Source of the DNA: a bacterium
GTDB lineage: Bacteria; Patescibacteriota; Minisyncoccia; UBA6257; GWB1-50-10
Direction of reading: 5' to 3'
DNA: 59,843 nucleotides
Assembly: GCA_030647415.1 (NCBI GenBank)
Contig: JAUSKB010000016.1
Location: forward strand, 1-59,843
Shown here: positions 1 to 59,843 of the stretch, piece after piece
Position numbering within the stretch: the first letter of the stretch is position 1
Layout of the letters: the number at the start of each line of letters is the position of its first letter
Notes under the pieces: generated by a model
What the model was told of the DNA's origin: nothing
Seen by the model: only the letters and a program-made list of their open reading frames with translations
Databases searched by the model: none
Made by a program: the position numbers and the translations under genes

Positions 1-2
1 CC

Positions 3-134
3 AAAGGTACTGATTTCACTACCATACCAGAGAGGGAGCTCGCGTTTGTCGAGCGCGAGCTGAACACGCGACCCCGGAAACGACTGGGATACAAAACGCC
101 GCTTGAAGCTATGAGTGTTGCACTTCAGGGTTGA
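3..134 (+). mobile_element. IS30-family transposase, C-terminal fragment (5' part outside window)
   Basis: The frame is open from the window edge and reads ...TIPERELAFVERELNTRPRKRLGYKTPLEAMSVALQG*. The LNxRPRKxLGYKTP tail is the conserved C-terminus of IS30 transposases. Confidence 0.7.
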
Positions 135-225
135 ATCTACCTTGACAATACTTGACATTTTTATAGCTATATATTATGATGAAACAAGAATTTACCCGAA
201 TTTTCATTCACAACAGAGGTGGAAA

Positions 226-603
226 ATGGACTATCACAAGTTTTTCTGGGGAATGCTCGTACTCCTCGTTTTCTTCATGGGAAAATATTTCTTCACCCTC
301 AAAGAAAGGGAGAATCTGAGGAATGAGCGGGATTCCGCGAGAGCGCGTTTCACCGTACTCGCCGAAGGGCTGCGTCTAGCAAGTAATTCTACTCCAGAAA
401 CTGGAGTTGAATTGCCGCCAGCAAACGACAGCACGTTCCGGGTACTCCTTCTAAGGGATTGCCCCGGATCCATGACGGACCGGACATACCTTGAAGTAAC
501 AACGGTCCGACTGAAAAATGGATCGTTTGAGGGGCAATTTTGGACCGGTTCTGGATACAGACAAATTGTCGTCCGAAAGGACGACGTGGAAAGATATTTC
601 TGA
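226..603 (+). CDS. hypothetical membrane-anchored protein
   Basis: The ATG at 226 is preceded by agaggtgg. The N-terminus has a hydrophobic helix (FFWGMLVLLVFFMG). A terminator follows at 614-647. The tracked start at 115 lies in AT-rich, non-coding-looking DNA. Confidence 0.5.
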   Translation: MDYHKFFWGMLVLLVFFMGKYFFTLKERENLRNERDSARARFTVLAEGLRLASNSTPETGVELPPANDSTFRVLLLRDCPGSMTDRTYLEVTTVRLKNGSFEGQFWTGSGYRQIVVRKDDVERYF

Positions 604-613
604 AGAAATGCCG

Positions 614-647
614 AGCGAGGGCGCACAACGCCCTCGCTTTTCGTTTT
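614..647 (+). terminator. rho-independent terminator candidate
   Basis: Stem-loop agcgagggcg-cacaa-cgccctcgct, followed by tttcgtttt. Confidence 0.7.
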
Positions 648-666
648 CAGACATAACATTAAAGCG

Positions 667-692
667 AAGCCCCGATATTATTCGGGGCTTTT
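667..692. terminator. bidirectional stem-loop between convergent ORFs
   Basis: Stem-loop aagccccg-atattatt-cggggctt, flanked by A/T runs. It lies between 226..603(+) and 698..889(-). Confidence 0.55.
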
Positions 693-697
693 GATAC

Positions 698-889
698 TCA
701 TCGAAATCCGAGCATCCGCAGACTTTCGCCCGACCGGGCGAGGAAAAGGCAGATAACGAGGAAGACTATGCCTGTGCAGAGCGTGGCAACAACCTTCCAC
801 CTGGGCCAGTATGCAGACTTCGGAATGTCTCTCCGTGCCCACCCGATGCCAAAACAAAGAACTACAAATCCTAAAACTGTCGTAAACAT
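698..889 (-). CDS. small two-helix membrane protein (hypothetical)
   Basis: 63-aa ORF with two hydrophobic segments (FTTVLGFVVLCFGIGW, VATLCTGIVFLVICLFL). A stem-loop lies just downstream. Confidence 0.35.
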   Translation of the reverse strand: MFTTVLGFVVLCFGIGWARRDIPKSAYWPRWKVVATLCTGIVFLVICLFLARSGESLRMLGFR

Positions 890-1030
890 ATTACCTCCTA
901 TGTTGTACTACTTCAGTTCAAGCATATCTGTCGCGCGGCGTCAAGCACACAGGCACCATATGTCGGACATTCGATGTCCGGCTTTTGCCCTCGGGTAGGC
1001 CACACGATTGAGGTCTATGTATGTAATCCG

Positions 1031-1531
1031 CTACAGTCCGCTGCCATTCTTCAGCATCAGCTGAAGCACAAGCCCGATGAGGAGACTCGCCGCATTCGCC
1101 GCGATGACAACACCCGCGACCCAACGCCACCCGACCAGCCGCCGGTTCAGGAAGTAGAGGGTCGAACTTTCAAAAAGAATTGCAAACAGTTCAATGGCTA
1201 CCAGGCTTGCCCAAAAACCGGAGACTGAGAACGCCTCCCAAACCACAAACCAGGCAATGGGAAGCGAAAACACGTTCGCGAGCACATCATGCCATACGAG
1301 ACGGCGCGGAATGTTCCCCCGCTTGCAGAATGCCCTAACGACCATAGCCTCCACGAGCACCGAAATCAGAAAGAGCGGTATCACGATCATAAGAACCCCG
1401 GCCCTGCCATGAATGAGGTAGTTCCATCCGTCGCACTCCTGGTACGGACAGGGAGGATTCGCGCTCGCAAGGAACGGCGTCACGAAGACCAGTAACCCGA
1501 CCACAAACAGCCACAAGGTTGACCGTTTCAC
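1031..1531 (-). CDS. hypothetical polytopic membrane protein
   Basis: 166-aa ORF with a signal-like N-terminus (MKRSTLWLFVVGLLVFVTPFLASA) and three or more further hydrophobic helices. Confidence 0.5.
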   Translation of the reverse strand: MKRSTLWLFVVGLLVFVTPFLASANPPCPYQECDGWNYLIHGRAGVLMIVIPLFLISVLVEAMVVRAFCKRGNIPRRLVWHDVLANVFSLPIAWFVVWEAFSVSGFWASLVAIELFAILFESSTLYFLNRRLVGWRWVAGVVIAANAASLLIGLVLQLMLKNGSGL

Positions 1532-1582
1532 CTCATCAGTATACCACTTGGCGGCGCGCCCTGTATCCGAAATCCAGAAAAC

Positions 1583-2689
1583 CTACATCTCCCCTTCTAG
1601 TTCCTCGAGGAGCCGCTTCGCCTTCGTCGAGAGGTGCTTCGGGGTCCTCACAGAAAGCGAGATGAGGAGGTCCCCGCGATGCTTCGGCGAGCCGAACCGC
1701 GACATCCCCTTCCCCGAGACCCTCACCGGATTCTCCAGCCGATGACCGCCCGGCACCGCGACCTCGAGCATCTCGCCGTCCACGCCCACGATGCGCACCG
1801 GCCGCTCGCGAAGAATGTCTCCCAGTTTCACCTCGACGTTCGTATGCAAATCCTCACCGTGGCGCGCAAAACGACCGTGCGGCGCCACGCGGACCGCAAC
1901 GTAGAGGTCGCCGGACGCCTCGCCGCGCTCGCCCGCCTCGCCCTGACCCACGAGCTTCACCACCTGTCCGTCCTCGATGCCCACAGGAATCGAAACGGTG
2001 ACCTCCCGCATACCGGAAATCCTTCCCGTACCCTTGCAGTGCGTGCAGGGCGCGTTCGGTTTCTCGCCGCTTCCCTCACAATCGGTGCAGGCGACGCGAT
2101 GCGGAATGGAGCCGAATATCGTCCGCACCTCGCGCGCTACCGACCCGGTGCCGTGGCAGACTCCGCACGTGGCAACTCCCCTCGCCTTGTCGTACCCCGC
2201 ACCGCCGCAAGCCATGCAGGAAACGTGCGTCCGGACGCTCGCCTGCCGCCCAACGCCGTGGAACGCCTCCTCGAGCGAGAGCTTCGCCTCGAGCTCGATG
2301 TCCGAACCGCGCGAACGTTTCCGGCGGACCGTGGCGCCACCCGTGAACTGGTCGAAAATGGTCTCGAAGATGTCCCCCATGTCGCCGCCCATGTTCACAT
2401 TCCACCGCGCGCCGCCGGGAAATCCTCCCACGCCGGCAACATCCTCCCAGCGGAATCCTCCAGCTGGCGGACTGCCGCCATCGAACGTTTGTCCAAATTG
2501 GTTATACTGCGCCCGCTTCTCCTTGTTCCCAAGCACCTGGTAGGCCTCGTTCAGCTCTTTGAACTTCGCCTCGTTCCCGCCTGATTTGTCGGGGTGGTGC
2601 TGGTGCGCGAGCTTCCGGAACGCTTTTTTAACCTCCTCGTCGGAGGCGTTTTTATCAATGCCGAGTATCTTGTAGTAGTCTTTGGCCAT
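1583..2689 (-). CDS. dnaJ: molecular chaperone DnaJ
   Basis: J-domain MAKDYYKILGI...HHPDK, a G-rich linker, and four CxxCxGxG repeats (CMACGGAG, CGVCHGTG, CTDCEGSG, CTHCKGTG). Confidence 0.96.
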   Translation of the reverse strand: MAKDYYKILGIDKNASDEEVKKAFRKLAHQHHPDKSGGNEAKFKELNEAYQVLGNKEKRAQYNQFGQTFDGGSPPAGGFRWEDVAGVGGFPGGARWNVNMGGDMGDIFETIFDQFTGGATVRRKRSRGSDIELEAKLSLEEAFHGVGRQASVRTHVSCMACGGAGYDKARGVATCGVCHGTGSVAREVRTIFGSIPHRVACTDCEGSGEKPNAPCTHCKGTGRISGMREVTVSIPVGIEDGQVVKLVGQGEAGERGEASGDLYVAVRVAPHGRFARHGEDLHTNVEVKLGDILRERPVRIVGVDGEMLEVAVPGGHRLENPVRVSGKGMSRFGSPKHRGDLLISLSVRTPKHLSTKAKRLLEELEGEM

Positions 2690-2797
2690 GGGTAGGGATT
2701 AGCCACTAGGGTCGAGCCATTAGGGTAGATGGGGAGGGCTTGATATACCAGGTGCCGAGTGGCTATACCCTAGACCCTAAATCCCAATGGTCATCCC

Positions 2798-3844
2798 CTA
2801 CGGGACGCTCACAAACTCGTGTGAGCGCATCTCGACATTCATCTTCGCAAAACCGGTGAGGAGGAGAAATTTAAATATAAGAAACGCGATGCCCTCCACG
2901 ACCCAGTACGTGAGTGACGCGAAGCTCTTCAGTGTCCCAAAAATAAGGAGCGCACATATAACACCTAAGAGCCACATAGCACTCGTGGGTAGGGTCGCCA
3001 CATACCGCTCAAGCGCCGTTGCGAGCGCATCGCGCATCGGCAGACGCTCGTCGAGCGGACCCGCAAACCGCTCGAACGACTTCTGAATCTGGACCGCGGC
3101 TTCCGCTATAAGCTGCTCCTGCGCCGGGGGCGGCAATGCGAGAAATCCATCCGTGAGCTGCCCAGAGACTTCCCCGGTAATCGTTTTCGGGTACAGATGC
3201 TTAAGCTCTGCCGCCGCCGTGGCGCGGAAAAACTCCGTACCAGTCATCTCGAATGAAACGCCGGGGAACCAGAGCTGGAGCACCGGGTCGGCCGTACTGG
3301 CGGTGGCGCGTACCAGCGTCCCACGGAGCTCCGGCGTAAAGCCGCCCCACACCGTATAGTTCAGATAGACGAGGAGGGAGGCAAAAAGTAGCGCCGCAGT
3401 GGCGAGCCGAGGCAGGACCGTCCGGGCAATCGCGAAGAAGCGGACCCGAACGCTGTTTTTCACCGCTCCCGCCGCGCGAACGAAGGCGCGGAGAACGAGT
3501 GTGGCATACACGATGAACCCAATGACGAGCACCGTGGGAAATTCAGCTCCCGTGAAGCGACTCGCAAACCCGACGACCGGCAAAAGGCACGCCACGAGTG
3601 CCGCCATAGCGAGGACACTCCGGTTCTTTACGAGGAACGGAACGAGGGTACCAATCACCCCAAAACAGACGAGCGCGGCGAGCGCAAGCCACGCGCGGCC
3701 CGCGCTCGGCGCACTCATGAGCGCTTGTGCACGCGTAACGACGAGGAGTCCGCTCGCGGCGAAGAGAATTGCAACCGCGCCTATCTTCCACACGTTCGTG
3801 TCTTCATTCGGGACTCGGGACTCACTGATTATTTGTGGTTCCAT
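2798..3844 (-). CDS. hypothetical polytopic membrane protein embedded in the heat-shock operon
   Basis: 348-aa ORF with many hydrophobic helices. Its ATG overlaps the dnaK stop (TAATG at 3842-3846). Confidence 0.6.
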   Translation of the reverse strand: MEPQIISESRVPNEDTNVWKIGAVAILFAASGLLVVTRAQALMSAPSAGRAWLALAALVCFGVIGTLVPFLVKNRSVLAMAALVACLLPVVGFASRFTGAEFPTVLVIGFIVYATLVLRAFVRAAGAVKNSVRVRFFAIARTVLPRLATAALLFASLLVYLNYTVWGGFTPELRGTLVRATASTADPVLQLWFPGVSFEMTGTEFFRATAAAELKHLYPKTITGEVSGQLTDGFLALPPPAQEQLIAEAAVQIQKSFERFAGPLDERLPMRDALATALERYVATLPTSAMWLLGVICALLIFGTLKSFASLTYWVVEGIAFLIFKFLLLTGFAKMNVEMRSHEFVSVP

Positions 3845-5778
3845 TATGGTTTGGGGTCTGGCGCTCCACCAGCTGGCGGACCCGACGGACTCTGCGTATC
3901 CGTCGGCGGTGTTTCGCCGGCTGGCGGAGCACCGGTCGTCTTCGGTTCTTGATACATCGCGGCGCCAACCTTCTGAAGTTCTCGGGAAAGCTCTTCTGTG
4001 GCAGTCGTGAGCGCTATTCGGTCGGCTCCTTCTTGTGCCTTTTTGACCTTCTCGATAGCGGCCGTCACCGTCGCCTTCGCGTCCACCGGCGCCTTCTCGC
4101 CGGCGTCCCGGAGCGTCTTTTCCGCGAGGTAGACGAGCGATTCAGCCTGGTTCTTCGCCTCGATGGTCGCCCGCTTCTCCGCATCCTCGGCGGCATGCAC
4201 GGTCGCCTCCTGTTTCAGGCGCTCGATCTCCTCCTTCGAGAGCGCGGTCGAAGCTTCGATACGGACCGACTGCGACTTGCCACTCGCCTTATCCTTCGCC
4301 GACACGTTCAAAATGCCGTTTGCGTCGATGTCAAAGGTCACCTCAATTTGCGGGACGCCGCGCGGCGCGGGCGGAATGCCATCCAAAATAAACCGCGCAA
4401 GCGTCTTCACGTCCGCCATGAGCGCCCGCTCCCCCTGGCCGATATGGACCTCCACGGACGTTTGGCTGTCCGCTGCCGTGGAGAAGGTTTGCGTCTTCGA
4501 GGTCGGCACCGTCGTGTTCTTCGAAATCATCGGCGTCGCAACGCCACCGAGGGTCTCGATGGAAAGTGAGAGCGGCGTAACATCCAAGAGGAGAATGTCC
4601 TTCACGTCTCCCTGGAGGATGCCGGCCTGAACGGCCGCCCCGGCGGCCACCACCTCATCCGGGTTGATGCCCTGATGCGGCTCCCTGCCGAAAAGCTGCT
4701 TCACCGCCTCCTGGATCATCGGCATGCGCGTCTGGCCGCCCACCAGCAACACCTCACGGATGTCCGAGAGCGCGAGGCCAGCGCCTTTCGGCGACGCGCC
4801 GGTCACCGCCTCCCGGGTGAGGTCGATGGAGCGCTCAACGAGGTCCCGCACAAGGTCCTCGAGTTTGGCGCGCGTGAGCTTCATTAGGAAGTGTCTGGGT
4901 CCCGAGGCGTCTGAACTGATGTACGGGAGATTCACCTCGGTCTCCATTGCCGTCGAGAGCTCATGCTTTGCGCGCTCCCCCGCCTCCTTGAGGCGCTGGA
5001 GGGCGAGCGGGTCCTTCGAGACGTCGATGCCATCCTGCTTCTTGTACTCGAGGACCAGATACTCGATGATTCGCTTATCGATGTCGTCGCCGCCAAGGTG
5101 CGTGTCGCCGCCCGTCGCTTTGACCTCCACGGTCTGCTCCTTCGTATCCGCATCGTAGCCGATTTCGAGGACCGAGATATCAAAGGTTCCTCCACCGAAG
5201 TCGTAGACGGCCACCTTTTCATTCTTCATCTGGTTCGCGCCGTACGCGAACGCGGCTGCAGTCGGCTCGTTGATGATGCGCCGGACCTTGAATCCTGCGA
5301 TCTCCCCGGCATTCTTCGTCGCCTGCCGCTGACCATCATCGAAGTAAGCGGGAACGGTGATGACCACCTCCTCGATCTTCTCCCCAAGCTTCGCCTCCGC
5401 ATCCGCCTTGAGCTTCTGGAGCACCATGGCCGAGATCTCCTCGGGCGTGTGCCACCGGTCCCCCATCTTTATTTCCACGCCGCCCTGCGAGGACGCGCGG
5501 AGCTCAAATGGCAGCCACGCGCGGTCGTGAGCAACCGCCGCATCGCTGAACTTACGGCCGATGAGCCGCTTCACGGAGAAAATCGTGTTCTTGGGGTTCA
5601 CGACCGCCTGCCGTTTCGCGAGGAGACCGACGAGCCGTTCGCCCGCCTTGCTCTGCGCGACGATTGACGGGGTGGTCCGGTTCCCCTCGCTTGATTCGAG
5701 TATCTTGGGTTCTCCGCCCTCGATGATTGCCATCGCCGAGTTCGTGGTCCCGAGGTCGATTCCGAGTATCTTTGGCAT
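3844..5778 (-). CDS. dnaK: molecular chaperone DnaK (Hsp70)
   Basis: [17 protein letters not shown]..., [10 protein letters not shown], and the full Hsp70 architecture (644 aa). Confidence 0.98.
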
Positions 5779-5808
5779 AAATGTTTGTTGTTTGTTTGTT
5801 GGTTTGAG

Positions 5809-6435
5809 TTAGTTGTCTGCAGTTCGTTGTGGGTCGTCGGTTGTTTGCTCGCCTCGCCCGCCTCGCCGAGACGTCGAGTCGAGGCTGGGCTGAAGCTCTG
5901 GCGAAGCGGGTTGTCGGTCACCCACCAACATCACCCGCGCGGGCCGGAGCACGTTGCCATGGAAGAGGAACCCAGCGCTCACCTCCTCCGCGACCGTCCC
6001 CGGCGGATCTCCGCCGGTTGGCGGACCCGCGGCCTCGCCGACCGCCTCATGCCGCGCGGGATCGAATGGAGTGCCGGGCGGCACCGTGAGGCGTTCGAGC
6101 CCCCGACGGGCGAGTACCGATTCGAGCTGGGACCGCACGAGCACCATCCCCTGCAATGCCCCCGCGTCATCCTTCACCGCCTGGACCCCGAGGTCAAAGC
6201 TGTCGACGACCGAGAGAAGGTCGCGCACCAGGTCCTCCGTCGAAAACTTCGCGAAGCGCTCGAGTCGCTCCGCCTCCTCCCGCTTGTGGTTTACGAGGTC
6301 GGCTTTTGCGCGCTTCCATCCGTCGAGGTACTCATCGCGCTCGGCGCGACACCGGGTGAGGTCGTCTGGCGTGACAGGCTCGCTACCGCCATTCGTAGCC
6401 GGTTCAGGATTCATATTTTGATCATCAGTAGGCAT
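5809..6435 (-). CDS. grpE: nucleotide exchange factor GrpE with an about 35-aa repeat-derived C-terminal tail
   Basis: GrpE core (...DLVRDLLSVVDSFDL...GNVLRPARVMLVG). It sits between hrcA and dnaK. The tail QPASPELQPSLDSTSRRGGRGEQTTDD... is encoded by repeat A1 plus spacer-like DNA. Confidence 0.9.
   Translation of the reverse strand: MPTDDQNMNPEPATNGGSEPVTPDDLTRCRAERDEYLDGWKRAKADLVNHKREEAERLERFAKFSTEDLVRDLLSVVDSFDLGVQAVKDDAGALQGMVLVRSQLESVLARRGLERLTVPPGTPFDPARHEAVGEAAGPPTGGDPPGTVAEEVSAGFLFHGNVLRPARVMLVGDRQPASPELQPSLDSTSRRGGRGEQTTDDPQRTADN
5848..5910. repeat. GC-rich palindromic element family A, truncated copy A1
   Basis: The core cctcgcccgcctcgccgagacgtcgagtcgaggctgggctg.agc...gcgaagcggg is shared with 16461-16519 and 40232-40290. 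Confidence 0.85.
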
Positions 6436-6521
6436 ATGTAATAGGTAATAAGTAACTGGTAAGAGGCAATTGAAAATTCAGTTTACGATATCGTTTCCTA
6501 TTACTGGTTACCAATTACTAA

Positions 6522-7223
6522 CTACCCTTCCTCTATCGACCGCTCGAGCGCACGGAAGAGCGAGAGGGATTTCCGGTAATCCATGCGTTTCGGCCCCACA
6601 GCGATAAGGAGGAATTCACCGGCGGGACCGGCGAGCCGGTCGGCGACCACCGCGAGGTGCCCGCTCGTCGTGAAGGGACTCTCACCGATGAACACCTGCG
6701 GCCACTCGTCTGTCGTTTCCCACCGGTCCCGGCACGCGGCAATTCGGTCCGGCAGTTCCTCAAAATCCCGGACGACCTCAAGGAGGTCGCGCTTCTCCGG
6801 AAGCTCGAGGTGCGTGAGAAGGCTCCCTAAGCCGCTCTCGTACATCGCGCCATGGTCCGTCTCGTAGCCAATGCCCAGGAGGTCGAGGTAGCCCGCGACC
6901 TCGTCCACAAACGACTGCGGGTTACCGCTCGAGAACTCGCCAAGAAACGCCGCGGCACGGCGCGGCACGGTGTCCGCGTCGCCCCGCGAAACGAGCTCGC
7001 GAACAAAGAACCGGTATGCTTTGTCGGTGGGCAATCGGCCGCCCGACGGGTGCATCTGGCGGAGGTAGCCACTGTCAGCAAGTTCCTGCAGCTCCCAGCG
7101 GATCATGGCCGGCTTGATGCCAAAATCGAACGACTCGTAGAGACGCTCGGATGTCACCGGAAGCCCTTCAGCGATGAATCGCGCAACCGATGAAAAAAGG
7201 ATGTTCCGTGTCCGGTCTGTCAT
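6522..7223 (-). CDS. hrcA: heat-inducible transcription repressor HrcA (short form)
   Basis: Winged-helix N-terminus (ILFSSVARFIAEGLPVTSERL...) and the motif GYLRQMHPSGGRLPTDKAYRFF. First gene of hrcA-grpE-dnaK-dnaJ, with a CIRCE-like site upstream. Confidence 0.8.
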   Translation of the reverse strand: MTDRTRNILFSSVARFIAEGLPVTSERLYESFDFGIKPAMIRWELQELADSGYLRQMHPSGGRLPTDKAYRFFVRELVSRGDADTVPRRAAAFLGEFSSGNPQSFVDEVAGYLDLLGIGYETDHGAMYESGLGSLLTHLELPEKRDLLEVVRDFEELPDRIAACRDRWETTDEWPQVFIGESPFTTSGHLAVVADRLAGPAGEFLLIAVGPKRMDYRKSLSLFRALERSIEEG

Positions 7224-7235
7224 AGCTATTCCTTA

Positions 7236-7269
7236 GGCGAAACCTCTGTGGGTTACCGGAGGTTTCGCC
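7236..7269. repeat. hairpin family B, copy B1 (ggcgaaacctc/gaggtttcgcc)
   Basis: Perfect 11-bp stem ggcgaaacctc...gaggtttcgcc. The same arms recur at 27153, 27400, 50584 and 52892. Confidence 0.85.
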
Positions 7270-7280
7270 TCATGATAAGA

Positions 7281-7307
7281 TTAGCACTCAAGGAAGTCAA
7301 GCGCTAA
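7281..7307. promoter_or_regulatory. CIRCE-like HrcA operator (right arm degenerate)
   Basis: ttagcactc-N9-aagcgctaa compared with the consensus TTAGCACTC-N9-GAGTGCTAA. It lies 58 nt upstream of the hrcA ATG. Confidence 0.7.
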
Positions 7308-7428
7308 TCCCTCACCCTTGGACGATTTCTTTCGGAAAATCTCGTTAAATCTGGGTGCACATTTGGTGGCAATCCTGGCGAAACTGCTGAATTTGTCCTG
7401 TTAGAACCAATCGTCCAAGGGTGAGGGA
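7308..7428. repeat. 121-bp element with perfect 20-bp terminal inverted repeats
   Basis: tccctcacccttggacgatt (7308-7327) and aatcgtccaagggtgaggga (7409-7428). It fills the gap between the pilin-like stop and CIRCE. Confidence 0.85.
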
Positions 7429-7434
7429 CTACGA

Positions 7435-8280
7435 CTACCACGAGGCGGGACAGGTGGCCGTCGAGGTGGTAATCGTTCCGGCATTTGAAACGCCGATGCG
7501 GTAACACGTGCCGTTCGGCGATGTGAGCACGATGCCGGCGGCCGAGGTCGTGACGCCGATATCCCCCGCCGAACGGAGTTTCGCGGTACCCGCGGGGGCC
7601 ACGGTGCCGATACCGACACCGCCGTCCGTGGAAATGGTGCCCGAGAGGAAGAGGTCCTGCCATTTGCGGAGTGCGGTGCCGATGCCGCGGTTCGGCCCGA
7701 TGTCGCTCACCGGAAGCAGATTGGAATCAAACGTCGCCGCAGACACTTTCGCGATGGCGCTTTGCCATGACCGCGCGACCTGGGCACCTTGTTTCCCTGA
7801 AGAGCTGACGAGTGTCATATTAACCTCCACGACCGCGGTGCCACCGGGGTTTTGAAATGGCGTCACGAGGAACTGACCAACGGTCACCCTATCATCCGTG
7901 AGCGCCACCGGCGTCCCGGCCGCCTGACCATCCGGAATCTCCTCCACATATATCGCCGTACCCTCGCTGTTTACATATATCTTCACGCGGTCATTCACGG
8001 TGGCGGTGGACATTCGGAGCACTAAGGTGCTTGTGGGAACGCCCAATATGCTTTCCACGGCGCTCGCCGCGCGGACATAGCGCTGAATCGTGTCCGCGAC
8101 GAAGGTAATCTCCCGGGTGACATCGTTCGCTGATGCCTGCCGGACCTGCGTGCGAGTGACCGTCGTCAAGATGGAAATTAGAAATACCGCAGCCATCGAG
8201 AAGATGGCGATGTAGACCAGGAGCTCGACTAGTGTGAACCCTGTTCGAGTTTTGCAAACATTCTGGTTCTCGTGAAACAT
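7435..8280 (-). CDS. type IV pilin-like protein (prepilin N-terminal cleavage/methylation motif)
   Basis: From the ATG at 8280 the protein reads MFHENQNVCKTRTGFTLVELLVYIAIFSMAAVFLI, the classic G/FTLxE plus hydrophobic helix. The tracked ORF extends to 8367, but that part looks like a repeat arm. Confidence 0.75.
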   Translation of the reverse strand: MFHENQNVCKTRTGFTLVELLVYIAIFSMAAVFLISILTTVTRTQVRQASANDVTREITFVADTIQRYVRAASAVESILGVPTSTLVLRMSTATVNDRVKIYVNSEGTAIYVEEIPDGQAAGTPVALTDDRVTVGQFLVTPFQNPGGTAVVEVNMTLVSSSGKQGAQVARSWQSAIAKVSAATFDSNLLPVSDIGPNRGIGTALRKWQDLFLSGTISTDGGVGIGTVAPAGTAKLRSAGDIGVTTSAAGIVLTSPNGTCYRIGVSNAGTITTSTATCPASW

Positions 8281-8402
8281 CGTTGTATCCGGGACCGCCT
8301 GTGTTCGAGGTTCGGATTGCACGAAAAACTCAAACAGGGTAAACCCAGTGCGCGGATTGAGACTCATGAATACGCTATAATCATACCATACTATTTCGCC
8401 CG

Positions 8403-10325
8403 ATGACCCGACACTGGCCGACCATAGTTGCGGTACTGCTTACCGGAGGGGCTACGGTATTCATGGGCTACGCCGCATGGACTGATACGGCGGTCATGGA
8501 TGAGCTGCCACATATCCCCGCAGGATACAGCTACGTGCGGTTCCTCGATTATCGCCTGAACCCGGAACATCCGCCGCTCCTCAAGGCCGCGGCGGCGCTC
8601 CCGCTCCTCGCAGTCCAACCGAAATTTCCGACCGAGAGTAAAAACTGGACGACCGAGGTGAACGGGCAGTGGGAAATCGGCCGCGAGTTCTTCTACCGTG
8701 TGGGGAACAACGGCGCGATACTCGTACAGCTCGCCCGCATCGTGCCCATTCTCCTGACGCTCGTGCTCATCATGCTCATCTTCCGCTGGGGCACGGAGCT
8801 CCTCGGGGCGCGGTGGGCGCTCATCCCCACGGCGCTCGCGGCGCTCTCGCCCACCCTCCTCGCGCACGGCCACTACGTGACCACTGACCTCGGCGCCGCC
8901 TTCGGGGTCTTCCTTGCCACCATGACCTTCGTGCGCTATCTCATGAACCCAACTGGCGGCCGTCTTCTCGCCGCCGGCATCTCGTTCGGCGTCGCCCAAC
9001 TGTTGAAATTTTCGCTTTTTCTCCTCGTCCCCTACTTCGGATTACTCGGCATCATCTGGTGGCTCGGAACAACCATTCGGAACCAGCCGAGCGACCACCG
9101 GATGTGCGCAGCCATCCGAGGCCTTTGGCTCACCGTCCGCCGATACCTCGCAGTGCTCGGTATCGGCTACCTCCTCGTCTATGCAATCTACGCCATTTTC
9201 ACGCTCGGGTACCCGGCGGCGAAACAGCTCGCAGATACGGAGAGTATATTGCGGTCATTTGAATCGTCGCAGTGGGTCGCGCCGTACCTCACCCCGCTCA
9301 TCGGAAACCCCATCACGCGGCCCTTCGCGCAGTACCTCCTCGGGCTCTCCATGGTCTTTGTGCGGGCGGCGGGCGGAAACACCGGGTACCTCTTCGGCAC
9401 CGTGACAAACGCCGGCTGGTGGTTCTACTTCCCGCTCATGTTTCTCATGAAGGAGACACTCGCATCGCTCCTCATACTCGGGGGCGGCGCTGTCGTGGCC
9501 ATCACCGCCTTCCTAAAGGCGCTCCGCGGACGCCGGCCGGTCCGCCGCTTCGCGGAATGGCTCGGGACGCACTTCCCCGAGTTCGCGATGGGCGGATTCG
9601 TCGCGCTCTATTGGACGGCGAGCATCTCGAGCCCCTTGAACATCGGCGTACGCCACCTCCTGCCCGCCATCCCCTTCATGTACCTCCTCGCCGCGGCGGC
9701 ATGGAAGTGGTGGGTGAACCGCCCGCCAACTCCGACCATGGACCTCACGGCGCCCGCATCGCCCGTACCGCCGCTTCTTATGCGGCTTCGCGCCGACCGG
9801 AGCGCACGGTGGACGGCTGTGCTCGTTGCCCTCCTCGTCTGGCTCGGCGCAGAGACCGCGTTCGCCTCGCCATACTTCCTCTCATACTTCAATGAACTTT
9901 CGGGCGGGACGAGGAGCGGCTACCGATACGTCGTGGACTCGAACTACGACTGGGGGCAGGACCTCGGCAGATTGCGTGAATGGCTTGCCACGTACAATCG
10001 GGAACATCCAAACGAGCCCGTGAAGCAAATCGCAATGGACTACTTCGGGGGCGGCGACCCGGGAACCGCGCTCGCCCCACTCGGCGTCACGGTAGTAAAT
10101 TGGTGGCCCGCAAAGGGAGATCCGAGAGGAGAGAACATCGAATGGCTCGCAGTCTCCGTGAACTCCCTCCAGGGGGGCTTGGGCGAACCGGTCCGCGGAT
10201 GGCAACGGCCATCACAAGACAGCTATGCGTGGCTCAAGGATTTGAAGCCCGTGCCATCCGGCGTGGGCCAGGTCCCGACCCCCACTGCCCGCGCTGGTAC
10301 CTCAATATTTATCTACCACCTCTAG
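8403..10325 (+). CDS. GT-C fold glycosyltransferase (PMT/ArnT-like, family 39/83-type)
   Basis: 640 aa with more than 10 TM helices. The first loop carries a DE motif (AVMDELPHIPAGYSY) and then NPEHPPLLK. The C-terminal domain is soluble. Confidence 0.65.
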   Translation: MTRHWPTIVAVLLTGGATVFMGYAAWTDTAVMDELPHIPAGYSYVRFLDYRLNPEHPPLLKAAAALPLLAVQPKFPTESKNWTTEVNGQWEIGREFFYRVGNNGAILVQLARIVPILLTLVLIMLIFRWGTELLGARWALIPTALAALSPTLLAHGHYVTTDLGAAFGVFLATMTFVRYLMNPTGGRLLAAGISFGVAQLLKFSLFLLVPYFGLLGIIWWLGTTIRNQPSDHRMCAAIRGLWLTVRRYLAVLGIGYLLVYAIYAIFTLGYPAAKQLADTESILRSFESSQWVAPYLTPLIGNPITRPFAQYLLGLSMVFVRAAGGNTGYLFGTVTNAGWWFYFPLMFLMKETLASLLILGGGAVVAITAFLKALRGRRPVRRFAEWLGTHFPEFAMGGFVALYWTASISSPLNIGVRHLLPAIPFMYLLAAAAWKWWVNRPPTPTMDLTAPASPVPPLLMRLRADRSARWTAVLVALLVWLGAETAFASPYFLSYFNELSGGTRSGYRYVVDSNYDWGQDLGRLREWLATYNREHPNEPVKQIAMDYFGGGDPGTALAPLGVTVVNWWPAKGDPRGENIEWLAVSVNSLQGGLGEPVRGWQRPSQDSYAWLKDLKPVPSGVGQVPTPTARAGTSIFIYHL

Positions 10326-10375
10326 CGGCTTCGTTCTGCGATAAATATTAGGAGACGAAAATTCATATCTGCATA

Positions 10376-10399
10376 GGTGGTATGACATGTCATACCACC
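10376..10399. repeat. 24-bp perfect palindrome, family P copy 1
   Basis: ggtggtatgacatgtcataccacc. Related copies lie at 31812-31833 and 33895-33915. Confidence 0.85.
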
Positions 10400-10471
10400 A
10401 CCGTACAGCGTGGTGCCGAAGAAAGGCCAAGCCTCCAAGATGAGGTTCTTGCTCCGTAGTTTTTTGGCGAT

Positions 10472-10500
10472 CAAAAAGCCGGCCACGCATGTGGTCGGCT
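10472..10500 (-). terminator. rho-independent terminator of 10507..10950
   Basis: On the minus strand: agccgaccac-atgc-gtggccggct followed by TTTTT, 6 nt after the stop. Confidence 0.7.
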
Positions 10501-10506
10501 CTTGCT

Positions 10507-10950
10507 TTAGAACCAGAAGAGAAGTATCGGCGTGTCGGGCGGCATGCTCTGGACGAACAGGAGCACCGCCCAATCCATGCGGGAGAAACCGCGGGGCGGG
10601 ATAAACGAACTGAAGGCGCCCGAGTACAAGAACCGAATGTGGTTCCCGCAGAGGTCCAGTGGAGCAGCATTGCACTCTCGAAGTAGCGTCTCGGTGCGCT
10701 TCGGAAGCGGCTTCGATTCCAACAATTCAAAAGTGATGTTCGCCGACGAGAAATCGCGCTTTCGAAGCAGTACTTTCACACCCTCTGGTAGCGGCTTCGA
10801 TTCCAACCGCTCGATGCTCCCCGCGAGGTCATCCGAATCAACCTCGGCGGAGAAGCTGACCCGATCGCGACAGAAAAGCACCTCACTTTGCTCGAAGAAA
10901 TCCCTTCCCTCAACGACTGGAATCAGCGCCAAACGACGTCTATTACTCAT
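10507..10950 (-). CDS. hypothetical protein with an internal 28-aa repeat
   Basis: 147-aa ORF with LESKPLPEGVKVLL / LESKPLPKRTETLL repeats (agcggcttcgattccaac at 10706 and 10790). It has its own terminator. Confidence 0.4.
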   Translation of the reverse strand: MSNRRRLALIPVVEGRDFFEQSEVLFCRDRVSFSAEVDSDDLAGSIERLESKPLPEGVKVLLRKRDFSSANITFELLESKPLPKRTETLLRECNAAPLDLCGNHIRFLYSGAFSSFIPPRGFSRMDWAVLLFVQSMPPDTPILLFWF

Positions 10951-11030
10951 ACCATCCTCCTTCTTATTTACTGCCTCAACCCTACGCCCGAGCGATTCGC
11001 GCTGTCAATCGCAAATTATCGAAGCGCAAA

Positions 11031-11053
11031 TTATCGAAGTCCGACTTCGATAA
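11031..11053. repeat. hairpin family H copy 1 (ttatcgaagtc.gacttcgataa)
   Basis: Palindrome just downstream of the stop of 11076..11972. It is preceded by the tandem gcaaattatcgaag x2. Confidence 0.8.
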
Positions 11054-11075
11054 ATTTAGGACTATTCCGCAACAC

Positions 11076-11972
11076 TCACCGGTAATAGAGCCGGCCGGGG
11101 ATACGAAAATCAATGGTAGTGAGCTTCTCGAATAAGACCTCGGTCTTGAGCTTCCGGAGGGTCGCGGCGAGGTCCTGCGGCACGAAATCAAAGCTGAAGA
11201 GCAATGTCGGACCCGAGGTGCCAGTGCTGAGCTTTGTCGAAGCAAGCGTCGCCTCCCATTCGTGGAGCCCCTGCTCACGGATCATGACCCGAAGAACCTG
11301 TTCACCGCTCTCCGTGATTGCCTGGAGCGTTTCGTCCATGCGACCGACCCATGCGGGATTCGGCATAATGCGCTGGCCCAGGACGCGCTGCGTACCGCTC
11401 TCGTCCGTGATGACCAAAATGAGTGACCCTTCGGTGCGCGGCACCTGGGCGAGCAGAATACCCTCTTCATCAAACCCAAAGCAATTGTTGGCCGTACCTG
11501 CACTCGGCGAAGTCGAAGTGCTTGCCGCACACCAAACCCCCGCGATAGTACGGACCGTCGCCGTAATGGTGACCCGCCGGTCCCAGAATAAAAGTTTCGA
11601 TGTCGCCGCAATGAGCATGGTGTCCACGCGGACGCGAACCTCGGCGTTGTCCGCACCCATCCATACGAAGAGGTGGTCGGGACCGAGCACCGCGAGCACC
11701 GGCGACTTCGCCACCGCGAGCGCGGAAAGCGCCGAGATTAACCGCTCGTGCGCCGCGGGCGGCGCGCCAACGACCTCGAATGAGACCCGGAGGAGCGGTG
11801 AGGTCATAACAAACCACGCAACACCGATTACAGCGAGCGTAACCGCGACCCCGAGTATCGCCCACAAGACCCCCGAGCGTTTTTGCGAAGGCCTGACGGT
11901 GCGGCGTCTGCCCAAACCATCGGGCACCGTCGCTTCCGTCTCGGGCGGTCCGTTTGATCTCTTCCGCTTCAT
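11076..11972 (-). CDS. single-pass membrane protein, possibly FtsQ/DivIB-like
   Basis: Basic N-terminus, one TM helix (VLWAILGVAVTLAVIGVAWFV), then a POTRA-like beta-rich region. The assignment is by architecture only. Confidence 0.35.
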   Translation of the reverse strand: MKRKRSNGPPETEATVPDGLGRRRTVRPSQKRSGVLWAILGVAVTLAVIGVAWFVMTSPLLRVSFEVVGAPPAAHERLISALSALAVAKSPVLAVLGPDHLFVWMGADNAEVRVRVDTMLIAATSKLLFWDRRVTITATVRTIAGVWCAASTSTSPSAGTANNCFGFDEEGILLAQVPRTEGSLILVITDESGTQRVLGQRIMPNPAWVGRMDETLQAITESGEQVLRVMIREQGLHEWEATLASTKLSTGTSGPTLLFSFDFVPQDLAATLRKLKTEVLFEKLTTIDFRIPGRLYYR

Positions 11973-11978
11973 TGGTAC

Positions 11979-12608
11979 CTAGTCCGAAAATACTCGAACC
12001 GGGAACGAAATAGATGACGCCGGGGCGTCCGGAATCGTAACGGTGACGTTCACGGTATAGTCGCCCGGTTTTTTCCACGCGTGCCTGACCAGCCGGACCG
12101 CCCCCTGACCGACAGTCCCGCGATCGGCAGCAGCGTCACCCCACTGCACCTCATAGGTGCCGCCGGGCGCGATCGAAAGCACGAGCTCGTTGCCTACGGT
12201 AACCGACAGCGCGGAGAGTGGCGCGGGCACGGTGAACCCGGCGCCGGTCGGGAGCAGCACCGAGGATTGTTCAAGCACCGTGCCCTTTGAAATGGTGCCG
12301 GCGGTGGTCACAATCTTTTCACCAAGCCCAGCGAGCGTCTCGCCCGCCTTCTGCTTCGCGTACCGGACGACGCCGCCCTCTGCCTCTTCCACCACCCGGT
12401 CGGCATACGCCGATACCTCCTGCTTCGCGGTCTCCACGGTCATGCTGGTTACCTTCCGCTTCGCCGCCTCGTACGTTTCCACCGCTTGGTTTTTTGCGTT
12501 CTCCCAGGTGAACGGCCCCTCCCACCAGCTCGTAGCGGCCCAGTACACGCCGTACCCGATTGCGACGACGAACAGGACCCAGAGGAGCTTCCGAAGTATC
12601 ATGCCCAT
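11979..12608 (-). CDS. membrane-anchored protein with a PKD-like C-terminal domain
   Basis: N-terminal TM helix (LLWVLFVVAIGYGVYWA). The C-terminus YEVQWGD...HAWKKPGDYTVNVTVT resembles a PKD fold signature. Confidence 0.45.
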   Translation of the reverse strand: MGMILRKLLWVLFVVAIGYGVYWAATSWWEGPFTWENAKNQAVETYEAAKRKVTSMTVETAKQEVSAYADRVVEEAEGGVVRYAKQKAGETLAGLGEKIVTTAGTISKGTVLEQSSVLLPTGAGFTVPAPLSALSVTVGNELVLSIAPGGTYEVQWGDAAADRGTVGQGAVRLVRHAWKKPGDYTVNVTVTIPDAPASSISFPVRVFSD

Positions 12609-12697
12609 GTATCTATTCTACACCAACAGCAATATCAAATCTAAAAAATCAAATATCAAATATAGGACTCGCGCGGTGAACTCTTGAGATGCACGAT

Positions 12698-13981
12698 TCA
12701 GCTTTGATTTTTGAGGTCTGATTTTTGATTTTCTCCGACGATTTCCTTCTTCCCCACGTATTTTTGGAGCGCCTTCGGCACCCGCACCGTCCCCCTTTTG
12801 GTCTGATAGTTCTCGAGGATGGCGAGGATTGGCCGCTGGGAAAAGGCGGTTGCGTTCAAGAGGTGGAGGTACCCCTTCTCGCCCCCTGCCGTGAATTTCG
12901 CATTGATGCCGCGCGATTGGAAGTCCGTCGTGTTGGAGCACGAGTGTGTCTCGCGGTAGCATCCCTCCGCCGGGAACCAAATATCCACATCGAACTGCCG
13001 AAAGTCGGTCCACCCCATGTCACCCGTGCACATCTCGACGACGCGGTACGGGAGCTCGAGCGCCGCAACGAGCTCCTCCTGCAGTGAGAGGAGAAACCGG
13101 TGTTCTTCTTCAGACTTCTCGGGATGACAGAAGGAGAAAAGCTCCACCTTGTCAAACTGATGGACCCGCAGGATGCCTTTCGTGTCCTTGCCGTACGAAC
13201 CTGCCTCGCGCCGGAATGAGGTCGAGAAACCTACGTAGCGTTTCGGGAGTCTGTTTTCATCGAGCGTTTCCCCAGCGTGGAATGGACCCATGGAATGTTC
13301 GGCGCTCCCCACAAGATAGAGGCCGTCCTTTTCGAGAAAGTAGCGCTCCTCTTTTTGGTCCGCCGCGAGCCGCCCCATCCCCTCGAGCATCTCGGGGCGC
13401 ACCATGACGGGCGGGATGACCGGCACGAACCCGTGCGGCAAAAGCGTGTCGAGCGCGAGACGCTCAAGCGCAAACTCGAGGAGGGCGCCCTCGCGGAGCA
13501 GGTACCCGAACCGGGACCCCGAGACCTTCGCGGCGCGTTTCACATCAATGAGGCCGAGGCGTTCGCCGATTGAGAGGTAGTCCTTGACCGGGAAGTCGAA
13601 CACCGGGCGCTCCCCTACCTCGCGGAGGACACGGTTCGCCGATTCATCGGGACCGACCGGCACGTCGGGTGCCGGCACATTCGGCAGACGGTTCAGAAAA
13701 CCGGTCCGCTTCGCGGCAAGGTCCGCCACCTCCTTTTCGAGCTGTCCGATGCGCGTTTTCAAGAGCGTCGCCTTGCTCACTAAATCGTCTTTCTGACCTC
13801 CCGCGAGCTCCTTCGAGATGACGTTCTGCTCGCGGCGCAGCTCATCGATCGCCGCGACCTTCGCCTTCCACATTTCGTCTGCACGAAGGAACTTGTCGAC
13901 CAACTTCGGGTCGACCTTCTTCTTCTCCACGCCCGCCTTCACGAGGTCGGCGTGCTCACGGATGTATTGGATGTCAAGCAT
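12698..13981 (-). CDS. serS: seryl-tRNA synthetase
   Basis: MLDIQYIREHADLVKAGVEKK coiled-coil arm plus class II motifs (FRREAGSYGKDTKGILRVHQFDKVE; GGEKGYLHLLNATAFS). Confidence 0.96.
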   Translation of the reverse strand: MLDIQYIREHADLVKAGVEKKKVDPKLVDKFLRADEMWKAKVAAIDELRREQNVISKELAGGQKDDLVSKATLLKTRIGQLEKEVADLAAKRTGFLNRLPNVPAPDVPVGPDESANRVLREVGERPVFDFPVKDYLSIGERLGLIDVKRAAKVSGSRFGYLLREGALLEFALERLALDTLLPHGFVPVIPPVMVRPEMLEGMGRLAADQKEERYFLEKDGLYLVGSAEHSMGPFHAGETLDENRLPKRYVGFSTSFRREAGSYGKDTKGILRVHQFDKVELFSFCHPEKSEEEHRFLLSLQEELVAALELPYRVVEMCTGDMGWTDFRQFDVDIWFPAEGCYRETHSCSNTTDFQSRGINAKFTAGGEKGYLHLLNATAFSQRPILAILENYQTKRGTVRVPKALQKYVGKKEIVGENQKSDLKNQS

Positions 13982-13986
13982 GGAAT

Positions 13987-14085
13987 GATACCAATATGCT
14001 AATGGTACGAATGATGCGAATCATACGAATGGAAACGGATTAGTATTATTCGTATCATTCGCATGAATTCGTATATTAGCATCAC
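13987..14085. repeat. spacer-filling palindrome family C (cgaat words), copy C1
   Basis: Arms gataccaatatgctaatggtacgaatgatgcgaatcatacgaatgg / ttagtattattcgtatcattcgcatgaattcgtatattagcatc. It fills the gap between the serS start and the lysS stop. Confidence 0.85.
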
Positions 14086-14086
14086 A

Positions 14087-15529
14087 CTACGCATTCCGCA
14101 TCGGCGGGAAGAAGACCGTCTCGCGGATGGGTTTGTCGGCCATAACGGCGAAGAGCCGCTCGGAAAGCCCGAACCCGGCGGTCGGCGGCATACCGTACTC
14201 CAGGGCCTCGATGAAATCCTCGTCAATGCGTTGTGCCTCCTCGTCCCCCGCCTCGCGGAGCGCCATCTGCTCCTCGAACCGCTTCCGCTGTTCGTCCGGG
14301 TCGTTCAGCTCCGCCCAGCCGTTCCCTACCTCCGTACCTGCCGCGAGCACCTGGAACCGGAGTGCCCGGCCCGGCCGGTCGGGGTCCGCTTTTGCGAGCG
14401 GCGAGATGATGAGCGGGTGGCCGACGAGAAAGCATGGTTCTATAAGCGTCGGTCGGACGGTCTTTTTGTATATCAAATCGATGAGCCGCCCCGTTCCGAG
14501 CGTCGGGTCCACGGGGAGCGCAAGCTTCGCGGCGACCGCGGTAAGCGCCTCGCGGTCCGCAGTCAGGGGGTTGACGCCTGTCGCCGCGGCGAATGCGTCC
14601 ACATAGTCTACCTCACGCCACGTCCCGCCCCACTCGAGGATGACATCGCCGAACGTGGTGACGGTCGAACCCCAGGTCGCCTCGGCCACATGACAATAGA
14701 GGCCGGCGACGAACGCCATCATCTGCTGGTGGTCCCAGTAGGCGGCGTAGCACTCCATCTGCGTGTAGTCCTGTAGATGGTCGCGGTCGATCCCTTCATT
14801 CCGGAAGATGCGCCCGATCTCGAAGACCTTCTCGAACCCTCCCACGAGGAGTTTCTTAAGCGGCAGCTCGAGCGAGATGCGGAGAAAGAAGTCCTGGTCG
14901 AGGGCATTGTGGTGCGTCACGAATGGCGTCGCGTCCGCACCGCCGGGCACTTGCTCGAGCACCGAGGTCTCCACCTCAAGGAACCCCGCATGAACAAGCT
15001 CCTCGCGCATGGCGCGCCAGAACGAACTCTTCTTCCGGAACAGCTCCCGAACACCCGGGTCGGCGATAAGGTCGAGGTACCGCTTCCGGAGCCGGAGTTC
15101 CGTGTCGGAAAGTCCGTACCAGGTCGTCGGCACCGGCCGGAGGCTTTTTGCCGCAATCGTGGCCGCCACCGCCGCGATACTCGGCTCGCCTCGTTTCGTC
15201 GTGAGCGGGTTCCCGGTCACCGAGAGGAAGTCACCAACATCCACCGTCTCCACGAGGTGGGAAAACATTTCCGAGCCCAGCTCATTCGCGTCGAGAATCA
15301 CCTGAAGTTTTCCCGTACCGTCATCAAGGTCCGCGAAGATTATCTTGCCTTGGTCGCGCCAGGAAACGACGCGGCCGGCAACCGACCGCGCGTCATGCTG
15401 CCCGGCGAGGACCGCCGCGCGCGCCGCCGCGAGCGTCTCGGTGCGGGCGACGGTGGCAGGGTACGGATCGGCGCCCGCACGCACTCGTGCGAGCTTTCGA
15501 CGTCGTTCTTCTATGAGCTCGTCAAGCAT
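14087..15529 (-). CDS. lysS: lysyl-tRNA synthetase (class II)
   Basis: OB-fold N-domain (GRVVSWRDQGKIIFADLDDGTGKLQV) and class II core (FRNEGIDRDHLQDYTQMECY; GMPPTAGFGLSERL). Confidence 0.96.
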   Translation of the reverse strand: MLDELIEERRRKLARVRAGADPYPATVARTETLAAARAAVLAGQHDARSVAGRVVSWRDQGKIIFADLDDGTGKLQVILDANELGSEMFSHLVETVDVGDFLSVTGNPLTTKRGEPSIAAVAATIAAKSLRPVPTTWYGLSDTELRLRKRYLDLIADPGVRELFRKKSSFWRAMREELVHAGFLEVETSVLEQVPGGADATPFVTHHNALDQDFFLRISLELPLKKLLVGGFEKVFEIGRIFRNEGIDRDHLQDYTQMECYAAYWDHQQMMAFVAGLYCHVAEATWGSTVTTFGDVILEWGGTWREVDYVDAFAAATGVNPLTADREALTAVAAKLALPVDPTLGTGRLIDLIYKKTVRPTLIEPCFLVGHPLIISPLAKADPDRPGRALRFQVLAAGTEVGNGWAELNDPDEQRKRFEEQMALREAGDEEAQRIDEDFIEALEYGMPPTAGFGLSERLFAVMADKPIRETVFFPPMRNA

Positions 15530-15534
15530 TCTGA

Positions 15535-15608
15535 GATACTAATATACGAATTCATTCGAATGATACGAATAGTACTAATGCACCCCTATTCGTATCATAT
15601 ATTTTATC
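15535..15608. repeat. palindrome family C, copy C2 (right arm truncated)
   Basis: gatactaatatacgaattcattcgaatgatacgaatagtactaatg ... ctattcgtatcatat. It fills the gap between the lysS start and the greA stop. Confidence 0.8.
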
Positions 15609-16068
15609 AGGTGATGGACAGGATCCGGAGCGAGGCGGCGCCGCGCGGCGTCGTCACGTGCACCTCGTCCCCCACCCGCTTGCCGAGCAGGCTCCGCCCA
15701 ATCGGGGACTCGTTCGAAATCAATCCGCGGCCCGGCTGGGCCTCACTCGAGCCGGTGATCGTATAGGTCACCGTATCCCGGTCTCGTTCCGCCGTCACCG
15801 TGGAACCGATCTTCACCATGCCCGCAGCGCTCCCCGCCGACGTTATGATCGAGGAGGTGCGAAGAATGTCATCCAGCTGGCTGATACGCTGTTCCAAATT
15901 CGCCTGTTCGTCCCGCGCGGTCTGGTAATCGAAGTTTTCCGAAAGGTCCCCGAGGTCCTTCGCCTGCTTCAAGCGTTCAGCGATACGTCGCCGACCATCG
16001 GTTTTTAGCTCCCGGACCTCCTTTTCGATCTCCTCGAACCGTTCTTTGGTGAGATATGCGTGTTTCAT
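15607..16068 (-). CDS. greA: transcription elongation factor GreA
   Basis: 153 aa; LTKERFEEIEKEVRELK...DLSENFDYQTARDEQ coiled coil plus a C-terminal globular domain. Confidence 0.93.
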   Translation of the reverse strand: MKHAYLTKERFEEIEKEVRELKTDGRRRIAERLKQAKDLGDLSENFDYQTARDEQANLEQRISQLDDILRTSSIITSAGSAAGMVKIGSTVTAERDRDTVTYTITGSSEAQPGRGLISNESPIGRSLLGKRVGDEVHVTTPRGAASLRILSIT

Positions 16069-16080
16069 CGTGTGTAAAAA

Positions 16081-18036
16081 TCAGGTGCGCGGCTCGGTCG
16101 CCTGAGGCGACCGATCACGCATCCGGTGCTCATAGTACCACAGAAATACGTCGCGTGCTACCGGCGTGGTATTCATACTCCCTTCCCGTGAGTTTTCAAT
16201 GAGAATGAGCAGCGCGAGCTCCGGACGGTCCGACGGCGCGAATCCCACGAAGAACGCGTTGGTTCGCTGATTGTTCTCAATTTGTGCCGTCCCCGTCTTC
16301 CCGGCGACCGGGATCGGCAGGTCGTGGAGCGCGTACGAGGTGCCGTACGGCTGCCGAACGCCGTCCCGCATACCTTGCCGAACGACCTCGAGTGCCGGTC
16401 CCAATGTCGAACTGGAATCCTGTAGGATGATCGGCCCGCCTCGACTCGCTCGCTCGCTCGCCTCGCCCGCCTCGCCGAGACGTCGAGTCGAGGCTGGGCT
16501 GGAGCTCCGGCGAAGCGGGTCGGGCGAGGCGGGCCCGCCGACCGACTGGACGATCCGCGGCTGGTACCATATGCCGCCGTTCGCAACCGCGGCAATGTAG
16601 TTCAAGAGCGCGATGGGCGTGACCCCAAGGTCTCCCTGCCCGATTGAGACGTGATACGTGTCGCCGATGCGCCACGGGCGGTCGAAGGTGCGCTCGAACC
16701 ACTCCGGGTCCGGCAAAAAACCTTTCTCCTCCTCGTCAAGGTCGATGCCGGTCGGCTGGTCGAGACGGAACACCTGCCACCACCGCTTCAATGCCACGAT
16801 GCCCAACCCCCGCTGGGATTCGAATCCCCCGCCGACCTCGTAGAAGTAGACATTCGACGACCGCGCGAGCGCGCTCCGTACATCGACCCAACCGTGCGGT
16901 TTCCAGTCCGGGAATATGCTCGGCTGGTCCGGCACATACGGATTGGGAAGCTCAAGCTTTCCAGAAGAAAATATACTCGTGTCAGGGGTTACGATGCCAT
17001 CGGTCAGGGCTGCAGTCGCCATGAGCGGTTTGATGGTCGAGCCGGGACTGTACACACCGCTAACCGCGCGATTGAACAGGGGTTTCGTCGGGTCCGAGAG
17101 GTAGGAGGCGATCTTCCCGGGGTCGTACCCCGGCACGCTCGCGAGCGCGAGCACCTCGCCGTTCTGGGGATTGAGCGCAATCGCCGCGCCGCTCGTTCGG
17201 CCGAGCTCGGCGAGTCCCTGGCTCAACCGGTCAGAGAGGTACGTCTGAAAATCGGCATCGATGAATGTCCGAAGGTCCCCGCCGGCCGCCGAGTCCTGCG
17301 CCGCGCGTTCGCCGCGGACCTCGCCCCGAGCATCCCGGAGCGTCACCCGTTCGCCGTTCACCCCGCGGAGCACCGAGTCGTAGGAACCCTCGAGCCCTAC
17401 GCGACCGACCACATCGTTCACGATGAGCCGGTCATCAGCGTGGAGGTCGGCGTCGTTCGCAAGCCCCACATACCCGATGAGGTGCGAGAATGCGAGCGGG
17501 TTCGCGACTACACGGTTGAACGACGGGACCACGGAGACGCCGGGGAGCTTCGCGGATGCGACGGCGACCAACACATCCTGCGATGGATTCGTGGTAAGCA
17601 CCAGTTCGTCGGCCACGTTCCAGTTCTTTTTGGCGACGGTGTCGAACAGCGTCTGCTGGTCGCTTCCGAGGGCCTCACCAAGGCGCGTGAGTGTGGCCCG
17701 CCGCTCCTCCGGACTGGTCGGCAGATACCGAGGCGCAAGGATGATGTTGAACGACGGGACATTCTTCACGAGCGGCACGCCATACCGGTCATAGATGACG
17801 CCGCGCGGCGCAAGCTCCACGCGCGAATCGCTCATATTCGCGAGCGCACGCGCCGCAAACGCCTCATGTTCGACGAGTGAAAAATATCCGACTCGAATAC
17901 CGACGCCGACAACGACGAATATGCCGACAAGAAGCAGTCGCCGAAACAGGCGGTCCGTCACCGGAACCTCAAGGAGGTCGTCCTCGACAACTCGGTCGGT
18001 CAGAATATCTTCGAGGTTCAGCGGTTCTCGGGACAT
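16081..18036 (-). CDS. mrdA: penicillin-binding protein 2 (elongasome transpeptidase) carrying an in-frame repeat insert
   Basis: N-terminal TM helix, a PBP dimerisation region, and transpeptidase motifs (SPGSTIKP, SSN, KTGTA). Downstream of mreBCD. The insert ...GGPASPDPLRRSSSPASTRRLGEAGEASERASRGG... is element A2. Confidence 0.9.
   Translation of the reverse strand: MSREPLNLEDILTDRVVEDDLLEVPVTDRLFRRLLLVGIFVVVGVGIRVGYFSLVEHEAFAARALANMSDSRVELAPRGVIYDRYGVPLVKNVPSFNIILAPRYLPTSPEERRATLTRLGEALGSDQQTLFDTVAKKNWNVADELVLTTNPSQDVLVAVASAKLPGVSVVPSFNRVVANPLAFSHLIGYVGLANDADLHADDRLIVNDVVGRVGLEGSYDSVLRGVNGERVTLRDARGEVRGERAAQDSAAGGDLRTFIDADFQTYLSDRLSQGLAELGRTSGAAIALNPQNGEVLALASVPGYDPGKIASYLSDPTKPLFNRAVSGVYSPGSTIKPLMATAALTDGIVTPDTSIFSSGKLELPNPYVPDQPSIFPDWKPHGWVDVRSALARSSNVYFYEVGGGFESQRGLGIVALKRWWQVFRLDQPTGIDLDEEEKGFLPDPEWFERTFDRPWRIGDTYHVSIGQGDLGVTPIALLNYIAAVANGGIWYQPRIVQSVGGPASPDPLRRSSSPASTRRLGEAGEASERASRGGPIILQDSSSTLGPALEVVRQGMRDGVRQPYGTSYALHDLPIPVAGKTGTAQIENNQRTNAFFVGFAPSDRPELALLILIENSREGSMNTTPVARDVFLWYYEHRMRDRSPQATEPRT
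16433..16535. repeat. GC-rich palindromic element family A, full-length copy A2 (inside mrdA)
   Basis: 11-bp perfect termini ggcccgcctcg / cgaggcgggcc. The core is identical to A1/A3 (cctcgcccgcctcgccgagacgtcgagtcgaggctgggctg). Confidence 0.88.
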
Positions 18037-18058
18037 GGTTTCGGAGGCATCGGGGGCA

Positions 18059-18169
18059 GTTTACCCTGTTAGAGATTTACATGCACGCCTTTCAAAATAT
18101 ACCTGTTTGTACTAATACCAGCAGGTATACATCCAAAATGATTCTCTGTAAATCTCTAACAGGGTGAAC
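18059..18169. repeat. 107-bp-class TIR element family F4, copy 1
   Basis: Arms gtttaccctgttagagatttaca / tgtaaatctctaacagggtgaac (1 mismatch). It lies 23 nt upstream of the mrdA ATG. Confidence 0.88.
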
Positions 18170-18237
18170 CCAAACAATTTCCCCCACAAAAGTGGTGCGG
18201 GGTGCACCTCGAGCGCTCGAGCACCGCAATCCGCTCC

Positions 18238-18726
18238 CTACCCTTCGCCGCGAACACGGTGGAGCGCGTACCAGACCGCGAGCACAAGCACAGCGTCGAG
18301 AACAAACCCGATGCCGACGGTGCGAAGCTGTATGAAAAACGGGTCACTAACCCGCCAGGTCGCGAGCCCCCAGAAGACCTCGGTGCTAGCGAGCGTGAGG
18401 TACGTATCGGCGAACGACCGGCCGGTGAAAAATGGTGCGAACACGGCGACGAGGAGCGTGATGCCGACCACGAGTGCCACCGACCCGACATCGAACGGGG
18501 TCCAGAGGAACGAGGCCGCAAGTATGAGGCCGCCGACCACGACGGGCACCCAAAATCGTGGGGCGAGAGCGGCGATGCACACCAACAGCACGAGGATAAG
18601 ATTCGGGTTCACCGAGCCGATTGCAAGCACACGGCTCACCTGGACAAGGTAGAGTGCGACTCCGGCCACGCCGAGCGCGAGCGCGAGCGGCACTGAAACT
18701 GTCCACCGGGGAGGACGCACGCGCAT
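18238..18726 (-). CDS. mreD: rod shape-determining protein MreD (by position and topology)
   Basis: Polytopic small membrane protein. Its ATG at 18724-18726 is 1 nt after the mreC stop. Gene order is mreB-mreC-X-mrdA. Confidence 0.6.
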   Translation of the reverse strand: MRVRPPRWTVSVPLALALGVAGVALYLVQVSRVLAIGSVNPNLILVLLVCIAALAPRFWVPVVVGGLILAASFLWTPFDVGSVALVVGITLLVAVFAPFFTGRSFADTYLTLASTEVFWGLATWRVSDPFFIQLRTVGIGFVLDAVLVLAVWYALHRVRGEG

Positions 18727-18727
18727 A

Positions 18728-19426
18728 TCAGGGAAACTCGGTCGGCAGTAGGACCTGCTCCAATGAATCAATGTGATACCCGACGGCCACGAGCGCCGTT
18801 TGCCAGGCGTTCTGCATCGCCGGCTCCACCGTTGCGATGGTCCCGATGACCGCCCCCAGAGGAAAGCCGGGGTCGATGCTCATCACGATGTCGCCCACCT
18901 CGAGCACGTCTGTTTGTGGAATGAGCTCGAGCCGTGGCGGGTTTCCACCCACGAGGACGGCCTTCACGCGGTGCGTGCCTACGCTCACGCTCGACCGCCA
19001 CCCGGGGTCAAAGATGGTTTGAGCGACCGCTTGGGTGCGGCGAACCTCCCGCACTGCCCCGAGAAGCACGTCCGCGGCGGCAAATATCGGCGTTCCGATC
19101 GCGAGGCCACCAACGCTCCCCCGAGCAATCGTGAGTCGATCGCGGTCATTAAATGGGTACCGAGAATACAGCGCCACCGGCACATAGCCGGCGCGCCAGG
19201 ACGTGTTGCCTGACGGCGTTTCAGAAACCGCACGCGCGAGCGCCGCACGGAGCGTTTCGTTCTCCAGTGTAAGGGTCGTAATCGTCCGATCAGTGGCGTC
19301 TGTCAGGAGTAATCGAAGCGTAGTGAGGATCGGGGCACGAAACACAATGAGGAGCGCAAGTGCAGTGAGCGCCGTGACGCCAAACGCGAATGCGCGGATG
19401 GATCTCATAATAGTCGAATTCCGCAC
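18728..19426 (-). CDS. mreC: rod shape-determining protein MreC
   Basis: N-terminal TM helix, a coiled coil (LENETLRAALARA), and a beta-barrel C-domain. Immediately downstream of mreB. Confidence 0.8.
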   Translation of the reverse strand: MRNSTIMRSIRAFAFGVTALTALALLIVFRAPILTTLRLLLTDATDRTITTLTLENETLRAALARAVSETPSGNTSWRAGYVPVALYSRYPFNDRDRLTIARGSVGGLAIGTPIFAAADVLLGAVREVRRTQAVAQTIFDPGWRSSVSVGTHRVKAVLVGGNPPRLELIPQTDVLEVGDIVMSIDPGFPLGAVIGTIATVEPAMQNAWQTALVAVGYHIDSLEQVLLPTEFP

Positions 19427-19462
19427 GCCGGCCCGTTCTCACCGTGGTCCGTTCGTAGTGAA

Positions 19463-20503
19463 TCACCGGAGATGCAGCCCCGGCATGACGGAAAAGTTGT
19501 TGAGTAGCGACTCGAACTGGTCGAACTGCTCGCACACCATGCCGGTGCCGCGAACCACGCAGGTGAGCGGTTCCTCAACGATGCTCACCGCGACACCAAT
19601 CTCCTTCTCAATGATTGCGTCGATACCGCGCAAGAGGCTCCCCCCGCCGCAGCAGTGCACCCCGTTCTTGTACACGTCGCCGACCAACTCCGGCGGGGTG
19701 CTCTCGATGAGGTCCTTCAGGGCCTCGGTGATGACTTTAAGCGGTCGGACGAGCCAGGTCCGCACCTGCACGTCTCGGACCGGGACCTCGCGGGGAAGCC
19801 CGCTCGTGAGGTCGCGGCCACGAATCACGATCTCGAGGCGCTCGCCCGCGACCGGCGCGGCCGTTCCCACCGCGAGCTTGATCTCCTCTGCGGTCGGCTC
19901 GCCGATGTGGAGCTTCAGCTCGTCCCGCGTCGCCCGGATGATTTCCTGGTTCAGGTAATCCCCGGCGATCTTCAGCCGCCGGGAGATGACGATGCCGTTC
20001 ATGGAAATGACCGCCATGTCGGTGGCACCAGCGCCCAGATCGACAAGGAGGTAGGCGGTCGCCTGCTGGATGTCGAGGTGGCTCCCGAGGGCCCCCGCGA
20101 GCGGCTGTTCGATGAGAAACACCTCGCTTGCCCCCACCTCGCGGAGCAGGTCCTCGACCGATTTCCGCTCCACCTCCGTCAGGTTGGTCGGGACCGACAC
20201 GATGGCGCGCGTGAGCCAGGACCACGGCAGATGCTCGCGCCGAAGGAACCGCTCGAGGAGCTCCCGCGCCATGTCGAAATCGGCGATTACCCCGTGACTT
20301 ATCGGCCGGAGCGCGGTGATGTGGGTCGGCGTCCGCGCGAGCATGCGCTTCGCATCAAGACCGACGGCGATGGTTCGGTTCGTCCGGTTGTTGAAGGCGA
20401 TGATGGACGGCTCGTTCACCACGATGCCGGTGCCCTTCAGGTAGATACGGGTGGTGTCCGTCCCGAGGTCGATGCCGATGGTTTTGCGGAAATTGAAGGC
20501 CAT
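19463..20503 (-). CDS. mreB: rod shape-determining protein MreB
   Basis: Actin-fold motifs IGIDLGTDTTRIY, VDLGAGATDMAVIS, GGGSLLRGID (346 aa). Confidence 0.95.
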   Translation of the reverse strand: MAFNFRKTIGIDLGTDTTRIYLKGTGIVVNEPSIIAFNNRTNRTIAVGLDAKRMLARTPTHITALRPISHGVIADFDMARELLERFLRREHLPWSWLTRAIVSVPTNLTEVERKSVEDLLREVGASEVFLIEQPLAGALGSHLDIQQATAYLLVDLGAGATDMAVISMNGIVISRRLKIAGDYLNQEIIRATRDELKLHIGEPTAEEIKLAVGTAAPVAGERLEIVIRGRDLTSGLPREVPVRDVQVRTWLVRPLKVITEALKDLIESTPPELVGDVYKNGVHCCGGGSLLRGIDAIIEKEIGVAVSIVEEPLTCVVRGTGMVCEQFDQFESLLNNFSVMPGLHLR

Positions 20504-20504
20504 A

Positions 20505-20653
20505 AGAGTAATCGCGAATAATGCTAATTATTGCAAATAATGCGAATGAATGCGCACTCCATTCGCATCAGTATACCTGCTATTCGCATTATTCGCGATT
20601 ACTCTTTTCATTCGAATTATTACCTTTGCTATTCGAATTATTCGCGATTACTC
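20505..20653. repeat. 149-bp complex palindrome family C-prime, copy 1
   Basis: Left arm gagtaatcgcgaataatgc. Two alternative right arms: attcgcattattcgcgattactc and attcgaattattcgcgattactc. It overlaps the last codons of proS. Confidence 0.85.
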
Positions 20654-21897
20654 CCGAGGAGCGCGGGCAGGTCCTTCAGCGCGACGAGCTCAGGCTTCCC
20701 GTTCTTGCGCTCTTTTACCTCCACCTTGTTGTGCGCGAGGGTCTTTTCGGAAACGACGAGGCGTGCGGGGATACCGATGAGGTCGGCGTCCGTGAACTTT
20801 TCCCCTGCCGACATTTCGTGCCGGTCGTCGAAGAGGACCTCCATGCCTTTTTTCGTCAGCGCCTCATACACCTTCTCGGCGTAGGCACGAACCTTTTCAT
20901 CCTCACCGAGCACAACGAGGTGCGCGGCGGCGGGCGCGACACTCCGGGGCCAGACGATGCCCCTATCGTCGTGGTGCACCTCTACGATGGTCCCCACGAG
21001 CCGGTCTACCCCGATACCGTAGGATGCCATGATAACGGGGTGGAGCGCACCCGCCGCATCGCGGTAGCGGAGATTCAGTGGCTCCGAGAACCGCGTGCCG
21101 AGCTTGAAAATATTCCCCACCTCGCTCGTCGCGACGTGCTCCACGACGCCGCCGGGGCATTTGGGGCAGGTGGCGCCGGACTTGAGCTTCGATATCTCCT
21201 TGTTCTCCGCATAGCCGCAGAGCCGGCAAAGCACCGTCTCGTCCTCGCCGGCAGACGTTTCCACCATGAACTCATGCGAGTGCTCCTTAGAGAAGTCGCC
21301 GCCCGATGCCTCCGTGACGAACGCGGTGAGCTCCATGCGCTTGAAAACCTTGAGGTAGGCGTGCTTCACCACTTCGTAAAACTCCGCAAGCGATTGCTCA
21401 TCCGCGTGGAAGCTGTAGAGGTCCTTCATGGAAAACTCCCGCCCGCGCATGAGGCCGGACTTCGCGCGCGCCTCGCTCCGGAACTTCGTCTGTATCTGAT
21501 AGGTCGAAATCGGCAGGTCGGCGTAGGAGAAAATGATATGCGTGCCGATCGCGGCGACAATCTCCTCGTGCGTGGGACCCAGGCCGTACTCCTTCCCTTG
21601 CAGGTCCCTAAACTGGTACATCACGCTCTTCATGCTCTCCCATCGGCCGGTCGCGTCCCATGCGGCGCGGGGATGGAGGGCAGGCATGAGGAGCTCCGAG
21701 GCGCCAAGCGCGTTCATCTCCTCGCGGATGATGCCGATGACCTTCTCGCGGACGCGAAATCCCAAGGGCAGGAAGGTGTGGACGCCCGCCATAAGCTTCG
21801 AGATGAACCCACCCCGCGCAAGGAGCTGCGCGTTCACCGAGACCTCATCCTTCGGGGCCTCTTTGAGCGTGCGGGAGAATAATTTTGACTGCCTCAT
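20638..21897 (-). CDS. proS: prolyl-tRNA synthetase, short form without INS editing domain
   Basis: MRQSKLFSRTLKEAPKDEVSVNAQLLARGGF..., motif 2 FRSEARAKSGLMRGREFSMKDLYSF, motif 3 SYGIGVDRL. Only 419 aa. Confidence 0.92.
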   Translation of the reverse strand: MRQSKLFSRTLKEAPKDEVSVNAQLLARGGFISKLMAGVHTFLPLGFRVREKVIGIIREEMNALGASELLMPALHPRAAWDATGRWESMKSVMYQFRDLQGKEYGLGPTHEEIVAAIGTHIIFSYADLPISTYQIQTKFRSEARAKSGLMRGREFSMKDLYSFHADEQSLAEFYEVVKHAYLKVFKRMELTAFVTEASGGDFSKEHSHEFMVETSAGEDETVLCRLCGYAENKEISKLKSGATCPKCPGGVVEHVATSEVGNIFKLGTRFSEPLNLRYRDAAGALHPVIMASYGIGVDRLVGTIVEVHHDDRGIVWPRSVAPAAAHLVVLGEDEKVRAYAEKVYEALTKKGMEVLFDDRHEMSAGEKFTDADLIGIPARLVVSEKTLAHNKVEVKERKNGKPELVALKDLPALLGSNRE

Positions 21898-22046
21898 GGA
21901 GTAATCGCGAATAATGCTAATTTAACTCAAATAATGCGAATAAATGCGCTCTATTCGCATTATTACCTCTACAATTCGCATTATTAGCGATTACTCTCTT
22001 CATTCGCATTATTATATCTGCAATTCGCATTATTAGCGATTACTCC
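21898..22046. repeat. 149-bp complex palindrome family C-prime, copy 2
   Basis: Same organisation and orientation as 20505-20653, and roughly 80 percent identical by eye. It abuts the proS ATG. Confidence 0.85.
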
Positions 22047-22047
22047 T

Positions 22048-22079
22048 TATAGTACCCAAATTTCCGCATTCGGCAACTT
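22048..22079. repeat. 32-bp direct repeat, left flank of the hicAB cassette
   Basis: tatagtacccaaatttccgcattcggcaactt; matches 22814-22845 at 30/32 positions. Confidence 0.85.
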
Positions 22080-22092
22080 ACCACAAATGGAC

Positions 22093-22338
22093 CTAAAGTT
22101 GCCGCCGGATGTCATCCCATGTCACCCCGCTGTACCGCTCGATTTCCTTGAGCACGTATGAGAGAACCTCCTTCGGGAGCTTCTGCGGTATAGTGACCGA
22201 TTTTTGGGTCGGCGGCCAGGTAGTTTTGTAGTGGCTGCCGTCCCCGCCCCGCTCGTCGATCAAAAACCCAAGACGCCGGAGCGCCTTGATGAGTTTCCTC
22301 CGCTTCAATTCCCCGGGTAATTCGCTATGCGGCGGCAT
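22093..22338 (-). CDS. hicA: HicA/YcfA-like toxin (type II TA)
   Basis: 81 aa from the ATG at 22338: ...KRRKLIKALRRLGFLIDERGGDGSHYKTTW...VTIPQKLPKEVLSYVLKEI. It overlaps the upstream antitoxin ORF by 14 nt. Confidence 0.6.
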   Translation of the reverse strand: MPPHSELPGELKRRKLIKALRRLGFLIDERGGDGSHYKTTWPPTQKSVTIPQKLPKEVLSYVLKEIERYSGVTWDDIRRQL

Positions 22339-22684
22339 ACGCTTCCCCCCGGTCGGTCTCACGGCGAATCGCCGCTTCGGGAGCGTATGCGGACGGCACG
22401 CTGAACGCCGTAAGGATGCCGTCTTTAACACTCCGGTCAAGTTCCTCTGGCGTGCGGCCGTGAGCGACGATGCTGCCGTACGTAAAGTTCGCGCTCACCG
22501 AGACGAGTGTGTCGCCCTCGCGGTGATGTTCGAACCGAATCGGGCCGAAGTTCTTGAAGTACCGGTGCAGGTCGAGCAGACCGCTCGGGACGGTCGAGGT
22601 ACCCAAGATGAACTTCCCAACCCGGTCCTTTGCAACTTTGAAGATGTTCATGGGACTTTTAGATTTATTCTCCTGCCACAGCAT
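22325..22684 (-). CDS. hicB: HicB-like antitoxin (UPF0150-type fold)
   Basis: ...VSANFTYGSIVAHGRTPEELDRSVKDGILTAF resembles the HicB N-domain. It is paired with and overlaps hicA. The start could be 22684 or 22651. Confidence 0.5.
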   Translation of the reverse strand: MLWQENKSKSPMNIFKVAKDRVGKFILGTSTVPSGLLDLHRYFKNFGPIRFEHHREGDTLVSVSANFTYGSIVAHGRTPEELDRSVKDGILTAFSVPSAYAPEAAIRRETDRGEAYAAA

Positions 22685-22698
22685 CCGTCAACACGTTG

Positions 22699-22707
22699 AT
22701 TATACCA
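22699..22707 (-). promoter_or_regulatory. extended -10 box candidate for hicBA
   Basis: The minus strand reads TGGTATAAT about 15 nt upstream of the 22684 ATG. Confidence 0.35.
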
Positions 22708-22758
22708 CATGGTCAGCCGATTTCCTTTCACGCCCATCCACCGCCTACTCACTCGTTA

Positions 22759-22780
22759 TTATCGAAGTCGGACTTCGATA
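22759..22780. repeat. hairpin family H copy 2
   Basis: ttatcgaagtcggacttcgata. With its flanks (ctcgttatt...gattc) it matches 25371-25408. Confidence 0.85.
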
Positions 22781-22813
22781 GATTCAAGAGTTTTGACTGG
22801 CGCATTGCCTCTC

Positions 22814-22845
22814 TATACTACCCAAATTTCCGCGTTCGGCAACTT
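22814..22845. repeat. 32-bp direct repeat, right flank of the hicAB cassette
   Basis: tatactacccaaatttccgcgttcggcaactt. Confidence 0.85.
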
Positions 22846-22953
22846 TCAGGAATCTCCCCGAGTGGGACGAAGTTGGTGATGTGTGCCGGGAAATAGAGAA
22901 GGTTGCCTGAGAATGAAAACACAAAGTCGCCTCATACCGAGGCGACTCCTTAC

Positions 22954-23712
22954 TCACTCTACCCATTCCACATGCTCACCGACAGAGACCCACTTTCTAT
23001 CGGCGCCTTTCTCATAGGAAACAATCCTACCTCCGTAGCCGACTCTGAAGTGAACCTCAACCCTGTCGAACTTCGGGTTGAACACGAAGGTCATCGTCGG
23101 CATCGTCATCAAATGCCAATATCCGCCCCAATGCCCATGGAGAATCGGGAGAAACTTTTTCACGAGCGCCTCGCGCTCGGCGCTCGTGCCTGTGGCCCGT
23201 GAAGGGCGCATGATACCGGGGGAACCGAACTTCGTCGATTTGCTACCGAGAAACCGCTTGAGCAGGGTGTCGTACTTCAAGGTCAGATAGAGGACCCTGA
23301 CCGTGTCTCCAAAGTCGAGCTTCGGCCTGAAGCTTTTGATGACGAACTTCGTGGCTCCATTGCGGTCGTCCCACTTCCCGTTCTCGCTGATGTAGTACAT
23401 GAACGATCCCGGGACCACGACGTTCCGATACCCGTCATTGATCGCACCATCGGAGTTGAACGACACTTTGTCCTTGAGATCGAACGGAGTGAATAATTGC
23501 CGATACAGGCCATAGACCACCCCCGCCGTATCGCTCTCTTTCTTGGTGTCTCTAGGTGCGTATTCTTTTCCCCACCGATCCAGAAATCCCGAGAAATTCC
23601 ACTCGTGATCGCTGGTCGCATAAACTATCTGTTCCAATGATTTCTGGGCCTGCAAGGTTACTGGAAACAGAAGCACAAGCAACACTATAGATATATGAGA
23701 CTTTAACCTCAT
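22954..23712 (-). CDS. secreted hypothetical protein
   Basis: Signal peptide MRLKSHISIVLLVLLFPVTLQAQ, a good SD (aaggaaggag N6 ATG), and lower GC than the surroundings. Confidence 0.6.
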   Translation of the reverse strand: MRLKSHISIVLLVLLFPVTLQAQKSLEQIVYATSDHEWNFSGFLDRWGKEYAPRDTKKESDTAGVVYGLYRQLFTPFDLKDKVSFNSDGAINDGYRNVVVPGSFMYYISENGKWDDRNGATKFVIKSFRPKLDFGDTVRVLYLTLKYDTLLKRFLGSKSTKFGSPGIMRPSRATGTSAEREALVKKFLPILHGHWGGYWHLMTMPTMTFVFNPKFDRVEVHFRVGYGGRIVSYEKGADRKWVSVGEHVEWVE

Positions 23713-23904
23713 AACCGACTCCTTCCTTATTGATTGTGAATACTCTCGAAACTCTGGTTTAGAGATAACACTGATGGCGTTCTCCTGTCAAACCTCGTCG
23801 CTCCCCTTGCTGGACGCGTTGAGCCTCGCCCGTAGGCTACGGCCGAGGGAACGGTGGATTGGCCCCTAGTTAAACAAGAAATGGAGCTTATGCCTATATT
23901 TGTA

Positions 23905-23939
23905 TAAAAAGTTTGAAGCCCTGGGTTCGCCAGGGCTTC
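23905..23939 (-). terminator. rho-independent terminator of 23960..24478
   Basis: Minus strand: gaagccctgg-cgaac-ccagggcttc, then aaacTTTTTat. Confidence 0.6.
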
Positions 23940-23959
23940 GGTTTGCCTCCACCTCCTGT

Positions 23960-24478
23960 CTAAAACTGTTTTTGCAGCTCGATCCACGCTAACTCCCACG
24001 AAGATGATTTGTCCTTCGTCACGTACTCCTCAAGCCGATGACGTTTAGCTTCGTTATTCACAGAAGCTAAAATCCTAAGCCGATGCTCGGCGTCATAATC
24101 ATCTTCCTTTAAACGGAGGGCTTCTTCGCAGATCTCCTTGTTTTCGAGGGTGATGAAGAAGTTGGAGGTGCCGTGATTCGTGAACATCAACCGTGGTATC
24201 CCCATGACGACCGCCTGTGCCAAAAGATCGTATCCATTCCTTTCCAACAGCACCTTGTAGTCATTATCACGCTTAAGGTTCGAATAGCTACCAATGCTGT
24301 CGGTGGAAAGAAACGGCATTGACCGATCAGTCAGGAGGGCGTCCGCCACAGGCAACAGCTCCTGCGCCTCCTTTCTGCTGGTCGCGTACATGAACTCAAA
24401 GCCCTTAACCGTCGAGAAGAAGCTTTTGGCCGCCTGCAGGTTTTCTTTGGTGTCTTCAACTATAAGAATTTTTTTCAT
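23960..24478 (-). CDS. orphan receiver (REC)-like domain protein
   Basis: MKKILIVEDTKENL...ALLTDRSMP resembles a CheY-like acidic pocket and phospho-acceptor Asp. SD gggag N7 ATG. No output domain was recognised. Confidence 0.45.
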   Translation of the reverse strand: MKKILIVEDTKENLQAAKSFFSTVKGFEFMYATSRKEAQELLPVADALLTDRSMPFLSTDSIGSYSNLKRDNDYKVLLERNGYDLLAQAVVMGIPRLMFTNHGTSNFFITLENKEICEEALRLKEDDYDAEHRLRILASVNNEAKRHRLEEYVTKDKSSSWELAWIELQKQF

Positions 24479-24590
24479 TAATTTCTCCCAATATTGGTTT
24501 ATGAATGATTCCTTACTTTTCTATTGAAATTATAGCACTATTGTATGCTTTTTGTCAAATTTATCTGCTCCCCCCAGTTGGACTCAAACC

Positions 24591-24627
24591 CACAGCAATT
24601 TCCCCACATCCTGCACCGTGACGATGG
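24591..24627 (-). pseudogene. relic copy of the rseP 3' end
   Basis: cacagcaatttccccacatcctgcaccgtgacgatgg matches 25421-25457 at 33/37 positions. It would encode ...TIVTVQDVGKLL, compared with rseP ...AIVTVQDVGKLL*. Confidence 0.8.
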
Positions 24628-24643
24628 TACGGCGGCCCCGTGT

Positions 24644-24952
24644 TTACCCTACGAGGCCGACCTGCTTATCAAATACATTCGCAATCTTGTGCAGTGTTGC
24701 GATCGAGAAACTGTGTGTTCCTGACTCAATCCGGGCAATGACCGACTGGGGCATGTCGGCTTTGGCCGCAACCTCCTTTTGGGTCATCTTCCGTTCCTGG
24801 CGCAATGTTTTGATTTCGTGCGCCAATTGTAATCTGCTCATTTCTTCGGAAAATGTTTTGCGAAATCGCTCACTCTTGAGCTTTTCTTTAATAACCGCAT
24901 CGAGAGAAATTGAATTGTATTTTTTGGCGATTTTTTTCATCTTTTTATGCAC
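24644..24952 (-). CDS. higA: XRE-family HTH antitoxin (HigA-like)
   Basis: ...RQERKMTQKEVAAKADMPQSVIARIESGTHSFSIATLHKIANVF, a Cro/C1-type HTH. Located downstream of the toxin gene. Confidence 0.75.
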   Translation of the reverse strand: MHKKMKKIAKKYNSISLDAVIKEKLKSERFRKTFSEEMSRLQLAHEIKTLRQERKMTQKEVAAKADMPQSVIARIESGTHSFSIATLHKIANVFDKQVGLVG

Positions 24953-24963
24953 GCGATAGATAG

Positions 24964-25257
24964 TCAGCGAGTTATGTCTTTATAGATTTTCTCTGCTCGT
25001 TCGATAATTCGCTTGGGTGTTTTCTGGCTCTTTTTCCTGAAGGCATCTACAACATACCCCGTTGATCCCACGAAGAAAAATACGATTCGATACTGTTTCA
25101 CCACCATTTCCCTAATTTTCCCTTTCAGTGGTTTAATAAGCAATCCTTCTGTGCGATTTTCCTGAAGCGACTTAAGGTGAGCAATAATCTTTGCGGTATC
25201 ATCTTCGGGAATCCTTTCGAGAAAATCGGAGGTGTCATCAAGGATCCGTATATTCAT
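24964..25257 (-). CDS. higB: RelE/ParE-superfamily toxin, Gp49/HigB-like
   Basis: ...GKIREMVVKQYRIVFFFVGSTGYVVDAFRKKSQKTPKRIIERAEK, the typical Gp49-like signature. The toxin-first gene order is as in higBA. Confidence 0.75.
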   Translation of the reverse strand: MNIRILDDTSDFLERIPEDDTAKIIAHLKSLQENRTEGLLIKPLKGKIREMVVKQYRIVFFFVGSTGYVVDAFRKKSQKTPKRIIERAEKIYKDITR

Positions 25258-25381
25258 AGCTTGCGCGCGCTATTTTGTCGACCTTTATACACTAACACCA
25301 ACAGTATAGCAATATTGCTATACTTGTAAAGAGGTGTTGTTCCGTCAGTTTTTGTCTCGTGTTTCGTGTCTCGTTATTATA

Positions 25382-25403
25382 TTATCGAAGTCGGACTTCG
25401 ATA
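25382..25403. repeat. hairpin family H copy 3
   Basis: ttatcgaagtcggacttcgata, 17 nt downstream of the rseP stop. Confidence 0.85.
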
Positions 25404-25419
25404 GATTCGATTTCTACTA

Positions 25420-26481
25420 CTACAGCAGTTTCCCCACGTCCTGCACGGTGACGATGGCCATGAGGAGAAGGAGGGCGGCGAACCCGACGCCGTTTATGGC
25501 TATCTGTACTCGGCGCGGGATGGGGCGCCGAATGAGCTTTTCAACAAGCAACACGAGGACCCGGCCGCCGTCCAAGGCCGGAAACGGAATCAGGTTCAGG
25601 ATGACCAGGTTCAGCGAGATGAGGGCGAGGAGCTGGAAAAAGTAGACCGCGCCGAGCTCGCCCGTGCGGACGGCAAAGCTCACAATACCGACCGGCCCGC
25701 TCACCTTCTGGAGCACGCCGGGCTCCGTAAAAACATTTGTGAGGAGGTACCAGAAGCTCGATGCCACCTCCCCGAGCGTCCGGAAGGTCTGGAAGAAGGC
25801 CTCGGCAATCGCCTGGTGAATCGGGAGGGCCGGAAACCCGATGGAGGTGAGCGCAATACCGAGTGAGCCCTCGCCCGGCGGCGGGGTCGCCCGCCCGACG
25901 AGCGTGACGGTGCGCGTCCCGCCCGCACCGGTGAGTTCAAGCGAGAGCGTCTTCCCCGCCGCGGACCTGGCGAGCGCGACGAATGCGTCGGCGTCTATTG
26001 GGTCCGCGAGCGCCGTCTCTCCCCATGTGGCGCGGGCGATGACATCACCCTGCACGATGCGTGCTTCAGCCGCGGGCGAACCGGACGAGACGCCACCCAC
26101 GATGAGATGCTCCGGCGCGCCGGCGGCGAAGACACCCGTCAAAATTACAAATCCGAAGAGGACGTTCATCGCTACACCCGCAAGGAGAATACCGATCCGC
26201 TTCCAGAGTGGTTTCGCTCCAAAGCGCCGTTCCGGCTCATCGCCCACCTCCTCTTCCGACTTCCCAGCCGGCTGTTCCCCGTGGATGCGCACGAACCCGC
26301 CAAACGGCAGGGCGTTCACGCTGTATGTCGTCTCGCCCACCGTCCGGCTCCAGAGCCGCGGCGGGAACCCGATACCAAACTCGTCCACGCGCACTCCGGC
26401 CGCCTTTGCCGCCAAAAAATGGCCCAGCTCATGGACCAGGATGACGAGCGACAAACCGATGATGGATAAAAAAATAATCAT
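25420..26481 (-). CDS. rseP: RIP metalloprotease RseP (site-2 protease, M50)
   Basis: HELGHF zinc motif in the first TM helix, a PDZ-like middle region, and the C-terminal motif LNLIPFPALDGG. Confidence 0.92.
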   Translation of the reverse strand: MIIFLSIIGLSLVILVHELGHFLAAKAAGVRVDEFGIGFPPRLWSRTVGETTYSVNALPFGGFVRIHGEQPAGKSEEEVGDEPERRFGAKPLWKRIGILLAGVAMNVLFGFVILTGVFAAGAPEHLIVGGVSSGSPAAEARIVQGDVIARATWGETALADPIDADAFVALARSAAGKTLSLELTGAGGTRTVTLVGRATPPPGEGSLGIALTSIGFPALPIHQAIAEAFFQTFRTLGEVASSFWYLLTNVFTEPGVLQKVSGPVGIVSFAVRTGELGAVYFFQLLALISLNLVILNLIPFPALDGGRVLVLLVEKLIRRPIPRRVQIAINGVGFAALLLLMAIVTVQDVGKLL

Positions 26482-26482
26482 A

Positions 26483-26572
26483 ATTCCTAATTTCTAATTA
26501 CCAATTTCTAATTACCAATCACAAACCAGAAATCCCCATTGGATATTAGAAATTGGAAATTAGTAATTTTAT
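26483..26572. repeat. spacer-filling imperfect palindrome (ctaat/attag words)
   Basis: ctaatttctaattaccaatttctaattaccaat ... attggatattagaaattggaaattag. The arms are colinear. It fills the gap between the rseP start and the frr stop. Confidence 0.75.
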
Positions 26573-26574
26573 CT

Positions 26575-27123
26575 TTACTCTCTAATCTCCCCTTCCTTCT
26601 TCTCGACCAGCGAGTCAATGAGCTTGTTCGCCGTATCCACCGCCTCCTGGATCTGGTCCTTGAACATGAACTTCCGATCCTCAGGCACCTCGCCATCGGA
26701 GAATCCCTGCTGGACCGACTTATTCGCCTCATCGCGCGCGTGCCGGATCTGGATGCGGTGGTCCTCCGCGAGCCGTTTCGTGTGCTTCACAAGCTCCTCG
26801 CGCCGCTCCTCGGAAAGTTCCGGGAGCCGCACCCGGACGGTAAGCCCATCCGCGGTCGCGCTCACATGGAGTGAGGAGGTTTCGATCGCCTTTATGATGC
26901 CCGGTATCGCTTCTTTATCCCACGCTTGGATGACGATGTCCCGCGGCGGCATGACGCCAACGGAGGCAACCTGCTTCAGGGGCAGGAGCTCCCCGTAGTA
27001 CATGACCCTCAGGTCCTCCACCAGCCCCGGCGAGGGCCGCCCCGTGCGGATTCCGGCAAACTCCTTCGTGAGACTGTCAGTGATGGGCTTCAGTGCGGCT
27101 CGAAAATTTTCGATGCTAAACAT
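26575..27123 (-). CDS. frr: ribosome recycling factor
   Basis: 182 aa; ...EFAGIRTGRPSPGLVEDLRVMYYGELLPLKQVASV... Confidence 0.93.
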   Translation of the reverse strand: MFSIENFRAALKPITDSLTKEFAGIRTGRPSPGLVEDLRVMYYGELLPLKQVASVGVMPPRDIVIQAWDKEAIPGIIKAIETSSLHVSATADGLTVRVRLPELSEERREELVKHTKRLAEDHRIQIRHARDEANKSVQQGFSDGEVPEDRKFMFKDQIQEAVDTANKLIDSLVEKKEGEIRE

Positions 27124-27152
27124 GTGTGTTTATATTACTTCATCCGAGCCCT

Positions 27153-27190
27153 CAAGGCGAAACCTCAGAATTCCCCGAGGTTTCGCCTTG
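27153..27190. repeat. hairpin family B, copy B2 (contains the holB stop codon in its loop)
   Basis: caaggcgaaacctc-agaattcccc-gaggtttcgccttg, a 14-bp perfect stem. Confidence 0.88.
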
Positions 27191-28019
27191 GGAGCCGCCC
27201 CAAACGCTCCCGGATTGCCCGCTCCTGAAGCACCGGATTCACATTGAACCGGCGGACCAGCTCGAGCCGTTCCGCAAGCCACGCAAGTCTGCCCGGCTGG
27301 CCCGCCCGACCGGACGACTGCGGTCGTTCGGGCAGGTACCCCCGAAATCCGTTCGCGTGCGCCTCGACGAGCATCCGCTCGATCTCGGCGCCAGGATCTC
27401 GAGGCGAAACCTCGGAATCTCCTAGAGGTTTCGCCTCCGGCTTCGACAGCTCGAGCGCACAACCGATGCTTCCGAACGACCGCGCGGCGATGCGGGAAGC
27501 TGCCGCGGGTGAACAGCTACGATGCTGAAGTAAAAATCGCTCCACATGAGCCGCAGGTAGCCGCGGCACGTACACGACGGAAAGCCGTGAACGGAGCGGC
27601 GGAGTGAGTAGGTCTGCCTGGCTCGTCACGACAAGGAGCAGCGCATGTGGCGGTGGTTCCTCGACAATCTTCAAGAGCGCGCCCTGCGCCTCGGGGGTGA
27701 GCGCCTCGGCACCGTCGATGACCACAGTCCGGCGCGGAGACCGAAACGGCGTCTGCCAGAGGAACCTACGGATGTCACGGATAGCATCGATACCAATCGT
27801 CCTATTTTCTCCTGGTGCGGTCGTTGTGATATCCATGAGCGCTGCCGCACCGAACTCGAAGCTACCACACTCAAGGTACGCGGCAAACGATGCCGCGAAT
27901 GTTGCCTTCCCGATACCGCGGTCGCCGACAAAACAGTAGGCGTGCGTTAGCGTGCCCTCCCGCGAGAGGCGGGCGAATATCGCAGTAAGTTTATCGTACC
28001 CTACTAGAGTGGATGACAT
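27165..28019 (-). CDS. holB: DNA polymerase III delta-prime subunit (clamp-loader AAA+)
   Basis: HAYCFVGDRGIGKATFA P-loop, VVIDGAEALTPEAQGALLKIVEEPP. The C-terminus runs through two B hairpins. Confidence 0.8.
   Translation of the reverse strand: MSSTLVGYDKLTAIFARLSREGTLTHAYCFVGDRGIGKATFAASFAAYLECGSFEFGAAALMDITTTAPGENRTIGIDAIRDIRRFLWQTPFRSPRRTVVIDGAEALTPEAQGALLKIVEEPPPHALLLVVTSQADLLTPPLRSRLSVVYVPRLPAAHVERFLLQHRSCSPAAASRIAARSFGSIGCALELSKPEAKPLGDSEVSPRDPGAEIERMLVEAHANGFRGYLPERPQSSGRAGQPGRLAWLAERLELVRRFNVNPVLQERAIRERLGRLPRRNLGEF
27400..27436. repeat. hairpin family B, copy B3 (in-frame inside holB)
   Basis: gaggcgaaacctc...gaggtttcgcctc; translated as EAKPLGDSEVSPR. Confidence 0.85.
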
Positions 28020-28020
28020 A

Positions 28021-28150
28021 AAATCCTAAATCCTAATTTCTAAACTCTAAACAAATTCGAAACTCTAAATCTCAAACAATGCGAAGGGCTCTGAATCCGT
28101 TTCGAATTTCGTGCTTGGGATTTGTTTAGAATTTAGGATTTAGTGCTTAG
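28021..28150. repeat. spacer-filling imperfect palindrome (ctaaa/tttag words)
   Basis: aaatcctaaatcctaatttctaaactctaaacaaattcgaaac ... gtttcgaatttcg..gatttgtttagaatttaggattt. It fills the gap between the holB start and the mreB2 stop. Confidence 0.75.
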
Positions 28151-28153
28151 AGT

Positions 28154-29161
28154 TTACCTTTTAGAGAGCAGTGTCCGCTTGTAGACATCGAGGTGGTTTA
28201 AAATGGTGGCCGTCCCCTTCGCCACGCATAAAATCGCGTCTTCCGCCACATAGGCGGCGACGCCGAGCGAGCGCTTGAAGAACTCCTGAAGGTCACGGAG
28301 CTGGGCGCTACCGCCGGACAGGATAATCCCCTTCTCCATGATGTCGGCGGCGAGCTCCGGCGGCGTCACATTGAAGACGGACTGGACCGCGTTCATGATC
28401 TCCACGAGGTGGGGATTGATGGCCTCCGAAACCTCGTTCGACGTGATGGTAAGGTCTTTCGGGAGCCCCGAGGGGAGGTCTCGGCCGCGCACCTTCATCT
28501 CGATCTTCGAGCGGTTCGAAAGCGCCGTCCCCACCCCAATCTTCACGTTCTCCGCCGTCGTGTCCCCGATGGCAAGCCCATATTTCTTCCGGATATAGTC
28601 GCTGATGGACTGGTCGAACCGGTTTCCGGCGACCCGAAGCGAGGACCAGGTCACGATGCCGCCCAGGGAGATGACGGCAACCTCCGTCGTGCCGCCACCC
28701 ATGTTCACAATCATATTCCCCTCCGCCGAGTGGATGGGGATGCCCGCGCCGAGTGCCGCGAGGAGCGGCTCCTTCACGAGGTAAACCTCGCGCGCACCCG
28801 CCTCCTTCGCCGCGTTCATCACGGCGCGGTACTCGGTCGAGGTAATGCCCGCCGGCACCGAGATGACCACCTCGGGCCGGAACAGGTTCAGGGAGCCGAT
28901 GCTCTTCGCAATGAAGTACTTCAGCATCGCCCGCGTGATGTAGTACTCGGCGATGACACCATCTTTCAGGGGCCGGTAGGTCACGATGTTGTCCGGCGTG
29001 CGGCCGACCATCTCCTTCGCCTCGGTGCCCACGGCGAGCACGGTGTTGTCGGGCAGTCGGAGTGCGACGGCCGTCGGCTCGTTGATGACGATACCCTTGT
29101 CCGGCAGGAAGACAATCGTGTTCGTCGTGCCGAGGTCGATGCCAATCTTGCGGATGAACAT
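28154..29161 (-). CDS. MreB/Mbl paralogue (second actin-like rod-shape protein)
   Basis: [18 protein letters not shown]..., NMGGGTTEVAVISLGG, SGGSAQLRDL. Confidence 0.93.
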   Translation of the reverse strand: MFIRKIGIDLGTTNTIVFLPDKGIVINEPTAVALRLPDNTVLAVGTEAKEMVGRTPDNIVTYRPLKDGVIAEYYITRAMLKYFIAKSIGSLNLFRPEVVISVPAGITSTEYRAVMNAAKEAGAREVYLVKEPLLAALGAGIPIHSAEGNMIVNMGGGTTEVAVISLGGIVTWSSLRVAGNRFDQSISDYIRKKYGLAIGDTTAENVKIGVGTALSNRSKIEMKVRGRDLPSGLPKDLTITSNEVSEAINPHLVEIMNAVQSVFNVTPPELAADIMEKGIILSGGSAQLRDLQEFFKRSLGVAAYVAEDAILCVAKGTATILNHLDVYKRTLLSKR

Positions 29162-29318
29162 GAGTGGAGGAGAGTAATCAGTAATTGGTAAAAGGTAATT
29201 GGAGGCTCAAAACCAACATACGCGAGTTCCTATTACCTATTACTTGCTACTTATTACCTGTTACCAAGTACCTATTTCTATCCACCCCACTTTACCGCCA
29301 TAGCGCCGTTTTCGCAAG

Positions 29319-29349
29319 CAAAAAGCCGCCATATACTGAAATGGCGGCT
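29319..29349 (-). terminator. rho-independent terminator of 29372..29584
   Basis: Minus strand: agccgccat-ttcagtat-atggcggct followed by TTTTT. Confidence 0.6.
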
Positions 29350-29371
29350 CCCTCCTTAAAACCCCCCCCAC

Positions 29372-29584
29372 CTATCCAGATACGAAGGTTATATACAGGA
29401 ATGCCTCAACAATGCGCCGGGGAATTCCACAAGAATGCATATTTCGGGCGATGTCCGACGGCTTCTGACCAACGAACGAATGGCAGAACTTTCGAGCGGC
29501 AGTATCAATCTCCGATTGACGAGAAGATCCCGTTGGTCGATACATTCCATTCCAAAGTAATTTCACATCACTCTGATCGATCAT
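29372..29584 (-). CDS. small hypothetical protein (possible HTH)
   Basis: The ATG at 29582-29584 has a perfect AGGAGG 5 nt upstream, and the gene has its own terminator. Sequence MIDQSDVKLL...GQKPSDIARNMHSCGIPRRIVEAF. Low GC. Confidence 0.5.
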   Translation of the reverse strand: MIDQSDVKLLWNGMYRPTGSSRQSEIDTAARKFCHSFVGQKPSDIARNMHSCGIPRRIVEAFLYITFVSG

Positions 29585-29697
29585 ACTTCCTCCTAAGATG
29601 TTTGAAATTCTTAACACTGAGAAACATAATACTTTGTAATCTAATTTTTGTCAATAATGCGCGGCGCGCGGCGAAGTCGTAAACTGAACCCTGACAC

Positions 29698-31125
29698 ATG
29701 CCCCTCCGGCTCCGGAAAACCTTCTTCTACCTCTGCCTCGTCGCCTTCCTCGCCGTCGGCGGCTACCTCGTACTCTTCACGCGGGGGCTCGTCTTCGACC
29801 TGCGGCACTTTGAGCTCGTCCCCACGGGCGCGCTCTACCTGAAATTCACCCCGTCCGACGCGACACTCCTCGTGAACGGCAAGGAGCGGCCGGCCGGCGC
29901 CAACATCCTCTCCCCCGGCACATTCGTGGACAACCTCGCGCCCGGCACATACACAGTCACCGTGACCCGTCCGAATTTTTCGACGTGGACAAAGGCGCTC
30001 ACGGTATCTTCGACAATGGTGACCGCCGCAAGCCACATCCGACTCTGGCCCACTCACGCCCCCGCCACACCCGTCGCCATCGATATCGCGAATTTTTGGC
30101 TCACCGGGGAAGGTGCGGTGCTCCAAGATGCCTCGGGGACGTTGCGGCTCGCGCGTCGAACCATTCGCGGCTCCACAGTCGTTGAAAGCGACCAGGGTTC
30201 ATCACGACTCCTGACTGAGGGGCAGGGCCAGTTCTACCTCATGGATCTCTCGGCGCCGGACACCACAACAAATATTTCGGCACTCTTCGTCTCCCTCCGT
30301 AGCAGGACTATTTCACCAGTTGGTCCTGTTGCAACCGGCACACTGGTACGGTCGGGTTCGACTACCTCAACAAACTTATTGCAAGCAAGCTCGCCGCAAG
30401 CCGAACACGTCCGCGCCGTCCTCCTGCATCCCTTCAGCGGACAGAAGCTTATTGTCGGCACCGATGCTGGCCTCTACGAGCTCGACACAAAAAAGGTTTC
30501 ACTCGAACGGCTCGCGAGCGTGGACCGATTCACCGCGCTCGCAAAGAGCGGCGGTGATGCGTTTATTATGAACGGTTCGAGCACGATGACAGTGGTGAAT
30601 CTTATCCTCCATACCAGCGTCACCTACGCGTTCCCGCTTTCTTCCGGGCTTCGGTCGCTCATCGCTTCGCCAAACGGGAGCTACCTCGCGGCGATTTCCG
30701 ATACCGGCGTCCTGTCGGTGCTGGACCGGACCGCCGGGACATTCACGCCCGTCGCGCACAACGTCGTAACTGCTACCATCGCCCCGGATAACACAGCGCT
30801 CATCTTTCTCTCAACCGACGGGCGCTTGAACCTGTACTACCTCTCGGACGTCGCCGGGGACGAGCTTTTCACTGCGGGGCAGCTCACGGCGAGCGCCGGC
30901 CCGCTGCCGGTGCCGCCGGCGGGAACGCTCACCGCGCTTCCAAGTTTCTCCGGAACGGTGCTGGTACAAGCCAGCGGCACGTTGCTTGCCGCGGAGACCG
31001 ACCTCCGCGGACAGGTCAACAGCACCGCCCTCGCCGCGCACGTCCGTTCGTTTGCGATTCGCGACACCACCCTCTACCTGCTCTCGACCGACGGTACCTT
31101 GAGCTCCATGAACCTCGCGCCGTGA
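29698..31125 (+). CDS. membrane-anchored PEGA-domain / beta-propeller-like protein
   Basis: N-terminal TM helix (FFYLCLVAFLAVGGYLVLF), a PEGA-like segment (ATLLVNGKERPAG...LAPGTYTVTVTRPNFSTW), and repetitive beta-rich sequence downstream. Confidence 0.6.
   Translation: MPLRLRKTFFYLCLVAFLAVGGYLVLFTRGLVFDLRHFELVPTGALYLKFTPSDATLLVNGKERPAGANILSPGTFVDNLAPGTYTVTVTRPNFSTWTKALTVSSTMVTAASHIRLWPTHAPATPVAIDIANFWLTGEGAVLQDASGTLRLARRTIRGSTVVESDQGSSRLLTEGQGQFYLMDLSAPDTTTNISALFVSLRSRTISPVGPVATGTLVRSGSTTSTNLLQASSPQAEHVRAVLLHPFSGQKLIVGTDAGLYELDTKKVSLERLASVDRFTALAKSGGDAFIMNGSSTMTVVNLILHTSVTYAFPLSSGLRSLIASPNGSYLAAISDTGVLSVLDRTAGTFTPVAHNVVTATIAPDNTALIFLSTDGRLNLYYLSDVAGDELFTAGQLTASAGPLPVPPAGTLTALPSFSGTVLVQASGTLLAAETDLRGQVNSTALAAHVRSFAIRDTTLYLLSTDGTLSSMNLAP
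31023..31125. repeat. 103-bp direct repeat, copy 1 (functional 3' end of 29698..31125)
   Basis: caccgccctcgccgcgcacgtccgttcgtttgcgattcgcgacaccaccctctacctgctctcgaccgacggtaccttgag... recurs at 31838-31940. Confidence 0.9.
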
Positions 31126-31151
31126 GCTACGGCCGGGGTACCCATGCATCT

Positions 31152-31745
31152 ATGAAAAACTATCAGAATATAAAAGCGATTGCATTTGATTTCTGGGACG
31201 TCTTTGCAACTATGAATCCCCCCATGAACCATTACCTGGAAGAACGTGGCGTCTCAATTAAAAAATACTTAGACAAAATTCACAATCTTATCGTATCCCA
31301 CGACCTTGGAAAGATAGACGAAAAGCAGTTCCTTCAGGCATGCTCTCGAATAGTGGGGGTGGAAATCCCGTACGACCAGTGCCGGTACATATACCGAGAT
31401 GGGACCTTGAACGCGCCGCTAATTGAGATTATAAAAAAACTGAAGGCGAGATATAAAATCGCGCTTCTCTCGAATAATAATAGAGAATATGTCCAAGAGC
31501 ACATTTACAAGCCCGGCTTGGATAAACTTTTCGACGTAATGGTCGTTTCCTACGAAGCGGGCTACCAAAAACCTGCCCCTGAAATATACAAAAGCCTCAT
31601 TCAGAAGCTGCAAGTAGAACCAAGCGAGATACTGTTTCTTGATGACGACACAGGAAAGTTAGGAGCGGCAGAGGTGCAAGGAATCCAAACGCTTGCTTAC
31701 AAAGGAGAGGAAACAGATAAAATCCTGGAACACTTTTCTAGTTAG
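31152..31745 (+). CDS. HAD-superfamily hydrolase
   Basis: Motif I AFDFWDVF, motif II LLSNNN, motif IV FLDDDTGKLGAAE. Low GC relative to neighbours. Confidence 0.7.
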   Translation: MKNYQNIKAIAFDFWDVFATMNPPMNHYLEERGVSIKKYLDKIHNLIVSHDLGKIDEKQFLQACSRIVGVEIPYDQCRYIYRDGTLNAPLIEIIKKLKARYKIALLSNNNREYVQEHIYKPGLDKLFDVMVVSYEAGYQKPAPEIYKSLIQKLQVEPSEILFLDDDTGKLGAAEVQGIQTLAYKGEETDKILEHFSS

Positions 31746-31811
31746 AAAGTCCTGCCTACCAGTAGGCAGGCTCGGTTCGTTCCACCAACAGGCGGACCTG
31801 TCTTGGGGAGT

Positions 31812-31833
31812 GTGGTATGACATGTACCACCCC
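31812..31833. repeat. family P palindrome, degenerate copy 2
   Basis: gtggtatgacatgtaccacc. Confidence 0.6.
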
Positions 31834-31837
31834 TTTC

Positions 31838-31940
31838 CACCGCCCTCGCCGCGCACGTCCGTTCGTTTGCGGTTCGCGACACCACCCTCTACCTGCTCTC
31901 GACCGACGGTACCTTGAGTTCCCTGGATCTCTCGCCGTAG
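31838..31940 (+). pseudogene. 103-bp direct repeat, copy 2 (orphaned 3' end of 29698..31125)
   Basis: Near-identical over the first approximately 80 bp, diverging in the last approximately 20 bp. It ends in its own in-frame stop (tag at 31938-31940). Confidence 0.85.
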
Positions 31941-32229
31941 ATACGAGCTTGAGCGTCAAAGGGGGGTTATAAAGGAAGCGAGTTGAAAAAACTTGCGTTT
32001 TCTTTATATTTATGTTTCCATGAAAACAGTTAAAATCCCATTCACAAAATAGGAGAGGAAGTTGGAAGAAACCATTGGGCGTGTCTCTGGACTCATCGTA
32101 GTCCTGAGCGTCGTGCCCTATGCCATTCGGACATGGCAAGGGAAGGTACACCCGAACCCCACAAGCTGGTTCCTCTGGACTCTCATAGGGTTCGTGCTTC
32201 TTGTTACCTACCGTGACTCCGGCGCAACG

Positions 32230-33311
32230 GGGTTAAGGAAACTTTCGTGTGGGTAAGGACAGGCAAAAGCGCTTGATGTCGTCGAGCTCTTTTGCCTGTT
32301 TTGACAGCAAGATAGACATACGCAAGTCTATCTTGCATGAAACACCCATACTGCCCAGGCTGTTCGCGTCGCATGGAGCGCCACGGAAAAACAGCGGCGG
32401 GTACCGAACGGTACCGCTGTCCAAAGTGTCGGAAGACCACTGTCATCCACCGAACGGACACCCGGAAGCGGCATCTCCGCGACCACTTTGTCGACTGGCT
32501 CACCGGCACGGACTCAAAGCAAAAGATCGCCGAGAAGCTCGGCGTTTCCCGTCAGGCATTATCTAAGGAGTTCCAGCAGTTCTTCGGCGTTGGCCTCGAG
32601 CCGCCGATTCCCACCGAACTCACGGCGAGGATCCTCATCGTGGACGGCACGTACATTGAGGGGCGGGCACTCTGCGCTCTGGTCGCCGTGACGGAGCGGG
32701 ACCGGATCTTTTGGCGGTTCGCCACAGAAGAGCGCTACGGCACCTGGCTCGCCTTCCTCGAGTCGTTCCCGCCACCGAAGGTTGTTGTGGCCGACGGTCA
32801 GAAAGGCATGCAGCGCTTCGTGAAACATCACTGGCCTCAAACCGCCTTCCAGCGCTGTCACTTCCATCTGGTCATGCTCGTCACCCACTATCTCACCCGG
32901 AATCCCTCGGAAGAGGTGGGGCGAGACATTCTCGACCTCGTGCATCGTCTTAAGTATGTGAAAGCGCCTGCAGAGCGCGACCGGTGGCTCCTACTCCACC
33001 GAATCTGGGAAAAACGGTACGAAAAGGTTTTCGCCGAACGAACCGCAGGAGGAGTATACGCACATCGGAAGCTACGAAGCGTACGGTCGGTGCTCCGCCG
33101 CGCCACACCCCAGCTCTTCACGTATTTGGACTACCCAGGGTGCCCAAACACGACCAACCTCGTTGAGGGATGGGTGAATACCGCGATTGCGGAAGGCATC
33201 GGCAGGCACCGGGGACTCACCCTGGAAAAGAAGAAAACGCTCGTGTCGGTTATCCTCTCGAATTTGAAGCGGCCGACGAGAGAAAAACCCACACGAAAGT
33301 TTCCTTAACCC
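32230..33311 (+). mobile_element. IS1-family insertion sequence (single-ORF type), 1082 bp
   Basis: Perfect 25-bp TIRs gggttaaggaaactttcgtgtgggt (32230-32254 / 33287-33311). 8-bp TSD gcgcaacg (32222-32229 / 33312-33319). Confidence 0.9.
32337..33308 (+). CDS. IS1-family transposase
   Basis: The N-terminal zinc ribbon CPGCSRRMERHGKTAAGTERYRCPKCRKT mirrors IS1 InsA (CPSC..NGKSTAGHQRYLCSHCRKT). DDE-like region ILIVDGTY...VVADGQKG...TNLVEGW. Confidence 0.75.
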   Translation: MKHPYCPGCSRRMERHGKTAAGTERYRCPKCRKTTVIHRTDTRKRHLRDHFVDWLTGTDSKQKIAEKLGVSRQALSKEFQQFFGVGLEPPIPTELTARILIVDGTYIEGRALCALVAVTERDRIFWRFATEERYGTWLAFLESFPPPKVVVADGQKGMQRFVKHHWPQTAFQRCHFHLVMLVTHYLTRNPSEEVGRDILDLVHRLKYVKAPAERDRWLLLHRIWEKRYEKVFAERTAGGVYAHRKLRSVRSVLRRATPQLFTYLDYPGCPNTTNLVEGWVNTAIAEGIGRHRGLTLEKKKTLVSVILSNLKRPTREKPTRKFP

Positions 33312-33763
33312 GCGCAACGTCAAACATATGGCCTGCGGTATTCGGGTTCACAAATCCACTCCTCATCATCATTCTCCTCATAAAGAACGGGGAACGGTGG
33401 AAGAGACTGGAGCGGTTCGAGGTGGTCTGTTTTATCCTCGGTCTTGTATCGCTCGCGGGGTGGCTACAATTCCAAGGTGAGCAACGGCTGATACAGTATG
33501 CGCTCTACACGGCGATCGTCGCGGATTCATGTGCAGCAATTCCCACGATCATGTTTGTCTGGCGCTTTCCCTTGGAGGACAGGCCGTTCGCATGGCTGCT
33601 TTTCTCGGTCGGTTACGGACTAGCGATCTTCTCCATCACAGAGCACCATGTTAGCAACTATATCCTTCCAATCTACATGGCACTTGGCTCATTTTTCGTT
33701 TCACTTCCACTCGTGCTCGAGCGTGTGAAACAGCGAGTTGTTTGGAGAGAGTGGTTGTAAGAG

Positions 33764-33791
33764 AGCCGCGAGAAAAATCTCGCGGCTTTTG
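33764..33791 (+). terminator. rho-independent terminator of the interrupted membrane gene
   Basis: agccgcgag-aaaaat-ctcgcggct followed by TTTT, 4 nt after the stop. Confidence 0.75.
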
Positions 33792-33894
33792 CATTTCCTC
33801 AAACGGTGCAACTTGTCATTCCAGACGGCCGTCTGAAATGACAAGTTATTGCAGGGACGCAATTTAGAAAGTTTTTGGTGTTTCCGCCGTGGGA

Positions 33895-33915
33895 TGGTAT
33901 GACAATGTCATACCA
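33895..33915. repeat. family P palindrome, copy 3
   Basis: tggtatgacaatgtcatacca. Confidence 0.8.
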
Positions 33916-33955
33916 CCACTCCCCATCGCCCCTCCCCCGCAACAGTGGCGCTGCG

Positions 33956-34603
33956 CTACCGCTTGCGCCACTGTTGCGGCCTTCTCGCTTTGCGGGAACC
34001 GAACTTCTTCTGTTCCACCTTCCGAGAGTCACGGGTGAGAAGACCGAGTGCCTTGAGGCGAGGACGCCAAGTTTTCTCTTTTTTGACGAGCGCCCGAGCG
34101 ATCCCCAACGAGAGCGCTTCCGCCTGCGCCTGCACGCCGCCGCCCGCCGCATGCGCCGTCACGCGAACCTCTGCGAGCGAGAGCGACGCGCCCATGAGCG
34201 GTGCGGATGCGATATGCTGGTGACGTTCAATCGGGAAGTATGCGGCAAAGGGGCGGTCGTTCACCGTGATGCCGGTTTTCACGCTCTCCGACCCCTCGTG
34301 CAATCGCACGCGCACCACCGCCGTCTTCCGTCGGCCGACCGCCTCAAAGTACCGGCCAGTGCTTTTTTGAGAAACCGCTTTCACAGCATGTCCGGCGATG
34401 CGCGGACGCCCATCCGTATCGCTGCGCACGGCGTGGTGGGCGGGCGGCGCGGCGGGACGAGCCACGTGCCGCACGGTCGGCTTCGCCGGAACTGCGATCT
34501 TCCCACCTGCCGCGTCCGCCACGCTTCGCAAGTCATGCGGGCGAACCGCGCTGTGCGTAGCACTGCGGGCAGGGTTTTTTGGCGCGGCGGGAGTTGGTGT
34601 CAT
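33956..34603 (-). CDS. rpsI: 30S ribosomal protein S9 with an about 85-aa N-terminal extension
   Basis: C-terminal 130 aa are canonical (YFEAVGRRKTAVVRVRL...SRKARRPQQWRKR). The N-terminus is Ala/Pro/Arg-rich. The ATG is 9 nt after the rplM stop. Confidence 0.9.
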   Translation of the reverse strand: MTPTPAAPKNPARSATHSAVRPHDLRSVADAAGGKIAVPAKPTVRHVARPAAPPAHHAVRSDTDGRPRIAGHAVKAVSQKSTGRYFEAVGRRKTAVVRVRLHEGSESVKTGITVNDRPFAAYFPIERHQHIASAPLMGASLSLAEVRVTAHAAGGGVQAQAEALSLGIARALVKKEKTWRPRLKALGLLTRDSRKVEQKKFGSRKARRPQQWRKR

Positions 34604-34612
34604 AGGGTTTGG

Positions 34613-35002
34613 TTATGCACGGATGAAAAGCTGGCGAAGTCGTTTGGCACGAAGACGATTCTTCGGTAGCATGTTCTGAATCGCGTGGCGGATCACCCAT
34701 CCTGGTTGCTTCCTGAACACGTCTTCAAATTTACGAACCTTGAGGTGACCGAGCTGCCCGGCGTGCTTGTAGTAGCGCTTCTGGGTCGCCTTTCGCCCCG
34801 TCACCACGACCTTCCGGGCATTCTCGATGTGCACTTCAATGGGCGCGAGGAGCCGCGGGTCGTACGTTGCCCGCCGCTTCCCCTGAAGGAGCGTTGCCAC
34901 CTCGGAGGCAATCCTGCCGAGCGGCCTTCCGGCGGCGTCGATGACATGCACTTCAGGATTTGCCGTCGCTTTCGCATTCGGTTTTCGTGGTCGTGGTGAC
35001 AT
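34613..35002 (-). CDS. rplM: 50S ribosomal protein L13
   Basis: ...HVIDAAGRPLGRIASEVATLLQGKRRATYDP...MLPKNRLRAKRLRQL. Confidence 0.93.
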   Translation of the reverse strand: MSPRPRKPNAKATANPEVHVIDAAGRPLGRIASEVATLLQGKRRATYDPRLLAPIEVHIENARKVVVTGRKATQKRYYKHAGQLGHLKVRKFEDVFRKQPGWVIRHAIQNMLPKNRLRAKRLRQLFIRA

Positions 35003-35010
35003 AAGTAGCG

Positions 35011-35361
35011 TTAGACGAATTCAATGACTGCCATTCGGGACGCATCGTGCTGCCGGGGCTTTCCGAGCTTCGTAATTTTCGTGTAGCCGCCCTTCCGGTC
35101 TTTGTATTTCGGGGCGAGGTCGTGGTAGACCGTGTACGCAACGGACTTCGGGAGCGTCTTCATGAGCAGGCGAAGCCCAGCGACGTTCTGTTTCTTGCCG
35201 TGCGTGATGTACCGCTCCACCACATGGCGGATCTCCTTCGCGCGCGCCTCGGTCGTCCGAACACGCTTGCGCGTAATGAGGTTCGCCGCGAGCCCATGCA
35301 GGAACGCACGGCGCTGACCGCGCTTTCTGCCGAATTTCCGACCGGTGGAGAGATGCCGCAT
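35011..35361 (-). CDS. rplQ: 50S ribosomal protein L17
   Basis: MRHLSTGRKFGRKRGQRRAFLHGLAANLI... Confidence 0.95.
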   Translation of the reverse strand: MRHLSTGRKFGRKRGQRRAFLHGLAANLITRKRVRTTEARAKEIRHVVERYITHGKKQNVAGLRLLMKTLPKSVAYTVYHDLAPKYKDRKGGYTKITKLGKPRQHDASRMAVIEFV

Positions 35362-35467
35362 GTTAGTTGGCTAGTTAAATAGTTGGTTAGTTTATTAGTT
35401 ATGATTCGCTTTCGTTGGACGGTACCTGTTTCAAACTACCCAACGAGTAAACGAGTCAACTGATAAA

Positions 35468-36214
35468 CTAGCGTTTCTTCTTCGTCTTCCCGCTTGGCGC
35501 TTCAAGTGAGACGGTGGGCGTCACTTCGACGCCTGCAACCTTCTCGAAATGGTCCTTTAGGATATTGCCTGCCTTATGGAGCGCTTCGGACGGCGTGATG
35601 GAACCATCCGTCTCGATCTCGAGCTGGAGCCGATTGTAGTCCGTCTGGTCGCCCACCCGCATATTCTCCACTATGAACGAGACACGGACGATTGGCGAAA
35701 AGATTGCGTCGAGCACGATGGTGCCGACCGGAAGCCGCTCAAGCCGACGCGCCTCCGCCGGGACGTAGCCGAGCCCCTTCTCGACTGTGAGCTCCACGTC
35801 GAGATCAGCCGATTTCTTGGTGAGCGTCGCGAGATGTAATGGTGTGTTGATGACCCTCGCAAACGTCGTCGATTCAATGTCTTCGGCGGTCACTGCCCGC
35901 TCGCCCTTCGCGTGGAGCGTGAGTACTTGCGGCTCGTCCGCAAAAAAGTGGAATCGAACCTGCTTCAGGTTCAGTATGAACTCGACCACATCTTCCATCA
36001 TGCCTGGAATTGTCGAGAACTCGTGGTCGACCCCCTTGACTTTGATTTGCGTGATGGCGGCGCCGGGCAACGACGAAAGCAGGGTTCGCCGGAGCGCGTT
36101 CCCCAGCGTGGTGCCGTACCCGGTGTACAGTCCTTCGATGTGGAATACGCCGATATTCTGCTCCTCGGAGACCTTTTTGATGACGACGGTGTCACTGACG
36201 TGTGTGTATTTCAT
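35468..36214 (-). CDS. rpoA: DNA-directed RNA polymerase alpha subunit, N-terminal domain only
   Basis: Canonical alpha-NTD (GYGTTLGNALRRTLLSSLPGAAIT...). The ORF ends at 248 aa (...EAPSGKTKKKR*) with no alpha-CTD. Confidence 0.9.
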   Translation of the reverse strand: MKYTHVSDTVVIKKVSEEQNIGVFHIEGLYTGYGTTLGNALRRTLLSSLPGAAITQIKVKGVDHEFSTIPGMMEDVVEFILNLKQVRFHFFADEPQVLTLHAKGERAVTAEDIESTTFARVINTPLHLATLTKKSADLDVELTVEKGLGYVPAEARRLERLPVGTIVLDAIFSPIVRVSFIVENMRVGDQTDYNRLQLEIETDGSITPSEALHKAGNILKDHFEKVAGVEVTPTVSLEAPSGKTKKKR

Positions 36215-36319
36215 CCCGTTAGAAATTTAAACATATTCGTTGATTTTTTGTATACGACTGTTTTTTGGAAACATGATTTTATTGATTCACCAATCCCGCG
36301 TAAATTTCTAACGGGATGA
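36211..36319. repeat. TIR element family F4, copy 2
   Basis: Perfect 19-bp arms tcatcccgttagaaattta / taaatttctaacgggatga. The rpoA ATG (36212-36214) lies inside the left arm. Confidence 0.9.
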
Positions 36320-36321
36320 AT

Positions 36322-36513
36322 GCGAATTTTTACTGAGCGAAGCGAAGGCTAAAAATTCAGCACCCCGCTTGATACGTTTGAAACGGAGGGCACTCCGGAT
36401 ACTCGACTGTATCCTATTTTGAGAAATATTGTCATTGGTTCGGCGATATCTAGCGGGGTAAGGTTTGATGGCTGTATTTTCTGCGCTTTCAGCTTGAAAA
36501 TCCAGACCAAGCC
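36322..36513. repeat. about 195-bp long-armed palindrome family F5, copy 1
   Basis: Left end gcgaatttttactgagcgaagcgaaggctaaaaattcagcaccccgc. Right end gcggggtaaggtttgatggctgtattttctgcgctttcagcttgaaaatccagaccaagccc. It abuts the rpsD stop. Confidence 0.85.
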
Positions 36514-36514
36514 C

Positions 36515-37114
36515 TTATCGGGCATAAAACTGGCTCACAACTGTTATGTCGAAGGGGAAATTCGTGTCGCTGGTGGTCGATGTTGCGAAAACGTTTCCGC
36601 TCATCGTGTCGGTATTGAGCTTGAGCCATGTGGGCGGCGTGAATTCTTTGAGGCGTTCCGAAAGCTCTTCAAACTGCTTCGAGTCGCGGGATTCGGGACG
36701 GATGGACACGGCGTCGCCGGGACGGAGCAGGTGTGATGCCACGCTCGAGCGGCGACCGTTCACCAGGATGTGCCCATGATTCACCAGCTGCCGCGCGATG
36801 CGCGGCGACTTCGCGAGCCCGAGCTGAAACACGACCTGGTCCAACCGATGCTCTAGCGTCTCGCGAATCGCCTGCGGCGACGGCTCGGCGAAAATCCGGC
36901 GCATCTGCCGGTCGGTGAGGCCGAAGTACCACTGAATCTTCTGCTTCTCCATGAGCTGCTTACCGTAGTCGGTTTTCGTCTGCCGCCGCTCGCCGTGCTG
37001 GCCCGGACGCGACGGCCGGCGTACCATGACGCACTTCGGTGAATTGCAACGGTCCGCCTTCACAAAGAGCTTCACGCCCAATGCCCGTTCTTGTTTTTCG
37101 GTGATTCGTTTCAT
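36515..37114 (-). CDS. rpsD: 30S ribosomal protein S4
   Basis: Zinc-knuckle N-terminus (ADRCNSPKCVMVRRPSRPGQHG) and an S4 RNA-binding domain (RLDQVVFQLGLAKSPRIARQLVNHGHILVNG). Confidence 0.95.
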   Translation of the reverse strand: MKRITEKQERALGVKLFVKADRCNSPKCVMVRRPSRPGQHGERRQTKTDYGKQLMEKQKIQWYFGLTDRQMRRIFAEPSPQAIRETLEHRLDQVVFQLGLAKSPRIARQLVNHGHILVNGRRSSVASHLLRPGDAVSIRPESRDSKQFEELSERLKEFTPPTWLKLNTDTMSGNVFATSTTSDTNFPFDITVVSQFYAR

Positions 37115-37310
37115 GCCGATTTTATTTGAGCGGAGCGAAATTTAAAATCGAGCACCCCGCACCACTTTTGCAGCAAGGTAGTGATTCAATGATGGTGTGT
37201 GTGATAGATGTCATATTTTTCAGTAATGATTCGTGAGGCAAAAGTGGTGCGGGGTAAGGTTTGGTGGCTGTATTTTCTGCGCCTTCGGCTTGAAAATCCA
37301 GACCAAGCCC
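37115..37310. repeat. long-armed palindrome family F5, copy 2
   Basis: Inner perfect 18-bp stem accccgcaccacttttgc / gcaaaagtggtgcggggt. The outer right arm is near-identical to 36453-36513. It exactly fills the gap between the rpsK stop and the rpsD start. Confidence 0.88.
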
Positions 37311-37763
37311 TTATACGCGTCGCCGCTTCTTCGGCCGTGGACCGTTGTGCGGGATGGGCGTGCAATCGCGCACCGCAGTGATATTGAAACCTTTAGCTGC
37401 GAGCGTCCGCATCGCGGAATCTCGGCCTTTGCCAATACCCCGCAACACGATTTCCACGTTCGTTGGCCCCGACCGCTTCACTTTCTCCGCAATCGCCTCC
37501 GCAACCTTCGAGGCCGCAAATGGCGTCGCCTTCTTCGGACCGGAAAACCCGAGCGACCCCGCGGACATCCATGCTACCACGCCACCCTTCAAATCGGTCA
37601 CGGTAATCATGGTGTTATTGAACGAAGTGTGGATGTAAATCTTGCCGGCGTCCAAGCGCTGCCTGGTGCTCTGCGCCGACTTGGCAGCCGCGGTTGCTTC
37701 GACCGCCTCGGATTCCTTGATGAGGTCGTCCTGGTTCTTCGTGATGGTCTTTTTCTTTCCCAT
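37311..37763 (-). CDS. rpsK: 30S ribosomal protein S11
   Basis: ...GKIYIHTSFNNTMITVTDLKGGVVAWMSAGSLGFSGPKKATPFAA... Confidence 0.95.
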   Translation of the reverse strand: MGKKKTITKNQDDLIKESEAVEATAAAKSAQSTRQRLDAGKIYIHTSFNNTMITVTDLKGGVVAWMSAGSLGFSGPKKATPFAASKVAEAIAEKVKRSGPTNVEIVLRGIGKGRDSAMRTLAAKGFNITAVRDCTPIPHNGPRPKKRRRV

Positions 37764-37777
37764 ACGTTCGTTCGGCG

Positions 37778-38161
37778 TTACTTTAGGTCGACCTTCCGCT
37801 TGCCGCTACCGGCAGTCTTTCGGACGTTCCCGCGAATTGTGCGTGAATTCGTCTTGGTGCGCTGTCCGCGAACGGGCAGTCGGCGGGCGTGTCGGGTTCC
37901 CCGGTAACACTTAATATCCTTCAAGCGGGCGACATTCTGACGGACCTGCGACCGCAACTCCCCCTCCACGGTAAGGTGCTTCTCGAGGAACGTCTGAATA
38001 CGGTTCACCTCTTCGGGCGTGAGATCCTTCGTCCGCTTCTCCGGGGCGATACCGGTTCCCACAAGAATCTCCTCGGCGCGCGTGGCGCCGATGCCGTAGA
38101 CGGAGCGGAGACTCACGGCAATCTTCTTGGTATCAGGGATGTTGATGCCGACGATTCTCAT
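37778..38161 (-). CDS. rpsM: 30S ribosomal protein S13
   Basis: MRIVGINIPDTKKIAVSLRSVYGIGATRAEEIL... Confidence 0.95.
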   Translation of the reverse strand: MRIVGINIPDTKKIAVSLRSVYGIGATRAEEILVGTGIAPEKRTKDLTPEEVNRIQTFLEKHLTVEGELRSQVRQNVARLKDIKCYRGTRHARRLPVRGQRTKTNSRTIRGNVRKTAGSGKRKVDLK

Positions 38162-38163
38162 AA

Positions 38164-38274
38164 TGATACAAATATACTAATGGTACGAATGATACTAATC
38201 ATACGAATGGGAATTCGTTGGTGTTATTAGTATTATTCGTATCATTCGCATGAATTCGTATATTGGTATCGCAC
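38164..38274. repeat. palindrome family C, copy C3
   Basis: gatacaaatatactaatggtacgaatgatactaatcatacgaatggg ... ttagtattattcgtatcattcgcatgaattcgtatattggtatc. It fills the gap between the rpsM start and the rpmJ stop. Confidence 0.88.
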
Positions 38275-38387
38275 TAGCCCTGCCTCTGCTTATGCTTCTT
38301 GTTCACACAAATAACGAAGACACGACCACGGCGTCTGACCGTTTTGCATTTCATGCAGATTTTCTTTACTGATGAGCGTACCTTCAT
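38274..38387 (-). CDS. rpmJ: 50S ribosomal protein L36
   Basis: Not in the ORF track (too short). The minus strand encodes [37 protein letters not shown], canonical L36 in its usual place between infA and rpsM. Confidence 0.9.
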
Positions 38388-38490
38388 CCTGTTAGAGTTT
38401 TACACGCAATCCAACTGCGTGTAAAAAGTTTTTCGTTTGGCAAACAAGTTTCCATAGGATTCGTGGGTTTGTAAAACTCTAACAGGATGA
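38384..38490. repeat. TIR element family F4, copy 3
   Basis: Perfect 21-bp arms tcatcctgttagagttttaca / tgtaaaactctaacaggatga. The rpmJ ATG (38385-38387) lies inside the left arm. Confidence 0.9.
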
Positions 38491-38502
38491 ATGGAACCCT
38501 TT

Positions 38503-38727
38503 CTAGAACCTGCGGACGATTCTGCCACGACGGTCGTCGTACGGGGTCATCTCGACCATGACACGGTCGCCAGGTATGACGCGAATGCGGTGCAACTTCA
38601 TCTTCCCGGCAAGGTGTGCGAGGACCTCCTTTCCGGTCTTGTCCTCGGTAATGCGAAAGAGAAGCCCAGGTAATGCTTCCTGGACAGTTCCTTCAATCCG
38701 TACTATCTGTCCTTCGTCTTTTGGCAT
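38503..38727 (-). CDS. infA: translation initiation factor IF-1
   Basis: MPKDEGQIVRIEGTVQEALPGLLFRI...KMKLHRIRVIPGDRVMVEMTPYDDRRGRIVRRF. The tracked 38760 start is probably too long. Confidence 0.92.
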   Translation of the reverse strand: MPKDEGQIVRIEGTVQEALPGLLFRITEDKTGKEVLAHLAGKMKLHRIRVIPGDRVMVEMTPYDDRRGRIVRRF

Positions 38728-38898
38728 CCTGAAGCCTCGCACCGAATACGCAATACACAATACACATAGCTAAGTATACAAATGAGGCGGGAGATGTCAA
38801 GCACAACTGCAAGTAATAGGCAAAAGGTAATTGGTACTAGGGGAACCCAGCGCTTTTCTTATTACCTATTACTCATTACCTATTTCTCTCCATGAGCG

Positions 38899-40611
38899 CT
38901 ACTCCACCACGACCGTGATTTTCCGGGAATCGTTCGGCGCCCGGCGGACCCAGAACGGCCACAGATGCACGGTTGCCTTCGAGATGCCGGGAATGTCTGA
39001 AAGCATTGAGTTGAGCTTCGTTTCATCCTTGCCCAGTATGAGCGTGGTAAGTGCAGTGCTATCGAGCACATACCGGAGCGCTACCGTGCCGGATGCCGCG
39101 ACCGTGAGTGTACCACGATCGAAGTCGACTGTTGGCACCTCGAACGACGCATCGATCGAGTCCACGGTGAGCGACGAGGACTGCTGCGCCGCCGCACGCA
39201 CCGCCCGTGCGCCAACCGCCTCCTTGAACATGCGGTCATCAAAGACAATCTGCTTGAGCGACGCCTCACCGAACAACCGAAACGTACCGGAATCGTCCCC
39301 CGACGAGCGGAGGCGGCGCAGAACGACGAACCGCGTTGCGTCACGGAGCTCCGTAAAATGCTCATTTGCGGTGAGGAGCACCAGCTCGCTCACGAGCGCA
39401 TCACGGAGCGACGCATCGAGCGACTGCACCGCCCTCGCCTCCTCTTCCTTCGTGGGCGCTGCCCGTTCGCCCATGAAACCGCCCCGGAGTGCGTCCGGCG
39501 CCGCCGCGGTGAACGTATCATATTTCGGCGTACCCTGGAATCCCGGAATCCGCCATCCGTCGCTCGCAGGGACATTATGCGCCTCCCCGGCCGCATCAGC
39601 CGTCACCGAAACAGTCGTCGTGGACGATTGGATGGTTCCCCCAGAAACCCGTGCACCGGGAATGACCGATCGCTGGTTTAAGCGGAACACCGTGCCCTCC
39701 GGCGAGACAAACCGGGTCGTTGCGACCAGCACTTGCGGTTCCGAACTGAACGCGTTCGTCACCACGAGTGTTCCCGACGCCTTCGTGGCCACACGTTCCG
39801 TCCCTGCCGTCGGGAAGGTGAGCTCCAACGTGCGCCGTGCGTCGAACGACTGTGCAGGCAGCACGATGCGCGTGCCGGTACTCTCGGGCGCAGTGACACG
39901 GACCGAGGCGTCGATCAATTCCATGAACGGGATGGGAATCCGTGCGGCGCGAATCGTGACGGTCGCGCGCGGCACCACCGCGGTCGCCACCCACCAGCCT
40001 CCCCCGAGTACCGCGGCGGCGCATACGGAAATCACCAGGACGCGGAACCAGTGCGGTGACCGCTTGGGACGCTCCGGCTCCGGCTCTGGAACCGCGGCAG
40101 GTTGTGTGTCCTTCGTCGAACGTTCGCTGTTTTCAATTTCGAGTTTTGACTCTTCGCGCTCAACTTCTTGACGTTCGATATCAGACGTTAGACGATCTGC
40201 GGCAGATTCCACCGCTTGCGCATTCAATCCACCTCGCCCGCCTCGCCGAGACGTCGAGTCGAGGCTGGGCTGGAGCCGCGACGAAGCGGACCCGACGAGT
40301 GGGCGAGTCGAGGCGGGCCGTGCGATGATATCGGAAACAGCCCGCTCCTTCGAGTGGAAGAATGCGTTGCGGGATGGGATCCCGGCGAGCGACGCGAGTT
40401 CGAGGATATGGTCGTCCGCCGACTCGATCATGAGCTCCTTCCCCGCGTGCTCGGCTTCCCGGCGCAAGAGGTGGAAATTCTGCACCGAAACGCCAATGTC
40501 GGCTCCGGACGGGATGGTAAGCATAATCCTCGTGGAATCCTCGGTAAGGATCTTTTCCACGATTGCCGGGAGGCTATCCCCGCGCGCAATGAGTATTTTT
40601 TTCTCGGTCAT
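38899..40611 (-). CDS. hypothetical bitopic envelope protein carrying an in-frame family A element
   Basis: 570 aa: a cytoplasmic N-domain, one TM helix (VLVISVCAAAVLGGGWWV), and a large beta-rich C-domain. The insert ...SASSRLQPSLDSTSRRGGRGG... is element A3. Confidence 0.65.
   Translation of the reverse strand: MTEKKILIARGDSLPAIVEKILTEDSTRIMLTIPSGADIGVSVQNFHLLRREAEHAGKELMIESADDHILELASLAGIPSRNAFFHSKERAVSDIIARPASTRPLVGSASSRLQPSLDSTSRRGGRGGLNAQAVESAADRLTSDIERQEVEREESKLEIENSERSTKDTQPAAVPEPEPERPKRSPHWFRVLVISVCAAAVLGGGWWVATAVVPRATVTIRAARIPIPFMELIDASVRVTAPESTGTRIVLPAQSFDARRTLELTFPTAGTERVATKASGTLVVTNAFSSEPQVLVATTRFVSPEGTVFRLNQRSVIPGARVSGGTIQSSTTTVSVTADAAGEAHNVPASDGWRIPGFQGTPKYDTFTAAAPDALRGGFMGERAAPTKEEEARAVQSLDASLRDALVSELVLLTANEHFTELRDATRFVVLRRLRSSGDDSGTFRLFGEASLKQIVFDDRMFKEAVGARAVRAAAQQSSSLTVDSIDASFEVPTVDFDRGTLTVAASGTVALRYVLDSTALTTLILGKDETKLNSMLSDIPGISKATVHLWPFWVRRAPNDSRKITVVVE
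40232..40319. repeat. GC-rich palindromic element family A, copy A3
   Basis: Core identical to A1/A2. The right end gggcgagtcgaggcgggcc is the reverse complement of the A2 left end. Confidence 0.88.
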
Positions 40612-40612
40612 T

Positions 40613-40717
40613 TACCCTGTTAGAGTTTTACAGACACACAAATATCTCACAAAGTTTTGTTCGCGCAATAACAAATTTTTATATGCAATGGATTATGTGT
40701 AAAACTCTAACAGGGTA
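40613..40717. repeat. TIR element family F4, copy 4
   Basis: Perfect 20-bp arms taccctgttagagttttaca / tgtaaaactctaacagggta. The left arm starts 2 nt from the ATG of 38899..40611. Confidence 0.9.
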
Positions 40718-40734
40718 GACCCTTCTGTTTTGTA

Positions 40735-40756
40735 TGTAAACTTCTAACAGGGTGAA
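40735..40756. repeat. solo F4 arm
   Basis: tgtaaacttctaacagggtgaa, an extra right-type arm 18 nt after copy 4. Confidence 0.75.
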
Positions 40757-40773
40757 TGTTCTTTATAATACAA

Positions 40774-42063
40774 CTATGGTTGCGCGATAAGCCACCGGGC
40801 GCGGCGGCGCAGAAGCTGGTTTAAGATACCATACTCGCGGCGGGCATACGGGTACATCACCGCGGCAAACGTCTCCGCAGAAAACGTAGTGCTCGCCTCG
40901 CTCCGCCATGGAGGGGCGGGGCGGGGCGGGCCTTCGCCCCGCCAAAGCGGGCTCCGGCACCGCGAAGGCGGGGCGTTCCCGACGACGGTAAACCCCCGTG
41001 CGGAACAGACCTGATCCGCCGAGATGCAGGAGATGGGCGCATGAGACAGGAGCGTCTGAAACCGCGGCACCGAGGCTCGAAAATGGACCAAGCGGTCACC
41101 CGCGGACCTATCCACCGCTGCATCATGGGCAGGTTTGCTGCCAGAAACTTTTATTGAGGTGAGCTTCCGCTTCCCGGAAAGTCCGTCAATGTACTCCAGT
41201 AGTTGCGTAGCTTTCAGCCGAAGCACCCGGTCGACCGCACGCGCAAATCGCTCTGATGTCCTGCCATGGGCGACCGCGGTGAGTAGTTCCCGTGCCACCA
41301 GCGGGGAGCTCATGAAATGTTCCGCAACCGCAGTAATGACCGAGGCGGCACCCCAGTCAAATTCGCGCAGAAACGCCAGATCTTCATCGCGCCGGATAAA
41401 CACGGTCGTTCGCTGTTCGCCGACATCGAGCAGGTACCCTCCCGAACCCTTGAGGAGGGTGCTCGCGAGGAGGCTCCCCCGCTCGGCGACGGTAAGTTCG
41501 CCGACCCAGCCGTGGAATCGATTGAACGCTTCCGCGAGCGTTCGGGGCACGAACGTACCGCGGAACCCCACCGCGAGCACACCGCCCCGGAACCCGATCG
41601 GATTCAAGAGCCGATGCCCATCAAGGGAGACGTTAATCACCTCGATTGCGGCGAGCGTGAGATCGAGGTCGGCGATGTCCATTTTTTTCGCCGCCCAGGA
41701 CCGGTACCGATTCAGGAACTCCCACAGCGCCTTAAAGACGAGCGTGTCGAGCTCCCCCTCGTCGATGGGACGCTCGATGACCTCACGCCGCACGCGCGCG
41801 ATACTCTCGACGGTCGTTGCGCGACGGCCGTCGAGCACCACGACACCTCGGTCGAATGGAAATAGTCGCCGGCGAACGCTCCGAAAGTCATTCGCGTGGT
41901 ACGGCGTCCCAAGCGCAACCCGTTGCTCCACATGGTCAACGGTCGCCGGCGTGACCGTGAATCCGCGCCCCGCCTCGTCGGAGTCCGCCTCCTCAATGAC
42001 GATAAAATGCTCCCGAGCGCGTTTCAGGATGGTCCCAATCCGTTCTCCAAGTGTCGCCATCAC
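40774..42063 (-). CDS. actin-fold FtsA/PilM-like protein
   Basis: ...GGYLLDVGEQRTTVFIRRDEDLAFLREFDWGAASVITAVAEHF... is the typical phosphate-2/adenosine region of FtsA/PilM. The C-terminus has a basic amphipathic tail. Confidence 0.55.
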   Translation of the reverse strand: MMATLGERIGTILKRAREHFIVIEEADSDEAGRGFTVTPATVDHVEQRVALGTPYHANDFRSVRRRLFPFDRGVVVLDGRRATTVESIARVRREVIERPIDEGELDTLVFKALWEFLNRYRSWAAKKMDIADLDLTLAAIEVINVSLDGHRLLNPIGFRGGVLAVGFRGTFVPRTLAEAFNRFHGWVGELTVAERGSLLASTLLKGSGGYLLDVGEQRTTVFIRRDEDLAFLREFDWGAASVITAVAEHFMSSPLVARELLTAVAHGRTSERFARAVDRVLRLKATQLLEYIDGLSGKRKLTSIKVSGSKPAHDAAVDRSAGDRLVHFRASVPRFQTLLSHAPISCISADQVCSARGFTVVGNAPPSRCRSPLWRGEGPPRPAPPWRSEASTTFSAETFAAVMYPYARREYGILNQLLRRRARWLIAQP

Positions 42064-42073
42064 CGTGCTTCTA

Positions 42074-42182
42074 GTTTACCCTGTTAGGGTTTTACACACA
42101 AATTTTTCCGGATAAAAACCTATGTTCTGACACAAAAAAAACACCAGGACGCGGATTGCTCGTAAAACCCTAACGGGGTATA
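42074..42182. repeat. TIR element family F4, copy 5
   Basis: Arms gtttaccctgttagggttttaca / cgtaaaaccctaacggggtatac. It lies 11 nt upstream of the ATG at 42063. Confidence 0.85.
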
Positions 42183-42250
42183 CCGTAGACAGTAACGCGT
42201 ATACAGTCACCATCTTCCTGTGTCTCTCGTTTCTTCTCTCTTGTCGCTGT

Positions 42251-43609
42251 CTACGCTTCCTCCGCCGCGATGAGCCGCTTTGCGGCGTCCGCGGGGATCG
42301 AGTACCGCTCCCGCGACGCATTGATGATCTCTTGCCTGAACGAGCGGTGCGGCGGCGGCAGGACTCGTAGTGTCTCCGCCGAAAACGGGTCGTAGGTGTC
42401 GCCGTCGATGGTCATCTTCACATAGAACTGCTGCATGCCGAGATTGATCATGTCCTTTGCCTTAAAGACCGGCGTCATTTCCGCCTCGAGCTCTGCGGCA
42501 TCCTGCCCGCCGACACGAAAAATGATCATAGAACCGACGTTCCCCAGAACCGCGCTCCGGACCCCCGCGATGAGTTGACCCATGTACTGGTGCGCCATCG
42601 TGAGGCACAGCCCATACTTCCGTGCCTCGGAAAGAAGGTTCTCGAACGTCTCCGTGACCAAGTTGTGGAACTCGTCCATATAGAGGTAGAAGTCGCGCCG
42701 GTCGCGCTCCGCGAGCGCGGCGCGCGCCATACCTGCCTGCTTGATCTTCGTGATGAACATAGAACCGAAGAAGCTCGCGTTTTCCTCGCCGAGCTTCCCC
42801 TTCGAAAGGTTGATGAGGATGATCTTCCTCTCGTTCATAAGTTGCTCCAGGTTCACCTTGTTCTCCTTCTGGCCAAAGATGTTCCGAAGAAGCGGGTTCG
42901 AGAGAAACTGGCCGAGTTTGTTCACCAGCGGGATGATGGCATCAGTGTCAAACTTCTCGGACCAATCAGCGAACTCGATGGCCCAGAAGCGCTTCACCAT
43001 GTCATCCTCGATGTACTCTACCACCTTCTGCCGGTAGTTCCGGTCCTTCAGGAGCATGATCATCCCCCGCATCGTCGCGTGCGGGTAGTCGAGGAGCGCG
43101 AGGCAGGCGAACCGGAAGACGTGCTCGAGCCGCGGCGTCCAGTTCGCGCCGAACTGCTTCTCCATGACCTCGATGAGCCCTTGCGTCAGCTGGTGTTTGA
43201 ATGAGGGGTCGACGTTTGCGAGCGGATTGAATGAGGCGGGGAACTCAGTGTCCGCGGGGTTAATGATGCAAACATCCCGCATGCGCTCCTCGGGAATGAA
43301 GTCGAGCATCGCGTCGATGACGTCGCCGTGCGGGTCCATAAGACAGAACCCGTGACTGTACGCAACGTCCTGCCGCATCATGAGTTCCAGGAGCTTTGAC
43401 TTCCCCACGCCGCTCTTCCCGATGACGTAGAGGTGCCGCTGCCGATCCGTGCGCTTGATACCGAAGATGAATTTCTTCTCCTCGAGCGCGGCGACGTAGT
43501 TCGTGCGCCCGATGAACGAGACCTCGGCCGGCGGCACGCGGCCGTAGACCGGCAATTCCGGTGGCGGCGGCGCGTACTTGATGAGTTGGATCTTGGAGCT
43601 ATTGGCCAT
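42251..43609 (-). CDS. VirD4/TraG/TraD-like P-loop ATPase (T4SS coupling-protein-like)
   Basis: Walker A YVIGKSGVGKSKLL, Walker B FYLYMDEFHN, and the C-terminal motif GNVGSMIIFRVGGQDA. No TM segment. Confidence 0.65.
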   Translation of the reverse strand: MANSSKIQLIKYAPPPPELPVYGRVPPAEVSFIGRTNYVAALEEKKFIFGIKRTDRQRHLYVIGKSGVGKSKLLELMMRQDVAYSHGFCLMDPHGDVIDAMLDFIPEERMRDVCIINPADTEFPASFNPLANVDPSFKHQLTQGLIEVMEKQFGANWTPRLEHVFRFACLALLDYPHATMRGMIMLLKDRNYRQKVVEYIEDDMVKRFWAIEFADWSEKFDTDAIIPLVNKLGQFLSNPLLRNIFGQKENKVNLEQLMNERKIILINLSKGKLGEENASFFGSMFITKIKQAGMARAALAERDRRDFYLYMDEFHNLVTETFENLLSEARKYGLCLTMAHQYMGQLIAGVRSAVLGNVGSMIIFRVGGQDAAELEAEMTPVFKAKDMINLGMQQFYVKMTIDGDTYDPFSAETLRVLPPPHRSFRQEIINASRERYSIPADAAKRLIAAEEA

Positions 43610-43617
43610 GCAACTAT

Positions 43618-43720
43618 GATACTAATATACGAATGGTACGAATGATACTAATGGATACGAATGGGAATCTATTGGTAGTATTCGTATCATTCGAATGCAT
43701 TCGTATATTGGTATCACGCT
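43618..43720. repeat. palindrome family C, copy C4
   Basis: gatactaatatacgaatggtacgaatgatactaatggatacgaatggg ... gtagtattcgtatcattcgaatgcattcgtatattggtatc. It fills the gap between the ATPase start and the upstream stop. Confidence 0.88.
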
Positions 43721-44224
43721 TCATTCGAGAACCCCGAGCTCCGTGAGGAACTTTTGGTACGAACGAAGCGCGTGCTTCGTGTCATGCTCAGATACATCGA
43801 AGTCCGGCGTGTGCACCAGCTCGTTCCGGAGCCGGTGCGCGCGCCACAAATTATCGAGTGTGGCGAGCTCCGCGCCGTTCAATGACTCCAGCCGATCGGC
43901 CATATGCTCGCCCGGGTACCCGATGCGCTGGAGAATGCTGTCGGTGAACTTATCTGCCTCAATGATCGCGAGCGCGTATGACTGTGGCGGATTCCGGTCC
44001 GCTTGCTCGAGTATATGAAGCCACTGCTCGCGAACCTTTGGATCACCGAGTACCGGCCGCTTCCTCGCCGCCTGCAAATTTCGGACAAACGTCGGCCGAT
44101 ACTCGAGCTCCTTCAAAAATGAGTATACGAACACCGCAAAGAGCACGAGGTCCAAAAAAATGATTACGCCCCGAATGGTGAAAATGGCGCGTCCCCAGTT
44201 GATGCTGCCGATAAATTCAAACAT
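43721..44224 (-). CDS. hypothetical single-pass membrane protein
   Basis: The ATG at 44222-44224 overlaps the upstream stop by 8 nt. MFEFIGSINWGRAIFTIRGVIIFLDLVLFAVFVYSF... Confidence 0.55.
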   Translation of the reverse strand: MFEFIGSINWGRAIFTIRGVIIFLDLVLFAVFVYSFLKELEYRPTFVRNLQAARKRPVLGDPKVREQWLHILEQADRNPPQSYALAIIEADKFTDSILQRIGYPGEHMADRLESLNGAELATLDNLWRAHRLRNELVHTPDFDVSEHDTKHALRSYQKFLTELGVLE

Positions 44225-45626
44225 AGTGTTCGATTTCCCCCTCCTCGCCGAAGATTGCGAGTCCCGACGGCGGACCAGCTTTCTTGCTCTCCACACGCTT
44301 GATGTGTGGTGCGGTGAGCACGCCCGCGGTCGGCGGATGGAAGAGTGTCGCAACACACTTCGTCGTCAAGAGAAACCGCTTCGACGCAAAGTTAAGGTTG
44401 AGGGGGGAAGACGTAACGAGTTTCCCCCACCACGTCGCTGGCGGAACCTCGCGCTGCAGGAAATTCCAAAAAAACCGCTGCCGCCGGTAACTGGTTCGCC
44501 GTCGCGCGCGCACGTGCGGCCACTTCCACGGGTTTGCCTTCACCCCCGCATTCGAGTTCGATTTGAATCCATTTAAATCGGACGCGGTGTACTGATTGAA
44601 CGCGCCAACGATGCCGCTCTTCACCACCGCGTCGTTGAATAGGCTGACGGGGGCGGCATAGAAGCAACGAATCAGGGTATCGAACGCCGGTTTCGAGAGA
44701 TTCCCCTCAACCGCCTCAAGCACTTCGAGCTGGCGCGGCGATCGAGCAACTGGCGCCTGACGCTTACTTTCGTCATCGCTGGCAACCTCGATGGTTGCCG
44801 GTTTCCGAAGGTTCGCGAGGAATGGTTCCCACCGCGTACCCCATTCTGGATCCGCCGGCGCAACGAGCAACTGCACCGCCGCAACCTCCTCACCCTTGAG
44901 TGACCCGAACACCTCGAGGAGCACCGAGATGGGGTCGAACTGCTCCTCCTCTGCCTCGCGCGCGAATGCATCATACGTCTTAATGGGGTACGCCTCCTCC
45001 CGAAGTAGGATGAGTTCGGTCCCCCAGAAGTCCCACCCCCGCGCTACCATGTCGGCATCTGATGTGGGGAGTCGGCCGAGATAGTCCTCTGTTTCGCGGA
45101 CCTCAACGTCGGTGTAGTATGAAAACAGTGCGATTTTCACCATGTGCTGCTGTTTTTTCTGGCACCGGATATAGAAATGGACCTCTCCTCCAAAACTCAC
45201 CACCTCAAGAGAGATGGGAATGACAAATTTCCCATCCCAGAATTCCTCCACGATATTGTCAGGGTCGCCACGAACTGACTGAAAGGTCTGGAGCACCTGC
45301 TCCATCGCCTGCGGACTCTTCGTAACCTCGCGCGGCATGTGAAGCTCGAGGAGCACGAATTCAAGCGAGTGCTTGAATAGCTCCTGCCGCCAATGCTTCC
45401 AGGCTCCGGCGGTAAGCGGCACGAGTAGAAAAAACGCCCATAACCACCACGTACGCAAAAGGAACCGAAACACTTCGAGGAGTACCGGCATGAGAAAAAC
45501 GTCGGGAAGCACGAACGCGCTCCCCGCCCCGGTGAGGGCAAGGAGGGCGACGAGCCACCATGCCTCCGGCTTCTGGAAAAACTCGGCAATCAGACCGAAT
45601 ATGTCGTGGAAAACACCCTTGATCAT
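44217..45626 (-). CDS. hypothetical membrane protein co-operonic with the VirD4-like ATPase
   Basis: 469 aa: three N-terminal TM helices, then a large soluble domain. No family was recognised. Confidence 0.6.
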   Translation of the reverse strand: MIKGVFHDIFGLIAEFFQKPEAWWLVALLALTGAGSAFVLPDVFLMPVLLEVFRFLLRTWWLWAFFLLVPLTAGAWKHWRQELFKHSLEFVLLELHMPREVTKSPQAMEQVLQTFQSVRGDPDNIVEEFWDGKFVIPISLEVVSFGGEVHFYIRCQKKQQHMVKIALFSYYTDVEVRETEDYLGRLPTSDADMVARGWDFWGTELILLREEAYPIKTYDAFAREAEEEQFDPISVLLEVFGSLKGEEVAAVQLLVAPADPEWGTRWEPFLANLRKPATIEVASDDESKRQAPVARSPRQLEVLEAVEGNLSKPAFDTLIRCFYAAPVSLFNDAVVKSGIVGAFNQYTASDLNGFKSNSNAGVKANPWKWPHVRARRRTSYRRQRFFWNFLQREVPPATWWGKLVTSSPLNLNFASKRFLLTTKCVATLFHPPTAGVLTAPHIKRVESKKAGPPSGLAIFGEEGEIEHYV

Positions 45627-45733
45627 GCGTGTAACGGCTGTGTACCCATTATAGACTCATTGCCCATGAAACGGAAAACTCCCTGTGGGGAGTCTTCTCG
45701 TGTTTTCCTATTACTTTTTACCTCTTACTATCC

Positions 45734-46759
45734 TTACGCCTCCTTCGTGTGGTAGCGGCCGTCCTCGAGGCGCTTGAAAAACTTCCGGTTCTGGAGCGCC
45801 AGAAGAATGGTATTTTCCTTCAGGAACCGTTCCTGGTTCACCCGCGTCACTACCTCGTGCGCCTGAAGCGGCCCGTTCTTCTTCAAGAGCCGGGCAACCA
45901 CCTCGCGGACCGTACCGGGCTGGTACCCCTGCTCGCGAAGTCCGTAGATGCCGCGACCCACCAGCACGAACCGGTCGTCCTTAATGAGCTCGTTGTGCAC
46001 CGTCTGCACGTGCGCAGTCTTCTTATCGATGCCGAGCTTCGAAATGTTTTTCGAAATGTCCTCGAAGTGAAGCGGCGAGGAACTCTTTCGGAGCACCAGG
46101 TACGCCTTGTCGCGGACCGTCTTCGGAGCGATTTCGGGCCACTCGACAAGCCCGACATCGCCGAACACGTTCACACCGAAGTGCTTGGGGATGGAGAGGA
46201 GGTGCGCCGACGCGGGGTCCTTCGCCACCGCGAGGTACACCTTCCGGTCGAAGAACTCCTGCCGGTCGGTGGTCTTGAAAACGCTCGTCGCGTGCTTCAC
46301 AAACTCCGTGAACTTCTTGTGCGCCGCATCGTCCGCATACCAGTACGCGTTCGTTGTGTCGTCCTCTTTTCGGTACGACGGCGCACCGGCCGCGAACAGT
46401 ACGAACCGAATCTTTTGGTCGAGGTGCTTCGTATTCGAGCCGGCGAAAAACTTCTGCCGGATGTCCTTGATGAATTCCACATCGCTCCGGACCCCGCCGA
46501 CCGCGGCGAGGTGCGCCACGACCAACTGCACGAACGGTCCCTCCGACACCTTCAGTGCGCCACCGAGCTTTTTCATCGCCTGCTCCTGGATCTGGCGGAC
46601 GCGCTCGCGCGTGATGCCGAGTTCGTCCCCGACGGCCTGCAGCGTCGCCGCCTTCCCGGTCTTCAGACCGAAGCGCGACAAAAGAACCTTCCGCTGGTTC
46701 TGCGTGAAGTCCGTGAAGACCGTTTCGAGAAATTGATCGACGTTCTTAATCATAGGCAT
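45734..46759 (-). CDS. sigma-70 region-4-like HTH plus HARE-HTH domain protein
   Basis: N-terminus RKVLLSRFGLKTGKAATLQAVGDELGITRERVRQIQEQAMKKL (sigma r4). C-terminus ...IKDDRFVLVGRGIYGLRE (HARE-HTH-type motif). Confidence 0.6.
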   Translation of the reverse strand: MPMIKNVDQFLETVFTDFTQNQRKVLLSRFGLKTGKAATLQAVGDELGITRERVRQIQEQAMKKLGGALKVSEGPFVQLVVAHLAAVGGVRSDVEFIKDIRQKFFAGSNTKHLDQKIRFVLFAAGAPSYRKEDDTTNAYWYADDAAHKKFTEFVKHATSVFKTTDRQEFFDRKVYLAVAKDPASAHLLSIPKHFGVNVFGDVGLVEWPEIAPKTVRDKAYLVLRKSSSPLHFEDISKNISKLGIDKKTAHVQTVHNELIKDDRFVLVGRGIYGLREQGYQPGTVREVVARLLKKNGPLQAHEVVTRVNQERFLKENTILLALQNRKFFKRLEDGRYHTKEA

Positions 46760-46977
46760 ACTGGTACGGTACTACAGATACCATATCTCCGTCAAGTAAA
46801 ACCACCGCTGTGGAAAACTATGGCCGGTTCTCGGTCCATCGTTTGCGAGAATATTACCATACATAGCACAAATGTGTCAAGTACTTGCCTCAAACAACGC
46901 CTCGGCGGCCCCCCCCGATTGTCGAATATACCGCTCATGACGCTACTTTTTGCCTTTTCAGTGCAGGTTGTAGCACG

Positions 46978-47006
46978 AAAAACAGCCGCCTCAGGCGCCT
47001 GTTTTT
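46978..47006. terminator. bidirectional terminator-like stem-loop
   Basis: aaaaacagccgcc-tca-ggcgcctgttttt (one mismatch in the stem). Confidence 0.5.
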
Positions 47007-47383
47007 CGATCCCGCTTTCCGATAATCCCGGTTAGAAACCAGGTGGGTCCCCGCAGTCCGGCACGTATGAAAACAATTGGAAAGAGTTCTCAATGATGTC
47101 GGGCAATTGGTAAGGGTCCCTATGGAAATTGCTTGATCCGGAATCAGAGAAGCGGGACATCCATACTATACACCAGGAATTTTGCCGCCAGCTCATTCGG
47201 AGGTGCATAACTCCATTGACGGAACATCCTCGATGTTGTCCTATCGATACCTGAAAACCTTTGTCTCCACCGCCGCGTTTTCCGGATCCCGTTGACAGAA
47301 ATCGGCGGAATGGATGGGAATCCGCCGTGGTGTCAACTGCATGCCGCATCCCGGCACTTGACCGATTTCGGGGAGCTCCGAAA

Positions 47384-47881
47384 TTATTTTCCGTTCACGA
47401 TGCAATCCACAGCGCGAATCTCATCCAGGATGCCGGGGATGAGTTCGTAGTTCTTCCCCTCGTCGGGCGTGATCCATGCGGAATCCGTCATGTCCTTCCC
47501 TAGCTTCACCTCGCCGCCTGCATACCGGCACCAGTAGGAGAGCACAAGCACCGGAACGTCATCCGGCCGGATGAATGTCATGTCCGTAAGGTATGAAAAA
47601 TCTTTCACGGTGAGCCCGCACTCCTCCGCAATCTCCTTCGCGAGCGTCGCGGGAACAATGTCGTACCAATGGTGCGTGCCCTCGGTCTTCGGCAGGTGCT
47701 CATACTCGTGCCGCACGAGTTTCCCGCCGGGCACCGTCCACGCGCCGGGGTACGCCACCTCGCGCTCCGAGCGCTTCAGGATGAGATATTTCCCCTCCCG
47801 TTCGATGATACCCGTCACCGTGACGATATGAAGCCGTGGGTCAGGTTTACCCTGAGCAACGTCGAAGGGTTTGTTTTCCAT
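47384..47881 (-). CDS. NUDIX hydrolase
   Basis: Nudix-box-like GGKLV...LAKEIAEECGL with an unusually long insert inside the box. Confidence 0.65.
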   Translation of the reverse strand: MENKPFDVAQGKPDPRLHIVTVTGIIEREGKYLILKRSEREVAYPGAWTVPGGKLVRHEYEHLPKTEGTHHWYDIVPATLAKEIAEECGLTVKDFSYLTDMTFIRPDDVPVLVLSYWCRYAGGEVKLGKDMTDSAWITPDEGKNYELIPGILDEIRAVDCIVNGK

Positions 47882-47884
47882 GAG

Positions 47885-48475
47885 TTATTCGTCAACTCCG
47901 AACCGCTTGTACTCGAACTTCACGAGCTTCCCGAACCAGTGCTCAATCTCGTGTCTCGCCTCCTCCGGCGTCTCCGACGCGTGCATTAGGTTCATCACCG
48001 CCCGTTTTTCCTTGTTCGCCAGCGCCGGCGAATCAATGGAATAATCGCCGCGAATCGTCCCCATGTCTGCGTTCACCGGCAATGTCACGCCGGCAATCTT
48101 CCGCACCATATCTACCGCGTGGACACCCTGCACAACCATGCGGACCAGAGGCGCCGAGTCCATGTAGTCGAGGAGCCACCCGCGCACTTTTTTCCCGATT
48201 GCGAGCGCGTCCGTCGTGCCAACCTCCGTCATGGGGTCGTACCCATACTTTTCGTACGTCGCGAGCGTCTTCCCGCCGAGACGCGCAATCCATGCCTCGT
48301 CCTTCGGGTAGTGGTCGTCGAGCTGCGAGCGGGTCGGCTTGAACATCTCGATTGCCACAACTTTCAGGTCCCGCTGCTCGATGCGGCGGATAATCTCGCC
48401 CACGAGCCCCTTCCGGACCCCGTCGGGCTTCACCATCACGAATGTGAGTTCTTCTTTCGGATGTCTTGTGTGCAT
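47885..48475 (-). CDS. ndk: nucleoside-diphosphate kinase (with an about 45-aa insertion)
   Basis: ELTFVMVKPDGVRKGLVGEIIRRIE..., NLMHASETPEEARHEIEHWF. 196 aa, longer than the usual approximately 140-150. Confidence 0.85.
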   Translation of the reverse strand: MHTRHPKEELTFVMVKPDGVRKGLVGEIIRRIEQRDLKVVAIEMFKPTRSQLDDHYPKDEAWIARLGGKTLATYEKYGYDPMTEVGTTDALAIGKKVRGWLLDYMDSAPLVRMVVQGVHAVDMVRKIAGVTLPVNADMGTIRGDYSIDSPALANKEKRAVMNLMHASETPEEARHEIEHWFGKLVKFEYKRFGVDE

Positions 48476-48506
48476 CTGTTGTTGGTCGTCGGTTGTTTGT
48501 TGTCGG

Positions 48507-49928
48507 TTATTCTTCTCCCGTCTCCACCTTGATGGAGAGTTCGTGAAGCTGAGTAAGCGTTGCCTCCGAAGGTGCGTCCATCACCGCAATCTGGCCGCTC
48601 GAGGTCGCCGGAAAGGCCATCACCTCGCGGATACTCGATTCTCCCAGGAGCACCATCATGAGCCGGTCGATGCCTGGCGCGATGCCGCCGTGGGGCGGGA
48701 CGCCGTGGCGGAACGCCGTAAGCATGTGGTCGAACTGCGCTTTTTGTGTCGCGTTGAAGCCGATGAGGTCAAATACTTTCTCCTGCACCTCCGGGCGGTG
48801 GATACGGATGCTTCCCCCGCCGACCTCGTAGCCGTTCAGGACCATGTCGTGCTGGAGGCCGCGGACCTTCGTGGGATCGGTATCGAGAAGTGGTACGTCG
48901 TCGGGGTGCGGCGCCGTGAACATGTGGTGCGACGGGGCGAACTTCGCCGCCCCCGAGCCATGAAAGAAATCCTCCTTCGACTGCTCGGTGAAGAGCGGAA
49001 AATCAATGGTCCAGGAAAATGCGAGCTCGTTCGGGTCTTTTTTGTCCTTCCGAAGGTCCGGTTTGTCCGTACCGTACGTCGCTACCGCCTCCGTATGGGA
49101 GAGCCGCGGCCACGGCTTCTTCGTGATGTGCTTCTCGGGGAAGATGGATTCGGCGAGCTTCGTGAACAGGTCTTCGGCGAGCCGGAGAATATCCTCCTGC
49201 GTCACGAACGACATCTCGAGGTCGAGCTGGGTGAACTCCCCGTACGCCCGGTCCGCGCGTGGGTCCTCGTCGCGGAAACAGCGCGCAATCTGGAAGTACC
49301 GCTCGAATCCCGCAACCATGAGGAGCTGTTTGTACTGCTGGGGCGACTGTGGGAGGGCATAAAACTTGCCGGGCTGGAGGCGGGAGGGCACGAGGAAATC
49401 GCGCGCGCCCTCGGGTGTGGTCTTCGTAAGAATGGGCGTCTCTATCTCGGTGAATCCCTCGTTCGAGAGATACTCCCGGATGAACCGGACCGCCGCATGC
49501 CGAAGCTTCAGGTTTTTCTGCATCCGCGGCCGGCGGAGGTCAAGGTAGCGGTACTTGAGGCGAAGCTGCTCGTCCACATCGTGGCCGTCGGTGTCGAGCG
49601 GGAAGGGCGGGGTTTTCGCCTCATTCAAAACCTCGATCGCGGTGACCGAAACCTCGTACGCGCCGTTCGGGAGATTCGGATTCTCCATGCCCGCCGGGCG
49701 TTTCTTCACCATACCGGTGAGCCGCACCACCCACTCGCTCCGGAGCGTCTGGCCCACCTCATGCGCCGCGACCTCCTTGGGCGTGAAGACAACCTGCGCG
49801 ATGCCGCTTCGGTCCCGGAGGTCTATAAAAACAAGCTTCCCGTGGTCGCGCCGGACATCCACCCATCCCTCGAGCGTGACCTGCTCGCTCTCATGGGCGC
49901 CGATGTCCTTTGTGAGGGTTCGTTTCAT
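48507..49928 (-). CDS. aspS: aspartyl-tRNA synthetase (short, no GAD insertion)
   Basis: OB domain (VTLEGWVDVRRDHGKLVFIDLRDRSG) and class II motifs (FRDEDPRADRAYGEFTQLDLEMSF; GGIAPGIDRL). The likely start is MKRTLTKD at 49928. Confidence 0.93.
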   Translation of the reverse strand: MKRTLTKDIGAHESEQVTLEGWVDVRRDHGKLVFIDLRDRSGIAQVVFTPKEVAAHEVGQTLRSEWVVRLTGMVKKRPAGMENPNLPNGAYEVSVTAIEVLNEAKTPPFPLDTDGHDVDEQLRLKYRYLDLRRPRMQKNLKLRHAAVRFIREYLSNEGFTEIETPILTKTTPEGARDFLVPSRLQPGKFYALPQSPQQYKQLLMVAGFERYFQIARCFRDEDPRADRAYGEFTQLDLEMSFVTQEDILRLAEDLFTKLAESIFPEKHITKKPWPRLSHTEAVATYGTDKPDLRKDKKDPNELAFSWTIDFPLFTEQSKEDFFHGSGAAKFAPSHHMFTAPHPDDVPLLDTDPTKVRGLQHDMVLNGYEVGGGSIRIHRPEVQEKVFDLIGFNATQKAQFDHMLTAFRHGVPPHGGIAPGIDRLMMVLLGESSIREVMAFPATSSGQIAVMDAPSEATLTQLHELSIKVETGEE

Positions 49929-50046
49929 TCCTTCATAGTAATATCGGAGACGTCCGACGTCCAATGGACATCGGGCGTCCGAATATTAGGTTCCATGAGT
50001 TTCTGACCACAACAAAAAAGGAGCGGTTTCCCGCTCCTTGCAACCA

Positions 50047-50283
50047 TCATCTTTGTAAAATCTCGACTTCCGGATACCTTGCGGGATCGAATCCGCGGAG
50101 CTTGATCTCCTTGAGGATTAAATCATTCACAAAAGAAGTGAAACTGTTATTTTTCGTCTTAAGGTTCTGCTGGCTAACAAAAATTTTCACATATTGCGAC
50201 AGGTTCTTAGGGAGAAAAATGGTGGTCCTTTTCTTCTCTCCATACAACATGAACACTTCCGCTTCCGGTCTGCCCCTTTTCAT
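50047..50283 (-). CDS. small ribbon-helix-helix-like protein (cassette gene)
   Basis: The ATG at 50281-50283 is preceded by GGAGG. MKRGRPEAEVFMLYGEKKRTTIFLPKNLSQYVKIF... has a beta-strand then helices, typical of CopG/RHH. Low GC. Confidence 0.45.
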   Translation of the reverse strand: MKRGRPEAEVFMLYGEKKRTTIFLPKNLSQYVKIFVSQQNLKTKNNSFTSFVNDLILKEIKLRGFDPARYPEVEILQR

Positions 50284-50420
50284 ATTTTCCTCCATTGTTA
50301 ATGTCCCATTGAAAAATGTATTTTATTGTTATCACTCTTTTATTCTCGTGTCAACCATGTTTTATTACAACATATTCGAATTTACAGAGGCGAAGCCTCT
50401 GTGTGCAAGCCTCTGTGTGC

Positions 50421-50519
50421 AACGAGTTTGCCGTGGTCGCGGCGGACATCCACCCAGCCCTCGAGCGTTATGGTCTGACCTTCGTGCGCGGTGATGTCTT
50501 TCGCGAGGGTGCGTTCCAT
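50421..50519 (-). pseudogene. orphan copy of the aspS 5' end
   Basis: Encodes MERTLAKDITAHEGQTITLEGWVDVRRDHGKLV, compared with aspS MKRTLTKDIGAHESEQVTLEGWVDVRRDHGKLV. The 89-bp DNA match is 50431-50519 against 49840-49928. Confidence 0.85.
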
Positions 50520-50583
50520 ATACAAACACATACTACCACGGCGTCGCCGAATGTAAAAAAGGGTCAGGAGCCTCGGATTCACA

Positions 50584-50618
50584 AGGCGAGACCTTAAAAG
50601 AATCCCAAGGTCTCGCCT
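50584..50618. repeat. hairpin family B, copy B4
   Basis: aggcgagacctt-aaaagaatccc-aaggtctcgcct, downstream of the 50644 stop. Confidence 0.85.
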
Positions 50619-50643
50619 CGGGGAACCGGGTTCCTAATCTTTC

Positions 50644-51522
50644 TTAACGCGCGGTGAAAACCTGCAACCCCAACCCGCCCAACCGCACCTCAATTGTCCC
50701 CCGCTCGTCCGTGCGAAAAATGGCGGCGCCCGCGGCGCGGAGCCGCGCGAGCGTTTCGGACGTCGGGTGGCCGTAGCTATTCTTCCCGACTTCAATGACG
50801 GCGACCGCGGGGCGGAGCGCGCGGAGAAACTCTTCTGATGAGGAAAACTTCGACCCGTGGTGGCCGACTTTCAGAATATCCACGGGACTTACGCCCGCGC
50901 GGACGAGTGTCCGCTCGACCGGCGCCCCAGCGTCGCCGGTGAAGAGGGCGGAAACGCCGCCGCTCTCGACGCGCGCGACGAGCGTCGTATCGTTCAGGTC
51001 ATCCGAGCGAAGCAGGTCTGGCGTCGGCGAAAGTATGCGAACCGTACCGCCGCTCGTCCGAATACGGTCGCCCGCTCCGAGCTCGACCATACGGATGCCA
51101 CGCTCCTCGATGACCCGGATGAGCTCGCGGTACGCATCGGTATCCCGCGACCGCCCCGAAGAGAGGAAGGCGCCGACATCATACTGCCGGAGTACCTCGA
51201 TAAGCCCGCCAAAGTGGTCCTCTTGCGGATGGGTCATGAGCACCAGGTCGATATAGCGGTCGGTCGGGGCGAGCGCGCGTCCCAGTTCCCGGAGCACCGC
51301 GCCGGTCGGCGGCCCGCCGTCAATGAGGAGCTGTACGCCGCCGGCCTGCCCGCCTCCGGCGGGGAATTCCACGAGTTCGCTATCCCCCTGCCCCACGTCG
51401 AGAAAGAGAAATCTCGTTTCGGCGGATGACGCAAGCACTCCCCGCCACACAACGATATCGAGCGCGAGGAGGGCGAGCGCGAGTATGAGGATTTTTTCTT
51501 TATGTTTCTCAAGTATGCGCAT
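50644..51522 (-). CDS. ComEC-type metallo-beta-lactamase domain protein (separate ORF)
   Basis: FLDVGQGDSELVEF, LVLMTHPQEDHFGGL, KVGHHGS. It overlaps the upstream comEC channel ORF by 14 nt. Confidence 0.85.
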   Translation of the reverse strand: MRILEKHKEKILILALALLALDIVVWRGVLASSAETRFLFLDVGQGDSELVEFPAGGGQAGGVQLLIDGGPPTGAVLRELGRALAPTDRYIDLVLMTHPQEDHFGGLIEVLRQYDVGAFLSSGRSRDTDAYRELIRVIEERGIRMVELGAGDRIRTSGGTVRILSPTPDLLRSDDLNDTTLVARVESGGVSALFTGDAGAPVERTLVRAGVSPVDILKVGHHGSKFSSSEEFLRALRPAVAVIEVGKNSYGHPTSETLARLRAAGAAIFRTDERGTIEVRLGGLGLQVFTAR

Positions 51523-53098
51523 TTTTGAGATGGGTTCTCGTCATCCAGACCACGAATCCGATAAGCACGGCATAGTACGCGAACGCGCCAGCCCACGAAA
51601 TGGCGGGGGCGACGGGCACGGAAATCAAGCTGAATAGCCGGATAACGCCCAACTCATACTGCGTGAGCGCCCATGCGACGAGACCGACGACTTGCGCAAG
51701 GAGAATCGACGCGGCACCGACTGCGGCGGTTAAGAACCCCACACCCATTGTAATCGGCACCGCGGCAAGGATGAGCAGGTTCGCCGCGAGCGAGGTCACA
51801 GACACCATCCCAAACTGCGCAATCAAGATGGGTGCAACCGCGAGCTGGGCTGCGGCAGTCGTGGATAGTGTGGTACGCCAGTCGAGGAAACCTTTGTTCC
51901 CCCGGGACGCCGTAAATCGCCGGAGCACGGGCTCAAGGTAGACGATGCCGAGAAGGGCGACGAAGGAGAGCTGGAACCCCACGTCGAACGCGAGCACCTT
52001 CGGGTTCACGAGAACCATCGCGAGGCCGGCGAGGACGACGGCCTGCCGAACGTCGAAGAGTCGTCCAGTCTCCTTCGCGGCGAGGGCGAGTGACCCCATG
52101 ATTGCGGCTCGAACCACCGATGCCTCCGCCCCTGCCATACACACAAACCCGAGTATCACCGCAAGCGTGACGAGGAACGCTGCTCGACGCCGTCGAGATA
52201 TGAGCCAGAGCGCCGCACCCATGACCGCCTCGCCAAGAATGGTGATGTTATACCCGGAGAGCGCGACAAGGTGCGTCGTGCCGGAGCGCTGCATGGAGTT
52301 CTTTAGCTCATCCGAAAACGCACCGCGCTCCCCCACCGTGAGGCCGGAGAGAAACGAGGCGTCCTCCGCCGGCAGGACGCGCGCGAAGACGCCGGTCACC
52401 GCATGCTTCAGGGAGAAGAGCGCGGACTGAATCGGCGAGCCCTGCCCACGCGCGACGACGGTAACCGTCGGCCGGTTCATCACGCCCGACACACGCTCCT
52501 TCGCAAGGTACCGGGCGTACCCCTCGGGCTCCGGTTGCTTCACGACGCCGGCGAGTGAAACCTCGTCCCCGTACCGGACCGCCGGGTACGGCGGGAGGTT
52601 CGCGATGACCCGCCCGACCGGACGCCAGCCCGACAAAGCCGTTCTGGCGGGGTCGTTCGGGCGGGCCCGCCCTGCTGCGGCTCCGTGAGCTGGCGGATCG
52701 AGCCGGATGAATGCTGAACGGTACCCATCCCGAAGCACCGGATCATTCACCACAACGCCGCGCAACGTCTGGGTTCCCAGTGACACCGCAGAGGCACGGA
52801 ATCGCATGTCGTCGAAGTGGTAGTACACCGACCCCGCGATGATGAGCGGCGCGAGCGCCGCAAGCACAAAGCACCGGCGTCGCATCGCGCCCCAAGGCGA
52901 GACCTCAAGAATCCCCGAGGTCTCGCCTTGGGGCGCGAGTACTGAAATGAAACGTGGCGCAAAGAATCCAACAATAAGCAACACCGCGGCGAGCGCGGCG
53001 ACTATAAGAAGCACCTGATAGGTCAACCCAAGACTCGCGAGGAGGACCCCGAGGAGGAATGTGAGCGCTCCGTAGAACAGCACGCTCGGTGCAGGCAC
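51509..53098 (-). CDS. comEC: DNA internalisation competence protein ComEC/Rec2, channel part
   Basis: N-terminal OB/DUF4131-like region and a polytopic competence domain (...SGTTHLVALSGYNITIL...). It contains in-frame hairpin B5. Confidence 0.85.
   Translation of the reverse strand: MPAPSVLFYGALTFLLGVLLASLGLTYQVLLIVAALAAVLLIVGFFAPRFISVLAPQGETSGILEVSPWGAMRRRCFVLAALAPLIIAGSVYYHFDDMRFRASAVSLGTQTLRGVVVNDPVLRDGYRSAFIRLDPPAHGAAAGRARPNDPARTALSGWRPVGRVIANLPPYPAVRYGDEVSLAGVVKQPEPEGYARYLAKERVSGVMNRPTVTVVARGQGSPIQSALFSLKHAVTGVFARVLPAEDASFLSGLTVGERGAFSDELKNSMQRSGTTHLVALSGYNITILGEAVMGAALWLISRRRRAAFLVTLAVILGFVCMAGAEASVVRAAIMGSLALAAKETGRLFDVRQAVVLAGLAMVLVNPKVLAFDVGFQLSFVALLGIVYLEPVLRRFTASRGNKGFLDWRTTLSTTAAAQLAVAPILIAQFGMVSVTSLAANLLILAAVPITMGVGFLTAAVGAASILLAQVVGLVAWALTQYELGVIRLFSLISVPVAPAISWAGAFAYYAVLIGFVVWMTRTHLKNAHT
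52892..52931. repeat. hairpin family B, copy B5 (in-frame inside comEC)
   Basis: ccaaggcgagacctc-aagaatcccc-gaggtctcgccttgg, a 15-bp perfect stem translated as QGETSGILEVSPW. Confidence 0.88.
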
Positions 53099-53160
53099 TA
53101 TTTAGTTATAGCACAACTATATCTCCGAACGGATCCAGATTAATCGCGCAACAACTTTAC

Positions 53161-53475
53161 TTATTTGTTTGCTACAAGTCTGTGGAGCTTGCGAGATAAT
53201 ATACATGCCGCCAACTCGGGAATAACACTCATCATAAGTTGCTTTGTTTCATCGTCAAAATTGTCCCAATAATCAACAATCTTATCCAACTCTGCGGGTT
53301 TCTGCCATATTTCTCCACTCTCATTGCTGTATTTTTTTTCAATCAAACAGAAAATTCGGTGGGCAACAACCACCACGTCTTCATGAATCCCATCGACGGA
53401 AATGAATTCTCTTACCACCCCCTCCGCCCTATTGGATCCCTCCGGCCCGGGCTGGTAGCCAGGTTCGCTTTTCAT
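53161..53475 (-). CDS. hypothetical protein
   Basis: 104-aa ORF, AT-richer than its neighbours. No family was recognised. Confidence 0.4.
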   Translation of the reverse strand: MKSEPGYQPGPEGSNRAEGVVREFISVDGIHEDVVVVAHRIFCLIEKKYSNESGEIWQKPAELDKIVDYWDNFDDETKQLMMSVIPELAACILSRKLHRLVANK

Positions 53476-53547
53476 ATCCCCATCCTACCCCCCCCGCAGG
53501 GGCGTCAAGCCCGCACGGCGGGTTGTCCACAACTATGCAGCACATGA

Positions 53548-53886
53548 TTATTGCGACGAAAAGGCGCGTGCCGCGAGGGCGAACTGGTCAAAGTACTTCT
53601 GGATTCCCGCGAGCGAGCTCCCGTACAAGCGTCCCCCGTACACGGCATCGCAGAACACCTCGCGCGCACGGGCAATCTCCCACCGCCTTCCCGCCCACCG
53701 AGGGTCCGCGAGCGTCAAGTCAAAGAGATCGAGCGCGCGGTCGACGGCGCCACGGAAACGCGCCTCGTCCCGCTCCTGCCACCGGGCGGCGCGGGAAACC
53801 TCGCTGCCGATATTCCCCAGTTGGGATTTGAGCGAGAGCGCATACCACGCGCCGCCCGCGAGTTCAGCGTGTAACGGGCGCATCAT
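53548..53886 (-). CDS. hypothetical helical protein, downstream partner of a 2-gene module
   Basis: 112 aa. The start overlaps the upstream stop (ATGA at 53883-53886). No family was recognised. Confidence 0.5.
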   Translation of the reverse strand: MMRPLHAELAGGAWYALSLKSQLGNIGSEVSRAARWQERDEARFRGAVDRALDLFDLTLADPRWAGRRWEIARAREVFCDAVYGGRLYGSSLAGIQKYFDQFALAARAFSSQ

Positions 53887-54230
53887 GAAAGAATGAGTCG
53901 CTCGATGACCGCGAGAATCTTCCCGCGAATTTCAGCGTTCTCAACACCTCGGGACCGGTTACCGAGCGAGGGCTTCAAGTTAATCATGGAATCGAACTCA
54001 ACCCAATCCTCCTCCTGCTGGGGATACAGGTTTATTCCCCAGGTGTCTTCCCGCACCGACCCCGCCTCCTCGGTCAGCAACACCTCTTCGTCCGCGTGGA
54101 GCTCGCCGCCGACTGCCATGATGCCCTGCCGCACGTCTACGACCACTTTCACCACATCACCGAACTCTTCGGAGGCAATTTCTGCAAGCTCCGATCGTGT
54201 GATGGGTGTTCGAATGATTCGAATGGCCAT
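53883..54230 (-). CDS. small conserved protein (recalls the DUF5674-type sequence pattern)
   Basis: MAIRIIRTPITRSELAEIA...GGELHADEE...TWGINLYP...FDSMINLKPSLGNRSRGVENAEIR. The family assignment is from memory and needs an HMM check. Confidence 0.5.
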   Translation of the reverse strand: MAIRIIRTPITRSELAEIASEEFGDVVKVVVDVRQGIMAVGGELHADEEVLLTEEAGSVREDTWGINLYPQQEEDWVEFDSMINLKPSLGNRSRGVENAEIRGKILAVIERLILS

Positions 54231-54409
54231 TGCGATACAAGTGTAGCTTGAATCTACTCATATCGCCACCGCGCTGGGTACCGCTACACAATCACCCCCC
54301 TACCGTCGCTCGTATTCACTCGCTCCCACAACACCCCCGGTTTTGTGTCCGCTTCACTCATTCCAACTCGGTCCGACCTAGGTCGAACCGATCCCCTTTA
54401 GCGGCGTGG

Positions 54410-55783
54410 TCATGTGATAATGCCCCCGCCGAGCATTTCCCCGTCCTCGGAATACCAGACCGCGGACTGGCCGGGGGCGATGAATTTGACAGGAGCAGTA
54501 AAAAGTAAGCAGTAATTGTCCCGACTTTGTCGTGGACTCACGACTCTGTCGGAGGTAATAGGTAATGAACTCCCAGTTACCTCTTGCGTATTACTTATTA
54601 CCAGCTCTCCCCTCACCAACGGCTGCCGGTACCGCACCCGGGCGAGGACGGACATGCTAACATTCTGCAGAATGTTAGCATGTTGCAGCGTGTCATTGCC
54701 ATCGCTTGGCAAATCCGTCATTCTAACATTCTTAAGAATGTTAGAATGACTTCCGTTGATAAAATTTACATTTGCAAGCGTCACCTCCGTGCGGAAGAGC
54801 GCGGGATTGTCAGTGCCCTCGGCGACCATGACGACATTCTTCTCCACATCGATTGCCGAGATGTAGTATGGCGGCGTTTCTGCGTTTCCTTTTTCTTTTG
54901 TCTTTTTTCCTAAGTTGAGCCCATGCCGCTGCCCGATGGTGTACAGATGCGTGCCGCGGTGCTCCCCTACTTTAGTACCATTAGTCGCAATGACGTCCCC
55001 CGGACGGTCAGGGATGTGCCTCGCGACGAAGTCGGCGAGCGCGACGTCGCCCAGGAAGCAGATGCCCTGCGAGTCTTTTTTGTCTGCCGTAGGCAGACCA
55101 GCTTTCCGCGCGATGTCCCGTACTTCGGATTTCAGGAGGTCGCCGACAGGGAAGAGCGCGTGCGCGAGCTGTTTCTGCGTGAGCGTCCACAGGAAATAGC
55201 TCTGATCTTTGTTCTTATCCTTCGCCTCAAATAACGAAAAAGAGGGTGCGGCACCGCGCTTTTGTGAGGGGTAAGACTTGGGCGTCGCCCCGGAGACACC
55301 CCGAACGGAAGCGCGGTGCCGCACCCGTGCATAATGCCCCGTCGCCACATACTCCGCCCCGAGCGAGAGCGCCTTTTCCATGAACAGCCCGAACTTTATT
55401 TCGCGATTACAGACCACGTCCGGATTCGGCGTGATGCCGCGCCGGTACCCGTCAATGAGGTACTCCACCACACGCTGCCGGTACTCCTCCTCGAAGTCGA
55501 ACACGTAGAACGGGATGCCGAGGTGGTTCGCGACGCGCCGCGCGTCCTCCGCGTCTTTTTCCGATGGGCACTCGCCAGCCACGCCGAGCTCGTCAAGCCG
55601 CGCCTGGCTCCAGCACTTTAAGTACACCCCCGTCACGTCGTAGCCCCTAAACCCCTCCGGGGTCGGGCGACCAAACAATTTTTCGAAATTGTTTGGTGTA
55701 GCCCGCTTGAGCAACAACGCCGCAACGGAGCTATCTACCCCGCCCGACATACCTACGAACACTTTTTGTCGTTTGATTGACAT
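54410..55783 (-). CDS. mnmA: tRNA 2-thiouridine(34) synthase MnmA, about 95 aa longer than usual
   Basis: PP-loop VFVGMSGGVDSSVAALLL, DKNKDQSYFLW, and the C-terminal FIAPGQSAVWY. The extra length maps to palindromic DNA inserts. Confidence 0.9.
   Translation of the reverse strand: MSIKRQKVFVGMSGGVDSSVAALLLKRATPNNFEKLFGRPTPEGFRGYDVTGVYLKCWSQARLDELGVAGECPSEKDAEDARRVANHLGIPFYVFDFEEEYRQRVVEYLIDGYRRGITPNPDVVCNREIKFGLFMEKALSLGAEYVATGHYARVRHRASVRGVSGATPKSYPSQKRGAAPSFSLFEAKDKNKDQSYFLWTLTQKQLAHALFPVGDLLKSEVRDIARKAGLPTADKKDSQGICFLGDVALADFVARHIPDRPGDVIATNGTKVGEHRGTHLYTIGQRHGLNLGKKTKEKGNAETPPYYISAIDVEKNVVMVAEGTDNPALFRTEVTLANVNFINGSHSNILKNVRMTDLPSDGNDTLQHANILQNVSMSVLARVRYRQPLVRGELVISNTQEVTGSSLPITSDRVVSPRQSRDNYCLLFTAPVKFIAPGQSAVWYSEDGEMLGGGIIT
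54497..54602. repeat. word-type (taat/ggta) palindromic insert inside mnmA
   Basis: agtaaaaagtaagcagtaattg ... ggtaataggtaatgaactcccagttacctcttgcgtattacttattacc. The same vocabulary occurs in intergenic spacers at 6437-6522, 29172-29272 and 38810-38886. Confidence 0.7.
54654..54749. repeat. two perfect AT-rich palindromes inside mnmA (28 bp and 32 bp)
   Basis: atgctaacattctgcagaatgttagcat (54654-54681) and tcattctaacattcttaagaatgttagaatga (54718-54749). The 96-bp block equals 32 codons. Confidence 0.9.
55243..55325. repeat. GC-rich inverted-repeat insert inside mnmA
   Basis: Perfect 18-bp arms gggtgcggcaccgcgctt / aagcgcggtgccgcaccc, separated by 47 nt. Confidence 0.85.
55670..55697. repeat. 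12-bp-stem hairpin insert inside mnmA
   Basis: accaaacaattt-ttcg-aaattgtttggt; translated as TPNNFEKLFG between the PP-loop and the next conserved block. Confidence 0.8.
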
Positions 55784-55832
55784 GATGTATGTTTAGTAGT
55801 AATACGATACTAGGTTCATTTCACAACCACAA

Positions 55833-56222
55833 ATGGAGATTTTTATGAGAAACCATGGCTTTACCCTGGCCGCTGTACTGGGCTTCGTCCTGCTTGTCGT
55901 CACGCTCGTCTGGAGGATCGTAGGAACAGGCCCATCGCCAGTCGAGATCTTTGCGGGCGCCATCGTCAGCCCCACGCTGATCTGCATCGGTCTCGCGGGT
56001 GGCGGCATCGTGCCGACCCCCAGAGTGCGGACATGGATGTTCATTATGCTCATGGTGGCAGGTCTGGGTATCATTGGGCTGGCGACGGCGGTAAGGGTCG
56101 GGTATCCCGCCGGGATGCACGAGCGGGAGATTGCTGACCTTCTGGCACTACTCGGCGCGAGCTTTATAATCACCGCATTGACGACCGTGGCGGTCGCAAA
56201 AACGCCCGCCCAAAAACAGTGA
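55833..56222 (+). CDS. small four-helix membrane protein (hypothetical)
   Basis: 129 aa with four hydrophobic helices. Preferred over the overlapping minus-strand ORF 55793..56413. Confidence 0.45.
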   Translation: MEIFMRNHGFTLAAVLGFVLLVVTLVWRIVGTGPSPVEIFAGAIVSPTLICIGLAGGGIVPTPRVRTWMFIMLMVAGLGIIGLATAVRVGYPAGMHEREIADLLALLGASFIITALTTVAVAKTPAQKQ

Positions 56223-56306
56223 GAAGCAGCGCGCCATCCGTCAATCGACGGAGGCACGCTTCGTTTTTTCGCATGCACCTTTTGTACCGATTCAGAGCGC
56301 CGACGT

Positions 56307-56348
56307 CGAATATACCATAATCGACGGCCGTCGATTATGGTATATTCG
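56307..56348. repeat. 42-bp perfect palindrome between convergent genes
   Basis: cgaatataccataatcgacgg|ccgtcgattatggtatattcg. Confidence 0.9.
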
Positions 56349-56433
56349 GTGAATAGCCAGATTGTACGCTGGAAAAAGAGGGAGCTACTGTGAGGTGCGG
56401 CCTTCCTTCGCACGAGCCTGCCGACAAGCGGAG

Positions 56434-57789
56434 CTACGGGCGGGCGCGGAGCAGGTCGAAGACGCGGTACGCCTCCCCTGCCCCCATCGTGATGACCACA
56501 TCCTTCGGACGGAGCGAACGGCGAAGTTCGCTAGCGATTTTTTTGAAACTTCCAACGTACGAAGCATCGGTCTGTACAGCCATTGCAACGGCAAGGTCAC
56601 GCGCATGCACTGTGCCGTCGTCCCGCTCCCGTGCCGCGTAGATATCTGCGAGGAGCACGTGGTCGGCATCGTTGAAGGCGGTCGCGAACTCACTCATGAG
56701 GAGTTTCGTCCGTGAGTAGAGGTGGGGCTGGAAAACGACCCAGATGCGCCGACGGGAACCAAAGTGTTCCCGCGCGGCCTTGAGCGCCGCGCGAATCTCC
56801 GTCGGGTGATGGGAGTAGTCGTCGTAGAAGCGGACGCTGTTCCAAGTTCCCTTGTACTCGAACCGGCGACCGACACCACGAAATGAACGAAGCGACTTTC
56901 GGATTATGGTGTCCGGGATGCCGAGAAATTTCCCGACCGCATACGCCGCCTGCGCGTTCCGGATATTGTGGTCGCCAATAACATTTAAATCTTTCAATCT
57001 TGGTGACTTTGAATAGTCCACGACCTTCGACCCGCGGATGACTTCGCGAATGTGCGGCGCCTTCGGGTCACAAATTACCGCCCCATTTCTCCCGAGTTTC
57101 GCCACAAACTCACGGAAGGCGCGTTTGATGTTCCCGATGTTCTTGTAGTAATCGAGGTGGTCGTTGTCGATGTTGGTGATGACAATGACGCTCGGGTGGA
57201 TATCGAGGAAGGACTTTTTGTACTCGCACGCCTCAGCGACGAGGTAAGGCCCTGTACCGCCAATAAAATTAGTCGCCATCCCGTTAGAAGCCACCCTGCC
57301 CGCAACACGGCTACGGCTGCCACGGGGCGGCCTGCTTCTAACGGGACTCATCATGCCGCCGACGATGACGGTGGGATCGAGTTTCGCATCTCGCAGGAGC
57401 TTCCCTACCATCGCCGTCGTGGTCGTCTTCCCGTGCGCACCTGCAACCGCGATGGTGAACTTCTCGCGCGAAATGATGCCGAGCATCTCGGCGTAAGAAA
57501 GACATGGGATTCTCTTTTGGCGTGCGGCAACAAGCTCGGGATTCGTGTCCGACACCGCCTTCGTGTACACCACCAAGTCCGGCTTCCCAATATCGGACAT
57601 CCGATGTCCGACATGGACGCGGATTCCCTCGCGGATGAGCGCGTCTGTTATGGACGACCGACCGGAGTCCGACCCGGTCACCCGCTTCCCCATGCGTGCG
57701 AGCATCCGTGCGATGGCGGATACCCCCACGCCACCAATGCCGACGCAGTGCACGCTTCGGACCTCCTCAAGTTTTATCCGCTTTAGCAT
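56434..57789 (-). CDS. murC: UDP-N-acetylmuramate--L-alanine ligase with an in-frame palindromic insert
   Basis: VHCVGIGGVGVSAIARMLARMGKRVTGSD, GAHGKTTTT, EACEYKKSF, DDYSHHPTE. The insert is ...SPVRSRPPRGSRSRVAGRVASNG.... Confidence 0.93.
   Translation of the reverse strand: MLKRIKLEEVRSVHCVGIGGVGVSAIARMLARMGKRVTGSDSGRSSITDALIREGIRVHVGHRMSDIGKPDLVVYTKAVSDTNPELVAARQKRIPCLSYAEMLGIISREKFTIAVAGAHGKTTTTAMVGKLLRDAKLDPTVIVGGMMSPVRSRPPRGSRSRVAGRVASNGMATNFIGGTGPYLVAEACEYKKSFLDIHPSVIVITNIDNDHLDYYKNIGNIKRAFREFVAKLGRNGAVICDPKAPHIREVIRGSKVVDYSKSPRLKDLNVIGDHNIRNAQAAYAVGKFLGIPDTIIRKSLRSFRGVGRRFEYKGTWNSVRFYDDYSHHPTEIRAALKAAREHFGSRRRIWVVFQPHLYSRTKLLMSEFATAFNDADHVLLADIYAARERDDGTVHARDLAVAMAVQTDASYVGSFKKIASELRRSLRPKDVVITMGAGEAYRVFDLLRARP
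57279..57346. repeat. F4-type arms flanking a GC-rich centre, inside murC
   Basis: Perfect 13-bp arms tcccgttagaagc / gcttctaacggga (compare the F4 copy 2 arm tcatcccgttagaaattta). Confidence 0.85.
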
Positions 57790-57924
57790 ATTGTACTATA
57801 GTGTACACGAACCCCGCTGTAGCACTACTGGCGCTTGCTAGAGAGCTCCGCTTTTGATATCCTCCTGAACGCATAGTGTTTTACTTGTTACCTGTTACTT
57901 TTTACCCGTTACCTCTTACCACCC

Positions 57925-58500
57925 ATGCTCGACTACAACGAACTGAAAATCGGCACCATTTTCACGAAGAACGACGACCCGGACCCGTACGTCGTCCTCG
58001 AGTACGCCTTCATCCGCATGCAGCAGCGGAAACCGGTGACGCAACTGAAGATCAAAAACCTCCTCTCCGGCAAGGTGCAGGATTATGCCGCGCACCAGAA
58101 CGAGTCGTTTTACGAGGCGGAGATCGAGAAGCAACCAGTCACCTTTATCTACCACCGAAGCGACGAGTACTGGTTCCATGAGGTCGGGAAGCCCGGCAAC
58201 CGATTCAAGCTGCCCGATAGCATCGTGGGAGACGCCGGAGAGTACCTAAAGAGCGGCACCGAGGTAAAGGCGTTCCGCTTCGATGATAAGGTCATTAACA
58301 TCGAGCTCCCCGTGAAGGTGGACCTGAGAGTCGCAGAGGCGCCGCCGGGCGTGAAAGGCGACACGGCGACCGGCGGCACAAAGGTGGCGGTCACGGAGAC
58401 CGGCGCGAAGGTGAACGTTCCCCTCTTCATTAATGAGGGCGACATCATTAAAGTCAGTACGGCTACCGGCCAGTACGTGGAGCGTGTCGAAAAAGCATAA
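57925..58500 (+). CDS. efp: elongation factor P
   Basis: 191 aa with three-domain EF-P layout: ...KIKNLLSGKVQDY..., ...VAEAPPGVKGDTATGGTKVAVTETGAKVNVPLFINEGD... Confidence 0.9.
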   Translation: MLDYNELKIGTIFTKNDDPDPYVVLEYAFIRMQQRKPVTQLKIKNLLSGKVQDYAAHQNESFYEAEIEKQPVTFIYHRSDEYWFHEVGKPGNRFKLPDSIVGDAGEYLKSGTEVKAFRFDDKVINIELPVKVDLRVAEAPPGVKGDTATGGTKVAVTETGAKVNVPLFINEGDIIKVSTATGQYVERVEKA

Positions 58501-58517
58501 GAATGGCCACTAGACAC

Positions 58518-58552
58518 ACCAATCTCACGACGTTCCACGTCGTGAGATTGGT
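58518..58552. terminator. bidirectional stem-loop between convergent efp and 58560..
   Basis: Perfect 15-bp stem accaatctcacgacg-ttcca-cgtcgtgagattggt. Confidence 0.75.
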
Positions 58553-58559
58553 TCTGTTA

Positions 58560-59843
58560 TTACTCCACAAACCTCTGAAGCGATGCACGGAGCGCGGCTC
58601 GAAGGTCTTCGATGCTCGGTTCCTCCTTCTCCGTCGCGAACTGCTTTTGCCGATGGTGCTCTTCCTTTGCACGGTCCTCGTCAACTTTCGCGGCCAATGC
58701 CGAAAGGCCGAGCTCCTCACCGGGCGGCACATCGGACGCCGCAAAGCCCGCTCCCTCGAGTATCAAACGGCGACGGGGCGCGGCAGAAGATGATTCGCCG
58801 GCTGGCGAAGGCTGTGGGACGGATGATTGTGTGCGTTGCCCCGACACAGGCGCCGGCTCGGAAACGGTTGCGCGCGACGGAATGGGGGCCTGTGCTTTCG
58901 GTTGCTGACCGACCGCCGCGCTGTGCGCCGCCCGGACGAGCTGGGTCACCTTCGCGATGATAGGCTTCAGCGGCCGCGCGATGAATGGCCGGCCCACCAG
59001 CTGGCTTGAAGGTGTCGCCGGGACGGGCGCAGTCATTGGTACGCGCGAAGGGGTAGATTTTACTGGGGCTAGTCCCGCAGCTGGCGGATGCGGCACAGGA
59101 ACTTGTCGGGCCGATGCGCCGGCTGGCGGAGGAGTCGGACTGGATGGACGCGCTGACTCGCTCCCCGACCGAGTAACTGACGCCGGTGCTGGGCGGGGAG
59201 ACCGAGGGGCATACCCGCCACTCTCCTCGAATTCGATGCCGAGACCCGCGAGATCGTCCGTGCTCCCCCGGCGCGGCCCTCCTTCGCCAGAGGCTTCGGA
59301 CAGGCGCGGCAGTTCATCCACCGTCGGGCCTTGCGGCATGCCGCGAACTGGCTGGAGCTCGCCGGACTTAATCTTGTTCAGACAGTCGAGGCAGTACACC
59401 GGGCGGCCGGGCATCGGCTCGAACGGTACCGTCGTATCCTTGCCGCAGGATGAGCAAACCGCCGGGAACTTTCCGGAAGCTGACGCGCGTGAAGAGCTCG
59501 TCCCCATAGAGCTCGCGCCCGCCCAATTTTGGATTTCGTCCTCGACAACAGCACGAGACCGCGCGTACCGTTTCCGGGAAGATTCAATAACCTCCTTCGC
59601 GGTGTGCTTCGACTCCTGCACCTTGAAGGGAGGAAGTGTCGAGGCGGAGAATGGGCGCGAGGTCATGCCGTTCACCATGAGTTTGAGGTAGATGTTGGCG
59701 TTCGGGAGCCCCACCATATCCGCGATGGTGAGCTCCGGTTCAAACTCGTTTTCCAGGAACTCAGCGTCTGCGGCCCCCACCCGAAACACAATCATGGTGC
59801 CGACGTTCCCGAACACGGCGTCGCGGACCTTCGTTGAGGTGTC
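58560..59843 (-). CDS. VirD4/TraG-like ATPase paralogue, C-terminal part (N-terminus outside window), with a CxxC-x17-CxxC tail
   Basis: ...VFGNVGTMIVFRVGAADAEFLE... parallels GNVGSMIIFRVGGQDAAELE of 42251..43609. Then CSSCGKDTTVPFEPMPGRPVYCLDC and a long Pro/Ala/Ser-rich tail. The frame stays open to the window edge. Confidence 0.65.
   Translation of the reverse strand, partial: DTSTKVRDAVFGNVGTMIVFRVGAADAEFLENEFEPELTIADMVGLPNANIYLKLMVNGMTSRPFSASTLPPFKVQESKHTAKEVIESSRKRYARSRAVVEDEIQNWAGASSMGTSSSRASASGKFPAVCSSCGKDTTVPFEPMPGRPVYCLDCLNKIKSGELQPVRGMPQGPTVDELPRLSEASGEGGPRRGSTDDLAGLGIEFEESGGYAPRSPRPAPASVTRSGSESARPSSPTPPPAGASARQVPVPHPPAAGLAPVKSTPSRVPMTAPVPATPSSQLVGRPFIARPLKPIIAKVTQLVRAAHSAAVGQQPKAQAPIPSRATVSEPAPVSGQRTQSSVPQPSPAGESSSAAPRRRLILEGAGFAASDVPPGEELGLSALAAKVDEDRAKEEHHRQKQFATEKEEPSIEDLRAALRASLQRFVE

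What the first reader, a model, noticed from the sequence alone, without database searches (positions are those of the whole stretch)
24591..25457. higBA cassette flanked by a duplicated rseP 3' end
A 37-bp copy of the rseP terminus (24591-24627, 33/37 identical to 25421-25457) still encodes TIVTVQDVGKLL. It lies just beyond higA, so the higB-higA pair plus an H hairpin sits between the real rseP end and its relic.

The mismatches look like allelic divergence and not random decay. This suggests the cassette arrived with a donor copy of the gene end.
Basis: partly seen in the sequence, partly recalled or inferred. Interest (0 to 1): 0.68.

Follow-up and report, generated by a model that had tools for sequence, protein, structure and literature searches.

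The report
Gene-end relic beside inserted toxin–antitoxin cassette
In an uncultured Patescibacteria genome, a small toxin–antitoxin gene pair sits at the end of a housekeeping protease gene between the gene's working last 12 codons and a second, left-over copy of them; this is one of at least four such insertions in 60 kb and shows how these tiny bacteria pick up accessory genes.

Summary
Window 24591-24627 matches the rseP 3' end (25421-25457) at 33/37 bases. No shuffle gave such a match, and an independent Logan assembly of SRR13727527 has the same sequence. A higB/higA pair with its own promoter, plus the 21-nt H palindrome, lies between the two copies.

It is not a one-off. The window holds three more cassettes with the same layout: a hicA-type pair at the proS 5' end, a HAD hydrolase at the 3' end of a PEGA-like gene, and an 82-aa ORF at the aspS 5' end. 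Syntenic relatives (L172, L176) have 47 nt between rseP and proS, against 3.5 kb here. Other Patescibacteria (L016, L167, L168) show the same kind of relic.

Over seven relic pairs I counted 28 synonymous and 13 non-synonymous codon differences, two stop-to-stop changes and no new in-frame stops. The two copies therefore look like alleles from different lineages, not an in-place duplication that decayed. The rseP pair alone is too short to show this.

Best explanation: the cassette was captured from a diverged relative by homology-anchored recombination, one-ended or by single crossover of a circle, displacing the resident gene end. The closest known parallel is "insertion with long target duplication" of restriction-modification genes. 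This is a moderately interesting new variant of a known kind.

The parts
25420..26481 (-). rseP-like site-2 protease gene (353 aa), intact
   Evidence: Peptidase_M50, E = 2e-57. Homologues at 76-88% identity end in the same ...VTVQDVGKLL*.
25421..25457 (-). working copy of the duplicated rseP 3' end (last 12 codons and part of the stop codon)
25380..25408 (-). H unit: the 21-nt palindrome TATCGAAGTCCGACTTCGATA (25383-25403) with conserved flanks, 17 nt after the rseP stop
   Evidence: The 29 nt are identical to 22757-22785. The window has 3 copies against 0 expected. The same palindrome lies about 60 nt after rseP in the relative L164. It folds as a 9-bp stem of -9.4 kcal/mol with no U-run.
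25303..25330 (-). the cassette's own promoter-like site (TTTACA-16-TATACT), overlapping the palindrome AGTATAGCAATATTGCTATACT, a probable HigA operator
   Evidence: The same promoter and palindrome precede the higB homologue in L167.
24964..25257 (-). higB-type toxin gene (97 aa)
   Evidence: PF05973 Gp49/HigB-like, E = 5.5e-14. There are 41 homologues of 52-78% identity, nearly all of 93-110 aa; two from Liptonbacteria MAGs are named RelE/ParE family toxins by NCBI.
24644..24952 (-). higA-type antitoxin gene (102 aa, Xre-type HTH), 11 nt after higB
   Evidence: HTH_3, E = 4e-16. Homologous loci have the same toxin-then-HTH order.
24584..24627 (-). relic of the rseP 3' end: the 37-nt copy at 24591-24627, whose frame continues TGG GTT TGA to a stop at 24584-24586
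24529..24558 (-). consensus promoter (TTGACA-18-TATAAT) of the next gene (172 aa, weak receiver-domain match), left intact just beyond the relic
22786..22845 (-). parallel case: relic of the proS promoter (22809-22845) and of the first 6 proS codons (ATGCGCCAGTCAAAACTC, from 22805), abutting a second H unit
   Evidence: It is colinear with the proS promoter and start of L172 and L176.
22093..22785 (-). parallel case: second H unit (22757-22785), then a 119-aa gene (22325-22684) and a hicA toxin gene (81 aa from the ATG at 22338 by my reading, and as called in L162; the listed ORF starts at the TTG at 22440)
   Evidence: HicA_toxin, E = 5e-9. The 119-aa partner has no Pfam hit. Sequence; gene calls.
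22043..22079 (-). parallel case: working copy of the proS promoter. A 146-nt palindromic element (21899-22046) then separates it from the proS ATG at 21897.
31023..31131 (+). parallel case: working 3' end of the 475-aa PEGA-like gene (29698-31125)
31152..31745 (+). parallel case: HAD-family hydrolase cassette; GC 0.44 over its ORF against 0.62 for the neighbouring gene
   Evidence: Hydrolase/HAD_2, E = 5e-17. GC.
31838..31945 (+). parallel case: relic of the PEGA-like gene's 3' end. It is 109 nt at 93% identity, stays in frame, and has TAG where the gene has TGA.
49830..49928 (-). parallel case: working 5' end of aspS (first 33 codons)
50047..50295 (-). parallel case: 82-aa ORF cassette; low GC (0.44 for an ORF spanning the insert), with a promoter and terminator hairpin identified by eye; no family hit
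50421..50519 (-). parallel case: relic of the aspS 5' end. It has an ATG and 33 codons in frame, 77% nucleotide and 79% amino-acid identity to the gene, and lies just downstream of comEC.

Best explanation
The higBA pair is a self-contained accessory cassette. It entered the genome physically linked to a foreign allele of the rseP 3' end and recombined with the resident rseP through that homology.

Two routes give the same product. In the first, a linear fragment pairs in rseP on one side, and its far end, 16 nt past higA, is joined illegitimately 37 nt before the resident stop codon. This is homology-facilitated illegitimate recombination, also called 'displacement'. In the second, a circle carrying gene end plus cassette integrates by a single crossover.

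Either way rseP keeps an intact end, the cassette follows it, and the other copy of the last 12 codons is pushed downstream as a dead relic. The same process acted at least three more times in this window, at the proS 5' end, the PEGA-like gene's 3' end and the aspS 5' end. It also acted in other Patescibacteria.

Shown:
- the anatomy of the locus
- the empty site in relatives
- the recurrence of the layout
- the selection-shaped pattern of differences between copies
- a ComEC competence gene in the window

Inferred:
- the recombination route
- the direction (which copy is the donor's)
- DNA uptake by natural transformation
For: 1. The duplication is real and significant, and it is reproduced in an independent assembly.

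2. The cassette is an autonomous unit. It has a HigB/Gp49 toxin, an HTH_3 antitoxin and its own promoter with a palindrome. That promoter and palindrome are conserved in the homologous cassette of L167. GC is 0.39-0.44 in the windows over the cassette against 0.60-0.70 over rseP.

3. Relatives show the empty site. rseP and proS are adjacent on the same strand in 121 of 163 Patescibacteria loci, with spacers of 0-2632 nt. The syntenic relatives L172 and L176 have exactly 47 nt between them. The window has 3.5 kb.

4. Four cassettes in the window share the layout 'gene end, cassette, second copy of gene end' at four unrelated targets. More cases occur in L016 (two rseP-end relics), L167 (three repeat copies separating cassettes) and L168 (a 5' relic of a peptidase gene).

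5. Differences between the copies are shaped by selection: 28 synonymous and 13 non-synonymous codons. They include multi-step synonymous changes (CGC/AGG, CTC/TTA) and stop-to-stop changes (TGA/TAG, TAG/TAA), with no new in-frame stops. p = 2e-4 against an in-place duplication model, and 0 of 5000 neutral simulations reached the observed value.

6. The proS relic keeps the states seen in the outgroups L172 and L176 where the working copy differs: TAGTAT in the -10 box, ATGCGC at the start, and no 146-nt element. This fits a resident relic and an incoming working copy.

7. No integrase or other site-specific recombinase was found in the cassettes or among the roughly 45 window ORFs scanned. 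The only transposase is an unrelated IS at 32230-33311.

8. ComEC (Competence and Lactamase_B domains) is encoded at 50644-53098. Patescibacteria are reported to be naturally competent through comEC and pili (PMC12455944).

9. One-ended recombination has been proposed for the analogous displaced 3' ends at T6SS and Rhs loci (PMC5361080).
Against: - No donor-type or recipient-type genome was found, so no junction can be checked for microhomology. The nearest RseP relatives are 88% and 76% identical, on short contigs.
- For the rseP pair itself, comparison with relatives does not say which copy is ancestral. The informative sites are split. Identity to L164 and L163 along rseP shows no breakpoint.
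- The duplicated segments are short, 29-109 nt, and the rseP pair now has no identical run longer than 10 nt. RecA-type recombination on so little homology is inefficient, so a circle with only this much homology would integrate rarely.
- The cassettes are compact, ending 13-125 nt from their genes. Both toxin-antitoxin cassettes begin with the same 29-nt H unit. This hints at discrete cassette ends and perhaps a dedicated enzyme, not random fragment ends.
- The 0.40 expectation in the codon test is a rough figure of mine, and the seven pairs were found by eye and by BLAST, not by a blind genome-wide scan.
Confidence: 0.55

Rival explanations
1. In-place 'insertion with long target duplication'. 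The cassette was inserted at a widely staggered break or by template switching, so both copies of the 37 nt come from the resident genome. They have diverged since then, the working copy under selection and the relic neutrally.
For: This matches the pattern described for restriction-modification genes. Those are inserts flanked by direct repeats longer than 30 bp, of variable length and unique to the site, with no mobility gene. They occur mostly in naturally competent species, and one 46-bp repeat overlaps the 3' end of a gene (PMC2853133). Some pairs here are nearly identical: L016 relic 1 at 49/51, L057 at 30/30, L145 at 41/42. The rseP pair alone cannot reject this model.
Against: The pooled codon pattern rejects a neutral relic: 28 synonymous against 13 non-synonymous, two stop-to-stop changes, multi-step synonymous codon changes and no new stops. 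The aspS relic is 23% diverged at the nucleotide level yet still an open 33-codon frame with 79% amino-acid identity. The proS relic is closer to the outgroups than the working copy is, the opposite of what a decaying relic should show.
Confidence: 0.2
2. Site-specific or structure-specific recombination. The gene end, or the H palindrome next to it, is an attachment site. The cassette is a minimal or decayed integrative element moved by an enzyme encoded elsewhere, such as a tyrosine recombinase or a Y1/HUH transposase acting on REP-like hairpins. The element supplies a replacement gene end, as islands in gene ends do.
For: - Integrases that target gene ends are well known; a family of integrases inserts islands and prophages within the 5' end of dusA (PMC4482086, abstract seen).
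- The rseP end was used repeatedly in another genome: L016 has two relics, with the inner boundary at about the same codon.
- Both toxin-antitoxin cassettes start with the identical 29-nt H unit. H also follows rseP in L164, ahead of a different cassette set.
- In L057 two identical hairpins with the same 13-nt core (GAAGTCCGACTTC) flank an IS200-like Y1 transposase gene in the rseP-proS spacer.
- In L057, L068, L095 and L145 the flanking repeats are hairpin-containing sequences.
Against: - Neither the cassettes nor the ORFs scanned in the 60-kb window encode a recombinase or Y1 transposase.
- The four window targets share no sequence, and the HAD and aspS cassettes have no H, so a single sequence-specific enzyme does not fit.
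- IS200/IS605-type and REP-type mobility makes no long target duplication (my background knowledge).
- H was not found in IMG/VR viral contigs, and higB has no close viral relatives.
Confidence: 0.2
3. Assembly chimera. Two strains that differ downstream of rseP were joined by the assembler, producing a false second copy of the gene end.
For: The source is a metagenome. The two Logan contigs break inside higB (24979-25003), which could reflect strain variation.
Against: An independent Logan contig runs without a break from hicA through the relic into higB (window 21913-25003, 100% identical). A second contig covers higB to beyond rseP. The two copies share no exact run longer than 10 nt, too short to join contigs. 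The same layout recurs at three other loci and in unrelated assemblies.
Confidence: 0.03

Closest known systems
'Insertion with long target duplication' of restriction-modification gene complexes (Furuta, Abe and Kobayashi 2010, PMC2853133; first described for Helicobacter pylori in that paper's reference 37)
   Same: A small addiction-type gene unit is inserted with no mobility gene. It is flanked by direct repeats of local host sequence longer than 30 bp, of variable length and unique to each site. Related genomes carry a single copy at the empty site. A repeat can overlap the 3' end of the neighbouring gene. Most cases are in naturally competent bacteria.
   Different: The cargo here is type II toxin-antitoxin pairs, a HAD hydrolase and a small ORF, not restriction-modification genes. 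The host is a Patescibacterium. Four events lie within 30 kb. The two repeat copies look like different alleles shaped by selection, which a literal duplication of the target does not predict.
Displacement of gene 3' ends at polymorphic-toxin loci (T6SS effector-immunity arrays, Rhs and CDI 'orphan' modules), proposed to arise by homology-facilitated illegitimate recombination (Kirchberger et al. 2017, PMC5361080)
   Same: An incoming module linked to a conserved stretch of the upstream gene recombines through that stretch. The old end is shifted downstream, and successive events build arrays. L016, with two successive rseP-end relics, looks like such an array.
   Different: At those loci the displaced piece is the variable toxin end with its immunity gene, and the process diversifies the toxin. 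Here the displaced piece is a conserved housekeeping gene end of only 12-34 codons, or a gene start of 6-33 codons, and the cargo is unrelated to the target gene.
Integrase-borne islands and prophages that insert into the 5' or 3' end of a protein gene and carry a replacement end (for example dusA-specific integrases, PMC4482086)
   Same: The gene stays intact because the element supplies a new end. A partial second copy of the gene end marks the far junction.
   Different: No integrase is present. The inserts are 0.5-0.8 kb. The targets differ from one cassette to the next.
Type II toxin-antitoxin system HigB/HigA (toxin first, Xre-HTH antitoxin second)
   Same: Gene order, sizes and domains match (PF05973 toxin, HTH_3 antitoxin), and a palindrome overlaps the promoter.
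   Different: Activity has not been tested. The nearest homologues are all from uncultured Patescibacteria.
REP elements with RAYT / IS200-like Y1 transposases (as a reading of the H hairpin only)
   Same: H is a perfect palindrome present in several intergenic copies. It is identical between copies and between strains. Its 13-nt core also occurs in two hairpins flanking a Y1_Tnp gene in L057.
   Different: There are only three copies in 60 kb. No Y1 transposase gene is in the window. A link between H and cassette movement has not been shown.

Membership tests
Type II toxin-antitoxin, HigB/HigA type | Toxin of the RelE/ParE superfamily, HigB/Gp49 family | tested here: met
   PF05973, E = 5.5e-14, 52.4 bits against a cut-off of 23.9, covering residues 11-93 of 97
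Type II toxin-antitoxin, HigB/HigA type | Xre-type HTH antitoxin gene immediately downstream of the toxin gene (reversed order relative to most type II systems) | tested here: met
   HTH_3, E = 4e-16. higA starts 11 nt after the higB stop. Five homologous loci show the same order.
Type II toxin-antitoxin, HigB/HigA type | Own promoter with a palindromic operator for autoregulation | tested here: inconclusive
   A promoter-like site (TTTACA-16-TATACT) overlaps a 22-nt palindrome, and both are conserved in L167. Binding was not tested.
Type II toxin-antitoxin, HigB/HigA type | Toxin arrests growth and the antitoxin neutralises it | not testable with these tools
   Requires expression experiments.
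Insertion with long target duplication (PMC2853133) | Insert flanked by direct repeats of host sequence longer than 30 bp | tested here: met
   37 nt at 33/37 identity. Other window cases are 37 nt (plus 18 nt of coding sequence), 109 nt and 99 nt.
Insertion with long target duplication (PMC2853133) | A related genome has one copy of the repeat at an uninterrupted site | tested here: met
   L172 and L176 have a single rseP end, then 47 nt, then proS. These relatives are distant (59% RseP identity); no strain-level empty site was found.
Insertion with long target duplication (PMC2853133) | No transposase or integrase in the insert | tested here: met
   The insert holds only higB and higA. No recombinase was found among the other window ORFs scanned.
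Insertion with long target duplication (PMC2853133) | Both repeat copies derive from the recipient's own target (a true duplication) | tested here: not met
   The pooled codon pattern of seven pairs points to two alleles kept by selection. For the rseP pair alone the test has no power.
Homology-facilitated illegitimate recombination / displacement | Displaced resident fragment lies directly beyond the incoming segment, and the target gene is left intact | tested here: met
Homology-facilitated illegitimate recombination / displacement | DNA-uptake machinery present | tested here: met
   ComEC, with a Competence domain (E = 6e-45) and Lactamase_B, at 50644-53098. A prepilin-type N_methyl protein lies at 7435-8367.
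Homology-facilitated illegitimate recombination / displacement | Microhomology at the illegitimate junction; a donor with the cassette next to the same gene | not testable with these tools
   No donor genome was found.
Integrase-mediated island in a gene end | Site-specific recombinase gene inside or next to the element | tested here: not met
   None in the insert or among the window ORFs scanned.
Integrase-mediated island in a gene end | The same target site is used recurrently in other genomes | tested here: inconclusive
   1 of 152 other rseP loci (L016) has rseP-end relics, two of them. Most inserts in the rseP-proS spacer have other or no repeats.
Integron gene cassette | attC site with its conserved core sites, next to an intI/attI platform | tested here: not met
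   No integrase was found in the window ORFs scanned. H is a 21-nt perfect palindrome upstream of the genes and, by my reading, lacks the attC core motif. The cassettes have their own promoters.
REP / RAYT (for the H hairpin) | Palindrome repeated in intergenic regions | tested here: met
   3 copies against 0 expected, all intergenic.
REP / RAYT (for the H hairpin) | Cognate Y1 (RAYT / IS200-like) transposase in the genome, flanked by the same palindromes | tested here: inconclusive
   None in the window, and the rest of the genome was not available. In L057 a Y1_Tnp gene is flanked by hairpins with the same 13-nt core.

The most novel reading that the evidence does not exclude
Patescibacteria of this lineage have a dedicated cassette-capture system that needs no integrase. 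Small self-expressed cassettes (toxin-antitoxin pairs and others), some marked by a REP-like H hairpin, are moved as discrete units. The mover would be a trans-acting Y1/HUH enzyme or competence-coupled recombination. The cassettes are slotted into the ends of essential genes and carry a spare gene end, so the target survives. Junctions such as rseP-proS would then act as integron-like accretion platforms, and the relics would be a readable record of past donors.
Probability: 0.12. Interest if true: 0.8.

Novelty: new variant of a known kind. Interest (0 to 1): 0.55.

Why it matters
Patescibacteria have very small genomes and few recognisable mobile elements, so how they gain accessory and defence genes is poorly understood. 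This window shows a repeated, readable signature of gain. Each cassette sits at the end of a core gene between a working copy and a displaced copy of that end, and the two copies look like alleles from different lineages. If this holds more widely:

- It gives a simple way to find recent gene gains in these genomes.
- It shows which core-gene junctions are hot spots; the rseP-proS spacer ranges from 0 to 3.5 kb across the phylum.
- It allows donors to be inferred from relic sequences.
- It extends 'insertion with long target duplication', so far described for restriction-modification genes, to toxin-antitoxin pairs, and suggests that at least some such 'duplications' are donor-plus-recipient pairs made by one-ended recombination.

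Tried and rejected
- **Strain-level comparison.** Scans of GTDB species genomes and JGI metagenomes with RseP gave nothing above 46% identity. Exact-protein look-ups returned only the same strain (L001, L162) and short contigs of relatives (L163, L164). No donor-type or recipient-type genome was found.
- **Mosaic test.** Sliding identity of rseP against L164 and L163 shows no breakpoint.
- **Relic against relatives' alleles.** Informative sites are split for rseP. The relic's extra 'W-V-stop' resembles the '...KLWG*' end of L172 and L176, but only weakly. I treat it as a hint.
- **Donor search for the aspS relic.** An 80-aa chimeric query returned only short N-terminal AspRS fragments of at most 66% identity, which was not informative.
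- **H hairpin as a known RNA.** Rfam gave no hit over the window at gathering thresholds, or over 21800-25600 at E up to 1.
- **H as an intrinsic terminator.** The stem is weak (-9.4 kcal/mol, z = -0.9) and has no U-run.
- **H or higB on viruses.** There were no matches in IMG/VR.
- **Defence-system models.** PADLOC gave only generic HTH hits for higA.
- **Flanking repeats at other higBA homologues.** L165/L166 and L168/L169 have none directly around the pair; L171 could not be tested because its flank is too short; L167 has them.
- **Repeats judged to be something else.** The 66-nt repeat around rpsD and the roughly 150-nt repeat around proS are intergenic elements repeated in successive spacers, not gene-end relics. 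The holB internal repeat (27151-27188 / 27398-27436) was not pursued.
Full report
**1. The observation**

The stretch 24591-24627 matches 25421-25457 at 33 of 37 positions. The repeat finder lists the pair as 36 nt at 92% identity, 830 nt apart. With up to three mismatches the 36-mer occurs only at these two places, and none of 100 shuffles gave a match. A sensitive self-comparison of the window scores it at E = 9e-7.

The right-hand copy is the end of a 353-aa Peptidase_M50 gene on the minus strand (25420-26481), an rseP-type site-2 protease. In that frame both copies read IVTVQDVGKLL. The three differences within those codons are synonymous. The fourth is TAG in the gene against TGG in the relic, whose frame then runs GTT TGA.

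Two Logan contigs from run SRR13727527 are 100% identical to window 21913-25003 and 24979-28050. An independent assembly therefore reproduces the relic and its surroundings.

**2. What lies between the copies**

Reading along the minus strand, in the direction of rseP, the order is as follows.

| Feature | Window position | Evidence |
|---|---|---|
| rseP stop codon | 25420-25422 | |
| 17-nt spacer | 25404-25420 | |
| H palindrome TATCGAAGTCCGACTTCGATA | 25383-25403 | |
| Promoter-like site TTTACA-16-TATACT, overlapping the palindrome AGTATAGCAATATTGCTATACT | 25303-25330 | |
| higB (97 aa, PF05973 Gp49/HigB family) | 24964-25257 | |
| higA (102 aa, HTH_3) | 24644-24952 | |
| 16-nt spacer | 24628-24643 | |
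| rseP-end relic | 24591-24627 | |
| Consensus promoter TTGACA-18-TATAAT of the next gene | 24529-24558 | |

- GC is 0.39-0.44 in the windows over the insert and 0.60-0.70 over rseP.
- HigB has 41 homologues of 52-78% identity. Those that carry a source name come from Patescibacteria. In the loci examined each is followed by an HTH gene, in different neighbourhoods.
- The promoter and palindrome are conserved in the L167 homologue.
- The insert is therefore a self-expressed higBA-type cassette.

**3. The organism and the empty site**

- RseP relatives are all Patescibacteria of the Paceibacteria / Jorgensenbacteria type. Species-level genomes reach only 46% identity.
- The closest relatives with long contigs are L172 (GCA_964562255.1) and L176, at 59% RseP identity.
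- Both share the window's gene order: rpsK-rpsD-rpoA-rplQ-rplM-rpsI, a convergent PEGA-like gene, then mreB-holB-frr-rseP-proS-mreB-mreC-...-PBP2-greA.
- In both, rseP is followed by proS after 47 nt.
- Across 163 fetched loci, proS follows rseP on the same strand in 121, with spacers of 0-2632 nt.
- In the window the spacer is 3.5 kb. It holds higBA, the relic, a 172-aa gene, a 252-aa gene and a second toxin-antitoxin cassette.

**4. The same layout recurs in the window**

| Target gene end | Cassette | Working copy | Relic | Identity | Evidence |
|---|---|---|---|---|---|
| rseP 3' | higB-higA, preceded by H | 25421-25457 | 24591-24627 | 33/37 | |
| proS 5' (promoter and start) | 119-aa gene and hicA, preceded by H | 22043-22079, ATG at 21897 | 22786-22845 | promoter 89%; MRQSKL kept | |
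| PEGA-like gene 3' | HAD hydrolase (31152-31745) | 31023-31131 | 31838-31945 | 93% over 109 nt | |
| aspS 5' | 82-aa ORF (50047-50295) | 49830-49928 | 50421-50519 | 77% over 99 nt | |

- **proS case.**
  - The relic promoter is followed by ATGCGCCAGTCAAAACTC (MRQSKL), where proS itself starts ATGAGGCAGTCAAAATTA. This relic start abuts the second H unit directly.
  - The proS relic is colinear with the proS promoter and start of L172 and L176. It shares their TAGTAT -10 box and ATGCG start.
  - The working copy has TACTAT and AGG, and a 146-nt palindromic element between the promoter and the ATG.
- **PEGA-like case.** The relic stays in frame, with four conservative replacements and TAG where the gene has TGA. 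In L172 the corresponding convergent spacer is 76 nt.
- **aspS case.** The relic is an ATG and 33 in-frame codons just downstream of comEC, with 79% amino-acid identity to the gene. I identified promoter-like sequences by eye upstream of both the relic and the cassette ORF.

**5. The same layout in other genomes**

- I scanned 152 other rseP loci for a second copy of each locus's own rseP end. One clear case emerged, L016. It has relics at 7408-7458 (49/51) and 7649-7686, then proS. The second relic differs from the gene by synonymous changes only (GTC/ATC at the homology boundary aside) and has TAA where the gene has TAG.
- L167, a higBA homologue locus, has three copies of a repeat that separate successive cassettes.
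- L168 and L169 have a relic of the first 18 codons of a peptidase S51 gene: five synonymous differences and one replacement. With the gene's real start, it flanks a 230-aa gene.
- In L057, L068, L095 and L145, inserts in the rseP-proS spacer are flanked by repeated hairpin-containing sequences.

**6. Are the copies alleles or a decayed duplication?**

For seven pairs I counted codon differences inside the homologous stretch.

| Measure | Count |
|---|---|
| Synonymous codon differences | 28 |
| Non-synonymous codon differences | 13 |
| Stop-to-stop changes | 2 |
| Stops lost | 1 |
| New in-frame stops | 0 |

- If the relic had decayed neutrally from an in-place duplicate while the gene changed only synonymously, I estimate about 40% of differing codons should be synonymous. 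The observed 68% gives p = 2e-4.
- In 5000 simulations of neutral decay, none reached 28 synonymous codons, and only 21% avoided a new stop.
- Multi-step changes that keep the meaning (CGC/AGG, CTC/TTA, TGA/TAG) are hard to obtain without selection on both copies.
- I conclude that the two copies spent most of their divergence as working gene ends in different lineages.
- The rseP pair alone, with three synonymous changes, does not reach significance.

**7. Mechanism**

A cassette that arrives joined to a foreign allele of the gene end, and recombines through it, gives exactly this product. Two routes are possible.

- **One-ended recombination.** Homologous pairing occurs in the gene, and the far end of the fragment joins illegitimately inside the resident copy.
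  - This has been proposed for displaced toxin ends at T6SS and Rhs loci (PMC5361080).
  - It explains the variable relic lengths.
  - It also explains why homology stops at the start or stop codon on the outer side.
- **Single crossover of a circle** carrying gene end plus cassette. This gives the same product and explains why every case has a duplication.

Natural transformation is plausible. comEC is in the window, and Patescibacteria are considered competent (PMC12455944). I could not tell the two routes apart, and for rseP I could not say which copy is the donor's. For proS, the outgroup comparison favours a resident relic and an incoming working copy.

**8. Rivals**

- **A true long target duplication**, as described for restriction-modification genes (PMC2853133), fits the anatomy but not the codon pattern.
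- **A site-specific or hairpin-specific recombinase** is suggested by several points.
  - The identical H unit starts both toxin-antitoxin cassettes.
  - H follows rseP in L164, ahead of a different cassette set that includes an AbiEii-type toxin-antitoxin pair.
  - The H core GAAGTCCGACTTC occurs in two hairpins flanking an IS200-like Y1 transposase gene in L057.
  - Against it, no recombinase or Y1 transposase is encoded in the cassettes or among the window ORFs scanned.
  - Also against it, the four targets share no sequence, and two cassettes lack H.
- **An assembly chimera** is excluded by the independent contigs.

**9. Comparison with what is known**

- The closest described phenomenon is 'insertion with long target duplication'. 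The closest proposed mechanism is homology-facilitated illegitimate recombination, or displacement.
- The points that differ are:
  - toxin-antitoxin and other small cassettes in place of restriction-modification genes
  - housekeeping gene ends and starts as targets
  - a Patescibacteria host
  - the density of events
  - the evidence that the flanking copies are two alleles
- I rate it a new variant of a known kind, of moderate interest.

Noticed in passing
window 36453-36518 and 37249-37314: A 66-nt direct repeat (95% identical) begins exactly at the stop codons of rpsK and of rpsD, so rpsD is bracketed by it. The rpsD-rpoA spacer is 300 nt here against 38 nt in the relative L172. No Rfam family matches. 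It could be a repeated terminator or regulatory element, or a trace of rpsD replacement.
   Followed up: partly
window 20506-20654 and 21899-22046; related elements at 13984-14089, 15532-15598, 38162-38276 and 43616-43720: Palindromic intergenic elements of about 100-150 nt, built from 9-nt 'AATAATGCGAAT' or 'ATGATACGAAT'-type units, look like MITEs. One pair brackets proS. The copy at 21899-22046 sits between the proS promoter and the ATG and is absent from the relic promoter and from L172 and L176.
   Followed up: partly
window 5837-5911, 16446-16520, 40217-40291: A GC-rich stretch of 58-75 nt (91-97% identical over the shared 58-65 nt) lies inside three unrelated coding genes: grpE, the PBP2-like gene and a 570-aa gene. 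It is read in two different frames (LQPSLDSTSRRGGRG in two genes, SSPASTRRLGEAGEA in the third). That marks it as a DNA-level repeat tolerated within proteins, not a protein motif. Unexplained.
   Followed up: partly
window 32230-33311: An insertion sequence with perfect 25-nt inverted ends and a 323-aa Mutator/IS256-like transposase with an N-terminal zinc ribbon. It lies next to the HAD cassette and its relic. A sequence resembling its end also occurs downstream of rseP in the relative L164, near position 1075.
   Followed up: partly
window 11032-11052: A third copy of the H palindrome, in the opposite orientation, lies about 24 nt after the stop of the gene at 11076-11972 (which I read as ftsQ-like, not checked against a family library). 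A short tandem duplication of its left arm (CAAATTATCGAAG twice) sits next to it. No cassette is evident beside it.
   Followed up: partly
L057 4171-4934: In another Paceibacterium the rseP-proS spacer holds an IS200-like Y1 transposase gene that exactly fills the space between two identical 30-nt hairpins (AAATAAAAGAAGTCCGACTTCTTTTATTTT). Their 13-nt core equals the core of the window's H hairpin. Y1 transposase homologues also occur in L055, L094 and L088.
   Followed up: partly
window 26468-26575, 29180-29284, 6437-6531, 38812-38892, 57881-57925 and others: Arrays of a 14-nt periodic 'TTACC/TTACT' motif form inverted pairs in several intergenic regions upstream of genes, for example between rseP and frr. 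They may be promoter-associated or protein-binding arrays.
   Followed up: no
window 8235-8346, 18059-18169, 36210-36323, 38383-38494, 40611-40759, 42075-42185: A family of intergenic inverted pairs is built on TTTACCCTGTTAGAGTTTTACA and its reverse complement (GTAAAACTCTAACAGGGTAAA). The arms are about 25-30 nt and lie roughly 80 nt apart. Function unknown.
   Followed up: no
window 24979-25003 (overlap of Logan contigs L001 and L162): The two independent Logan contigs from SRR13727527 both end inside higB and overlap by only 25 nt, although nothing in the window repeats this stretch. A branch in the assembly graph here could mean strain variation within the cassette in that sample.
   Followed up: no
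L164 1086-1798: The closest RseP relative (88% identity) carries different cargo after rseP and H: a short ORF (1086-1295) whose C-terminal half resembles, by eye, the end of a DNA methyltransferase (no Pfam hit), then a DUF6922 gene and an AbiEii-type toxin gene. The same site therefore holds different toxin-antitoxin cargo in a sister lineage.
   Followed up: partly
proteins P0163-P0282: The search with an AspRS N-terminal query returned only short ORFs of 53-140 aa carrying the OB-fold N-terminus. Several are on contigs of 20-160 kb and are named 'partial' by NCBI. Some may be 5' relics of aspS like the one at 50421-50519.
   Followed up: no

Follow-up and report, generated by a model that had tools for sequence, protein, structure and literature searches.

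Four small cassettes, each bracketed by a duplicated piece of a neighbouring sequence, occur within 60 kb of a CPR (Patescibacteria) genome, in the 59,843-nt contig analysed here (the window). One of them, a 714-nt low-GC segment whose only gene encodes a HAD-superfamily phosphatase, lies at the stop codon of an intact PEGA-like envelope gene, between two copies of that gene's 3' end, one functional and one orphaned. A fifth cassette is found at the aspS position in a genome of another phylum. Because three similar scars share the same 60 kb with the HAD insertion, recombination with foreign DNA, and not a classical mobile element, is probably how this uncultured bacterium acquires small accessory genes. 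We see about an even chance that the repeat is the scar of a gene-end displacement by homology-facilitated illegitimate recombination (HFIR) with incoming homologous DNA. In CPR bacteria, whose genomes are very small, densely packed with genes and poor in recognisable mobile elements, the gain of accessory genes is poorly understood.

The two copies, at 31023-31123 and 31838-31938 on the forward strand, form a 101-nt direct repeat with 95/101 identical bases (94%) at a spacing of 815 nt. With one gap, BLAST widens the pair to 31023-31131 and 31838-31945 (92.7% identity, E = 9e-39), and nothing further resembling the 101-nt repeat occurs elsewhere in the ~60-kb window. The mismatches are clustered (Fisher p = 3e-4): one falls in the first 81 nt (31057, A/G) and five lie within 14 nt (31104-31117). 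The copies hold perfect runs of 34 and 46 nt and differ in three of their last seven residues (SSMNLAP versus SSLDLSP). An earlier reading made from the letters of the window alone (the sequence-only reading) had described copies near-identical over about 80 bp that diverge only in the last codons, in agreement with the 80/81 matches followed by five mismatches in 14 nt. Its placement of the repeats at 31023-31125 and 31838-31940 was right as to the repeat itself but not as to the exact end, since identity stops at the first base of the stop codon, a T (31123/31938). Because the shared sequence ends at this T, the insert comprises 31124-31837 (714 nt, forward strand). Its boundary lies inside the stop codon, and its first two bases, GA, complete the new TGA of the PEGA-like gene.

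The target gene (29698-31125, forward strand; 475 aa in the list of open reading frames) shows weak Pfam matches to PEGA, CarboxypepD_reg and a beta-propeller family. Only three homologues are known, and an exact look-up of the protein returned no record. The last 101 nt of the gene are the left repeat copy, which is in frame and ends in ...TLSSMNLAP* with the stop TGA. The right copy with the original TAG stop (31838-31940, forward strand) reads ...TLSSLDLSP*; since an in-frame stop lies nine codons upstream and there is no start codon, it is a dead, untranslatable fragment.

The inserted segment has a GC content of 0.45, against 0.62-0.68 in its flanks; measured over the 712 nt between the two stop-terminated ends the value is 45.4%, compared with 62% for the PEGA gene and 63-68% for the flanks. 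The low GC content noted earlier is therefore real, and the HAD gene, the stem-loop and the family P palindrome that had been placed between the repeats are all present. The HAD gene (31152-31745, forward strand) is intact and encodes 197 aa with conserved catalytic motifs, matching PF00702 (4e-17), PF13419 and TIGR01509 above cutoff (HAD-IA). It is the sole gene in the insert, and mobility genes are absent from it. Its start lies 26 nt past the upstream stop codon, with no promoter-like site between the PEGA-like stop and the HAD start. Hairpin analysis placed a perfect 9-bp stem-loop (31751-31770, forward strand) directly after the HAD stop codon, and the imperfect palindrome called family P (31812-31830, forward strand), of which one related copy occurs at 10377-10398, lies 7 nt before the right repeat. 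As judged from this layout, HAD probably depends on read-through from the upstream gene for its expression, and the downstream hairpins would end its transcript.

The closest HAD proteins come from Jorgensenbacteria (up to 83% identity), where they stand in other gene contexts; an exact look-up of a 207-aa variant returned no record. The likeness to HAD loci of other genomes ends at the coding sequence plus ~9 nt upstream, with differing flanks, and a conserved mobile unit around HAD was therefore rejected. A 27-33-nt motif that brackets HAD in two other genomes (L011 and L007) was likewise rejected as a cassette boundary: it precedes several genes there and is absent from the window, and we judge it to be a leader or regulatory motif.

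Related genomes confirm that the HAD cassette is an insertion, as had been proposed, and supply the empty sites. In the nearest relatives (77% and 47% protein identity) the PEGA-like gene is present, HAD is absent, and the order mreB, PEGA-like gene, rpsI operon is kept, as seen in L001 and L003; in L003, PEGA and rpsI are 76 nt apart. Three loci (L001, L002 and L012) carry a single repeat copy followed by homologous downstream bases, and the 714-nt segment with HAD is absent from these and from L003. These empty-site relatives are 75-90% identical in DNA and thus represent other species-level lineages, not the same population. In L001, the gene end and 15 nt downstream align with the orphan copy and its downstream bases (82%). 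Because the relatives' gene end and downstream bases align with the right copy, this copy is the displaced original end, as the sequence-only reading had held in calling it the orphan of the PEGA-like 3' end.

The left copy's last 22 coding nt are identical to L001, 12 sites common to both window copies differ from L001, and the two copies share ancestry. With an outgroup, the functional copy is seen to retain the ancestral tail and the orphan to bear the five derived, private changes, which are mostly non-synonymous (one synonymous and four non-synonymous codons); one of them affects A474, invariant in all three homologues. These clustered changes look more like local damage or decay than allelic divergence. 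A templated origin of the five changes, suggested by a 13/14 match to 30242-30255, was rejected, with about two such chance matches expected per 5 kb by our own estimate. A 26-mer from the repeat recovered only the L001 organism again (L012) in metagenome_contigs and nothing in genome_contigs, and neither a donor allele nor a same-species empty site turned up in the collections searched.

Three further cassettes in the window, all on the reverse strand, share the build of the HAD cassette: higBA, hicAB and an 82-aa ORF at aspS. Repeat lengths across the four are 36, 37, 99 and 101 nt, and reach about 120 nt with other aspS cases. The higBA cassette lies at the rseP 3' end (24592-25457; HigB 25257-24964, HigA 24952-24644) with a 36-nt repeat, of which 25422-25457 is the functional rseP 3' end and 24592-24627 the orphan with the ancestral ...LLWV* ending. 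This orphan retains the ancestral-type TGG GTT TGA (TGG GGT TAG in L003), and the functional copy is two codons shorter, its stop being supplied by the insert's TAGTAGTAG. Because rseP is truncated two codons early by the insert's stop, the higBA insert brings no gene end of its own. At either end of the hicAB cassette (22043-22845; HicA 22440-22093, putative HicB 22684-22325) lies a copy of a 37-nt repeat (22043-22079, 22809-22845), which is promoter-like and resembles the proS promoter. Near their upstream end, higBA and hicAB share a ~40-nt palindrome-containing sequence.

In the aspS cassette (49830-50519), the orphan aspS 5' end (50519-50421, 33 codons) is followed by the low-GC 82-aa ORF (50295-50047), to which profile search assigned no function, by a hairpin and then by the functional start (49928-49830); the repeat covers 99 nt of the aspS 5' end. 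In a Doudnabacteria genome (L025), this position of aspS is occupied by a cassette for a PIN toxin, with serial stubs. The first ~100 nt of aspS have thus been targeted in two distant CPR lineages, belonging to two phyla, with differing cargo, and the repeat end-points there differ (99, about 118 and about 35 nt). The signature that the sequence-only reading had seen at the higBA and aspS cassettes is present at both, as a 36-nt rseP 3' copy and a 99-nt aspS 5' copy, with hicAB as a fourth case.

A self-alignment, which had been proposed as a check, gave seven local direct-repeat pairs in the 60 kb of the window; other CPR loci, 1.19 Mb in all, yield 0.86 per 60 kb. Three repeats were rejected as cassettes: a 66-nt repeat at rpsD, which is an intergenic structured element beginning at the rpsK and rpsD stop codons; an AT-rich 150-nt repeat around proS, a member of a dispersed intergenic family; and the repeats at L042 in the CPR comparison set, which are internal repeats of a large surface protein. 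The repeats at L074 and L078 of the same set look like paralogue matches.

The copy pairs differ in their patterns of change. The window aspS copies (77% identity, longest identical run 14 nt) differ at 7, 2 and 14 first, second and third codon positions, with 10 synonymous and 7 non-synonymous codon changes (p = 0.009), and the Doudnabacteria aspS pair at 6, 3 and 17, with 11 synonymous and 6 non-synonymous changes (p = 0.002). Both aspS orphans keep open frames. Because the differences fall mostly at third codon positions, the aspS pairs are read as alleles that diverged while functional in different lineages; they look like two functionally diverged alleles and not like a gene with a decayed duplicate, which would fit an exchange between donor and recipient. 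The rseP pair shows three synonymous changes and one non-synonymous. Allele-type divergence holds for the aspS pairs of the window and L025, whereas the HAD pair shows the clustered pattern of one synonymous and four non-synonymous changes.

Machinery that could have moved the cassettes was not found. Pfam and NCBIfam searches of ~50 ORFs revealed no integrase or recombinase gene or pseudogene in or near any cassette or in the 60 kb, and the only transposase in the window belongs to an IS1249/IS256-type insertion sequence (32230-33311) that lies outside the repeats and has its own terminal inverted repeats and 8-bp target duplication. There are no terminal inverted repeats at the ends of 31124-31837, and the ends of the HAD, aspS and hicAB cassettes (higBA was left out of this comparison) share no 9-mer or longer motif; the 3' hairpins also differ between cassettes. 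No Rfam family reached its gathering score in the window (a result that extends to attC models if Rfam includes them), and a tRNA scan gave nothing; the repeats thus correspond to no known RNA gene and to no att site derived from a tRNA.

These results do not support the claim of the sequence-only reading that a common integration machinery targeting gene termini is active in this genome. Besides the missing integrase, the missing inverted repeats of the HAD segment and the missing motif common to the HAD, aspS and hicAB cassettes, repeat lengths vary from cassette to cassette, one of the four targets is a promoter instead of a gene end, the likeness to HAD homologues elsewhere is confined to the coding sequence, and no flanking repeats were found at the other low-GC ORFs of the window (53161-53475, 47032-47349, 29162-29697 and 115-998). 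The position at gene ends is explained equally well by survivorship, in that only insertions sparing the neighbour persist in a gene-dense genome; a conserved neighbour gene serving as recombination homology would explain it too. DNA-uptake genes are present, namely ComEC (50644-53098; Competence and Lactamase_B domains) and a pilin-like N_methyl protein, and this gene content suggests that the host may be competent.

Under HFIR, DNA from a related cell would have been taken up and recombined with the chromosome, the two alleles differing in the presence or absence of the cassette. One side would have formed by ordinary homologous pairing in the conserved neighbouring gene. The other fragment end, reaching only about 35-120 nt beyond the cassette boundary, would have been too short or too diverged to pair and would have been sealed by non-homologous joining; because of this sealing, the short homologous piece would be kept twice and not exchanged. 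A foreign 714-bp low-GC segment with a promoter-less HAD gene would so have been inserted exactly at the PEGA-like stop codon. The PEGA-like gene would have kept a complete frame, its stop completed by the insert, and the ancestral last 101 nt, the TAG stop and the native downstream DNA would have moved 815 nt downstream as an untranslatable stub. Repeated rounds of the same process would have given the higBA, hicAB and aspS cassettes, and their location at gene starts and stops would follow because the conserved neighbour is the homology anchor and only events that spare it survive. We infer uptake by transformation, one-sided homologous exchange and the identity of the donor allele.

HFIR in natural transformation goes back to de Vries & Wackernagel 2002 and Prudhomme et al. 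2002, as cited in PMC5361080 and PMC3240628, and has been invoked to account for effector stubs displaced within the T6SS arrays of Vibrio (Kirchberger et al. 2017, PMC5361080). As in those systems, homology on one side would anchor foreign DNA whose other end is joined without homology, with uptake and RecA as the only needs; this would explain both the variable end-points and the absence of an element-encoded enzyme. As far as these citing papers describe them, the experimental cases integrate foreign DNA with insertion-deletions, and the retained short duplication is our extrapolation. HFIR is weakened for the HAD pair, because a flap identical at 80 of 81 positions should have paired and given a clean exchange. 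Four scars in 60 kb are also a lot under HFIR, which in experiments is orders of magnitude rarer than normal recombination (PMC5361080).

If the repeats are scars of one-sided exchange, counting orphan gene-end stubs would be an inexpensive way to score horizontal acquisition in metagenome-assembled genomes. Displacement as described for toxin loci would then apply to ordinary genes as well, and the long-unexplained pattern of long target duplication would gain a testable mechanism. More tentatively, CPR bacteria may use a recombinase-free 'address-label' route, in which small cassettes such as toxin-antitoxin pairs and phosphatases move between lineages attached to a short piece of a conserved neighbour gene; in a new host this piece would direct insertion to its counterpart, whose resident end would be pushed aside as a stub. 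On that view, the recurrent insertions at the aspS start in the two phyla, serial stubs included, would mark hotspots of a general gene flow that is addressed by homology and distinct from transposons, integrons and integrases; we think this possible but doubtful.

An alternative that we hold unlikely is a Campbell-type shuttle, in which an 815-bp circle (one repeat plus HAD) loops out and re-inserts at a gene end by a single crossover, displacing the resident end. It produces the exact topology observed, RecA alone suffices for it, and the perfect runs of 34 and 46 nt in the HAD repeats are enough for a homologous crossover; one between repeat positions 35 and 82 would explain why the private differences of the two copies lie on opposite sides. 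Such a model has already been proposed for the displacement of rhs C-termini (PMC2935791). However, RecA would not cross over efficiently between aspS copies so diverged, with a longest run of 14 nt, or between repeats as short as 36-37 nt, the first circle's acquisition of a piece of the target gene is left unexplained, HAD shares conserved flanks with no other HAD locus, and neither a circle nor a second copy occurs in the data examined.

The structure also resembles rhs, CDI and T6SS loci. In both settings an intact gene and a small intervening gene are followed by a dissociated fragment of the conserved body with an alternative end; fragment lengths vary, as the core fragments left by rhs tip displacement do (Jackson et al. 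2009, PMC2935791), and serial stubs occur (L025 here), for which circle recombination or HFIR has been proposed (PMC2935791, PMC5361080). Unlike those loci, the genes here are not polymorphic toxins: the tip amounts to seven residues without a toxin domain, HAD is not an immunity gene, and the targets include the 5' end of a housekeeping gene (aspS), the 3' end of a protease gene and a promoter.

A literal duplication of the target, which we rate as distinctly unlikely, would require offset single-strand breaks ~35-100 nt apart, capture of a linear foreign fragment and fill-in of the overhang on both sides, by break repair or a transposition-like process without a dedicated element. No enzyme is known to make such staggered cuts, which counts against it. 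The near-identity of the HAD copies over 81 nt, their 12 common derived sites relative to L001 and the sharp insert boundaries are what this process would leave, but the cluster of five changes in 14 nt requires an additional event, and the aspS pairs of both lineages, differing mainly at synonymous third positions with open orphan frames, are unlike the products of neutral decay. The class of 'insertion with long target duplication', into which the pattern fits, reportedly stems from Nobusato et al. 2000. It is characterised by repeats >30 bp, an insert <20 kb without a mobility gene and a repeat that is single-copy at the empty site; a start or stop codon often lies within the repeats, so that the neighbouring gene stays intact, the inserts are often lower in GC, and the hosts are mostly naturally competent (PMC2853133). 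Restriction-modification systems served to define the class, and their cutting of DNA was held responsible for it (Furuta, Abe & Kobayashi 2010, PMC2853133). The HAD cassette resembles it in its repeat of >30 bp, its short low-GC insert without a mobility gene, the single-copy empty site in relatives, the repeat spanning a stop codon and the intact neighbour. It differs in that the cargo, in a CPR bacterium, is a HAD phosphatase, two toxin-antitoxin pairs and a small ORF with no restriction-modification system, that the aspS copies behave as diverged alleles, and that the empty sites come from other species-level lineages.

Site-specific integration, in which a tyrosine or serine recombinase with its gene elsewhere would move miniature or decayed elements and the repeats would be attL and attR at gene ends, appears very unlikely. 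Gene-end targets and gene-restoring direct repeats are typical of such elements: phage 21 and e14 at icd and tRNA-targeting islands integrate in a gene end, have direct repeats at their junctions and leave the target functional. The targeting of the aspS start in two phyla and the palindrome-containing sequence common to the two toxin-antitoxin cassettes also point this way. Those icd- and tRNA-type elements depend on an integrase and a fixed att core and bring in a homologous replacement for the gene end; in contrast, no integrase or recombinase, even as a pseudogene, was found in the window, the HAD, aspS and hicAB cassettes have no common core, the aspS end-points vary, and rseP was truncated by an insert that supplies a stop codon only, not restored. 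Like integron cassettes, the HAD cassette is a small promoter-less single-gene unit with predicted upstream-driven expression and a 3' hairpin-forming sequence, but no IntI, attI or attC family was found in the window and the cassettes are scattered, not arrayed. Integron cassettes are, moreover, not flanked by duplicated target sequence. Transposons, insertion sequences and MITEs differ from the HAD insert, which has no terminal inverted repeats, and from duplications that range from 36 to 101 nt across the cassettes and are neither short nor fixed.

A chimeric join of HAD-positive and HAD-negative strain variants is hardly credible: although the window is a metagenomic contig and its repeats differ by few bases, as strain variants would, the join would need read support between 31837 and 31838, and four analogous structures of differing divergence are unlikely as artefacts. 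A contig of the Logan assembly of SRR13727527 (L016) is 100% identical to the window over 28127-31052 and ends exactly 30 nt (k-1) into the left repeat, where a real repeat boundary would make it break; this shows that the reads hold two left contexts for the repeat. Independent contigs also reproduce the rseP-higB junction (including L097) and both copies of the rpsD repeat. In practice, stubs of this kind break assemblies, give rise to spurious short ORFs and can pass for gene duplications.

The 3' end of a PEGA-like gene (29698..31125, plus strand), a 475-aa ORF with weak PEGA/CarboxypepD_reg and beta-propeller matches, occurs twice in the window. Near-identical repeats flanking a HAD gene had been described in the sequence-only reading, and both a repeat search and a BLAST self-alignment bore this out. 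They agreed on one direct-repeat pair at 31023-31123 and 31838-31938 (101 nt, 94% identity, spacing 815 nt), which grows to 109 columns if one gap is allowed (BLAST E = 9e-39). The left copy forms the in-frame terminus of the ORF and ends in SSMNLAP*, while the right copy encodes the same peptide up to the tail SSLDLSP*, follows an in-frame stop and lacks a start codon. GC content is 45% between the copies versus 62-68% in the surroundings, and the interval holds an intact HAD-IA phosphatase gene (31152..31745), a perfect 9-bp hairpin and a palindrome with a single relative at 10377-10398. Since the identity of the copies stops at the T of the stop codon, with the insert supplying the rest of the new TGA, the insert can be placed at 31124-31837; a synthetic empty-site junction would read ..CGCCGT joined to AGATACGAG.. 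No terminal inverted repeats were found at the ends of the insert.

Homologues of the PEGA-like protein are rare (3 among 5.8 billion proteins). The gene order RRF-holB-mreB, PEGA, rpsI-rplM-rplQ-rpoA-rpsD-rpsK is kept in both related lineages and the HAD gene is present in neither: PEGA and rpsI are separated by 76 nt in L003 (47% identity) and by two unrelated small ORFs in L001, L002 and L012 (77% identity). The L001 gene end and 15 nt downstream align to the right copy of the window and its following bases, which marks this copy as the original end with its native downstream DNA still attached. Using L001 as outgroup, 12 sites are common to both window copies and different from L001. Private differences amount to one change and the altered stop in the left copy and to five changes in the right copy, all inside 14 nt (Fisher p = 3e-4), so it is the functional copy that retains the ancestral tail. 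A474, invariant in all three homologues, is altered in the orphan. Nucleotide identity to L001 is uneven along the adjacent genes: across 27870-29161 it is 95% in the 5' part of mreB and 87% in the remainder, followed by 75% in the PEGA-like gene and 95-98% in its last 60 nt. This pattern hints at a mosaic history by between-lineage recombination.

The closest HAD homologues (83%) were found in Candidatus Jorgensenbacteria, where the gene sits in varied contexts: one genome holds two paralogues, further copies occur elsewhere, and tRNA genes or a His_Phos_1 gene are frequent neighbors. The GC content of the gene is 41-47% in every host, and the nucleotide likeness of other HAD loci to the window is confined to the coding sequence and ~9 nt upstream. 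Judged by these comparisons, HAD appears to be a wandering gene and not a component of any defined element. In other Jorgensenbacteria, several genes (HAD, alpha/beta hydrolase, His_Phos_1, RibD_C) are preceded at a distance of 20-30 nt by the motif GTTCnnACrTCGTTCAnnCCCCGCAGC (loci L007 at 3901-3927, 4893-4919 and 7056-7082, and L011 at 1923-1949 and 2575-2601), which suggests a shared leader or regulon; the motif is not present in the window.

Self-alignment of the window yielded 7 local direct-repeat pairs, compared to 0.86 per 60 kb in 83 other CPR loci (1.19 Mb), and besides HAD three further pairs enclose low-GC cassettes. At the higBA cassette (HigB-like Gp49 and HTH antitoxin), the last 36 nt of rseP are present on both sides. 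Its orphan end TGG GTT TGA is of the ancestral type (TGG GGT TAG in L003), and the functional copy is two codons shorter, cut by TAGTAGTAG of the insert. A promoter-like sequence of 37 nt, located upstream of proS, occurs on either side of the hicAB cassette (HicA and putative HicB), and the spacing of proS and rseP is 47 nt in L003 versus 3.5 kb in the window. The aspS cassette (82-aa ORF and terminator hairpin) separates the orphan first 33 aspS codons from the functional aspS start, with copies 77% identical. A palindrome, ATCGAAGTCSGACTTCGAT, occurs three times (25380-25408, 22757-22785 and 11030-11066); two of these copies are inside a ~40-nt sequence (GAATCTATCGAAGTCCGACTTCGATAATA..ACGAG) that higBA and hicAB both carry at the upstream end of the cassette, perhaps as a shared module in that position or as a terminator.

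The proposed association of such repeats with low-GC inserts thus held for four cassettes but not throughout, as some low-GC ORFs carry no flanking repeats and the repeats at rpsD and around proS, rejected as cassette scars, belong to other classes. The former is an intergenic repeat of 66 nt (36453-36518 and 37249-37314, minus strand; copies 95% identical) that starts one base before the TAA stops of rpsK and rpsD. Each copy is followed, within the next ~130 nt, by a variable stretch closed by a CCCCGC...GCGGGG stem. This repeat has no Rfam match and may represent either a structured element between genes or an insertion of MITE type; the rpsK-rpsD gap is only 5 nt in the relative L004. The latter belongs to an AT-rich intergenic family of ATTCGCATTATT-type units, dispersed in both orientations in this 58% GC genome (20506-20654/21899-22046, 13984-14089, 15532-15598, 38162-38276 and 43616-43720). 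One pair flanks the class II aminoacyl-tRNA synthetase gene here called proS, and independent Logan contigs end at copies of the family.

A common, active integration mechanism, as had been proposed, found no backing: no integrase or recombinase was detected among about 50 window ORFs scanned, and the HAD, aspS and hicAB cassettes have no boundary motif in common (higBA was outside this comparison). Scans of the window gave no Rfam families and no tRNAs. Its only transposase is that of an IS1249/IS256-group element at 32230-33311. The terminal inverted repeats of this element are 25 nt long and perfect, its target duplication (GCGCAACG) is 8 bp, and it exemplifies genuine transposition in this genome. 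The element interrupts the next gene downstream of the HAD locus, a ~200-aa membrane-protein gene of no known family (32062..33760); the end of an independent contig, L015, lies 36 nt from the element. The window also encodes ComEC and a pilin-like protein.

Among 80 CPR aspS loci compared, an independent case from a different phylum was found in Candidatus Doudnabacteria (L025; JACPFQ010000003.1, 9025-10120), where an orphan aspS 5' end begins 808 nt ahead of the functional start. The two are separated by a PIN toxin and a small partner ORF, and a second, shorter stub lies farther upstream. The motif GACGTCnGACGTC precedes aspS in L025 and the functional aspS of the window. If copies start out identical and the orphan decays, the differences should fall equally on the three codon positions. 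Instead, they are distributed as [7, 2, 14] in the window (10 synonymous and 7 non-synonymous codon changes; p = 0.009) and as [6, 3, 17] in L025 (11 and 6; p = 0.002), which indicates divergence of the aspS copies at a time when both were functional. The window orphan remains open through all 33 duplicated codons, and that of L025 is in frame for the 28 codons compared, after which an indel shifts the frame and a premature stop occurs. In the rseP pair, 3 changes are synonymous and 1 is non-synonymous. By their codon pattern, the aspS copies fit donor and recipient alleles joined by recombination. The HAD pair, with few, clustered and mostly non-synonymous differences, is too similar for this test, and its copies are read as such alleles by analogy.

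We favor, at about an even chance, a displacement of gene ends through recombination with incoming homologous DNA that differs in the presence or absence of the cassette. One side of the fragment would be anchored by homologous pairing and its other end, tens of bases beyond the cassette boundary, would be sealed without homology, so that a short homologous piece is kept twice. This would account for repeats that are short and vary in length, for copies that differ as alleles do, the absence of an element-encoded enzyme and shared boundary motif, the recurrence beside conserved genes and the survival only of events that leave the neighbor intact. The mechanism matches the homology-facilitated illegitimate recombination (HFIR) proposed for T6SS effector displacement (PMC5361080). 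Against it, a clean exchange would be expected across the 81 near-identical bases of the HAD pair, the cluster of 5 changes in 14 nt has no account in the model, the donor allele was not found in the collections searched, and HFIR is experimentally rare (PMC5361080), yet there are four scars in 60 kb.

The main rival is a circular intermediate, as proposed for rhs tips (PMC2935791), which suits the HAD repeats with their uninterrupted matches of 34 and 46 nt but accords poorly with the aspS repeats (77% identity) and those of 36 nt. Literal target duplication by offset breaks is compatible with the HAD pair, but the codon pattern at aspS does not fit it. Site-specific integration is unlikely, since the duplicated aspS piece spans 99 nt in the window but roughly 118 and roughly 35 nt at the two L025 stubs, and such differing end-points argue against a fixed recombination site. 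An assembly artefact is likewise unlikely, as Logan contigs of run SRR13727527 match the window at 100% identity, one of them (L016) ends exactly 30 nt inside the left repeat, the k-1 break typical of a genuine repeat edge, and further independent contigs recover the rseP-higB junction and the rpsD repeats.

Descriptively, the HAD locus matches 'insertion with long target duplication', characterized by repeats above 30 bp, often across start or stop codons, low-GC inserts, no mobility genes, an empty site in a relative and competent hosts (PMC2853133). That class is defined on restriction-modification cargo, which the HAD locus lacks. Its structure also equals that of rhs/CDI/T6SS displacement, minus the toxin and immunity content. 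We regard the locus as of moderate interest because events are dense, the host is a CPR bacterium, the cargo is non-RM, aspS is hit in two phyla, and the codon positions provide evidence that bears on the mechanism.

Two further repeats were observed in the window. A ~60-65-nt imperfect palindrome centered on GACGTC occurs in three unrelated minus-strand coding sequences at 91-97% identity (5847-5911, GrpE; 16456-16520, PBP2; 40232-40289, a 570-aa protein), contributing ...LQPSLDSTSRRGGRG... to two of the three proteins, with PBP2 reading another frame, and resembles the in-frame Rickettsia palindromic elements. The 32-nt motif GATTnnnnGTAAAnCTCTAACAGGGTnAACCC is present in seven copies, at 8315, 18140, 36292, 38463, 40691, 40728 and 42154.

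Follow-up and report, generated by a model that had tools for sequence, protein, structure and literature searches.

Palindromic repeat families in the intercistronic gaps of a Parcubacteria ribosomal protein operon

Members of the CPR/Patescibacteria are credited with streamlined genomes that contain little mobile DNA. What, then, are the long palindromes that separate the genes of the infA-rpmJ-rpsM-rpsK-rpsD-rpoA operon in the tiny, high-GC groundwater genome of one of the Parcubacteria (CPR)? The operon lies in a 59,843-nt stretch of DNA (assembly GCA_030647415.1, contig JAUSKB010000016.1; hereafter the window), and an initial annotation read the palindromes as an operon design in which the base of each hairpin places a stop codon next to the following start. 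That observation is largely real and has been partly confirmed, and its interpretation is partly supported. Most probably the palindromes belong to four or more families of small, non-coding foldback or MITE-like elements that have colonised formerly minimal intercistronic junctions. It is directly observed that they are members of repeat families, that relatives are polymorphic for them, that targets are duplicated and that start codons lie at the first base past the element (+1). In one Parcubacteria lineage, palindromic repeat families not described before have enlarged essential operons several-fold.

The operon and the elements in its gaps

All genes of the operon lie on the minus strand. 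Their identities are backed by Pfam matches on orthologues and by conserved N- and C-termini, and the stop and start coordinates initially assigned to them were all correct. Upstream of infA (IF-1, 74 aa; 38503-38727; Pfam eIF-1a on orthologues) is one strong promoter-like site on the same strand (TTGACA-16-TATACT, 11/12; 38773-38800), probably the operon promoter. There follow rpmJ (L36, 37 aa; 38274-38387, ATG at 38385-38387), rpsM (S13; 37778-38161), rpsK (S11; 37311-37763), rpsD (S4; 36515-37114) and rpoA (35468-36214, ATG at 36212-36214), which encodes 248 aa comprising the N-terminal domains only. No terminator-like site was found on the coding strand within the gaps, where the start codon comes directly after the stems, and intrinsic terminators (a GC-rich stem with a U tract) were rejected on this ground; infA to rpoA probably form one transcription unit. 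Assembly artefact is ruled out by an independent Logan assembly (L164) that is 100% identical across 33347-38200.

Palindromes had been said to fill every gap of the operon. This holds, edge to edge, for infA-rpmJ (115 nt), rpmJ-rpsM (112 nt), rpsK-rpsD (196 nt) and rpsD-rpoA (300 nt), which sum to 723 nt, but not for rpsM-rpsK, whose 14 nt (37764-37777, minus strand) are element-free and represent an unoccupied site in this genome. The infA-rpmJ gap is occupied by a family 1 element (38383-38491) with 22-nt arms (38383-38404 and 38470-38491, TTCATCCTGTTAGAGTTTTACA) that are 100% complementary, and another family 1 element takes up the 3' part of the rpsD-rpoA gap (36210-36320), its 20-nt arms (36210-36229 and 36301-36320) likewise 100% complementary; the rpmJ ATG falls within the 3' arm of the former and the rpoA ATG within an arm of the latter, just as had been described. 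Between rpmJ and rpsM is a family 2 foldback (38162-38273) whose arms consist of tandem 9-mers, TAATGATAC x5.6 and its complement, with repeat arms at 38174-38207 and 38218-38251 (34 nt, 79% complementary). The rpsK-rpsD gap (37115-37310, minus strand) and the 5' part of the rpsD-rpoA gap (36321-36514, minus strand) had each been taken for one palindrome; each is instead a family 4 mosaic of three hairpins, H1, H2 and H3. In the rpsK-rpsD copy, H1 (~37254-37313) carries the TAA stop inside its stem, H2 (~37156-37255) has an 18-bp perfect stem (37154-37171 and 37238-37255, 100% complementary), and H3 (~37112-37155) ends in CGGC followed immediately by the ATG. In the rpsD-rpoA copy, H1 is 95% identical to the H1 at 37249-37314 and H2 resembles family 1 (ACCCCGCTAGATA).

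Dispersed families, polymorphic junctions and target duplications

The elements (~75-200 nt) are non-coding, multicopy and dispersed: the 60-kb window holds 5 copies of family 1, 4 of family 2, ~4 of family 3 and 2 of family 4. Family 1 is about 100 nt in total with 22-nt arms (CCYGTTAGARNTTTAC), and its arm motif has 11 matches in the window against 0.02 expected. Further family 1 copies lie between an mreD-like gene and a PBP2 gene (18059-18169), at 40609-40758 (a copy at 40613-40717 with a solo arm at 40731-40758) and between a TrwB-like gene and a gene encoding 428 aa (42074-42183); the arms of the five window copies are 20-23 nt long and 91-100% complementary. Family 2 is found in the serS-lysS gap (13983-14086), as a partial copy in the opposite orientation in the lysS-greA gap (15530-15606), and at 43610-43720. 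A family 3 element (20504-20653, arms GAGTAATCGCGAATAATGC) separates proS and mreB, one arm overlapping the last codons and stop of proS, and two tandem family 3 copies (21881-22092) lie directly upstream of the proS ATG. Foldbacks with arms of tandem repeats occupy the rseP-frr (26481-26575; 7/14-nt repeats) and holB-mreB2 (28021-28155; 7-nt repeats) gaps.

Comparison with related Parcubacteria shows presence/absence polymorphism at orthologous sites. The same operon has 3-41-nt gaps in L115 and 8-18-nt gaps in L118, measured between called genes with conserved protein termini, and these gaps are free of palindromes. In L113, whose S4 is 93% identical, different families occupy the same gaps; elements sit in other gaps in L116, and L117 has a half element. 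Families 3 and 4 are also present in L113, L116 and L117, and at the rpsK-rpsD site H2 has been swapped between relatives. The family 1 site at 40609-40758 lies in a 162-nt element-filled gap; at the orthologous position in L115, stop and start overlap as ATGA. Pairing is thus not conserved in relatives, an outcome that the initial annotation had named as refuting its reading, and since close relatives lack the same palindromes these are not a conserved operon design. A conserved cis-regulatory RNA, such as a ribosomal-protein leader or coupling element, was rejected for the same reason, and a search of Rfam at the gathering threshold returned no match (best Alpha_RBS, E = 0.48). Such repeats fragment metagenome assemblies and are liable to be taken for regulatory RNAs; they also offer strain-typing markers and natural insertion experiments on translation initiation in SD-less bacteria.

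A census of family 1 provides the evidence for insertion. It drew on 45 metagenome loci, with Zambryskibacteria among the hosts and a host GC content of 35-62%, and yielded 39 unique copies, in which 90.9% of arm cells are paired. Direct 4-bp flank repeats are present in 12 of these against 3.6 +/- 1.6 expected, a number reached in 0 of 20,000 shuffles, and the excess is confined to one offset and length; in the other copies the flanks prolong the palindrome. For families 2-4 no target duplications were recognised. As had been anticipated, hairpin ends are strongly enriched at gene boundaries, with a genuine gene start at +1 in 16 of the 39 family 1 copies: rpmJ (in three lineages), ssb (in two), rplV, gatA, rpoA, a PSP1 gene and others. 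The left duplicate contains the TGA stop of the upstream gene in L137, L122, L125 and L128. The recurrence at the rpmJ start could reflect ancient retention instead of repeated insertion. A further point against insertion of MITE-like elements is that all family 4 copies share one orientation relative to transcription.

Dispersed families and target duplications together argue for colonisation by mobile DNA and against an evolved operon architecture, and the starts at +1 and stops in the left duplicate point to insertion at ATGA(A) junctions with both codons regenerated. The ancestral junctions would have been of a few nt or ATGA-type stop/start overlaps, essentially the sole places where an insertion spares the genes. 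Family 1 appears to target TNNA, very often a TGAA that belongs to an ATGAA start or a TGA-A stop; its insertion would duplicate these 4 bp, and its terminal ...T and A... bases would rebuild the codons, so that the upstream stop ends up on the left border and the downstream ATG next to or within the right arm. On this view the edge-to-edge layout would be the footprint of insertions that have passed the filter of purifying selection. The elements would be read through as part of the operon mRNA, their fold possibly holding stop and start near enough for expression to survive, and in two window copies palindrome-correcting template switching may have converted the left-flank TGAA to TTCA. Family 1 gives a testable rule for living in tightly coupled operons, in which the duplicated 4-bp target holds the stop or start and the terminal bases rebuild the codon.

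Folding and possible roles in expression

That the gaps form strong hairpins is confirmed by dinucleotide-shuffled controls. The four operon gaps fold far better than shuffles (overall z about -3.5 to -7), with RNA z values of -5.3 (infA-rpmJ), -4.6 (rpmJ-rpsM), -6.1 (rpsK-rpsD) and -5.1 (rpsD-rpoA), and values of -5.5 to -7.4 when folded as ssDNA. Five gaps elsewhere had been credited with the same layout; serS-lysS (-7.5), mreB-proS (-8.6), rseP-frr (-5.4) and holB-mreB2 (-4.3) do fold well, but lysS-greA reaches just -2.7. Among 35 co-directional gaps of 30-330 nt, 13 have z <= -3.5.

Could the hairpins nevertheless have been selected to bring each stop next to the following start, for reinitiation without a Shine-Dalgarno sequence? 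We consider this improbable, although several features are in keeping with it. The stop-proximal and start-proximal 20 nt are predicted to form 4.7-14.8 pairs in family 1 and 2 gaps, the perfect stems of 20-22 bp have the ATG within an arm, the arms covary, and in most verified copies 0-16 nt separate the upstream stop from the 5' arm, a distance that a terminating ribosome could span. Coupling may also matter in a genome without Shine-Dalgarno motifs; these occur in 4 of 57 genes, below the random 11%, so the scarcity first noted for the operon starts is genuine but genome-wide and not special to them. The proposed juxtaposition fails, however, in the family 4 gaps, where the rpsK-rpsD gap and the first 195 nt of rpsD-rpoA form independent hairpins with 0.00 expected end-to-end pairs. 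The sense RNA is the better fold in only 12 of 27 gaps and the antisense in 4 of 4 operon gaps, and no sense-strand optimisation was seen across the 27. The compact junctions of L115 and L118, the other families in L113, the half element in L117, the hairpin-free rpsM-rpsK junction and the dispersed nature of the repeats with their target duplications all weigh the same way. Nothing supports the idea that the hairpins act in translational coupling: there is no conservation at orthologous sites and no sense-strand bias, and family 4 consists of three hairpins.

A rather unlikely alternative, yet one that accommodates a mobile origin, is that the elements now serve as RNase III or RNase E sites or as barriers to 3' exonucleases and make expression differ from gene to gene in the operon, as has been reported for REP, ERIC and Correia sequences. 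In favour are the length and near-perfect pairing of the double-stranded stems, their position within what is probably one transcription unit, free of terminator-like sites from gene to gene, and the cleavage of Correia elements by RNase III. Against this, occupancy differs between relatives that are 93% identical, so that any effect is not conserved, and stability shows no strand bias. Regulation by REP from an intercistronic position has precedent in work cited by Delihas (2011; PMC3184786).

Relation to known repeats

The features of MITEs found here are terminal inverted repeats, small size with dispersed multicopy occurrence, polymorphism at orthologous sites and, in family 1 only, target duplication (for general MITE properties see PMC3184786). 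Neither the window nor ~50 fetched loci contained an autonomous transposase flanked by family 1 arms, and the only IS in the window (32230-33311) has unrelated TIRs. The interiors of family 1 copies are unrelated (~55% identity, the random level) and the arms nearly invariant, matching each other at all four variable positions in 30 of 39 copies across 13 haplotypes. Such a pattern is not expected from the recent burst of one master and means that the arms must be subject to some constraint or correction.

It is worth considering that the elements are ssDNA hairpins moved by a HUH/tyrosine enzyme, RAYT- or IS200/IS605-like, or maintained by hairpin-templated correction, and are not MITEs of a DDE transposase, though we judge this distinctly doubtful. 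REPINs consist of two conserved inverted units with a less conserved spacer, form hairpins and commonly carry compensatory changes (Bertels and Rainey, 2011; PMC3116915). Family 1 shares this plan, with two conserved inverted 22-nt units around a poorly conserved 55-65-nt spacer and the matched arm haplotypes just described; family 4 copies all share one orientation, and the build-up of family 4 as a module mosaic resembles BIMEs. A REP unit, however, is itself an imperfect palindrome, whereas the 22-nt arm of family 1 is not: the folding energy of a single arm, 0 to -0.1 kcal/mol, does not surpass that of shuffles. Target duplications of 4 bp, significant here, are typical of DDE transposition and not of Y1/HUH enzymes, and a scan of proteins from the 60-kb window brought no RAYT to light. 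A cassette array of the integron type, with the palindromes as attC-like sites, would match superficially, as attC sites too are imperfect palindromes, conserved at the ends and variable in the middle, that fill gene-gene gaps, and the arm GTTAGAR / YTCTAAC resembles the attC core GTTRRRY / RYYYAAC. The motif order is reversed, with GTTAGAR 5' and YTCTAAC 3' on either strand, and the flanking genes are not cassettes but core ribosomal and housekeeping genes in synteny shared with L115, L116 and L118; these two points effectively refute the identity, and there is also no integrase nearby and target duplications are present.

Returning to insertion of MITE-like elements as the preferred reading, it is tempting to speculate that family 1 is a Parcubacteria-wide, junction-homing foldback element that inserts between the A and TG of ATGAA starts or into ATGA overlaps and regenerates both codons. 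A mechanism that depends on the hairpin would hold its arms perfectly complementary, and the resulting stem would allow termination-reinitiation to persist over 100-300 nt in SD-less hosts, such that the hairpin is needed for downstream translation. We hold this fuller scheme only tentatively and think it on the whole unlikely; if true, the elements would be natural 'spacers' that translationally coupled operons can absorb.

The initial annotation knew of no described architecture of this kind, but analogues exist in REP, Correia, MIRU and REP2 sequences. Correia/NEMIS elements of Neisseria are short and non-coding, with terminal inverted repeats and short duplications of a TA target; they are dispersed in many copies, strain-polymorphic, gene-adjacent and co-transcribed as hairpins. 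The window elements are likewise short, non-coding, dispersed, polymorphic between strains and next to genes, with inverted-repeat ends and, in family 1, short target duplications, and they too would be co-transcribed as hairpins. They differ in the TNNA target of family 1 (often the TGAA of ATGAA) and its 4-bp duplication, in its unrelated interiors with arms near-invariant across hosts of 35-62% GC, and in residing in streamlined CPR genomes, inside a ribosomal protein operon, with no parent IS found. REP was reportedly first described, by Higgins in 1982, as an intercistronic element of operons. MIRUs of M. tuberculosis are said, after the 1997 work of Supply and colleagues, to lie in intercistronic gaps of operons with ends overlapping the upstream stop and downstream start, preserving the translational context, and reportedly are direct tandem repeats with small ORFs, having neither hairpin nor target duplication. 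The window elements likewise fill intercistronic gaps with their ends at stop and start but, unlike MIRUs, are foldback palindromes. The Rickettsia palindromic elements (RPE) are palindromic repeats of a reduced genome that are often in frame within coding sequences. The window palindromes similarly invade a reduced genome and are tolerated where gene function survives, but they are confined to the space from stop to start, the family 3 arm that overlaps the 3' end of proS being the exception. Neisseria REP2 and the Borrelia IR are dispersed repeats found immediately upstream of genes with the ATG included, and REP2 also supplies a promoter and ribosome-binding site (Delihas, 2011; PMC3184786); here, by contrast, no promoter or SD is supplied and the ATG is host sequence regenerated by insertion.

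Inverted repeats in the gaps of the ribosomal operon

The layout seen in this operon, where a palindrome joins one gene's stop codon to the next gene's start, does exist, but it is no design particular to the operon. It marks where undescribed palindromic repeat families of MITE/REPIN-like type have colonised minimal junctions between genes in a lineage of Parcubacteria. The genes concerned lie on the minus strand (infA, 38503-38727; rpmJ, 38274-38387; rpsM, 37778-38161; rpsK, 37311-37763; rpsD, 36515-37114; rpoA, 35468-36214), as do rplQ, rplM and rpsI, which come next in the operon, and the stop and start coordinates quoted in the initial annotation are all right. Because the N and C termini of the operon proteins agree with those of orthologues on five related contigs, the gene boundaries can be taken as genuine. 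From infA to rpoA the gaps measure 115, 112, 14, 196 and 300 nt. Strong inverted repeats occupy four of the five, so that the claim of a palindrome in each gap holds except for the 14-nt rpsM|rpsK spacer, and in two of them perfect arms of 20-22 nt enclose the ATGs of rpmJ and rpoA. An assembly artefact is ruled out by an independent Logan assembly (L164) that is 100% identical across 4.85 kb of the operon.

As had been expected, the spacers fold much better than dinucleotide shuffles, with RNA z-scores of -4.6 to -6.1 when flanking codons are included, of -3.5 to -5.8 for the four gaps by themselves and, as ssDNA, of -5.5 to -7.4. Their description as single end-to-end palindromes fails for the rpsK|rpsD gap and for the initial two thirds of rpsD|rpoA, which are mosaics of three separate hairpins (H1, H2 and H3). 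There the stop-proximal 20 nt and the start-proximal 20 nt are expected, from the partition function, to share 0.00 pairs, as against 4.7-14.8 in the remaining gaps, and an H1 x H3 duplex, at -17.2 kcal/mol, is weaker than both self-folds combined (-20.1 and -10.6).

Dispersed repeat families and their turnover among relatives

The palindromes belong to dispersed repeat families. Family 1, with arms CCYGTTAGRRNTTTAC around a variable centre of ~55-65 nt (whole element ~100-110 nt), has copies at 18059-18169, 36210-36320, 38383-38491, 40613-40717 (with a solo arm) and 42074-42183, and its arm motif matches 11 times in the window where 0.02 are expected. Family 2, whose arms are tandem 9-mer arrays, is present at 13983-14086, 15530-15606, 38162-38273 and 43610-43720. 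Family 4, the mosaic, has two copies in the operon (36321-36514 and 37115-37310) with 66-nt 5' modules 95% identical to each other; these and the copies on related contigs L113 and L116 all have one orientation relative to transcription, and in six of the eight family 4 gaps the fold of the antisense strand is 4.5-19 kcal/mol more stable than that of the mRNA strand. Foldbacks with tandem 7-mer arms occur in other gaps of the window. Overall, 13 of its 35 co-directional gaps of 30-330 nt have z <= -3.5, and the feature is therefore genome-wide rather than specific to the ribosomal operon. Family 3 (GAGTAATCGCGAATAATGC) lies on both sides of proS; one of its arms (20631-20653) overlaps the last ~13 nt and the stop codon of that essential gene, and the repeat seems to supply its C-terminal codons and stop.

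The best S4 homologues are named from Parcubacteria lineages of Patescibacteria (Jorgensenbacteria, Brennerbacteria, Paceibacterota). Gene order around the operon is shared with L115, L116 and L118, and gap contents differ among the relatives. In L113/L114 (S4 identity 93%), infA|rpmJ holds family 4 where the window has family 1, rpmJ|rpsM a family 4 variant in place of family 2, rpsM|rpsK a 65-nt palindrome where the window has none, and rpsD|rpoA family 3 together with a decayed arm of family 1, against both family 4 and family 1 in the window. In rpsK|rpsD, an orthologous site in the window and L113, the outer family 4 modules are nearly identical and the central hairpin has been swapped for an unrelated one; several family 4 central hairpins are family 1-like (ACCCCGTTAGATA). 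L117 (88%) has no more than the right arm of family 1, ahead of rpoA, and L116 (66%) has family 1 before rpmJ, family 4 in rpmJ|rpsM, rpsM|rpsK and rplQ|rplM, and gaps of just 6 nt at rpsK|rpsD and 16 nt at rpsD|rpoA. Between called genes the gaps are 3-41 nt in L115 (77%) and 8-18 nt in L118 (61%), and an ATGA stop/start overlap in L115 corresponds to a 162-nt gap in the window that holds one and a half copies of family 1. In relatives, junctions of the ancestral type are 3-20 nt or overlapping, the insertions are polymorphic and the protein termini unaltered. Conservation of pairing is absent across L113-L118, an outcome that the initial annotation had itself taken to count against its reading. 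A candidate filled/empty pair downstream of fusA (L121 versus L165/L166) has flanks too far diverged for a clean comparison, and different genes follow it.

The 'empty' rpmJ and rpoA starts of L115 (~5020-5045 and 6625-6645) carry mini-palindromes, CATTCA-TGTA-TGAAAG and TTTCA-ACCGTA-TGAAA, which resemble coreless family 1 flanks and could be excision footprints or reflect a palindromic target preference.

Family 1 as a probable mobile element

Scanning metagenome contigs with a two-arm pattern gave 45 family 1 loci, or 39 unique copies, in hosts of 35 to 62% GC, one of them Candidatus Zambryskibacteria as judged by EF-G. The interiors are unrelated (~55% identity, the random baseline) apart from a few pairs such as the copies at rpoA in the window and at rpmJ in L116 (67%). 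A perfect 4-base direct repeat stands one position outside the CCYG...CRGG core in 12 of the 39 copies, whereas flank shuffling predicts 3.6 +/- 1.6 and none of 20,000 shuffles reached 12; other offsets or lengths show no excess. The duplicated flanks are TGAA (six times, both strands counted), TAAA/TTTA, TATA, TGTA and CACG. Inverted flank matches such as the window's TTCA...TGAA show no enrichment (6 against an expected 6.7). The proposed coincidence of hairpin ends with gene boundaries is borne out, since the first base after the core is a genuine gene start (at least 120 codons, or identity by sequence or Pfam) in 16 of the 39 copies, at 15 loci. The genes include rpmJ (three lineages), ssb (two), rplV, gatA, rpoA, a PSP1-domain gene after tsf and a T4SS pilin gene. 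In L137, L122, L125 and L128 the left duplicate contains the TGA stop of the upstream gene, and the right duplicate contains the downstream ATG.

Family 1 acts like a mobile element whose landing sites are start and stop codons. On the simplest reading it would insert into A|TGAA, either where the genes overlap in ATGA or where the start follows the stop by a few nt, duplicating TGAA while the terminal A of the element rebuilds ATG. Such an insertion would account both for the stop and start at the two element edges and for start codons that lie inside the arm; what is notable is that it restores both codons. The left flank of the two window copies is TTCA, not TGAA. The family 4 end ahead of the rpoA copy reads ...TTCGCA, which suggests, from the sequence, an original GCA-TGAA with its two central bases since altered, perhaps by palindrome-correcting template switching or through selection against a duplicated upstream ATG. 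In so compact a genome, junctions may be the sole non-lethal insertion points, and any surviving element would therefore span stop to start; the least harmful elements would be those whose ends restore codons and whose fold keeps both ends together.

MIRUs are known to overlap the stops and starts of adjoining operon genes. Repeats enclosing the ATG of the downstream gene have been described in Neisseria (REP2) and Borrelia (IRs; PMC3184786), and REP was, according to a reference in that paper, first described as an intercistronic element. Among the testable hallmarks of MITEs, terminal inverted repeats, target duplication (family 1), small size, multiple copies and polymorphism are all seen; no parent IS, and no autonomous element with family 1 arms, was identified among the fetched loci. 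The likeness to REPINs lies in conserved inverted units, a variable spacer and compensatory changes (PMC3116915), but the family 1 arm is not itself a palindrome and target duplications are present. Motif order and conserved synteny rule out attC sites. The literature searched contained no description of such repeats in CPR/Parcubacteria. The 15-base arm pattern gave only single chance matches, in unrelated taxa, against genome contigs (L001-L112), the two-arm pattern gave none against viral contigs, and an exact-sequence search for the window rpmJ returned no record.

RNA-level function and other features of the window

The family 1 arms covary strongly (96 double-sided changes versus 44 +/- 8 in shuffles), agreeing at all four variable positions in 30 of 39 copies, with 13 haplotypes. 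Something keeps the two arms alike, although covariation does not specify which molecule or beneficiary. Comparing sense with antisense folding, as a test for selection at the RNA level, revealed no sense bias: sense RNA has the better fold in only 12 of 27 gaps, antisense is favoured by 2.4 kcal/mol on average, and antisense is better in all four operon gaps. The strong functional reading, in which the hairpins would also sustain translational coupling, is unlikely. Intrinsic terminators are ruled out, as the U tract is absent, and so are ribosomal-protein leaders, the elements being neither conserved in place nor confined to this operon; Rfam gave nothing meaningful for the gaps at gathering or E-value thresholds. 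One strong promoter-like site upstream of infA, together with gaps that have no terminator-like site on the coding strand, is consistent with read-through transcription; promoter-like sites inside the elements (5, versus 2.4 +/- 1.6 expected) are all weak and not significantly in excess. The lack of Shine-Dalgarno sequences noted at these starts is correct but not particular to them: GGAG/GAGG at -18 to -4 precedes 4 of the 57 gene starts in the window, compared with 11% of random 15-mers, and this organism must initiate translation by other means.

RpoA is 246-251 aa across the lineage (35468-36214 in the window; orthologues in L113-L118), matches N-terminal domains only (RNA_pol_L, RNA_pol_A_bac) and appears to be without the alpha C-terminal domain. 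An IS of 1,082 bp at 32230-33311, with perfect 25-bp terminal inverted repeats (GGGTTAAGGAAACTTTCGTGTGGGT), codes for a Mutator/IS256-like transposase of 311 aa (Pfam MULE, Transposase_mut); the ends of this IS bear no relation to the palindrome families. Near-perfect palindromes at 33810-33847 (38 nt) and 56307-56348 (42 nt), one of them in a convergent gap, have a common central GACGGCCGTC and could represent another small repeat family or serve as bidirectional terminators. Five non-palindromic tandem 7-8-mer arrays, in the unit style of the foldback arms, fill other intergenic regions: CCTATTA x6.9 (29229-29276), TTACCTG x5.7 (57881-57920), TATTACC x3.6 (38860-38884), ATAGGTA x5.3 (6434-6470) and GTTAGTTG x4.9 (35364-35400). 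Finally, the region at ~22000-25400, with a GC content of 0.46-0.54 versus 0.58 overall and several small ORFs between rseP and proS that are missing from L118 despite its synteny elsewhere, may have been inserted as an island.
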